A stretch of 24,000 nucleotides of DNA, taken from NCBI RefSeq assembly GCF_034044715.1, contig NZ_JAXCLW010000010.1:73147-97146 (forward strand). Reading direction: 5' to 3'. Within the stretch, counting starts at the first letter, position 1, and every line of letters begins with the position of its first letter. This document shows, piece by piece, positions 1 through 24,000 of this stretch. The notes beneath the pieces were generated by a model that searched no databases, had not been told where the DNA came from, and saw only the letters and a list, made by a program, of their open reading frames with translations. The DNA is from Dongia soli. GTDB lineage: Bacteria; Pseudomonadota; Alphaproteobacteria; Dongiales; Dongiaceae. The translations under genes were made by a program, and so were the position numbers.

Positions 1-46
1 GCAATTGCAGGATGGAGCTGCGGCCGGTGGTGCTCTCGTCACTCAT
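1..46 (-). CDS. 5' end of a gene running off the left edge; possibly the ATP-binding subunit of the ABC importer served by the adjacent binding protein
   Basis: Reverse complement of 1-46 reads ATG AGT GAC GAG AGC ACC ACC GGC CGC AGC TCC ATC CTG CAA TTG = MSDESTTGRSSILQL. An ILQL-type beginning is typical of ABC ATPase N-termini. It lies 134 nt downstream of the binding-protein stop on the same strand. Only 15 codons are visible and the SD is weak. Confidence 0.25.
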   Translation of the reverse strand, partial: MSDESTTGRSSILQL

Positions 47-180
47 AGTCCCGGTAATCCGTCATGAACGCCATAGGCAATTGGAAATTCATCGGGGCCG
101 CGACCAAGCCATGCGGGATAGCGCATGCCCGGTCGCGGCCCGGCAATTGGTTGCGGCTGCCGAGCCGAGAGCGCCGATGC

Positions 181-1344
181 TCATCCGCCGGAAGCTTCAC
201 GCTTCGCCGCCGACATGATGTCCAGCAGCTTGTCGTAATCCGGGACGATGTCATATTCGATCGACCGCGACATTTCCTCTTCCAGGCTGTCCCATTGGAT
301 CGCGTCGAGCTCCTCTTTGGTGAAGAGATCGAAGCATTCCTTATTGCCCATCTGGGCGACCGGATTGAAGGTACCTTCGGCGAAGGCCACGATGTGGGCG
401 GTCTTGGGATCCTGAACATATTGCAGGAACTCCACCGCCAAGGGCGAGACATCCGGATTGTTGACGACCGATGTCACCTCGATCCAGGAGATGCCGCCCA
501 AACCGTCGCGCATCGGTCCCTTTTTTGGTGTGATGCCGCGGATATTGGTGGCGCCATCATGGCGCGCCGGTGAGGCCGAATAGGTGCCGCCGGTCAGATG
601 GAAATCGATCTCGCCGGAAATCATCGCCTGGTTCATCGTGGCGATATCGCCGACCATCTTGGCGCCCTTGAAGACGCGCTTGGCGGCCTCGGTGAATTTC
701 GCCACTTCGGCATCGTCGTGCTGCTTGAACGGATCGAAGCCGGCGATGCAGCAGATGCCGAAGACATTCCAGTCATCGGATTCCAGAACGCCGTATTTCT
801 TGCTATTCGCCGGGTCGTTCCACAGATCCCAGCCCTGGTCCTCTGCCGTCTGCCGGCTCACCTTGTCGGTGTTGACGACGAAACTATAGGGGCCGAAGCG
901 CTGGCACATGCCCAGCAGCTCCTTGCCGCCGTCATCCATCGCCCATTTATAGGGCGGCTTGAACATCGGCAGCATCTTCTCGAAATAAGGCTCCATCTTG
1001 GCCCGGTCCAGCGGCTTGATCAGCTTTTCCGGATACATGATCTTGCGGGCCCAGGGATTGTTGACATTGATCAGATCCCAGACGTTGATTTCGCCCGCCC
1101 GCAACCGGTTGATCATGGTGGGGTCATTGGTGAGTGATTCGGCCTTGACGGTCGCGCTCTTCGATTCACGGAAGGGATCGAGCACCTGGGCCGAGTTGTA
1201 GCCCTCCCAGCAGAGAATATTGAGCTCCTTCGGACGCGCCGCCAAAGCTGATCCCAGGCCTGCAACGCCGCCGGTCGCAAAGGCCGCCGCTGCGGCAGCC
1301 GATGTCTGCATGAAATTACGCCGTGACTGCTTGAACTGCCTCAT
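181..1344 (-). CDS. ABC transporter periplasmic substrate-binding protein, PotD/PotF-like (family 1), with twin-arginine signal peptide
   Basis: 387-aa ORF. The N-terminus is SRRNFMQTSAAAAAAFATGG...GSALA (Tat-type RR motif, hydrophobic core, AxA cleavage site). The body resembles polyamine-type binding proteins (LNILCWEGY, WDLINVNNPW). A strong SD GGGAGGA lies about 5 nt upstream of ATG 1344. Confidence 0.9.
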   Translation of the reverse strand: MRQFKQSRRNFMQTSAAAAAAFATGGVAGLGSALAARPKELNILCWEGYNSAQVLDPFRESKSATVKAESLTNDPTMINRLRAGEINVWDLINVNNPWARKIMYPEKLIKPLDRAKMEPYFEKMLPMFKPPYKWAMDDGGKELLGMCQRFGPYSFVVNTDKVSRQTAEDQGWDLWNDPANSKKYGVLESDDWNVFGICCIAGFDPFKQHDDAEVAKFTEAAKRVFKGAKMVGDIATMNQAMISGEIDFHLTGGTYSASPARHDGATNIRGITPKKGPMRDGLGGISWIEVTSVVNNPDVSPLAVEFLQYVQDPKTAHIVAFAEGTFNPVAQMGNKECFDLFTKEELDAIQWDSLEEEMSRSIEYDIVPDYDKLLDIMSAAKREASGG

Positions 1345-1549
1345 ATCATCCTCCCAGGATCGCTCGGCCGTTGCGTCGCGCGGCCTTTCCGGCCGCGGCC
1401 GATTATCCGCCTGCTCCCCTGCAGACGTGTTATGGGTGCCGGCGGAGCGCTTGCTGCGTCCCGGTTATGATTCCGGCTCTACAAACAATAGAAGAGGCCA
1501 GCCGCCTAATCTTGACATTGCGGCCGGCAATTTTGACATCCTGCGCCGG

Positions 1550-2284
1550 TCAAACGCTTGTCAGGCTAAGCCACTGGCGGATGAGATGGTGACACACCTG
1601 ACGGTAATCGGCAAAACTTGTTGCGAACTGCCGGTCGAGATCGGTTAATAGCCGTGGCTCATCGCGACAAAAGGCAGCGCCGAATACCCGGATCCAGTCG
1701 CGCACGATGTCAATCGTTACCTCGATATGGAATTGCAGCCCATAAGTGGCCCGGCCAAGACGGAATGCCTGGACCGGACAGGCGCCACCCGTCGCCAAAG
1801 TGACGGCGCCTGGTGTCCCGCGGGTTGCTTCATAATGATTCTGGAAGACCGTAAACGGCTCATCGACCGCGCGAAACAGCGGATCCGCCCGTCCAGCCTC
1901 GGTCAATTCCATGTCATAAAAGCCGGATTCGAAGGCCGCCATGCGATAGACCTCGCCGCCGAAACTGCGGGCGATGATCTGCGCGCCGAGGCAAATGCCG
2001 AGAACGGGTCTGTCGGCTGCGTGGAAGCCGACGATGAGGCGCATGGTTTCTTCTAGGAACGAATGCTTTCGAAGATCATTGGCACTCATCGGCCCGCCCA
2101 GCACGATCAGGCCGGCATAGGTGCCGGGCTCGCTCGGCAGGCCGGGATAATTCAGCGGCGCGTGGCTGGCAAAGCGGCTTTCCGGAAAGATTGCGTCATA
2201 GGCAAAGCCGTATTCGATTACCGCCTGTCCCAGGAGGCCGGGCGGCGCGACCAGTTCGGGAACGATGACCAGGATACGCCGCAT
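1550..2284 (-). CDS. Stand-alone class-I (type 1) glutamine amidotransferase-like protein
   Basis: 244 aa. It has the nucleophile elbow GICLGAQ and a C-terminal LQFHIE (His-Glu of the triad). No synthase domain is fused. The start lies 12 nt after the stop of the upstream isochorismatase-family gene. Confidence 0.9.
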   Translation of the reverse strand: MRRILVIVPELVAPPGLLGQAVIEYGFAYDAIFPESRFASHAPLNYPGLPSEPGTYAGLIVLGGPMSANDLRKHSFLEETMRLIVGFHAADRPVLGICLGAQIIARSFGGEVYRMAAFESGFYDMELTEAGRADPLFRAVDEPFTVFQNHYEATRGTPGAVTLATGGACPVQAFRLGRATYGLQFHIEVTIDIVRDWIRVFGAAFCRDEPRLLTDLDRQFATSFADYRQVCHHLIRQWLSLTSV

Positions 2285-2296
2285 GGGCAGTGACGC

Positions 2297-2989
2297 TCAA
2301 AGCCGCATCATGCCGATCAGCTCCTCTGCCGAGACGACATGGCAATAGATCATGTTGATGATGGCCAGTTCCTGTTCATGCAAAGCATGTGAGCCGGCGG
2401 CACAGCAATCCTCGACCACAACGACATTCAAGCTTTCATCAGCGAGGCTGCGCACGGTCGAGGACACGCATTGGTCAGTGAAGATGCCGGTGCAAATGAC
2501 ATTCTTGATGCCGAGATTGTGCAGGATCAGCCGCAGATTGGTACCCGTCAAGGCGCTGTCGGTCGTTTTGGTGACGACGATCTCGTCGCCCTGGGGCGCC
2601 AGTTCCGGCACGATCTGGGAGGCATGTTCGTCTTTCGGCAGGAGCAGATTGTTCCAGCCGGGCATTTTCTGACTGAGCGACCGGTCCCGGCCATCCTTGG
2701 TCTGGCAGGCGATGCGGGCAAACAGGCATTCCATGCCGTTCCGGCGAAACCGTTGCAGCAGATCGGCCGTGCGCGGAATGACCAGTTCTTGCATGCGCTC
2801 ATGGAACGGCGTCCAGGCGTCATAACTGGCGCGGTCGGCCGGCGAGACGCTGGCTCGGTCGGGACGGGCAAGATAAGTGTTCTGGACATCGATCACCAGC
2901 AAGGCGGTTTCCGATGGCGATAAATCAAGATCCGCCGGTTCCGGGGCATCCTGATAATAGAAGGAGCGGTGACGCGTTTTCCAACTCAT
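2297..2989 (-). CDS. Isochorismatase-family (cysteine) hydrolase
   Basis: 230 aa. Family triad motifs are present: LLVIDVQNTY (Asp), VVTKTTDSAL (Lys), TGIFTDQCVSSTVRSL (Cys). The start is 9 nt after the stop of the dehydratase small-subunit gene. Confidence 0.9.
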   Translation of the reverse strand: MSWKTRHRSFYYQDAPEPADLDLSPSETALLVIDVQNTYLARPDRASVSPADRASYDAWTPFHERMQELVIPRTADLLQRFRRNGMECLFARIACQTKDGRDRSLSQKMPGWNNLLLPKDEHASQIVPELAPQGDEIVVTKTTDSALTGTNLRLILHNLGIKNVICTGIFTDQCVSSTVRSLADESLNVVVVEDCCAAGSHALHEQELAIINMIYCHVVSAEELIGMMRL

Positions 2990-2998
2990 GGGGCACTC

Positions 2999-3445
2999 TC
3001 AAAAACGATAGGTGAACAGGCCGCGCCGTTCATAGACCTCGGCCGCCTGCTCAACGAATCCGGCCATTGTGCCGGCGCCATATTGCTCGCGCAGCAAGCG
3101 GGCGGCGTCAAGAAGCTCAATCTTGCTCTTGGCCCGGCCCGGGCGCAGCAACTCGTAGATTTGCAGGATGGTTTCCTGCGGCACGTCGACCAATTCCGCC
3201 GCCCGTTCGAAATTTCGCCCCAAGGTCGGCCGTCCCGCCGCTTCGGCAATTTCCGCCTGTAGCCGCAAAGCGCGTGGTGTGATGCGGAAATCTTCCAAAC
3301 TGGCGGCACCTTGTTCGACCGCTTCCAGGGTCAGATCGGCAAGGGACTTGTTCCGGGCAGAGACCACCAGATCGGGCCGTTTTTCCGCCAGCGGATAATC
3401 CCCAATCGTGAGGCCCAGCTTCATCCTATTGTCGTCTCGTATCAT
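2999..3445 (-). CDS. Coenzyme-B12-dependent diol/glycerol dehydratase small (gamma) subunit, PduE/PddC/DhaB3-like
   Basis: 148 aa. It aligns by eye with the gamma subunit (DYPLAEKRPDLV, ITPRALRLQAEIAEAAGR, LGRNFERAAEL, ILQIYELLRP). Its ATG overlaps the stop of the upstream gene (ATGA at 3442-3445). Confidence 0.9.
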   Translation of the reverse strand: MIRDDNRMKLGLTIGDYPLAEKRPDLVVSARNKSLADLTLEAVEQGAASLEDFRITPRALRLQAEIAEAAGRPTLGRNFERAAELVDVPQETILQIYELLRPGRAKSKIELLDAARLLREQYGAGTMAGFVEQAAEVYERRGLFTYRF

Positions 3446-5724
3446 GGCCGGTCCTCCAGAAAGTCGACCTCGATCTCTTCAGGTTGAGCACCGTCAACCG
3501 CCAGCGAGGTTTCGATGGCATAGATCAACGCGACCTGCGCATGAAACCGTGCACCCATGGCTTCTCCTTCGGTCGGCACGACAACCGGCTCAGGCATCTC
3601 GCCCTTTGCATAAATCGCGGCATTCTCCCCCAGCTGCCGGTAATGCGCGAGCTTGGTGATGGGGGCATTGGAGAAGAGCTCCAGGTTGTGATGCGGCAGC
3701 CGATCCGCTTGATGAATGACGGCCGTCCCCTTGGCCTGCAAGCCGATGCCAATGCCCGAGCCTGCCAACCGCGCGGCGCTGAGGCCGAGAAAGGAGGTGT
3801 CTGCCGTATGTCGCATCCGCACGATGCGCGGTTGACCGCCCTTTGCCGTAATTCCGCCAACCAGTTCGCGGAGCAGCGCCGATAGCGGATGGCCCGCCAG
3901 GCTGCGATAGAGCTTCAGGCCGAAGGCCGGGCTGAGGCCAATGACGACCTCATTCTTCGGCTGGCCGGGCTCGGCGCCGCCGAGAACCCGGTAGCGAATG
4001 CGGCGTTCCTCGTCACGGGCATAGGTGGCCTCGGTACGCAGCACTTCTTCACGGTCGAGCACATCGCGGATCGAAACCAATTCGCGTCGCCGCTGGTCGC
4101 TGAGGCGATAGCCGGTACCCGGTCCGGCATAATCATTCGCGTCATTGACGGCGCTGAGGACGCTGCCATTGCGAATGACCGACGAAGTCTGCAAATAATC
4201 GCCGGAGACCCGCAGGCGCACGACGTTCAACAGATTTTCGGCCTCCTCGCGATAACCCTGCCTGGCCAAGGCGCGGATGACATCCAATACATTGATGCCA
4301 CGTCTTTTGATCTCCTCGCTGATCAAGCTCACATCGCGCGGCAGATAACTCTCCGTATCATTGGAGCCGGAGGCGACGACGACACTGGCTTTCATCGCCG
4401 CGCTCGGCTGGCTGAGCTCCAAATCGGCGAGAACGGCGCTTAAGGCATCCACGGCACGCCGGCGCAGCGCCAGAGCTTCGCTTTCACCGATCGATTTCAA
4501 GCCGCCATCGGCTTCGAAATCCCGCTGCAGCACCAGGAAATCCTCCATTTCCTCGCCATTGAAGGAAGAGGGATTGAAGGAGTTGTCATATTTAAGGATT
4601 GAGCCGAATCCGGAACAGATCAAATCCGATCCGGCGATCAGGAGCGGCAGGATCTTGGCGCCGACGCGAATTTCCGATTCCGAATGCCGCGCATCATTGC
4701 CCGTTGCACATTCCAGGTCCAGCCAGACGGCGATCAGATTCTCGGCCATCAATTCGCGCACACCACCGGGCATGGTCGATGCGAGCGGGGCGCCGTCGAT
4801 GCCACCATTCTGCGTGCCCTGGACACCCATGGCACGCTGCAGGCAGAGACAGCGCGCTTCCAGGTAAAGCAGCGACTTCGATTCGTGAAAGCCCATCAGC
4901 AGTTCCGAGGCGGCACCCGAAGTGCAGCGCATCTTGATGCCGCGCGAAGCGTAAGCGGCGGCCAGAAAGGCCTTCGACCAGGGCGTATCATCGCCATCCA
5001 TGAACGCTTTTTCCGTGCCATAGACCGATACCGTCTCGGCATAGGAGGTGAAGCCGGCCATGCCGATCTGCAATTCTTCCGCTTCCTCGCTGGCGCATTG
5101 AAACAAGGTGCCCCAACGGCCGACGGCAGCGCCGACCGAACAGGCCAACGCATTTGCCCAGGCATTGCGAGCGACACGCATGGTGGTTTCGATCTCGTCG
5201 AAGCCGAAAGCCACGGCGGTCGCGGCATCCGCCGCCAATTGCAAGGGGTCGTCCTTGGCGTTGGTGACATGGGCCTGATTGCCCGGCGTCTTGCGTGCCC
5301 GCATCTTGGAGAAGGCATAGGCGATTTCGATCGACGACAATTGCGCCACCACCTCGGCCAGCTTGGCGGGGGTTAGGCCGTGGGCGAGGCGCGTCAGCTC
5401 GGTGCGAGGGATGTTGAAATCGACCAGCATCCGGGCGATCTCGGTGGACGGCATGGCCATGGCCTTGGGCGCCAGATCGAGATCGAGGTGATGCTCGGCT
5501 ATGAACACATCGATCATGTCGAAATCGGCGGCGGCGACCCCGTCCATCCGGGTGACGCGGCCGTTTTCGATGGCCAGGCCCGGTGCCGGGTCCTTGGCGC
5601 CCTTGAAAGCGGCAAAGCCATTTTGCGGATCTTCCACGGCAAACCGATCGAGCCGTAGCGGCCGCTCGTCCCAATCGGCGAAACGACGCCAGCGATTGGC
5701 GCTTTGCTGCTTTGGTTCGCTCAT
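3442..5724 (-). CDS. Coenzyme-B12-dependent diol/glycerol dehydratase, large (alpha) and medium (beta) subunits fused in one polypeptide
   Basis: 760 aa. Residues 1 to about 556 match PduC/PddA/DhaB1, with motifs QAHVTN, GFDEIETT, SYAETVSVYGTE, DDTPWSKAFLAAAYASRGIKMR, GVQGTQNG, LECATGND, SGFGS..YDN and NDANDYAGPGTGYRL. Residues about 589-760 match PduD/PddB/DhaB2 (VVIGLSPAFG, GSGIGIGLQAKGTAVIHQ, NLELFSNAP, YRQLGENAAIYAKG). SD GGAGAA lies upstream of ATG 5724. Confidence 0.95.
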   Translation of the reverse strand: MSEPKQQSANRWRRFADWDERPLRLDRFAVEDPQNGFAAFKGAKDPAPGLAIENGRVTRMDGVAAADFDMIDVFIAEHHLDLDLAPKAMAMPSTEIARMLVDFNIPRTELTRLAHGLTPAKLAEVVAQLSSIEIAYAFSKMRARKTPGNQAHVTNAKDDPLQLAADAATAVAFGFDEIETTMRVARNAWANALACSVGAAVGRWGTLFQCASEEAEELQIGMAGFTSYAETVSVYGTEKAFMDGDDTPWSKAFLAAAYASRGIKMRCTSGAASELLMGFHESKSLLYLEARCLCLQRAMGVQGTQNGGIDGAPLASTMPGGVRELMAENLIAVWLDLECATGNDARHSESEIRVGAKILPLLIAGSDLICSGFGSILKYDNSFNPSSFNGEEMEDFLVLQRDFEADGGLKSIGESEALALRRRAVDALSAVLADLELSQPSAAMKASVVVASGSNDTESYLPRDVSLISEEIKRRGINVLDVIRALARQGYREEAENLLNVVRLRVSGDYLQTSSVIRNGSVLSAVNDANDYAGPGTGYRLSDQRRRELVSIRDVLDREEVLRTEATYARDEERRIRYRVLGGAEPGQPKNEVVIGLSPAFGLKLYRSLAGHPLSALLRELVGGITAKGGQPRIVRMRHTADTSFLGLSAARLAGSGIGIGLQAKGTAVIHQADRLPHHNLELFSNAPITKLAHYRQLGENAAIYAKGEMPEPVVVPTEGEAMGARFHAQVALIYAIETSLAVDGAQPEEIEVDFLEDRP

Positions 5725-5939
5725 GATTTTCTCCGCCGGTGGTTGAGGCCGAGCCTCCAGGTCCGATCAGCTCCCACCCTAGCAATTTAGGACGCCATCC
5801 AGGCTTTTACTTGACCGGGGCCGCCGCCGGTTTGACAAGTAGAACTGATGTCGGGGATGGAGCGCACGCCGCAGTGCACAAAATGCGGGGGATTGCTGAA
5901 TACCCTGAGCAGAACGCGGCCTGGGACAATTGTCGCTTT

Positions 5940-6264
5940 TACCCTGTTGCATCTGATTTTTCGGCCGAATTTCCGTAGAATAAGCCGCCAAACAGCGTCA
6001 GTCCAATCGATTGCCGGCTGCTGGCGCCTGCGCTGGTGTCGGAACGCGAGGCAATACGCCGAAGATCGATGCCAATGCGGTCATGAGTACGCGACGGAAA
6101 CGTTGGCGTGTTCCAGCCATTGCCGCTTCGATGATACTCATGCCCTCCTCGTGCCGTCCCTTCGCGAATTCGATAATCAAAATGGCATTCTTGCCGCGCG
6201 CCCAATCGTAACAACTGTCACAGAGTCTCTCCTGCCACGACAAGCCGAGAACGATGCCGGGATT
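5940..6264 (-). pseudogene. Remnant of the C-terminal ~100 codons of an RND (AcrB/MexB-type) efflux pump, frameshifted and truncated at both ends
   Basis: One minus frame reads [49 protein letters not shown], the classic RND TM11-12 region. A second minus frame continues [18 protein letters not shown], then diverges and stops. The roughly 900 N-terminal codons are absent because pqiA ends at 6285. Confidence 0.6.
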
Positions 6265-6284
6265 GCGGCATTCCGTTTCTGATG

Positions 6285-7616
6285 CTAACGCGCTGGCACC
6301 GCGCTGGGTTGTGCCTGCAATGACCGGCGGGCCGCGGCCGCATCCCACATTAATCGCGGGTCGAAGATCTCAGCGGCGAACATCGTCAAGATGACCACGG
6401 CGCAAAAGGCGACCGCGCCCATGCCGGGCTCGATGGTGATGGCAGCGCCGAAACGCACCAGGGCGCCGAGCAGGGATTCCATGAAGATGTCGACCATGGA
6501 CCAGCGCCCGATCCACCGCACGACGTAATAGAGCCTGGTGCGGTCGCGCAGCCCGCCCGCATAGCCGGTCTGCACGGCGATCAGCATAATGGCCAGGCCG
6601 ATCAGCTTGAGCACCGGCACGACGATACTGGCAAAGAAGACCAAAGCGGCGAGGGGATACATATGCGCATCGAGCAATTCCTCAACGCCGCCGAGGATGG
6701 TGCTGGGCGCTCCGGCACCGAGCTGCATCACCGTCAAGACGGGGAAGTAGTTGGCGGGGATGTAGAGGATCGCCGCCGCGATGATCAGTGCCCAGGTACG
6801 GGAGACGCTGTTGGGCTTGCGGACATGAAGGGCGCTGCCGCAGCGCGGGCAACACGCATGTTTTCCTTGCGGCAGGCTGACGAGATGGCAGGTCTCACAG
6901 CCGACGGCCCCGGCGAGATTGGCCCGGGCGGGATGCAGTGGAATGCTCTCCGGATCGTGGTACCCGAGGCGCTGCCAGATCAGCTCGCGGTCCAGAGCGG
7001 CGTCAGCCCAGATGATGGTGATGGTGAGCGCCATGAGGGCGAAGACGCCGGTCTCGAGCGTGATATGCACAAGATCGCCCAGCTTCACATAAGCCACGAA
7101 GACGCCGAGGATGAAGACTTCGATCATCGACCAGGGGCGCAATTTCTCCGCCAAAGCAAAAACCCGCCGCAAATGATGTGGTGGTGCGGCTTCATGCAGG
7201 CGCAGCAGGACATAGAGCGTGCCGAGAAGCTTGCCGGCCGGTGCAATCACGGTCACGAAGACCACGACAACCGCCAGCATGCTCATACCGCGGCGTACGA
7301 GCTCCTCTGGCCCGGAAAAGAGACCGGCATGCAATGTGATGCCGGCTGTCTGCACATGCATCAGCGTCGTAGCGCACATGACCGCCATCAGCACGATGGA
7401 GGCGAGAGTGAGAGCGATGCTGTGATCCAAGGGATGTGTGCTGACGCTGTAGAGCGTGATGCCGCAGCGCGCGCATTGGGCGCGCATGCCGGGGCCGATG
7501 GCGGGAACCGATTGAAGCAGACCACAACCGCCGCATTCGCGAAGCTGCGGCTGTGCCGGGGGCATTGCCGTCAGAGTATCGCTAATGGGGGCATCTGCGG
7601 CCGTCATCGGCGTCAC
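6285..7616 (-). CDS. pqiA: PqiA-family integral membrane protein (paraquat-inducible protein A; duplicated PqiA domain)
   Basis: 443 aa. It has two CxxC...CxxC modules each followed by TM helices ([11 protein letters not shown]...CARCG; CETCHLVS...[41 protein letters not shown]). A GTG at 7616 overlaps the pqiC stop (GTGA). An alternative ATG is at 7607. Confidence 0.9.
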
Positions 7617-8203
7617 CGCGCCGTTCTTCCTGTTGCGATTATGGGGGCGAGCTTATCGGCGAGCTGTCCCAAAGCGACGCTGATCGCTGCGACTTCCCCC
7701 TGAACATCCGAGCCCGACGGCGGCACGCTGAAGCGAAAGCTCTGCAGGCGGGGCGCTTCCTGGTCTTTGTAGTTGATGCTTGCCTGGGCCTGCAGGATGA
7801 CATGTCCCGCCGCATCCTGGTCGAGCCGCAGGATATTCAGCTCGACTGTCGCATCCGGTGAAACCGAGACCGCGCCGCTCTCGCCGAGCACTGTGCTTTG
7901 CGGCAGGCGCTGGCTGAGTTCCTCGACCAGAACGCGGCTAAGCATTGCCGATAAGGGTTCGCCCCACCAGTCATTCTCCAGCACATCCAGCTTATAGCCT
8001 TCCGAGGAACGGACGATCTGCTGCCGTTCCAGATAACGCGCAAGGGAAATCTGTTGGAGCACGATCACCGCAGGCCCGGCTTTGTGTTCGGCGCCCGATA
8101 CCGGGGCGATGGTGTAGAGCTGTGGGCTCGGCGAGGCGCAGCCGCCAAGCGCAACTGTCAATCCCAGCGTGGCAATGAAGAGTTGCCGCGGCATCTTTGT
8201 CAT
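7613..8203 (-). CDS. pqiC: PqiC-like outer-membrane lipoprotein (ABC-type transport auxiliary lipoprotein, DUF330/YmbA family)
   Basis: 196 aa. It has a lipobox signal peptide, LTVALGGC-ASPSPQLYTIAP. It sits immediately after pqiB with an ATGA overlap at 8200-8203. Size and N-terminal pattern match the YmbA/PqiC family. Confidence 0.8.
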   Translation of the reverse strand: MTKMPRQLFIATLGLTVALGGCASPSPQLYTIAPVSGAEHKAGPAVIVLQQISLARYLERQQIVRSSEGYKLDVLENDWWGEPLSAMLSRVLVEELSQRLPQSTVLGESGAVSVSPDATVELNILRLDQDAAGHVILQAQASINYKDQEAPRLQSFRFSVPPSGSDVQGEVAAISVALGQLADKLAPIIATGRTAR

Positions 8204-9927
8204 TCAAGCCCCCCCGCCGGTCTGCCTTTGATGAATGCTTCCGGATGCTGCACGAGCATGTCGGCCAACGACCGGAAGGAGCGAACCGCTTCGTTAAGCT
8301 GCACGATGAGCCGCTGCAGGTCGCGGCTGAATTTGGTGTTGTCGCCGTAGCCGGTATTCAGCGACAGGAACAGCCGATCGACATTGGTCATGGTCTTTTG
8401 CAGGCCCATCATCACTTGCGGCAATTGCTTGAAAGCCGGTCCTGTTCCGGTGTTGAGCTCGCGCACGAAGGCGCTCGCTTCTTTGACGGCGCCGGCTGCT
8501 TCAGCAAGCGTCTGCCGCAGCTCTGTACTCCTGGAGAGGTCGTTGGCCGAAGCCAGGATGCCGTTGAGGCTTGCGCCGATCTGGGCAAAGGGAATTGCAT
8601 TCAGTTTATTGAGCAGGTCGGTTGCGGAGGTTTGCAGGCCGCTCAAGCCGGCGGCATCGCTGGCCGGGAGCACCACATCCGTGCCTTCCATCCGCGCCGT
8701 CGCCGGCGTGGCGCTCGGTATGAATTCGAGCGCCACGACCTGTTGGCCGGTCAGCAGATTGCTGCTCTGCAGCGTCGCGCGCAGGCCGCGCTTCACCATG
8801 GTGTCCGCGGCTTCCAGGGCCGTCTTGAAAACCGCTTTCGTACCGACGCCCAGGATGCGTTCCGGTTCGATCTCATAATGGACCGGAGCCAGGATATCGT
8901 TTCTGTCGCCATCATAGACCAGCCCGACGGCGGTGACGCGGCCGATGGTAAGGCCGTGCATCGTCACTTCAGATCCGGGCGCAATGCCCCGGACGGAGCC
9001 AGAGAAATAGGAGATAACCGGGATCTTCCGGTTATAGGAAGCAGCATCGGCGGTGTCGCGATCGGGGAATAGTGGGAAAACGTGGTTCTGCACACTCGTG
9101 GTGCGGCCATGGCTTTGGGGCGGGGTTTCGAAAGCCATGCCGCCCAGCAGGATGGCGCGCAGGGATTCGACCTGAAGCTCGACACCGCCGCCGCCGAATT
9201 TCACGGAAACGCCCGACGCGTTCCAGAAGCGGGTATCGTCATTCACATAGGCGTCATAGGGGGCACGGACGAAAGTCCGGATCGTGACGCTTTCCGCCAT
9301 ATCGGCGATGTCCCAGCCGAGCACTTCGCCGACATCGAGATCGCGGAAGAAAACAGGCGAGCCGACGGAAATCGAGCCTAAGCGGTTGGCCTTGATCAGA
9401 AAGGTGCGGCCCGGCACATGCGCTTCCTGGACCGGCGGATCTTCGCGTCCGACGAAGTTCCGTTTCGGCTTCCCCGGCTTTTCAGGCGGCAGCATCGCGA
9501 TATAGGAGCCGGAGAGCACAGTCTCCAGTCCGGAGACATTGCCTGCGAATAATCGTGGCTTGACCACCCAGAACACTGTTTGATCGGTCAGCAGCGGCTC
9601 GGCTTCGCGCGTCGTCGCGATTGTCACGATGACACGCGAATTGTCTGGGGTAAGGGTGAAGCTTTGGACTGTGCCGAAGACGATATCCTTGAAGCGCAAT
9701 TGCGATTGCCCAGCCGTCAGGCCTTCGGCGCTTTCGAATGAGACCGTGATCGTCGGGCCCTTCTTCGACCAGGTATCCCAGGCAAGCCAGCCGCCGATTG
9801 CAATGGCAACCAACGGAATGATCCAGATAATCGGGATGCGCCGTGCGCGGCGCGTCTTTGCCTGCGGATGCGCCGGTTCTGCCGAATGTGGCGCCTCCTG
9901 CGCGGGTGGCTCGATGATGTCACTCAT
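8200..9927 (-). CDS. pqiB: PqiB-like MCE-domain intermembrane transport protein
   Basis: N-terminal anchor and first MCE domain read RRIPIIWIIPLVAIAIGGWLAWDTWSKKGPTITVSFESAEGLTAGQSQLRFKDIVFGTV, followed by repeated MCE-like segments and a C-terminal helical region. The ORF track opens at a TTG at 10005. The ATG at residue 27 (coordinate 9927 by ORF-track arithmetic) is preceded by AAGGAA and is the likelier start. Confidence 0.9.
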   Translation of the reverse strand: MSDIIEPPAQEAPHSAEPAHPQAKTRRARRIPIIWIIPLVAIAIGGWLAWDTWSKKGPTITVSFESAEGLTAGQSQLRFKDIVFGTVQSFTLTPDNSRVIVTIATTREAEPLLTDQTVFWVVKPRLFAGNVSGLETVLSGSYIAMLPPEKPGKPKRNFVGREDPPVQEAHVPGRTFLIKANRLGSISVGSPVFFRDLDVGEVLGWDIADMAESVTIRTFVRAPYDAYVNDDTRFWNASGVSVKFGGGGVELQVESLRAILLGGMAFETPPQSHGRTTSVQNHVFPLFPDRDTADAASYNRKIPVISYFSGSVRGIAPGSEVTMHGLTIGRVTAVGLVYDGDRNDILAPVHYEIEPERILGVGTKAVFKTALEAADTMVKRGLRATLQSSNLLTGQQVVALEFIPSATPATARMEGTDVVLPASDAAGLSGLQTSATDLLNKLNAIPFAQIGASLNGILASANDLSRSTELRQTLAEAAGAVKEASAFVRELNTGTGPAFKQLPQVMMGLQKTMTNVDRLFLSLNTGYGDNTKFSRDLQRLIVQLNEAVRSFRSLADMLVQHPEAFIKGRPAGGLE

Positions 9928-10258
9928 GGGAGTTCCTTCTTTCGAGCTGTTTTGCCTGTCCTGCAGCGCGCGGAGGCGACCCCCGGTTACGCCGATCGAA
10001 CTCAACGCATGGTCGGTACGTAATGCGGTCCAGAAAATAACGTGACTTCAGAAGTAGCCTGCCGATCGATCTGATGCAGTCGTCATGGGTTCCATCTTCA
10101 CCAGTCACTTGAAGGGCGAATCGATGGGACAAGGGGAATAGTCCAAACCCGCATGCTATAGTCGTCTAATTCTTATACAGCGGGCCGGGCTCCGTCAAAT
10201 GGTCGGCAATGCCCCATTGGGCGTTGGGGGAATCCCCGGCTTGCAGGCAGCGAATGCA

Positions 10259-10288
10259 TAAAGGGCAGCCTTGCGGGGCTGCCCTTTA
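10259..10288 (-). terminator. Intrinsic-terminator-like hairpin closing the ABC/pcp operon
   Basis: The stem is AAGGGCAGCC (10261-10270) paired with GGCTGCCCTT (10277-10286), with loop TTGCGG. The stem extends to 12 bp with 10259-10260/10287-10288. It starts 19 nt downstream of the ATPase stop (10307). On the minus-strand transcript the stem ends in UUUAU. Confidence 0.55.
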
Positions 10289-10306
10289 CTGCGACCCAAG
10301 CCGAGA

Positions 10307-11416
10307 TCAGCTTGGTTCCGCGTGGAGCGGTATGATTCTGTCGGTCTTCACGGCAAGCCGGACCCTGGCGCCGGATGCTAGATCCTGGTTAGTGGTCGCC
10401 GAGGCGACGATGATCTGGCCGTCGGCGAGCTTGAACTGGAAGTCCGTATAGATGCCGCGATAGACGACTCGTTCCAGTACTGCATCGAAAGCGGTCTCGC
10501 CCTCCGCGACATTTCCGACGGAGTGGGCATTAATGCGGATGTCTTCGTTGCGGATGGCGACCGCGGGCGGATTGGCGGGATTGGCCACGGCACCGCAATC
10601 GAGGCGGAAGGCAGCGCAGTCGAAGACGGTTTGCGTCCCGCTGCCGATAAAACGTCCTTCGACAACATTGCTGCCGCGGAAGAACTGCGCGACGAATTTC
10701 GTGCGGGGCTGGCGGAACAAAGCCTGGGGCGCATCGACCTGCACCAGATAGCCCCAATTGAGCACGGCGACGCGGTCGCTCATGGTCAGGGCTTCTTCCT
10801 GATCATGGGTGACATAGACGAACGCGGTGCCGGTGGCGCGCTGGATATCCTTGAGCTGAACCTGCATCTCACGCCGGATCTTTTCGTCGAGCGCGGAAAG
10901 CGGCTCATCGAGCAGCAGCAGGCGGGGACGCGGCGCCAAGGCGCGGGCGATGGCGACGCGCTGCTGCTCGCCACCGGAGAGCTTGGTCACCGGCTTGTCC
11001 TCGAAACCGGGCAGGCTCACCAGATCGAGCAGTTCCGAGACGCGCTCGCGCAAGGCCGCGCGATCGAGATTACTGCGCCGCAGACCATAGCCGATATTCT
11101 GCGCCACGGTCATATGCGGGAAATTGGCATATTGCTGGAACACCATGCCAAGGCCGCGCCGCCAGGGCGGCAGATCGGTCACGTCCTCGCCATTGATGAG
11201 GATGCGGCCGCCATCGGGCTGTTCCAGGCCGGAGATCATGCGCAGGACGGTGGATTTGCCGGAACCGCTGGGGCCCAGCATCGTGAAGAACTCGCCATTG
11301 CCGACCTGGAGATCGACACCGGCGGCGGTTACGCGGTCGCCGAATTTCTTCCAGACGGTGCGGACGTGAAGGAGGGGAGCGGAAGCCGCTGCAGCCTGCA
11401 TTGATACATCCTGCAT
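10307..11416 (-). CDS. ABC transporter ATP-binding protein, PotA/MalK-like with C-terminal TOBE-type domain
   Basis: 369 aa. Walker A is GPSGSGKST, the signature is LSGGEQQRVAIARAL, Walker B is LLLLDEPLSALD, and the H-loop is VYVTHDQEEA. An alternative ATG at 11401 has a better AGGA 8 nt upstream. Confidence 0.95.
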   Translation of the reverse strand: MQDVSMQAAAASAPLLHVRTVWKKFGDRVTAAGVDLQVGNGEFFTMLGPSGSGKSTVLRMISGLEQPDGGRILINGEDVTDLPPWRRGLGMVFQQYANFPHMTVAQNIGYGLRRSNLDRAALRERVSELLDLVSLPGFEDKPVTKLSGGEQQRVAIARALAPRPRLLLLDEPLSALDEKIRREMQVQLKDIQRATGTAFVYVTHDQEEALTMSDRVAVLNWGYLVQVDAPQALFRQPRTKFVAQFFRGSNVVEGRFIGSGTQTVFDCAAFRLDCGAVANPANPPAVAIRNEDIRINAHSVGNVAEGETAFDAVLERVVYRGIYTDFQFKLADGQIIVASATTNQDLASGARVRLAVKTDRIIPLHAEPS

Positions 11417-11424
11417 GGGCGGGT

Positions 11425-12099
11425 TCAGCCTTGATCGAGAGAGAGTAACAATGCCGTGCGGACGGCATCGAGCATCATGTCCAGGCTCATCGAGGCGAGA
11501 TCGGCGCGCTGATGCAGTTCGAGACGGCCTTCCGCGAGGAGATCGTCGAGCAGATCTGCCACCTGCTGCGGCAGATAAGGCAGATGGATGAAGCCGCAGC
11601 GTGTCTCCAGGCCCAGGCGCTGACAGGCACCGAGCGCCCGATAGAGCGTGGTGTTACACAGGAACGTGCCGGCGGTATCCGAACTGCGCGCCGGAATGCC
11701 CTTGCCGCGCAAGGCGGCGATGATCTTCGCGACCGGCAGGGTGACGGCGCGGCCATCGGGGCCGCCGGGCTCGATCGGCGTATCGAGCGGACGCTGGCCA
11801 TCATTATCGGCGATTTCGAAACTGGCGCGGTTGACGGCGATCCGTTCGAGCCGGATGACCGCTTCGCCGGGCCACAGGCCGAGCGACGCGATCACCACCG
11901 GCTTATGCTTGGCGATCGCGTCTTCCAGCGGTTTCTTCGCGGCATCGAAGGAAACCGGCAGGAGCAGGCCGCGAACCACGGCATCGCGGATCGTGCTGCC
12001 GTCGAGCGCCCGGACGATCTCGGCCGAGGGATTGAGCGGCCTGCCGCCATAGGGTTGGAAGCCGGTAAGGAGGATTTCGCGCATGATCTCAACCTTCAT
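11425..12099 (-). CDS. pcp: Pyroglutamyl-peptidase I (pyrrolidone-carboxylate peptidase, peptidase family C15)
   Basis: 224 aa. It has ILLTGFQPYGG..LNPS. The catalytic triad contexts match the Bacillus enzyme: LERIAVN (Glu), TAGTFLCN (Cys), GFIHLPY (His). ATG 12099 overlaps the permease stop by 11 nt. An alternative ATG is at 12084. Confidence 0.9.
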   Translation of the reverse strand: MKVEIMREILLTGFQPYGGRPLNPSAEIVRALDGSTIRDAVVRGLLLPVSFDAAKKPLEDAIAKHKPVVIASLGLWPGEAVIRLERIAVNRASFEIADNDGQRPLDTPIEPGGPDGRAVTLPVAKIIAALRGKGIPARSSDTAGTFLCNTTLYRALGACQRLGLETRCGFIHLPYLPQQVADLLDDLLAEGRLELHQRADLASMSLDMMLDAVRTALLLSLDQG

Positions 12100-12871
12100 T
12101 CGCTGTCGTCGCGGCCTGGCCCCGGCGTCCCAGCACCACCAGCGCCAGGATGAGGAGTAGCGTTACCGCGATGATGAGGCTCATCAAAGCATACATATTA
12201 GGCGTCAGGCCGACCTGCTGGTAGCGCGACCAGACGAAGGTCTGAACCGTGTTATTGCCGCCTTGCACGATGGCAGTTCGGACCGTCTCGTTGAAGGACA
12301 GGATAATTGAGAAGATCGCCGCGCCACTGATGCCGGGCGCGATCTGCGGCAATTCGATATCCCAGAAAGCCTGCAGGCGATTGGAGCCACAAGTATAGGC
12401 GGCTTCCAGATAGATCGTGTCGAAGCCGGACATCACCGTCAGTATGATCAGGAAGGCGAAGGGCAGGGCCCAGAGGATCTGCACCACCGCCATGGTGAAG
12501 AGCGAGGGCGGGATCGCCGTCAACTTGAAGAACAGGCTGGTGGAAACGCCCATGCTGGCGCCGGGGATGAAGAGCGGCAGCAGGATCACCGTGATGATCA
12601 GCCGGGGAATGCCGAAAGCGCGCACCGCTTGGGCGGCAGCGAGGCCGAGCAGTGGTGCTGCGATGCCGACGATGATCGCGAGAATGACGGAATTGAGCAG
12701 CGCGCCCATCAACATCTGGTCGCCGGCGATAGCGCCGAAGCTGGTGAAATTCATCGTGCCGGTGGCCGGGTCCTGCATGGCGAGGAGGACCGGCGGTACC
12801 AACGGCGCATAAAGAAAGACGAGGACGCCGATCAGAAAGAGCCAGACGAGACTGCGAGATGTCATGGTCAC
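12089..12871 (-). CDS. ABC transporter permease (PotC-like)
   Basis: 260 aa with about 6 hydrophobic segments. The EAA loop is YLEAAYTCGSNRLQAFWDIELPQIAPG. There is a 4-nt overlap with the upstream permease gene. Confidence 0.9.
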   Translation of the reverse strand: MTMTSRSLVWLFLIGVLVFLYAPLVPPVLLAMQDPATGTMNFTSFGAIAGDQMLMGALLNSVILAIIVGIAAPLLGLAAAQAVRAFGIPRLIITVILLPLFIPGASMGVSTSLFFKLTAIPPSLFTMAVVQILWALPFAFLIILTVMSGFDTIYLEAAYTCGSNRLQAFWDIELPQIAPGISGAAIFSIILSFNETVRTAIVQGGNNTVQTFVWSRYQQVGLTPNMYALMSLIIAVTLLLILALVVLGRRGQAATTANEG

Positions 12872-13743
12872 CGTCCCAGCATCTTGCCGAGGAAGAGCCG
12901 CAGGTCGAAGAAGCGCAGCCAGAGGGTGAGCATCAGCAGCATGCAGCCGACCACGACCGAGGACATGGCCGCGGCCATCGGATAGTTCAGCACATCGAGC
13001 GAACTGGTGATCGCATTGCCCATGAGCTGGTAGCCGACGCCGCCCAGGATCTGCGAGACGGCGACCTCGCCGAAGGAACCGACGAAGCCGAAGATCGCCG
13101 CGGCGGAGACGCCGGGCAAGGAGAGTGGCAGGACCACCCGCAGGAAGGTGCCGAGCGGCGGTTCGCCCAGCATCCAGCTTGCCTCGATCAGCCGCCGGTC
13201 GATGGCGCTGAGCGAAAGCCAGATGGGATAGACCATGAAGGGCATATAGGCGGCGATGAGGCCAAGATAGACAGAGAAATCACTGAACAGCAGCCAGTCC
13301 ACGGGTGCGCCGGTCAGGCCGATCAGCTGCAGAAACCCGTTGATCGGCCCCGTGCGTCCTAGAAGATAAGCCCAGGCGAAGGTCCGGATCACGTAATTCA
13401 CCAGGAAGGGCACCGAGAGCAGAAACAGGAAAATCCGGGTGCGCTGGGGTGACAGTTTGAAGGTCGCGAGATAGGCGACCAAATAGGCGATCGCCAGCAT
13501 GATGATTGTCGCGCTGGCTGCCACCCAGAAGCTGCGTTGAAGGACCGTGAAGCGCGCGCCCTCAAAGAAGAGGGCGTATGAAGCCAGGGTGAAACCTGGC
13601 TTCATGCCGATCATCTGCCGCTCCCAGAAGCTGACCATCAAGGTCAGCACCAGCGGAGCGATAATAGCGACGGCGCAGATCAGAACGGGTCCGCCAAGCA
13701 GCGCTATCGTGCCGGCATCGCGGCGCTTTATAGCAAAGCTCAT
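12868..13743 (-). CDS. ABC transporter permease (PotB-like)
   Basis: 291 aa, multi-TM. The EAA loop is IEASWMLGEPPLGTFLRVVLPLSLPG. Confidence 0.9.
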   Translation of the reverse strand: MSFAIKRRDAGTIALLGGPVLICAVAIIAPLVLTLMVSFWERQMIGMKPGFTLASYALFFEGARFTVLQRSFWVAASATIIMLAIAYLVAYLATFKLSPQRTRIFLFLLSVPFLVNYVIRTFAWAYLLGRTGPINGFLQLIGLTGAPVDWLLFSDFSVYLGLIAAYMPFMVYPIWLSLSAIDRRLIEASWMLGEPPLGTFLRVVLPLSLPGVSAAAIFGFVGSFGEVAVSQILGGVGYQLMGNAITSSLDVLNYPMAAAMSSVVVGCMLLMLTLWLRFFDLRLFLGKMLGR

Positions 13744-13780
13744 GATACCCGTCCCAGAAATCCCGGTCCCAAATTGGCGC

Positions 13781-14959
13781 TTACGCGGCTTTGAAACGCT
13801 GCCACTGTTCTTCGTAGGTCTCGATATTAGTCGGCCAGCGGGCCTGCCAGGTGCCGCCGGATTCGAACTTCTTCTTCACCCCGGCATCGATCTCGGCAAC
13901 CTTCTGCGCCGTCGCCTTGTCGAATTTGGACGACTTCGCCGCGTAAGCCGGCGCGCCCGGATTGGTCATATAGCCGCGCATACTGGTGATGACCGCGCCA
14001 TATTCGGGGCTCAGCATGTAATCCAGCAACTGATAGGATGCCTCGATCTTTTCCGGCGAGCGGTCGCCGGCGACGAGATAGGCCGCCATGGCCCAGAGCA
14101 GATAGCCTTCCTTCGGCTGGGCATAGACCGCGTTGATGCCCTTTGCCTTGGCGGCGAAGACCATCGGCTCCCAGCAATCCATCACATAGACTTCCTGGTT
14201 CACCAGCAGATTGACGGCCTGTTCGAAGCTGGACCAGACCACGCGGAACTGGCCTTCCTTCTTCTTCTGGATCAGGAAGTCAACCACCTTGGTGATCTCG
14301 TCCGGCGTCATATCGGCCGGGTCCTTGATGTCGGCGAGACCGGCGCTTTTCATGTAAAGCGCGGTCTTCTGGCCAGCCGAGGTGTAGTTGTCCTCGATGG
14401 CCACATAGCCCTTGAATTTCGGATCGAACAAAGCGGCGTAGGAATCAAGCGTGCCGCCGGTCTTCTCCGGCAGATAGGCGAAGGCATCGCCCTGCAGCAC
14501 GGTGGGGACGCCATAGACCTTGCCGTCATAGCCGATGAAGTCGAAGCCCTTCGAGCCCGGCTTGAGATAAGACGAGATATAGGTGTTGCTCTGCCAGTTC
14601 TTCAGCTTGCTGACATCGATCGGCAGGATGAGCTTGTTTTCGACCAGCGGCTTCTGCATGCCGCCGACGATGTTGATGATGTCATAGGTCTGCTGGCCGC
14701 CGCCGGCGAGCAACTGGTTCAGCACGGCCGAAGGGCCGTTGCCGATCGCCGCGACATTGACCTTGTTGCCGGTGGCCTTGGTGTAGTCCGACCAATCGCC
14801 GGGATCACCGACGCCAATATCCGCGAGCGTTACCGTCTGGCCGGCGGCGAAAGCGGCACCCGGCCGGAGCGCCAGCGCCCCCATGCTCAGCGCGCCGATT
14901 CGGGCGGAAGCGCCCGCCAAAAGGCTGCGGCGGTTAAATTGAATCGATCCTGCGGTCAT
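13781..14959 (-). CDS. ABC transporter periplasmic substrate-binding protein, PotD/PotF-like, with twin-arginine-type signal peptide
   Basis: 392 aa. The N-terminus is FNRRSLLAGASARIGALSMGALAL..AAFA. The body is paralogous in pattern to the 181-1344 protein (YDIINIVGGMQKPLVENKLILPID versus WDLINVNNPWARKIMYPEKLIKPLD). It is the first gene of the importer operon. Confidence 0.9.
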   Translation of the reverse strand: MTAGSIQFNRRSLLAGASARIGALSMGALALRPGAAFAAGQTVTLADIGVGDPGDWSDYTKATGNKVNVAAIGNGPSAVLNQLLAGGGQQTYDIINIVGGMQKPLVENKLILPIDVSKLKNWQSNTYISSYLKPGSKGFDFIGYDGKVYGVPTVLQGDAFAYLPEKTGGTLDSYAALFDPKFKGYVAIEDNYTSAGQKTALYMKSAGLADIKDPADMTPDEITKVVDFLIQKKKEGQFRVVWSSFEQAVNLLVNQEVYVMDCWEPMVFAAKAKGINAVYAQPKEGYLLWAMAAYLVAGDRSPEKIEASYQLLDYMLSPEYGAVITSMRGYMTNPGAPAYAAKSSKFDKATAQKVAEIDAGVKKKFESGGTWQARWPTNIETYEEQWQRFKAA

Positions 14960-15012
14960 TTTCTATGTCTCTCCTCCCATGCGGTCCGGTTGCGGACCTT
15001 TAACGATGTTGG

Positions 15013-15030
15013 CAAAATATCGATAATTTG
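15013..15030. promoter_or_regulatory. 18-bp near-perfect palindrome CAAAATATCGATAATTTG, a candidate operator upstream of the ABC/pcp operon
   Basis: 8 of 9 symmetric pairs match around the central ATCGAT. It lies 54-71 nt upstream of the binding-protein ATG (14959). It shares the core TATCGATAA..TT with the palindrome at 15732-15741. Confidence 0.35.
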
Positions 15031-15124
15031 TCGAGGAATTACTATAAAGAGAAAACGCTGGTGACAGGGTGATCTCCCAATCGAAAGCTGGCGCGCGAGA
15101 GCCAGCGCCAAGAAGCTTTCAATC

Positions 15125-15664
15125 CTATAGTGAGGCCGCTGACCGGGAGCCCTGATCATAATAACCCGAGAGAGTCCGCATCTGGCTGGCGATCCGCGAT
15201 AAGGTCGCTTCGTCAACACCGAGCGAGATGACCGGCTCCACCAGGAGCGCCTCGCGAATCTCCTTGTACTGCTCGCAAGCCTTGGCGCCCGCCGCTGTTA
15301 TGGCGATCATCTTCTCCTTGCCCTGCTTATGGCTGCTGATCAGCTTCTGCCGCTCCAGCTTCTTCACCGAATAACTGACTACATGGGTGTCTTCGATATT
15401 GAGGACGAGGCAAATATCGGCCAGCCGCTTCGGCTTTGAGCGATGCTGCACCGAATGCAACACCAGCACGTCGATGGGGGAGAGGTCCGGATAACCGGCG
15501 GCGGCCATGCAGCGCACCATCCAGCGCTGGAAAGCGTGCGAGATCAAGATCAGGCCGAACTCGAATTCGGAGAGGACAGGCAGGGCGCCGCTGGCCAGGA
15601 ACGACGATGAAACGATGGGGCCCATCGAAGACGTTTTTTGGGGGGAGGTCGGTTTTTTAGACAC
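15125..15664 (-). CDS. MarR-family (winged-helix) transcriptional regulator
   Basis: The wHTH region reads LSPIDVLVLHSVQHRSKPKRLADICLVLNIEDTHVVSYSVKKLERQKLISSHKQGKEKMIAITAAGAKA. It is divergent from the oxoprolinase gene. The start is uncertain: the ORF track gives ATG 15730, GTG 15664 has GGAG 8 nt upstream (preferred), and ATG 15625 is also possible. Confidence 0.75.
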   Translation of the reverse strand: MSKKPTSPQKTSSMGPIVSSSFLASGALPVLSEFEFGLILISHAFQRWMVRCMAAAGYPDLSPIDVLVLHSVQHRSKPKRLADICLVLNIEDTHVVSYSVKKLERQKLISSHKQGKEKMIAITAAGAKACEQYKEIREALLVEPVISLGVDEATLSRIASQMRTLSGYYDQGSRSAASL

Positions 15665-15712
15665 GGCTTGGTCTCCGATAACTTTGGTTAAGCGCCGCCC
15701 GGGGATGCCGGG

Positions 15713-15742
15713 TTGACAAAACGACGACATTTTATCGATAAC
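15713..15742 (+). promoter_or_regulatory. Candidate sigma70-type promoter (TTGACA-N18-GATAAC) for the oxoprolinase operon, overlapped by the perfect palindrome TTATCGATAA (15732-15741)
   Basis: TTGACA is at 15713-15718 and GATAAC at 15737-15742. The 10-bp perfect palindrome covers the spacer/-10 junction. A half-site, CGATAACTT, recurs exactly 60 bp upstream (15676-15684 versus 15736-15744). Confidence 0.3.
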
Positions 15743-15783
15743 TTATCTGTATGACGAAGCTTGCGGCATCATCGAGGCATATC

Positions 15784-18700
15784 ATGAAATCGGCTAAATG
15801 GGACTTCTGGATCGACCGTGGCGGCACTTTTACAGATATCATTGCCCGCCTCCCGGATGGAACCCTGCGCGCCCATAAGGTGCTGTCGCAGAACCCCGAA
15901 GCCTATCGCGACGCCGCCACCCAAGGCATCCGCGAATTGATGGGGGTGCCTCCCAATACCCCGATTCCCTCCCGGCAGATCGCCACCATCAAGATGGGAA
16001 CGACCGTCGCGACCAATGCGCTGCTGGAGCGCAAGGGCGACCGGACGCTGCTGGTCATCACACGCGGTTTCCGCGATGCGCTGGAGATCGGCTATCAGGC
16101 GCGGCCGGAAATCTTCGCAAAGAAGATCGTTAAGCCGAGCCAGCTCTATGAGCGAGTTCTCGAGATCGATGAACGGATCAGGGCCGATGGCGCGGTCGAG
16201 ACGGCGCCTGATGCGGCCGCCATCCGCCGCGACCTGGAAGCAGCCTTCGCAACGGGCATCCGCGCCTGCGCCATCGTCTTCATGCATGCCTATCGCCATC
16301 CGCAGCATGAGCGGATGGTTGCCGATATCGCCCGGCAGGTCGGCTTCACCCAGGTTTCCGTCTCCCATGAGGTGAGCCCGCTGATCAAACTGGTGGGACG
16401 CGGCGATACCACTGTGGTCGATGCCTATCTCTCGCCGGTCCTGCGGCGCTATGTCGATCAGGTCGCCTCGGAACTGGATGGCGGAGGCGATGGCGATAAA
16501 GACGGCAATGCACGGCTGATGTTCATGATGTCTTCGGGTGGCCTTGCCGATGCGGATCTGGTGCAGGGGCGCGACGCCATTCTCTCCGGTCCGGCCGGCG
16601 GCGTGGTCGGCTGCGTGGAAACGGCGCGCATCGCCGGTTTCGACAAGGTGATCGGCTTCGACATGGGCGGCACCTCCACGGATGTCTCGCATTTCAACGG
16701 CGAATATGAGCGTACGCTGGAAACCGAAGTGGCCGGCGTGCGCATGCGGGCGCCCATGATGCTGATCCACACGGTGGCGGCAGGCGGCGGATCGATCCTG
16801 CAATTCGACGGTTCGCGCTTCCAGGTCGGTCCGGAATCGGCTGGCGCCAATCCGGGGCCGTGCTGCTATCGCCGTGGCGGCCCGCTTGCCGTCACCGATG
16901 CCAATGTCATGACCGGCAAGCTCGATCCGCGCTTCTTTCCGGCGATTTTCGGCCCTGAGCGCAATCAGCCGCTGGATGTGGCGGCGGTGCGCGCGGCTTT
17001 CGCCGAGCTGGCGGCAAAGGTGGGTGCGGGGCGTTCGCCGGAAGCGGTGGCCGACGGCTTCATCCGCATCGCCGTCGAGAACATGGCCAATGCCATCAAG
17101 AAGATCTCCGTCCAGCGCGGCTATGACACGGCGGAATATGCGCTGCAGACCTTCGGCGGCGCGGGCGGGCAGCATGCTTGCCTCGTCGCCGATGCGCTCG
17201 GCATGAAGACGATCCTCATCCATCCGTTCTCGGGCCTGCTTTCCGCTTATGGCATGGGTCTCGCCGATATCCGCGCGACGCGCCAGCGCACGGTGGAAAT
17301 GCCGCTGGAAGCGACGGGGCTGGAGACAGCCCGGAAAATCCTCGACGGCCTGACCGGCGATGTGCGCGACGAGCTGATCCGCCAGGCGGTTGAGGAAGCC
17401 GACATCAGCTACCGCCGCCGGGCCCATATCCGGTATGCCGGCACGGATACCTCGCTCGATGTCGAATTCGGCGATATCGCCGCCATGACCGCCAGTTTCG
17501 AACGCGCCCATCTGGCACGCTTCGGCTTCATCGACGAGACGCGCCGCCTCAGCATCGAGGCCGTCTCGGTCGAGGCGATCGGCGGCGGCGCCCCGGCCGA
17601 GGAGCCCGAGCAGTCGTTGTCGAGCGCGCCGGCAAAGCCGGTGGCCGAGACGCGCTTCTTCTCGCAGGGCGTCTGGCATGAAGCGGCGATCTATCAACGT
17701 GATACGCTGTTCCCCGGCGCACGCCTCGCCGGCCCCTCGCTGCTGGTCGAACCGCATCAGACCATCGTCATCGAAGCTGGCTGGGAGGCCGAGGTCACGG
17801 CGAAGAATCATGTGGTGCTGAATCGCACCGCCGCGGCGCAGGTCGCGCCGAAGATCGGCACCCAGGCCGATCCGGTGATGCTGGAGGTCTTCAACAACCT
17901 CTTCATGTCGATTGCCGAGCAGATGGGGCTAACCCTGCAGAACACCGCCTATTCGGTGAACATCAAGGAGCGGCTGGATTTCTCCTGCGCGATCTTTGAT
18001 GCCGATGGCCGCCTGGTGGCGAATGCGCCGCATATGCCGGTGCATCTGGGATCGATGGACCGCTCGGTCGAAAGCGTGATTCAGGCCCATGAAGGCAATA
18101 TTCAGCCCGGCGACGTCTATGTGATCAACGCCCCTTATAACGGCGGCACGCATCTGCCGGATATCACCGTCGTGACGCCGCTTTTCGATGCGGCAGGTAA
18201 AAAGATCCTGTTCTTCGTTGCCTCCCGCGGCCATCACGCCGATATCGGCGGCGTGGCGCCGGGATCGATGTCGCCGGAAGCAACCACCATCGAGGAAGAG
18301 GGCGTCTATATCGACAACTTCAAGATGGTGGATCGCGGCCGCTTCCTGGAAAAGGAACTGACGCAACTGCTGACCGGCGCCAAATATCCGGTGCGTAATG
18401 TCGTGCAGAACATCAACGATCTGAAGGCGCAGATCGCCGCGAATGAGAAGGGCATCGCCGAACTGCGCCGCATGGCGGATCATTTCGGCCTGGATGTCGT
18501 GCATGCCTATATGGGCCATGTCCAGGACAATGCCGATGAAAGCGTGCGGCGGACGATTTCGCGCCTGTCGGATTCATCCTTCGAATACGAGATGGATCAA
18601 GGCTGCGTCATCCGCGTGAAGATCAGCGTCGATCACGCAAAACGTGAAGCAACAGTGGATTTCACCGGCACCTCGCCGCAGCGAGATGATAACTTCAACG

Positions 18701-19404
18701 CGCCGGAACCGGTGGCGCGCGCCGCCGTCATGTATGTCTTCCGCGTCATGGTGGATGCCAATATCCCGATGAATGCCGGCTGCCTGCGGTCGATCAATCT
18801 GATCGTTCCCAAGGGTTCCATGCTCTCGCCGCAATATCCCGCCGCCGTGGTAGCCGGCAATGTGGAAGTGAGCCAGGCGGTGACGAATTGCCTGTTCGGC
18901 GCACTGGGTGGCCTGGCGGCCACGCAGGGGACGATGAACAATCTCACTTTCGGCAACGACAAATATCAGTATTACGAGACGATCTGTTCCGGTGCACCGG
19001 CCGGCGAAGGGTTCGATGGCGCCCATGCGGTGCAATGCCATATGACCAATTCACGGTTGACCGATCCGGAAATCCTCGAATTGCGTTTCCCCGTGGTGCT
19101 GGAAGACTTCCATATCCGCGCCAATTCCGGCGGTCGCGGTCGCTGGCGCGCCGGTGACGGCACGTCGCGGACCATCCGCTTCCTGGAGCCGATGAGTTGC
19201 GCGATCCTGTCGGGCCATCGTCGCGTGCGTCCCTTCGGCCTGGCGGGCGGCGAGGCCGGGCAACTCGGCGAAAACATCGTCCGACGCAAGGATGGCAGCC
19301 TCGAACGCCTGCAGGGCGCCGACCAGACCTTCATCGAGGCCGGCGAGGCGATCATTGTGCGCACGCCGACCGGTGGCGGCTATGGTGCGCCCGAGGCAAA
19401 ATAG
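15784..19404 (+). CDS. ATP-dependent 5-oxoprolinase / hydantoinase-family lactamase, fused HyuA-HyuB (OPLAH-type)
   Basis: The ORF track gives 15751-19404 (1217 aa). ATG 15784 ([21 protein letters not shown]) is preceded by GAGG at 6-nt spacing and matches the usual family N-terminus. Hydantoinase_A motifs ([22 protein letters not shown]) are followed by a hydantoinase_B half ([43 protein letters not shown]). Confidence 0.95.
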
Positions 19405-19411
19405 GGCGGGG

Positions 19412-19587
19412 TCGTCAGTCGCCACCATGGACCCTCGGATCAAGTCCGAGGGTGACAAGCGAGTTGGAGTGTGCGCCGTGCCCTAAATTGCTGGCATCAT
19501 GATGCCACCGATCATCGCACAGCACTAACCATGAACACAGTTGTCACCCTCGGACTTGATCCGAGGGTCCATGGTTGCGACTAACGA
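19412..19587. repeat. MITE/REP-like palindromic intergenic element: terminal inverted repeats flanking an 82-bp core with a central perfect palindrome
   Basis: 19418-19458 (GTCGCCACCATGGACCCTCGGATCAAGTCCGAGGGTGACAA) matches the reverse complement of 19541-19581 at 40/41. The match extends to 45/47 (19412-19458 versus 19541-19587). Each arm contains its own hairpin, ACCCTCGGA-N5-TCCGAGGGT. The 16-bp perfect palindrome TGGCATCATGATGCCA (19492-19507) sits exactly at the element midpoint (19499.5). Confidence 0.8.
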
Positions 19588-19643
19588 TTGTTACCTGTGC
19601 CGCGCCAATTCATCATTTTTAGCACCACGGCCTGCCTCTTCCG

Positions 19644-19670
19644 TGGACCTCGGATCAAGTGCGAGCAAGC
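19644..19670. repeat. Degenerate third copy of the repeat arm
   Basis: TGGACCTCGGATCAAGTGCGAGCAAGC compares with TGGACCCTCGGATCAAGTCCGAGGGTGACAAGC at 19428-19460. It has the same orientation, with one 1-nt deletion, one 5-nt deletion and one substitution. Confidence 0.45.
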
Positions 19671-19888
19671 ATCCCGGCGGCCCATCTTTCCGCCCGCACG
19701 ATTCTTTTATGTCCATTAAATTTCTTTTCGGCTATGCCTATGCTGGCCGGGCGACGCGGCACCGACCGGAAAACGGCAAGCGTGCGGCGCAAGGACGATG
19801 AGTGCAGGGGAGATGTCATCGGGCGGTCAGGTTTCCGGCGTCCGCTTCTTTCCCGGTTTCTTGGAACGTTCTCGGAAAGGAAGAGCAA

Positions 19889-21676
19889 GTGACCACCTTT
19901 ACCACGCGCCCCGAGATATTGGGCACTTTCGGCGTCGTTACCTCGACCCATTGGATCGCCTCAGCTGTCGGCATGCGCATTCTGGAGCGCGGCGGCAATG
20001 CCTTCGACGCGGCGGTGGCGACGGGATTTGCGCTGCAAGTGGTCGAGCCGCATCTGAACGGCGCCGGCGGCGACATGCCGGCGATCATCTATTCGAAGAA
20101 GAAGGACAAGGTCGAGGTCATTTGCGGCCAGGGACCGGCGCCAGCCAAGGCAACGATTGCGCATTATAAGAGCGAAGGGCTGAAGATCATTCCCGGCGAC
20201 GGATTGCTGGCGACGGTCATCCCCGGCGCTTTCGACGGCTGGATGCTGATGCTGCGTGATTACGGCACGATGTCGGTGCGCGATGTGCTGGAGCCGGCGA
20301 TCTATTATGCCGAGCACGGCCATCCGGTCCTGCCGGCGGTATCGAACGCGATCAAGAACATGGGCGGATTTTTCGAGAAGGAATGGCCCACCTCCTTCGC
20401 CACCTGGCTGCCGGGCGGCCAGGCGCCGGAACCGCATTCGAATTTCAAGAATCCCGCTCTCGCCGAAACCTGGAAGCGGGTGGTCGCCGAGGCCGAGAGC
20501 CGGAAGAATCGGGAAGACCAGGTCGAAGCAGCACGCGACGCCTTCTATCGCGGCTTCATCGCCGAGAAGATTGCCGATTATCTGAAGACGGCCGAAGTGA
20601 TGGATGAAAGTGGCGGCCGTCACAAGGGCGTTCTCAGCGCCGATGACATGGCGAGCTGGCGGGCCACAATCGAGGAGCCGCTGACTTATGATTATCACGG
20701 CTGGACCGTCGCCAAGACCCAGCCCTGGAGCCAAGGACTGGTGCTGCTGCAATCGCTGGCCTTGCTGAAAGGTTTCGATCTCGGCGCGATGGATCCGAAC
20801 GGTGCTGACTTCGTGCACACGGTGATCGAGGCGATGAAGCTCGCTTATGCCGATCGCGAGGTCTATTACGGCGATCCGCAATTCAGCAAGGTGCCGGTGG
20901 GCGATCTGCTGTCGGACGGCTATAACGGCGAACGCCGCCGGCAGATTACAACGCAGGCATCGCTGGAGCTGCGGGCCGGTAAGTTGCCGGGCTTCGAGGC
21001 GCAACATGGGCTGACCGAAAAGGTGCTGGCCAGCATCGAGCCGGCCCAGGGCCCGGTCTATGAACCGACCATGGCACATCTCGCGGAGAAGAAGGGGGAT
21101 ACGGTTCATATCGACGTCATCGACCGCGAGGGCAATATGGTGTCGACCACGCCATCCGGCGGCTGGCTGCAATCCTCGCCGGTCATTCCAGGCCTTGGCT
21201 TCGCGCTCAATTCGCGTGCGCAGATGTTCTGGCTGTCGGACGGGCTGCCGACCTCGCTGGCGCCGCGCAAACGGCCGCGCACCACTTTGACGCCCTCCCT
21301 CGCGCTCTATGAAGGACGGTCGACTTTGGCTTTCGGCACGCCGGGCGGCGATCAGCAGGATCAGTGGCAGTTGATCTTCTTCCTGCGCTATGTGCATCAC
21401 CAGATGAACCTGCAGGCGGCGATCGAGGCCCCGCTGTTCCATTCGATGCATTTCCCGAGCAGCTTCTTCCCGCGCACCGCCGAGCCGGGTCACATGACCA
21501 TCGAAGCCAGCATCGGCGAGCATGTGCTGAACGACTTGCGTAGGCGCGGACATCAACTGACCGTCACCGATCCCTGGACGGTCGGCCGCCTGACGGCGTC
21601 CCGGCGCGATGTCGATGGATTGCTGCGGGCAGCCGCGACGCCGCGGCTGATGCAGGCTTATGCCATCGGGCGGTAG
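19889..21676 (+). CDS. Gamma-glutamyltransferase-family protein (Ntn hydrolase), without signal peptide
   Basis: The ORF track opens at ATG 19802, but GTG 19889 ([28 protein letters not shown]) is preceded by AAGGAAGAG at about 7-nt spacing. The family N-terminus is present ([20 protein letters not shown]). The autoprocessing/nucleophile context is [27 protein letters not shown]-terminal GTPGGDQQ is also present. Confidence 0.9.
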
Positions 21677-21753
21677 GGAGAAATCGGTTCCCGCCGGTCG
21701 CGTTCGACGATAGGCTGCGATGGTCTGAAGCAACCGCCGTTGGAGCGCGGATC

Positions 21754-22785
21754 ATGAATACGTCGAAGGTCGTTCATGTCGTGAGCTGCCATGCGGAAGG
21801 CGAGGTCGGCGATGTCATCGTCGGCGGCGTCGCCCCGCCGCCGGGCGATACCGTCTGGGAGCAGTCGCGTTTCATCGCCCGGGACGAGACCCTGCGCAAC
21901 TTCGTCCTCAACGAGCCGCGCGGCGGTGTCTTCCGCCATGTGAACCTGCTGGTGCCGCCCAAGGATCCGCGTGCCCAGATGGGCTGGATTATCATGGAAC
22001 CGGCCGATACACCGCCGATGTCGGGATCGAATTCGATCTGTGTCGCCACTGTGCTGCTCGATAGCGGCATCATCCCGATGCAGGAGCCGGAAACCCGCCT
22101 GACCCTGGAAGCGCCGGGCGGGCTGGTCGAGATCGTGGCCACCTGCCGCAATGGCAAGGCCGAAAAGATCCGGGTGCAGAACCTGCCATCCTTCGCCGAT
22201 AAGCTCGACGCGCCGCTGGAAGTGGAGGGGTTGGGCACGCTGAAAGTCGATACCGCCTATGGCGGCGACAGTTTCGTCATCGTCGATGCCCATGCGCTGG
22301 GCTTCGCGATCCGCCCCGACGAGGCCAAGGATATCGCGCAGCTCGGCATGCGCATCACCAAGGCGGCCAATGAACAGCTCGGCTTCAGTCATCCAACGCA
22401 GGATTGGAACCACATCTCCTTCTGCCAGATGGCCGCTCCTCTGACCACGGAAGAAGGGATTGCCTGTGGCGCCAATGCGGTTGCCATCCGGCCGGGGAAG
22501 ATCGACCGCTCGCCGACCGGCACCGGCTGCTCCGCGCGGCTAGCCGTGCTGCATGCCAAGGGCATCCTGAAGGTCGGCGACCGTTTCATCGGCCGCTCCA
22601 TTATCGGCTCGCGCTTCGACTGCGAGATCGTGAAGGAGACCCGGATCGGCGCCAAGCCAGGCATCGTGCCGGCCTTGGCTGGACGCGCCTGGATCACCGG
22701 CACGCATCAACACATGCTGGAACCGACCGATCCCTGGCCCGGCGGCTATCGTCTGTCGGATACCTGGCCAACCGTGGCCGGCTGA
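21754..22785 (+). CDS. Proline-racemase-superfamily enzyme; its active-site pair is Ser/Thr, so it is probably a dehydratase-type member (trans-3-hydroxy-L-proline dehydratase-like) rather than a racemase/epimerase
   Basis: 343 aa. The N-terminus is [21 protein letters not shown]. The first catalytic-position motif is [10 protein letters not shown] (Ser90, codon 22021-22023) where racemases have MCGHN. The second is [14 protein letters not shown] (Thr255, codon 22516-22518) where racemases have DRSPCGTG. GGAG lies 9 nt upstream of the ATG. Confidence 0.9.
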
Positions 22786-22877
22786 GGATTGTACGAGCGC
22801 GACGAGGGCAATGGTGGACCAGCCGGCGCGCAGTCCACCCCATGCACCAAATGATAAGATGCGGGTCGGGGGGCTGC

Positions 22878-23285
22878 ATGACAGATGTTGGCGGAAAAAG
22901 CGATTTAACCGCACTCGTATCAACCGATATTTATCGGTTGAAAAAAATGCTTGTCGAGCATCTCGGTTATCTCTGCGTATCCTTCATCAACTGGCTGCTC
23001 TGGCGGCTGACAGCCTTATCAATTCCCACTCTGTTTGTGATCGCCGTGGCATTGATCGCAGAAGCCGTCCACCGGTGGGTCAGTCCGTATTTTCCCAATT
23101 GGGTACGGATCTTCGGCTATCTCTTTTTCGCTTTCTATGCGCTTCCGACACTGGGTTCGCAACAGTGGTTTCAGAAGATCCTATTCCCACAATCATTGTG
23201 GAAAAGGGATCATTCCGCTTGGGATCGCTCTAAAAGAGAATTGTTCATCGTGTGGGCCGCACGGCAGCGACTGCGTGATCTGTAA
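22878..23285 (+). CDS. Hypothetical small membrane protein (2-3 predicted TM helices) in a low-GC islet
   Basis: This is the 3' portion of ORF 22404-23285, beyond the proline-racemase-family gene. From ATG 22878 it reads MTDVGGKSD...LGYLCVSFINWLLWRLTALSIPTLFVIAVALIAEAV...VRIFGYLFFAFYALPTLG. There is no recognisable family, no clear SD, and alternative ATGs at 22842, 22851 and 22947. Composition is atypical. Confidence 0.35.
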   Translation: MTDVGGKSDLTALVSTDIYRLKKMLVEHLGYLCVSFINWLLWRLTALSIPTLFVIAVALIAEAVHRWVSPYFPNWVRIFGYLFFAFYALPTLGSQQWFQKILFPQSLWKRDHSAWDRSKRELFIVWAARQRLRDL

Positions 23286-23447
23286 ACAACATCTCCTGGA
23301 TCTCCGGCCGGTTGACTTCTTGAGCATTCTCTTGACTTTAAAGTCTCGGCCACTGCCGACTTGTCTCCGTTGGACATGGCGCCAGACGCACGAATAACCT
23401 GCACATGCTGCGCCTTCCGCCATATCGCGTGAGGCCTTACGTCTGTG

Positions 23448-24000
23448 ATGGCTCCTGAACCGGAGCTGTCAGAGACGGAGGTCATGTTGAAAACGATCAC
23501 GGACACACCGGCCACCGCGAGCACATGGGCGATTGCAGCCCTGTCGCTCTCGATGCTGATGCCCTCGCTAGACACCAGCATTGCCAATGTCGCTTTGCCG
23601 AGCCTGGCGCGAGCATTCAACGCATCCTTCCAGGACATGCAGTGGATCCTCCTTTCCTATCTGCTCGCCATCACGGCGCTCATCGTCGGGGCCGGCCGGC
23701 TGGGCGATATCGTCGGCCGGCGCCGGTTGCTGCTGGCGGGGATCGGCCTGTTTACCGCAGCCTCGCTGCTCTGCGGTCTCGCCCCGGCATTCTGGCTGCT
23801 GCTTATCGCCCGGGTCGCACAAGGACTTGGCGCTGCGGCCATGATGGCGCTGGCCGTCGCCATGGTCGGCGAGACGGTACCGAAGGAGAGGACAGGCAGG
23901 GCCATGGGGCTGCTCGGCACCATGTCCGCAATCGGCACCAGCTTCGGCCCATCGCTCGGCGGTATGCTGATCAGCGGCTTCGGCTGGCGCTCGATCTTCC
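23448..24000 (+). CDS. MFS transporter, DHA2 (EmrB/QacA)-like, 5' part; continues beyond the right edge
   Basis: The open frame from 23433 to the window end is not in the ORF track because it lacks a stop. It reads ...WAIAALSLSMLMPSLDTSIANVALPSLARAFNASFQDMQWILLSYLLAITALIVGAGRLGDIVGRRRLLLAGIGLFTAASLLCGLAP..LLIARVAQGLGAAAMMALAVAMVGETVPKERTGRAMGLLG. MFS motif A (GRLGDxxGRRR) and the DHA2 N-terminal pattern are present. The start is ATG 23448, GTG 23445 or ATG 23484. Confidence 0.85.
   Translation, partial: MAPEPELSETEVMLKTITDTPATASTWAIAALSLSMLMPSLDTSIANVALPSLARAFNASFQDMQWILLSYLLAITALIVGAGRLGDIVGRRRLLLAGIGLFTAASLLCGLAPAFWLLLIARVAQGLGAAAMMALAVAMVGETVPKERTGRAMGLLGTMSAIGTSFGPSLGGMLISGFGWRSIF

What the first reader, a model, noticed from the sequence alone, without database searches (positions are those of the whole stretch)
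1550..5724. Orphan B12-type diol/glycerol dehydratase operon partnered with two amidohydrolase-type enzymes instead of reactivase, microcompartment or aldehyde enzymes
Seen: the fused alpha-beta gene, the gamma gene, an isochorismatase-family hydrolase and a stand-alone class-I GATase are packed head-to-tail on the minus strand. They show an ATGA overlap at 3442-3445 and then gaps of 9 and 12 nt, so they are almost certainly one transcript. After 205 nt come a Tat-signal PotD/F-like binding protein and probably the rest of an ABC importer. The substrate and metal-contact motifs I remember from the Klebsiella enzyme are intact (QAHVTN, ETT, YAETxSVYGTE, VQGxQNG, ND, SG..YDN), so the dehydratase looks functional. 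Nothing in the 24 kb resembles a reactivase (DdrAB/PduGH/GdrAB), BMC shell proteins, an adenosyltransferase, or aldehyde/alcohol dehydrogenase partners. Established: characterised members (pdu, pdd, dha loci) are encoded next to a reactivase because they suffer mechanism-based inactivation, and usually next to aldehyde-handling enzymes. Inference: this dehydratase has been recruited to a different, apparently undescribed pathway. One plausible case is catabolism of an imported nitrogen-containing vicinal diol or polyol, for example an amide, gamma-glutamyl or carbamoyl conjugate of an amino-diol. The two hydrolase-type enzymes would then liberate the diol or process the product.
Basis: partly seen in the sequence, partly recalled or inferred. 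Interest (0 to 1): 0.7.

Follow-up and report, generated by a model that had tools for sequence, protein, structure and literature searches.

The report
B12 diol dehydratase in amino-alcohol regulon
The genes are real, but this vitamin-B12 dehydratase is not an orphan: it is the visible front end of a widespread bacterial gene set for breaking down small amino-alcohols, and its altered substrate pocket suggests it acts on an amine-bearing diol, a substrate class not yet shown for this enzyme family.

Summary
All five genes, the ATGA overlap, the 9/12/205-nt gaps and the catalytic motifs are as described. The window holds no reactivase, shell, adenosyltransferase or aldehyde dehydrogenase gene.

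The "orphan, hydrolase-partnered" reading is largely a window-edge effect. In 54 related loci with enough flank, the dehydratase is followed by:
- a transporter (51);
- an aminopropanol-dehydrogenase-type SDR (49);
- an aminopropanol-kinase-type APH (46);
- a class-III PLP enzyme, a candidate phospho-lyase (40).

Propionate-CoA ligase or aldehyde dehydrogenases are often nearby too. This is the shell-less counterpart of the mycobacterial RMM2/aminoacetone locus. The isochorismatase-like gene is frequent (39/54) and the GATase less so (19/54). Both are accessory.

A direct repeat, TGTCAA-N16-GTCAAG, precedes the dehydratase, transporter and kinase operons, so they form one regulon under a QhpR-like AraC regulator.

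The αβ fusion and the missing reactivase are already published. Apparently new are:
- all 82 fused homologues keep the catalytic and Ca2+ residues but carry S301D and Q336A/T;
- this signature recurs in actinobacterial loci where a third, unrelated amidase follows the γ gene.

Best reading: an amino-substituted vicinal diol is the substrate. This is inferred, not shown.

The parts
5810..5837 (-). Operator-like direct repeat TGTCAAACCGGCGGCGGCCCCGGTCAAG, 86 nt upstream of the dehydratase start codon
   Evidence: The pattern TGTCAA-N16-GTCAAG matches twice in the window against 0.00 expected. A near-identical pattern, TGTCAA-N16-GTCAA, lies directly upstream of the dehydratase, SBP/permease or APH genes in 62 of 64 matches across 82 related loci.
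3442..5724 (-). Fused alpha-beta subunit of an AdoCbl-type diol/glycerol dehydratase (760 aa). Catalytic and Ca2+ residues are kept. The substrate pocket is altered: S301D, C302G, Q336A, T337R, GDH-T200F, M373S (K. oxytoca numbering).
   Evidence: Pfam and NCBIfam; alignment to the K. pneumoniae enzyme 9VI2; column analysis of 82 homologues.
2999..3445 (-). Gamma (small) subunit, 148 aa. Its ATG overlaps the alpha-beta stop codon (ATGA).
   Evidence: Dehydratase_SU 2.1e-46. The sequence shows the overlap. The same -4 overlap occurs in most related loci.
2297..2989 (-). Isochorismatase-like cysteine amidohydrolase, 230 aa, with the D34/K141/C174 triad
   Evidence: Pfam 6.9e-35. It scores far below the BiuH and RutB equivalog cut-offs. 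Best solved relatives are 6AZO 'putative amidase', RutB and biuret hydrolase. The triad is invariant and orthologues are 68-83% identical.
1550..2284 (-). Stand-alone class-I glutamine-amidotransferase-like hydrolase, 244 aa, with the C98/H186/E188 triad
   Evidence: Pfam GATase 1.1e-19. The triad is invariant in 22 orthologues, which are 55-89% identical and occur only in Dongia-type loci.
1511..1538 (-). Second copy of the operator-like direct repeat (TGTCAAAATTGCCGGCCGCAATGTCAAG), inside the 205-nt gap upstream of the binding-protein gene
181..1344 (-). Tat-signal periplasmic solute-binding protein, 387 aa, SBP_bac_8 (PotD/F-like class)
   Evidence: No solved relative at E <= 0.01. An orthologue holds the same position in 34 of 54 loci.
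1..46 (-). Start of the ABC-importer ATPase gene, cut by the window edge
   Evidence: The N-terminus MSDESTTGRSSILQL matches the ATPase of L005.

Best explanation
Shown: the four co-transcribed genes and the transporter gene are the front part of a conserved regulon found in several hundred alphaproteobacterial species. The regulon has three units:
(1) the fused AdoCbl dehydratase alpha-beta and gamma genes, with or without one or two Cys-amidohydrolases;
(2) an importer plus an SDR of the (S)-1-amino-2-propanol dehydrogenase type;
(3) an aminopropanol-kinase-type APH plus a class-III PLP enzyme, a candidate amino-alcohol-phosphate phospho-lyase, often with aldehyde dehydrogenases or a propionate-CoA ligase.
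Each unit is preceded by the repeat TGTCAA-N16-GTCAAG. A QhpR-like AraC regulator is encoded among them.

Inferred:
- The dehydratase keeps the radical and Ca2+ machinery but places an invariant carboxylate (S301D) and a smaller residue (Q336A/T) where the C3 substituent of the substrate sits. It therefore most likely dehydrates a vicinal diol carrying a cationic amino group. The simplest candidate is 3-amino-1,2-propanediol.
- The isochorismatase-like and GATase-like enzymes probably unmask that amine from N-acyl, carbamoyl or gamma-glutamyl conjugates.
- The product would be 3-aminopropanal with canonical regiochemistry. It would be aminoacetone with reversed regiochemistry, and aminoacetone would feed directly into the SDR, kinase and phospho-lyase route to propanal.
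- The SDR, kinase and lyase genes themselves lie beyond the left edge of the window. This rests on relatives that are 85-91% identical.
For: Synteny:
- Gene strings of 86 loci.
- Counts in 54 loci with at least 8 kb downstream: SDR 49, APH 46, AT3 40, isochorismatase-like 39, GATase 19, transporter 51.
- Rhizobiaceae plasmids carry the dehydratase, SDR, phosphotransferase and aminotransferase in a single operon.

Identity of the partners:
- The APH's best solved relative is 6EF6 at 5e-84. 6EF6 is aminopropanol kinase (PMC7314540).
- The SDR's best solved relatives are 3PK0, 6CI8 and 6CI9 at 1e-88 to 1e-91.
- The AraC regulator scores 320 bits on the QhpR model against a cut-off of 250. PrpE-like and acetylating aldehyde dehydrogenase neighbours are present.

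Regulon: the operator occurs 2 times in the window against 0.00 expected, and 62 of 64 matches in relatives lie upstream of the dehydratase, SBP/AAP or APH genes.

Substrate pocket:
- Q141, H143, E170, E221, Q296, D335, S362 and F374 are invariant, and S301D is invariant, in 82 of 82 homologues.
- Ser301 faces the C3-OH of glycerol (PMC7674605).

Independent recurrence: actinobacterial D301-type dehydratases (about 50% identical) have an S58 amidase overlapping the gamma gene. An S301-type fused enzyme has no amidase neighbour.

Transporters of three classes occupy the same slot: PotD-like, APC permease and polyol-type CUT1. An amino-polyol is the overlap of their usual substrates.
Against: - No substrate was tested, and the role of Asp301 is inferred from a homologous structure described in a review.
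- With canonical regiochemistry the product, 3-aminopropanal, has no obvious use for the SDR or the kinase.
- 3-Amino-1,2-propanediol is not a well-known natural metabolite.
- 18 of 67 loci with orthologues of the isochorismatase-like gene lack the dehydratase yet keep the permease, SDR, kinase and lyase genes. That hydrolase therefore belongs to the amino-alcohol module rather than to the dehydratase.
- The class-III enzyme's best solved relatives are true transaminases (putrescine aminotransferase, 1e-54). No phospho-lyase was among the 60 hits listed.
- The left flank of this particular genome was not seen.
Confidence: 0.55

Rival explanations
1. It is an ordinary 1,2-propanediol or glycerol dehydratase. 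It is placed beside the aminopropanol pathway because both routes make propionaldehyde and share the aldehyde dehydrogenase and propionate-CoA ligase. This is the 'bifunctional locus' reading that Axen et al. offered for RMM2. The pocket changes would only tune stability or inactivation.
For: - All catalytic and Ca2+ residues are kept.
- The large-subunit model is passed.
- PrpE-like, aldehyde dehydrogenase and acetylating aldehyde dehydrogenase genes are neighbours.
- Loci without the dehydratase show that it is an add-on.
- Q336A in the K. oxytoca enzyme lowers glycerol inactivation about 14-fold (table in PMC7674605). This would fit loss of the reactivase.
- RMM2 is a precedent (PMC4207490).
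Against: - An invariant S301D, placing a charged residue in a hydrophobic or neutral pocket, is unexplained. S301A and Q336A already raise the Km for 1,2-propanediol 6- to 10-fold.
- Only one transporter is encoded per locus, and where it can be classified it is amine- or polyol-type.
- The regulator is of the amine-responsive QhpR type.
- D301 co-occurs with amidases in two phyla.
Confidence: 0.25
2. The substrate is another polar vicinal diol that Asp301 and Arg337 can hold. Examples are an amino acid such as 4-hydroxythreonine, which would give aspartate semialdehyde, or a dihydroxy-amide whose aldehyde product the amidases then hydrolyse.
For: - T337 is R or K in 77 of 82 homologues, next to the pocket.
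- The actinobacterial D301 loci add a PLP amino-acid decarboxylase and an M20 peptidase.
- The amidases sit immediately after the gamma gene.
Against: - Residue 337 is Leu in the actinobacterial D301 enzymes.
- The hydrolases are dispensable in many loci.
- There is no direct link to the kinase and lyase genes.
Confidence: 0.1
3. One reading: a stand-alone new pathway in which the two hydrolases are the dehydratase's principal partners, and no alcohol- or aldehyde-handling enzymes are involved.
For: Within the 24 kb no such enzymes are found. The isochorismatase-like gene follows the gamma gene directly in 48 of 76 loci.
Against: The SDR, kinase, class-III enzyme and aldehyde dehydrogenase or PrpE genes follow in nearly all relatives, under the same operator. 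The hydrolases are absent from many loci, including the Rhizobiaceae ones.
Confidence: 0.07

Closest known systems
AdoCbl-dependent diol/glycerol dehydratases PddABC/PduCDE and DhaB123 (Klebsiella, Salmonella, Citrobacter)
   Same: All three subunit families are present. Identity is 47-51% to the Klebsiella, Citrobacter and archaeal plasmid-borne enzymes. All Ca2+ ligands and catalytic residues are kept.
   Different: - Alpha and beta are fused.
- S301D, Q336A, C302G, T200F and M373S in the pocket.
- No DdrAB/GdrAB reactivase, adenosyltransferase, shell, PduP/Q/L/W or DhaT nearby.
- Found in aerobic Alphaproteobacteria.
Naturally fused dhaB1-dhaB2 of Mesorhizobium loti, Hyphomicrobium and Mycobacterium (Liu et al. 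2010; Martins-Pinheiro et al. 2016, PMC4777399)
   Same: The same architecture and, for Hyphomicrobium, the same clade. The published table lists dhaF and dhaG as absent from three genomes that carry the fused gene.
   Different: Those papers treated the enzyme as a glycerol dehydratase for 3-HPA production. They did not describe the kinase/lyase/SDR context, the hydrolases, the operator or the S301D signature in detail.
RMM2 / aminoacetone-utilisation (AAUM) microcompartment loci of Mycobacterium (Axen 2014, PMC4207490; Mallette & Kimber 2018)
   Same: An SDR, an APH kinase, a class-III aminotransferase-like enzyme, a permease and a regulator sit beside diol dehydratase genes. The kinase and SDR of relatives match the M. 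smegmatis structures at 1e-84 to 1e-91.
   Different: - No shell genes in the window or in most relatives; only 3 Aestuariivirga loci have them.
- The dehydratase is co-oriented and co-regulated with the pathway here, not divergent.
- Accessory amidohydrolases are present.
- The regulator is AraC/QhpR-like rather than GntR, except on the Rhizobiaceae plasmids.
Amino-alcohol kinase plus O-phosphate phospho-lyase route of Pseudomonas/Erwinia (Jones & Turner, 1970s; cited from memory)
   Same: This is the predicted chemistry of the downstream half: 1-aminopropan-2-ol or ethanolamine is phosphorylated and then cleaved to an aldehyde, ammonia and phosphate.
   Different: That route has no B12 enzyme.
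Ethanolamine ammonia-lyase EutBC
   Same: It is an AdoCbl radical enzyme that acts on a vicinal amino-alcohol and yields an aldehyde.
   Different: It is an unrelated protein family, removes the amine itself, and has its own reactivase, EutA.
Actinobacterial (Gaiellales-like) D301-type fused dehydratase loci found here (L170, L171)
   Same: A fused enzyme with D301/G302/T336, and an amidohydrolase gene overlapping the gamma gene.
   Different: The amidase is Peptidase_S58 (DmpA-like). A DDR reactivase alpha and beta are present. A PLP decarboxylase and an M20 peptidase are present. No APH or class-III pair lies within 9 kb.

Membership tests
AdoCbl diol/glycerol dehydratase (PduCDE/DhaB) | Large, medium and small subunit domains | tested here: met
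   PF02286 4.6e-211, PF02288 1.9e-23 and PF02287 2.1e-46. The NCBIfam large-subunit model scores 823.7 against a cut-off of 788. The medium (181 vs 248) and small (171 vs 196) models score below their cut-offs.
AdoCbl diol/glycerol dehydratase (PduCDE/DhaB) | Ca2+ ligands and catalytic residues Q141, H143, E170, E221, Q296, D335 and S362 | tested here: met
   Invariant in the window protein and in 82 of 82 homologues.
AdoCbl diol/glycerol dehydratase (PduCDE/DhaB) | Canonical substrate-pocket residues S301 and Q336 | tested here: not met
   The window protein has D301 and A336. D is invariant; position 336 is A in 80 and T in 2 homologues.
AdoCbl diol/glycerol dehydratase (PduCDE/DhaB) | Cognate reactivase (DdrAB/GdrAB/PduGH) encoded alongside | tested here: not met
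   tblastn with Klebsiella DdrA, DdrB and adenosyltransferase gave no hit in the window or in any of the 86 other fetched loci searched. The literature lists dhaF and dhaG as absent from three genomes that carry the fused gene. The rest of this genome was not seen.
AdoCbl diol/glycerol dehydratase (PduCDE/DhaB) | AdoCbl-dependent dehydration of a 1,2-diol | not testable with these tools
   This needs an enzyme assay.
RMM2/AAUM-type amino-alcohol locus | Aminopropanol kinase (APH family) and a class-III PLP enzyme adjacent | tested here: inconclusive
   Present in 46 and 40 of 54 related loci, including relatives that are 85-91% identical. The kinase matches 6EF6 at 5e-84. In this genome they would lie beyond the left edge.
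RMM2/AAUM-type amino-alcohol locus | Aminopropanol dehydrogenase-type SDR | tested here: inconclusive
   Present in 49 of 54 relatives. It matches 3PK0, 6CI8 and 6CI9 at 1e-88 to 1e-91. It is not within the window.
RMM2/AAUM-type amino-alcohol locus | BMC shell proteins | tested here: not met
   No BMC hit in the window. Shell genes occur only in L057, L071 and L081.
Isochorismatase-like cysteine hydrolases | Asp-Lys-Cys catalytic triad | tested here: met
   D34, K141 and C174 are invariant in 16 orthologues and align to the 6AZO amidase.
Biuret hydrolase BiuH / ureidoacrylate amidohydrolase RutB equivalogs | Score above the NCBIfam equivalog cut-off | tested here: not met
   84 bits against 370 for BiuH and 68 against 378 for RutB.
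Class-I glutamine amidotransferase-like hydrolases | Cys-His-Glu triad | tested here: met
   C98, H186 and E188 are invariant in 22 orthologues. Pfam GATase 1.1e-19. No synthase partner domain or gene is adjacent.

The most novel reading that the evidence does not exclude
The D301 clade is a new functional class of B12 diol dehydratase that acts on amino-diols such as 3-amino-1,2-propanediol, released from amide conjugates by interchangeable amidases. In Alphaproteobacteria it would work without any DdrAB-type reactivase. It might use reversed regiochemistry to make aminoacetone, which the aminopropanol dehydrogenase, kinase and phospho-lyase then carry to propionyl-CoA.
Probability: 0.2. Interest if true: 0.8.

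Novelty: new variant of a known kind. Interest (0 to 1): 0.6.

Why it matters
- If the pocket change does switch the enzyme to amine-bearing diols, the known chemistry of AdoCbl diol dehydratases would extend to a new substrate class.
- It would give a role to the diol dehydratase genes of RMM2-type loci, which has been an open point since 2014.
- It would define a widespread soil and freshwater route for amino-alcohol and amino-diol nitrogen and carbon. The scan found 494 matching stretches in a collection with one genome per species.
- A naturally fused, aerobic enzyme that apparently needs no reactivase is also of practical interest for 3-HPA and 1,3-propanediol engineering, where inactivation is the main limitation.
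- The predicted operator and the cultured carrier Dongia mobilis make the hypothesis directly testable.

Tried and rejected
- A first ORF caller based on GC3 merged antisense ORFs. I replaced it with a codon log-odds caller, checked against the RefSeq annotation of L085.
- Serinol route (kinase and lyase to hydroxyacetone, SDR to 1,2-propanediol, then the dehydratase). I disfavoured it because loci lacking the dehydratase keep the rest of the pathway, and because it leaves S301D unexplained.
- The 'gamma subunit fused to S58 peptidase' in L169 is an assembly frameshift. A 99%-identical protein is a separate 358-aa gene, and intact loci have two genes.
- The gamma-isochorismatase fusion in L041 is a single case from a MAG. 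I treat it as anecdotal.
- Rfam scan of the window: no hit, so no B12 riboswitch.
- Sigma-70 and terminator scan: no more sites than in shuffled sequence.
- Solved-structure search with the window's binding protein: nothing at E <= 0.01.
- Literature searches for diol dehydratase with phospho-lyase or aminopropanol, for 3-amino-1,2-propanediol, and for aminopropanol kinase follow-ups found nothing relevant. The Mallette & Kimber JBC paper is not held, so its pathway proposal is cited from memory.
- The 50%-identity representative search returned mostly fragments. Only a few full-length representatives were usable.
- tblastn of DdrA against plasmids could not settle whether the Shinella and Agrobacterium plasmids carry a reactivase.

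Full report
**Observation**

Domain scans confirm them:
- a 760-aa fusion of the diol dehydratase large and medium subunits;
- a small subunit;
- an isochorismatase-family protein;
- a class-I GATase;
- a Tat-signal SBP_bac_8 binding protein.

The sequence shows the ATGA overlap at 3445-3442 and the 9-nt and 12-nt spacers. An ABC ATPase gene begins at position 46 and runs off the left edge. Its first 15 residues match the ATPase of the closest relative at 14 positions.

Nothing in the 24 kb resembles a reactivase, an adenosyltransferase, a shell protein or an aldehyde dehydrogenase. The rest of the window holds:
- PqiABC-like genes;
- a second ABC importer with a pyroglutamyl peptidase;
- a MarR regulator;
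- an oxoprolinase/hydantoinase-type gene;
- a gamma-glutamyltranspeptidase;
- a proline-racemase-family gene.

**Context in other genomes**

The fused protein has thousands of relatives that are 75-93% identical, from Dongia, Ferrovibrio, Hyphomicrobium, Methyloceanibacter, Aestuariivirga and unnamed Alphaproteobacteria. A scan of one genome per species found 494 matching stretches, and 80 loci were kept.

I called genes in 86 loci with a codon log-odds model checked against a RefSeq annotation. I then clustered the proteins. The gene order is nearly constant:
- dehydratase and gamma;
- optionally the isochorismatase-like gene, then optionally the GATase;
- a transporter, either a binding-protein ABC system or an APC permease;
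- an SDR;
- often a divergent AraC regulator;
- an APH-family kinase;
- a class-III PLP enzyme.

| Gene in the 54 loci with at least 8 kb downstream | Loci |
|---|---|
| Gamma subunit | 53 |
| Transporter | 51 |
| SDR | 49 |
| APH kinase | 46 |
| Class-III PLP enzyme | 40 |
| Isochorismatase-like gene | 39 |
| GATase | 19 |

Recurrent extra neighbours are a propionate-CoA-ligase-like synthetase, NAD aldehyde dehydrogenases and a CoA-acylating aldehyde dehydrogenase.

On Shinella and Agrobacterium plasmids a 64%-identical fused enzyme sits in a single operon. That operon holds a sugar/polyol-type ABC system, an SDR, a phosphotransferase and a class-III aminotransferase, with no hydrolases.

The closest relatives (91, 89, 86 and 85% identical) all continue past the binding protein into the SDR, AraC, APH and class-III genes. 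The same genes therefore very probably lie just left of this window. I could not verify this for this genome.

**What the partners are**

I used the 91%-identical relative L005 for the genes the window lacks.
- The APH's best solved relative is 6EF6 at 5e-84. An independent paper names 6EF6 as aminopropanol kinase (PMC7314540).
- The SDR matches the M. smegmatis structures 3PK0, 6CI8 and 6CI9 at 1e-88 to 1e-91. From memory, 6CI8 and 6CI9 are the (S)-1-amino-2-propanol dehydrogenase of Mallette & Kimber.
- The class-III enzyme resembles putrescine and acetylornithine transaminases most closely. It also hits, below cut-off, the PbfA lyase model. Its role as a phospho-lyase is therefore a candidate assignment. 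It rests on the pathway proposed for the RMM/AAUM microcompartment, which I recall but could not read.
- The AraC regulator passes the NCBIfam model for QhpR, the regulator of an amine dehydrogenase operon.

Axen et al. described RMM2 loci as the RMM1 genes (SDR, phosphotransferase, aminotransferase, permease, regulator) plus diol dehydratase genes. They left open whether the dehydratase is used (PMC4207490).

The present locus is the shell-less alphaproteobacterial counterpart. Three Aestuariivirga loci even carry BMC-H and BMC-T genes next to the kinase.

**One regulon**

The intergenic regions share the direct repeat TGTCAA-N16-GTCAAG. It occurs exactly twice in the window, 86 nt upstream of the dehydratase and inside the 205-nt gap before the binding-protein gene. 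Shuffled sequence gives 0.00.

Across 82 related loci there are 64 matches and none is intragenic. Of these, 62 lie directly upstream of the dehydratase (12), the binding-protein or permease gene (28) or the APH gene (22). Dongia-type loci have three sites each.

The dehydratase operon, the transporter-SDR operon and the kinase-lyase operon are therefore co-regulated, presumably by the AraC protein. 'One transcript' holds only for the first four genes.

**The dehydratase itself**

Alignment to the K. pneumoniae enzyme and a column analysis of 82 fused homologues give two results.
- Every Ca2+ ligand and catalytic residue is kept: Q141, H143, E170, E221, Q296, D335, S362 and F374 in K. oxytoca numbering.
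- The pocket is changed in a fixed way: S301D (82/82), C302G (82/82), GDH-T200F (82/82), M373S (82/82), Q336A (80) or T (2), and T337R/K (77).

A review states that the C3-OH of glycerol points to Ser301 in one binding mode. The same review tabulates S301A and Q336A as the variants that lower glycerol inactivation and, according to the cited paper's title, let the enzyme act on longer chain 1,2-diols.

A carboxylate at 301 together with a smaller 336 is what one would expect for a diol whose C3 substituent is cationic. This is inference.

Three different transporter classes occupy the same slot in different lineages: PotD-like here, an APC permease, and a polyol-type CUT1 system whose best solved relatives bind trehalose/maltose and sorbitol. 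An amino-polyol is the natural overlap of their usual substrates.

**The hydrolases**

Both hydrolases have intact, invariant catalytic triads. Orthologues of the isochorismatase-like protein are 68-83% identical across genera. It is far below the BiuH and RutB cut-offs, so its substrate is unknown.

The hydrolases are accessory. In the 54 loci, 27 have only the isochorismatase-like gene, 12 have both, 7 have only the GATase and 8 have neither. The closest relative lacks the isochorismatase-like gene.

I ran a reverse test with 80 metagenome loci holding orthologues of the isochorismatase-like gene. The gamma gene lies directly upstream in 48 of 67 judged loci. Of the other 19, 18 lack the dehydratase genes. 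Several of those 18 keep the same permease, SDR, AraC, APH, class-III and aldehyde dehydrogenase arrangement. The isochorismatase-like gene therefore belongs to the amino-alcohol module, and the dehydratase is an add-on at its head.

An independent observation supports a real link between this dehydratase type and amide hydrolysis. Actinobacterial fused dehydratases, about 50% identical, also carry D301/G302/T336. They are followed, with overlapping stop and start codons, by a Peptidase_S58 (DmpA-like) amidase. A PLP decarboxylase, an SDR and an M20 peptidase are often present as well. A Gaiellales fused enzyme that keeps S301 has none of this.

Three unrelated amidohydrolase families thus sit right after the gamma gene of D301-type enzymes.

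**Reactivase**

No DdrA/DdrB homologue lies within 10 kb in any alphaproteobacterial locus. Published whole-genome tables list dhaF and dhaG as absent from M. loti, M. opportunistum and Hyphomicrobium sp..

The actinobacterial D301 loci do have a reactivase, so the pocket change alone does not remove the need for one. Two explanations remain speculative: the Q336A effect on inactivation, and the slower inactivation reported for an engineered fusion.

**Mechanism and its limits**

*Shown:*
- the conserved regulon and its operator;
- the identity of the kinase and SDR types in relatives;
- the intact catalytic core and the changed pocket.

*Inferred:*
- an amino-diol substrate;
- hydrolases acting upstream to unmask the amine;
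- the product.

Canonical regiochemistry on 3-amino-1,2-propanediol gives 3-aminopropanal, which could pass to beta-alanine via the aldehyde dehydrogenases. That route leaves the SDR and the kinase without a role.

Reversed regiochemistry gives aminoacetone, the known entry compound of the SDR, kinase and lyase route to propanal and then propionyl-CoA. This uses every conserved gene but needs chemistry not seen in this family.

The plain alternative is a 1,2-propanediol dehydratase converging on propanal. It remains credible at about 0.25.

**Novelty**

Already in the literature:
- the fusion;
- the absent reactivase;
- the RMM2 pairing.

I found no description of the following in the library searched:
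- the shell-less co-regulated operon organisation across Alphaproteobacteria;
- the operator;
- the invariant S301D signature and its recurrence with unrelated amidases in two phyla.

I rate this a new variant of a known kind, with interest about 0.6.

Noticed in passing
window 5998-6348 (-): A 116-aa ORF matches only the C-terminal end of AcrB-type RND pumps (Pfam ACR_tran positions 931-979 of 1021, 1.1e-14). This is a pump-gene remnant between pqiA and the dehydratase promoter region. The flanks of the dehydratase locus differ in every relative, so the locus looks like a unit that moves between genome positions.
   Followed up: partly
window 6285-10005 (-): Paraquat-inducible-type genes are in the order PqiB-like (three MlaD domains), PqiC-like lipoprotein, then PqiA. 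From memory, E. coli has pqiA-pqiB-pqiC.
   Followed up: no
window 10307-22785: A cluster of gamma-glutamyl/5-oxoproline-related genes: an ABC importer with an embedded pyroglutamyl peptidase (Peptidase_C15, 11425-12099), a MarR-type regulator, a 1217-aa hydantoinase A/B (oxoprolinase-type) gene, a gamma-glutamyltranspeptidase and a proline-racemase-family gene. It is not syntenic with the dehydratase locus in relatives, so the proximity is probably coincidental.
   Followed up: partly
L041:12259-13392: The gamma subunit and the isochorismatase-like protein are read as one 377-aa ORF. The stop codon is replaced by a sense codon and the 9-nt spacer is in frame. This is a single case from a MAG, so it could be a real fusion or a base error.
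   Followed up: partly
L170:6360-15605; L171:1140-7303; L169: An actinobacterial (Gaiellales-like) operon: a D301-type fused dehydratase, gamma, a Peptidase_S58 amidase, (a PLP decarboxylase), reactivase alpha and beta, then an SDR and an M20 peptidase. It appears to be an undescribed sister system. S58 orthologues are numerous in metagenomes.
   Followed up: partly
L057, L071, L081 (about 19.5-21 kb in each): In Aestuariivirga the fused-dehydratase locus is followed, after the APH gene, by BMC-H (EutM-like) and BMC-T (CcmP-like) shell genes. This is an alphaproteobacterial RMM-like microcompartment next to the dehydratase.
   Followed up: partly
L116, L132, L159: Loci with a 73-75%-identical isochorismatase-like orthologue and the permease, SDR, AraC, APH, class-III and aldehyde dehydrogenase genes, but no dehydratase. 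This is the same module without the B12 enzyme.
   Followed up: partly
L021, L023, L025, L028, L032, L050-L052 (gene after the SDR): A class-II aldolase/adducin-family gene (NCBIfam PRK07490, 363 bits) is inserted between the SDR and AraC genes in one Dongiaceae subgroup. Its role is unknown.
   Followed up: no
L168:2927-5570: In a Gaiellales contig the gamma gene precedes the fused alpha-beta gene, which is the reverse order. That enzyme keeps S301 (with A336) and sits beside GntR, MFS, malate synthase and FAA-hydrolase genes. It is a third context for a fused dehydratase.
   Followed up: no

Follow-up and report, generated by a model that had tools for sequence, protein, structure and literature searches.

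We consider it reasonably probable that the core at positions 10307–19404 of the window (the whole 24,000-nucleotide stretch of DNA analyzed here) works as a regulon of two operons through which the cell scavenges pyroglutamyl-capped compounds. A GGT-family hydrolase (GGT) and a trans-3-hydroxy-L-proline dehydratase, which are encoded further on, probably lie outside this core. A Tat-exported binding protein of the PotD fold and its ABC transporter would import a pGlu-X compound, X being most plausibly an amino acid or a short peptide. The cytoplasmic pyroglutamyl peptidase I (Pcp), which is encoded inside the transporter operon, would release 5-oxoproline, and the divergently encoded fused HyuA/HyuB enzyme (HyuAB) would convert it with ATP to glutamate. 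The MarR-like protein would repress both operons through a 22-bp palindrome, and the effector freeing it would probably be 5-oxoproline or the imported compound. In N-blocked pGlu-peptides, the free alpha-amino group on which binding proteins of the Opp/Dpp type rely is missing. We found no published description of an importer–Pcp module in the searchable literature, and feeding on pGlu-capped compounds via an importer with its own Pcp is apparently a route so far undescribed.

Pfam and NCBIfam scans recovered all nine genes named in the first-pass annotation, with the content, order, and strands given there (Table 1). As it had also noted, no ChaC/GGCT was found among the window ORFs scanned. 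The binding-protein gene opens the importer operon, and its product carries an RR (twin-arginine-type) signal. It scored 45 bits against the YdcS equivalog (cut-off 725) and 34 bits against PotD (cut-off 582). Its AF2 model (pLDDT 87.7) has YdcS, PotF, and PotD as the nearest folds, at 19–22% identity. The top NCBIfam matches of the ATPase are of the PotA type, all under cut-off. Pcp reached 186.3 against the NCBIfam equivalog TIGR00504, just under the cut-off of 201.75. It is alignable with Pyrococcus PCP (1IOF), and its triad Glu85/Cys148/His172 is intact, with the motifs ERIAVN, FLCN, and GFIH kept; the N-terminal motif GFxP(F/Y)GG is canonical.

Table 1. Features of the locus, in window positions.
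Feature	Positions	Strand	Remarks
ABC transporter ATPase, PotA-like, TOBE_2	10307–11416	−	Last in importer operon; ABC_tran 130 bits and TOBE_2 (Pfam)
Pyroglutamyl peptidase I (Peptidase C15)	11425–12099	−	PF01470 188.5 bits; gene between permease and ATPase genes
ABC permease, PotC-like	12089–12871	−	BPD_transp_1; weak PotC match; kept in module
ABC permease, PotB-like	12868–13743	−	BPD_transp_1; PotB 141 bits, under cut-off; kept in module
Substrate-binding protein, periplasmic, PotD/PotF/YdcS fold	13781–14959	−	SBP_bac_8 79 bits
Operator-like palindrome 1, GGCAAAATATCGATAATTTGTC	15011–15032		52–73 bp 5' of binding-protein start codon
Terminator-like hairpin, predicted	15087–15106	−	Consensus scan alone; directly 3' of MarR gene
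MarR-superfamily winged-helix regulator	15125–15667	−	HTH_27 68 bits; MarR_2 under cut-off
Operator-like palindrome 2, GACATTTTATCGATAACTTATC	15726–15747		Between TTGACA (15713–15718) and HyuAB start
Fused HyuA/HyuB ATP-dependent lactamase, eukaryote-type 5-oxoprolinase architecture	15784–19404	+	Four Pfam domains, one chain
Repeat element, MITE/REP-like	19412–19670		Inverted arms read directly; boundary feature outside core
GGT-family Ntn hydrolase, signal-less	19889–21676	+	PF01019 (G_glu_transpept) 403 bits; nucleophile Thr405
trans-3-Hydroxy-L-proline dehydratase	21754–22785	+	Pro_racemase 448 bits; NF047722 654.9 bits, cut-off 550

The binding protein, the two permeases, the ATPase, and Pcp form a five-gene module that recurs across genomes. 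We sampled 80 loci encoding binding-protein orthologues (61–95% identity) from alpha-, beta-, and gammaproteobacteria and from Rokubacteria and Desulfobacterales MAGs. The Pcp gene adjoins the transporter in 69 of these 80 loci, related genomes being non-independent samples in such counts. Only two long loci lack it (69 of 71 informative loci), and relative to the transporter it may be co-directional, convergent, or divergent. Orthologues of the ATPase (48–90% identity) adjoin the module in most loci. No further gene family recurred in more than six of the 80 neighborhoods. A 5-oxoprolinase adjoins the module in about ten loci (roughly one in eight). The enzyme is PxpABC in seven of them (PF03746, PF02682, PF02626) and fused HyuAB in three (the window, G005, and L021), the two types being unrelated. 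To our knowledge, 5-oxoprolinase is the sole activity of PxpABC.

For the window's own HyuAB (1206 aa; Hydant_A_N, Hydantoinase_A, Hydant_A_C, and Hydantoinase_B, the B part scoring 659 bits), the corrected start ATG 15784 is the more likely one. The host genome, scored 100% complete, holds two fused HyuAB paralogues, 61% identical to each other, and no PxpA, so that enzymes of the HyuAB type are its only recognizable 5-oxoprolinases. We infer that the window copy has this activity.

The coupling of the two operons is suggested by a 22-bp palindrome, GACAAATTATCGATAATTTGTC, found upstream of both HyuAB and the importer operon. The start of the MarR gene is uncertain; GTG 15667, preceded by an SD-like GGAG, is more likely than ATG 15625, and the longest ORF extends to 15730. 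With GTG 15667, the control region to HyuAB measures 116 bp. On the other side, the predicted hairpin stands between the MarR gene and the importer operon. In the 5.26-Mb genome, palindromes 1 and 2 are the best and second-best matches (two and four mismatches) to a consensus built partly from these two sites. A site like palindrome 1 also precedes the orthologous importer operon in G005, L021, L020, and L031. Rhizobium sp. Kim5 and six sampled Alphaproteobacteria (G150, G170, G258, G271, G290, and G304) have a MarR orthologue (51–70% identity) adjoining fused HyuAB. In a Roseovarius locus (L022), pxpBCA takes the place of HyuAB and diverges from the MarR orthologue; with this locus counted, the identities span 48–70%. 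Surveying 30 HyuAB loci with up to six mismatches allowed, we found the motif in all six MarR-adjacent loci, always 60–100 bp just 5' of HyuAB, as against one of the 24 others, and in that one a MarR gene lies 4 kb away. The shared candidate operator of the first-pass annotation is real as a palindrome, and its MarR-centered divergon, coupling a Pcp importer to a 5-oxoprolinase, gains support from an operator kept in other genomes before the same gene sets.

The fold of the binding protein speaks against the scavenging model, being that of polyamine receptors, and we know of no PotD-fold protein that binds peptides. The rarity of an adjacent 5-oxoprolinase, the existence of a second HyuAB paralogue in the host, and the Pcp score under cut-off also count against the model. 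The importer could instead carry a polyamine or another small amine, with Pcp deacylating, for example, an N-acylated or glutamyl-type amine conjugate and the 5-oxoprolinase link being indirect. This is unlikely in our judgment, although the top structural matches are the polyamine receptors PotF, PotD, SpuD/E, and YdcS, the permeases and the ATPase are PotB/C/A-like, and in one Dongiaceae MAG the first genes of the pcp operon encode another PotD-like binding protein and a product resembling acetylpolyamine amidohydrolase. The low identity to these receptors, the equivalog scores far under cut-off, and the canonical Pcp motifs argue otherwise, and no amine-catabolic gene recurred in the neighborhoods of the module loci. 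Moreover, two unrelated 5-oxoprolinases repeatedly adjoin the module, which points to 5-oxoproline as the product. The constancy of Pcp, the transporter's most constant partner and far above any 5-oxoprolinase, is hard to square with an imported compound that needs no peptidase. It makes very doubtful the proposal that free 5-oxoproline is what the importer brings in, to serve as a source of glutamate, Pcp merely adding 5-oxoproline from intracellular pGlu-peptides. With the binding protein as query, a PDB sequence search at E ≤ 0.01 did not retrieve 8WCH, the pyroglutamate receptor of SAR11. Dedicated 5-oxoproline importers, ABC and TRAP ones among them, do exist. They cluster with 5-oxoprolinase in SAR11 (PMC11485210), C. 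glutamicum, and Bordetella (PMC13274462 for both), which is also a precedent for the scavenging model, and the MarR/HyuAB unit is joined to TRAP transporter genes in G271 and G150. Just as improbable is that the window's HyuAB, instead of being a 5-oxoprolinase, acts with ATP as a lactamase or hydantoinase on some other ring compound delivered by the importer, with Pcp acting on the product or on a side substrate. Its family includes caprolactamase, N-methylhydantoinase, and carboxylases, the nearest fused homologue with a solved structure bears the name N-methylhydantoinase, and the second paralogue, of the family-typical lineage, could be the housekeeping 5-oxoprolinase. However, PxpABC takes the place of HyuAB at the module as well as at the MarR orthologue, and the fused architecture is that of oxoprolinases, hydantoinases and caprolactamase being unfused (PMC8453981). 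HyuAB homologues occur in 201 of 401 sampled Alphaproteobacteria, and the listed ones are 55–71% identical, which is what a conserved housekeeping enzyme would be expected to show.

Among known systems, pxpTABC/PxpR of Corynebacterium glutamicum (PMC13274462) likewise groups the genes for a 5-oxoprolinase and its own transcriptional regulator with those for a transporter, and serves the use of 5-oxoproline as a carbon and nitrogen source. It differs in its transporter PxpT, its PxpABC enzyme, and its import of free 5-oxoproline; the PotD-fold ABC importer with embedded Pcp, the fused HyuAB, and the MarR-type regulator of the window imply capped substrates instead. The SAR11_0655 L-pyroglutamate ABC transporter, encoded next to pxpABC (PMC11485210; PDB 8WCH), shares with the window a binding-protein-dependent ABC importer and a 5-oxoprolinase, and in both an exogenous pyroglutamyl source would end as glutamate. 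As described, the SAR11 locus has no Pcp, and its oxoprolinase is of the other type. In Bordetella pertussis, as described in PMC13274462, the 5-oxoproline-binding TRAP receptors DctP6/DctP7 lie near a eukaryote-type 5-oxoprolinase, so that here too a proteobacterial fused enzyme is linked to an importer. As presented there, the Bordetella system is TRAP rather than ABC, includes no Pcp, and has free 5-oxoproline as its ligand.

The first-pass annotation had assigned all nine genes, the GGT and the proline-racemase-family enzyme included, to one regulon for compounds of a single class, whether of the pGlu, gamma-Glu, or lactam type, with opine-like ones as a possibility. The importer–Pcp genes, MarR, and HyuAB can be kept in it; we think it improbable that the regulon extends to all nine. 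HyuAB, the GGT, and the dehydratase share a strand, and the 484-bp spacer between HyuAB and the GGT has no predicted terminator-like site; read-through from HyuAB may transcribe the GGT. Against the nine-gene reading, this spacer with its repeat element divides the two genes, and a genome-wide match scan placed no operator palindrome before the GGT or the dehydratase. The element is mostly missing in G005, and its arms have short look-alike matches dispersed through the host genome. The GGT (294.6 against TIGR00066, cut-off 357.85; 628 bits against PDB 6J3A) starts at GTG 19889 and has no signal peptide, as had been claimed. Its link to the core is confined to the window and to G005, an 87–90% identical relative in which it likewise follows HyuAB. 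The other 78 module loci lack this link, and so do eight loci whose GGT homologues are 55–58% identical. Three other signal-less GGT paralogues of the host adjoin PotD-like ABC importers, so this organism habitually pairs GGT genes with importer genes. In GisABCD-Ggt of Staphylococcus aureus, which scavenges a nutrient, the genes of an ABC importer cluster with one for a predicted gamma-glutamyl transpeptidase, a precedent for such pairs (PMC10355420); it belongs to another transporter family and has a known substrate, glutathione, whereas the window's GGT–importer link is not conserved. Judged from gene neighborhoods, the GGT is probably a lineage-specific neighbor of the core rather than a regulon member.

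The proline-racemase-family assignment stood and could be narrowed to trans-3-hydroxy-L-proline dehydratase (NF047722), residues Ser90 and Thr255 being present. In G005 this gene is part of a hydroxyproline-type cluster, where it is flanked by MR_MLE and Ldh_2 genes, 7.1 kb from the GGT; its neighbors are unrelated in two further genomes from the genus. It probably belongs to a neighboring hydroxyproline cluster, of which it is the part still adjacent.

The nearest known opine counterparts are the Agrobacterium Ti-plasmid aga/agt/mot systems for agropinic and mannopinic acid, in which HyuA/HyuB-like lactam-opening enzymes are also involved. Lactam opines with an N-substituent, as in these Agrobacterium systems, are not known to be substrates of Pcp. 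The agropinic-acid receptor AgtB (PDB 6HLY; MotA, 5L9G) has the PotD fold of the window's binding protein and binds a 5-oxoproline-ring compound, but the identity to the opine receptors is only 17–20%, the aga/agt/mot lactamase is split whereas HyuAB is fused, and the window has no Ti-plasmid context. The Rhizobiaceae setting assumed in the first-pass annotation also falls away, which further weakens the opine framing: the nearest genome is a MAG labeled Rhodospirillaceae, and the host is a Rhodospirillales-type bacterium outside Rhizobiaceae. In the HyuAB tree, the window copy groups with plasmid copies from Rhizobium and Sinorhizobium, and the locus was probably gained horizontally from a Rhizobiales-like donor.

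All nine genes described in the first-pass annotation were recovered by Pfam and NCBIfam profile scans, with start codons refined by reading the sequence. The probable starts of the MarR gene (GTG 15667) and of the fused HyuAB gene (ATG 15784) enclose a 116-bp control region. On its other side, the MarR gene is set apart from the importer operon by 165 bp and a terminator-like hairpin, so the operon probably has its own promoter. The MarR protein is a winged helix-turn-helix protein of its superfamily, recognized by HTH_27, with MarR_2 reaching 21.7 bits under a cut-off of 27. No gamma-glutamylcyclotransferase (ChaC/GGCT) was found among the window ORFs scanned with Pfam, which agrees with the earlier statement that the locus is not simply a gamma-glutamyl cycle. 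The interpretation given to the nine genes, a single MarR regulon for pyroglutamyl (pGlu), gamma-glutamyl and lactam compounds, held in part. The shared operator and the importer–Pcp–oxoprolinase core are supported, and membership of the gamma-glutamyltranspeptidase-family (GGT) gene and the dehydratase gene and the Rhizobiaceae/opine framing are not.

Genes, palindromes and structural elements of the locus
Feature	Position	Strand	Evidence or location
ABC ATPase	10307-11416	-	profile scan
Peptidase C15 / pyroglutamyl peptidase I (Pcp)	11425-12099	-	PF01470 188.5 bits
Permease	12089-12871	-	profile scan
Permease	12868-13743	-	profile scan
SBP_bac_8 binding protein, RR-type signal	13781-14959	-	profile scan
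Palindrome, operator-like	15011-15032		52-73 bp upstream of binding-protein start
Terminator-like hairpin	15087-15106		between MarR gene and importer operon
MarR-superfamily winged-helix protein	15125-15667	-	HTH_27 68.4 bits
Palindrome, operator-like	15726-15747		between TTGACA hexamer and HyuAB start
HyuA and HyuB domains fused in one chain	15784-19404	+	profile scan
Symmetrical repeat element	19412-19670		HyuAB–GGT spacer
GGT-family protein	19889-21676	+	PF01019 403 bits
Proline-racemase-family protein, trans-3-hydroxy-L-proline dehydratase	21754-22785	+	NF047722

When an alignment of the binding protein was used to search about 186,000 species genomes, 80 loci with orthologues of 61–95% identity emerged. 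These come from Microvirga, Roseovarius, Sulfitobacter, Rhodobium, Paraburkholderia, Pararobbsia and Castellaniella, and from MAGs labelled Gammaproteobacteria, Rokubacteria and Desulfobacterales. tblastn with the window proteins places a Pcp gene next to those for the binding protein and the permeases in 69 of these 80 loci. Nine of the other 11 loci are contigs that end too early, and only two long loci lack the gene. The Pcp–ATPase pair is downstream and co-directional in the window and Microvirga, upstream in others and convergent in most loci; the genes have therefore stayed linked through rearrangement. When the neighbours were clustered all against all, no further family occurred in more than six loci; the longest-ORF calls behind this clustering produced wrong-strand clusters in high-GC loci, and the module counts come from tblastn. 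Pcp is thus the constant partner of the transporter, and the only reaction of a cytoplasmic Pcp known to us is the removal of N-terminal pGlu. Permease and ATPase genes of Opp/Dpp-type peptide ABC transporters occur within 10 kb of the module in four to six loci (L020, L030, L059, L070, L071, L089), a weak hint of a peptide theme.

The window Pcp matches the Peptidase_C15 profile over its full length (residues 8–217), and its triad is intact: in the alignment with PDB 1IOF, Glu85 falls on the ERIAVN motif, Cys148 on LCN and His172 on GFIH. It falls below the NCBIfam equivalog cut-off (TIGR00504, 186.3 vs 201.75). Judged from these matches, the protein is predicted to form a slightly divergent subfamily of pyroglutamyl peptidase I. 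Another transporter–Pcp pair occurs in the same genome, where a second Pcp gene (47% identical) immediately follows an MFS transporter gene (contig C1, 251098-253406; L099 5099-7407).

The product of the module is indicated by the 5-oxoprolinase genes beside it. In Microvirga massiliensis, genes with PF02626, PF02682 and PF03746 (PxpC, PxpB and PxpA, the prokaryotic 5-oxoprolinase) directly adjoin the module. By tblastn, PxpA(BC) is present beside it in seven loci (L018, L022, L064, L066, L070, L071, L078) and fused HyuAB in three: the window, its counterpart in the nearest relative (genome G005) and L021. Unlike the window, L021 has a MarR gene divergent from a HyuAB–binding protein–permease–permease–Pcp–ATPase series. 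In the Roseovarius locus L022, a MarR orthologue (48% identity) borders the module and is transcribed divergently from pxpBCA, so that PxpABC takes the place that HyuAB has in the window. Of the 56 loci flanked by at least 6 kb, some of them from related genomes, 7 have PxpA near the module; the chance expectation for a single-copy locus within 10 kb is well under 1%. This non-orthologous replacement is the strongest evidence that the module would yield 5-oxoproline and that the fused HyuAB of the window is probably a 5-oxoprolinase.

Several further results are consistent with this role. The 1206-residue HyuAB chain carries Hydant_A_N, Hydantoinase_A, Hydant_A_C and Hydantoinase_B, an OPLAH-like architecture, and its own genome, scored 100% complete, lacks PxpA. 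Fused HyuAB is encoded in 201 of 401 sampled Alphaproteobacteria, with 55–71% identity among the matches listed. Against this role, the best solved fused homologue (414 bits) is named an N-methylhydantoinase. The fused form is treated as an oxoprolinase architecture in the literature (PMC8453981; PMC13274462), and Niehaus et al. (2017), as cited in PMC13274462, counted eukaryote-type oxoprolinase homologues in 115 of 984 genomes. Through its gene context, the locus supports a 5-oxoprolinase function for the bacterial fused HyuAB family. Elsewhere in the genome, a second fused HyuAB paralogue (61% identical, family-typical lineage; C1, 56310-59984, L100) lies directly upstream of a same-strand FAD-linked oxidase gene (PF01565/PF02913). 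The 16-kb stretch around it contained no MarR gene, and its upstream region no operator-like site with up to 7 mismatches.

A shared operator, proposed in the first-pass annotation for the two arms of the window, has support from well beyond it. The MarR/HyuAB intergenic regions share a palindrome with the symmetrised form GACAAATTATCGATAATTTGTC. Scanning with the 10-mer TTATCGATAA at one mismatch was uninformative (141 genomic matches), and the 22-mer was used instead. The two window sites rank first and second in the 5.26-Mb genome, at 2 and 4 mismatches with the next best at 5, for a consensus built partly from these sites themselves. MarR orthologues of 51–70% identity flank fused HyuAB in Rhizobium sp. 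Kim5 and in the sampled genomes G258, G170, G290, G150, G304 and G271. Among 30 HyuAB loci from other genomes (193 kb), the palindrome (up to 6 mismatches) was present in all six MarR-adjacent loci, always 60–100 bp upstream of HyuAB, and in one of the 24 others. The latter is G271, where the MarR gene lies 4 kb away from HyuAB, at the end of a D-glutamate-cyclase and TRAP operon divergent from HyuAB. Within module loci totalling 1.16 Mb, sites with up to 5 mismatches were confined to the region upstream of the module (G005, L021, Microvirga aerilata and Actibacterium), and G150 has a second operator-like site before its TRAP operon. The predicted regulon is thus centred on 5-oxoproline, with different importers apparently recruited in different lineages. 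With a defined 22-bp predicted operator and a probable effector the idea is directly testable, and the regulator may be usable as a biosensor. The MarR/fused-HyuAB unit is joined to TRAP genes in the Alphaproteobacteria G271 (L146, contig C8, 3783-11895) and G150 (L144, contig C11, 3587-12901), and in G271 also to the D-glutamate cyclase gene (PF07286).

The AF2 model of the binding protein (pLDDT 87.7) has its best fold matches in YdcS, PotF, PotD and SpuD/E, at 19–22% identity. Foldseek gave E 6.5e-22 for YdcS (6NLP) and E 2.8e-20 or weaker for PotF and PotD, with target-normalised TM-scores of 0.75–0.82 for these top matches. The protein is an equivalog of none of them (YdcS 45 bits vs 725, PotD 34 bits vs 582). 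The opine receptors MotA and AgtB were weaker matches; agropinic acid, the ligand of AgtB, is a 5-oxoproline-ring compound. Since Pcp is constant and no leaving-group enzyme recurs, the simplest reading of the substrate would be pGlu-amino acids or short pGlu-peptides. The second Pcp product, the X of pGlu-X, would then enter general metabolism. Opp/Dpp-type peptide receptors need a free alpha-amino terminus, which pGlu-peptides do not have; a separate receptor would be needed for this reason. One alternative would be the import of pGlu-amides of amines. In a Dongiaceae MAG (L014, G012 contig C117, 6203-8989), the pcp–ATPase operon opens with a second PotD-like binding protein and has a histone-deacetylase-family (acetylpolyamine-amidohydrolase-like) gene near its start, which hints at an amine-conjugate theme in that lineage.

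We give slightly less than even weight to a proposal on pGlu-peptides or pGlu-amides. The PotD-fold ABC importer with its built-in Pcp would be a dedicated and widespread uptake-and-decapping system for such N-terminally cyclised compounds, invisible to Opp/Dpp-type receptors. In several lineages it would be coupled to a MarR repressor that senses 5-oxoproline and also governs the 5-oxoprolinase of the genome, whichever type that is. Pyroglutamyl capping gives resistance to aminopeptidases and removes the free alpha-amino terminus, and bacterial feeding on capped compounds is, to our knowledge, largely undescribed. If true, the proposal would give the polyamine-receptor fold a new class of substrates, and bacteria a new way into the pyroglutamate pool of soils and oceans. 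The conserved five-gene module, from Microvirga and Roseovarius to Paraburkholderia, would extend pyroglutamate biology to capped compounds. Free pyroglutamate has recently proved an unexpectedly important substrate, which SAR11 transport proteins bind (PMC11485210) and on which C. glutamicum grows (PMC13274462). Clusters pairing a 5-oxoproline importer with a 5-oxoprolinase are already known: pxpTABC/PxpR of C. glutamicum and the TRAP receptors near a eukaryote-type enzyme in Bordetella (PMC13274462), and SAR11_0655 with pxpABC (PMC11485210). The PotD-fold importer with built-in Pcp and its breadth of distribution are new, as are the MarR-type regulator with its predicted operator and the interchange of two oxoprolinase types. 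Full-text searches, with subscription journals mostly outside their coverage, returned no description of a Pcp–ABC–oxoprolinase module.

The locus had been placed in a Rhizobiaceae context, with opine-like lactams as one possible substrate. This placement is wrong, because the nearest genome, G005, which matches the locus at 87–90% DNA identity, is a Rhodospirillaceae-labelled MAG and other members of the family-level group around it are labelled Dongiaceae or Rhodospirillales. The Rhizobiaceae/opine reading was rejected on this ground. Only the HyuAB, MarR and binding-protein genes resemble those of Rhizobiaceae. The error is understandable, given the HyuAB tree. Among 40 fused HyuAB proteins, the orthologous copies from the window and G005 share a clade (100/100 support) with plasmid copies of Rhizobium and Sinorhizobium and a 'Rhizobium sp.' MAG; the second paralogue, on contig C1, groups with copies of the organism's own family. 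The nearest relatives of the binding protein are from Microvirga (83%) and the same 'Rhizobium' MAG (78%), with own-family relatives at merely 67–71%. Together with the presence of the locus in G005 alone among 40 relatives searched, this foreign affinity makes the core locus look like a horizontal acquisition.

The GGT and dehydratase genes had been counted as regulon members, which the comparison does not support. The own-genome palindrome scan found no operator before either gene, and apart from the GGT gene in G005 neither is linked to the core in relatives. GGT homologues (55–58% identity) in eight other genomes have none of the core genes nearby, and dehydratase orthologues (77–79%) in two other genomes of the genus have unrelated neighbours. 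The window and G005 are collinear over 8801-19453 and again over the GGT gene (19684-21675); G005 lacks most of the repeat between HyuAB and GGT and has a single 27-bp arm at that place. After GGT, G005 has 7.1 kb absent from the window, with a ProC-like reductase, an amino-acid ABC transporter, a DHDPS-family gene and an enolase-superfamily MR_MLE gene. No alignment is possible at the junctions, and the difference may be a deletion or an insertion. The G005 dehydratase gene (91% identity) follows this stretch and is followed by an Ldh_2-family gene, in place of which the window has 585 unrelated bp (22788-23372, 52% GC) whose sole ORFs, 22811-23233 (+) and 23210-23638 (-), have no Pfam match. 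An MFS gene comes next in both genomes. The Ldh_2 family includes pyrroline-2-carboxylate reductases. In the nearest relative, the dehydratase thus belongs with hydroxyproline-type genes. From this layout, the missing operator and the homologues' neighbourhoods, we conclude that the GGT and dehydratase genes are probably neighbours, at most read through from HyuAB. The repeat has 358 short arm-like matches in the genome (blastn-short), mostly on contigs C5 (179) and C6 (137), and just one other match of at least 60 bp.

The assignment of the dehydratase to the proline-racemase family stands, with a more specific identity: the protein exceeds the NF047722 equivalog cut-off (654.9 bits vs 550), and the racemase Cys/Cys pair is lost, with Ser90 in MSGSN and Thr255 in DRSPTGTG. 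The own genome has no Ldh_2 member, and four OCD/mu-crystallin genes lie elsewhere in it. The GGT, which starts with GTG, was rightly called signal-less: its N-terminus has no leader peptide. Lacking an export signal and scoring 294.6 bits against the TIGR00066 cut-off of 357.85, it differs from a canonical periplasmic GGT. It has the GGT fold, with a Thr405 nucleophile at the autoprocessing site that aligns with the first residue of the solved small chains. Its closest solved relatives are PDB 6J3A (628 bits) and 6J3I, for which literature searches gave nothing relevant. Three further signal-less GGT paralogues (36–53% identical) in the own genome each lie beside a PotD-like ABC importer, so GGT is plausibly linked in function to amine- or amide-type import in this organism, which is the remaining point in favour of the first-pass annotation. 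Two of the paralogues are in tandem, divergent from the importer and followed by AMP-binding and ApbA genes (C4, 253344-264678; L097). The other closes an importer operon that has a TetR gene divergent from it (C3, 173065-178801; L098).
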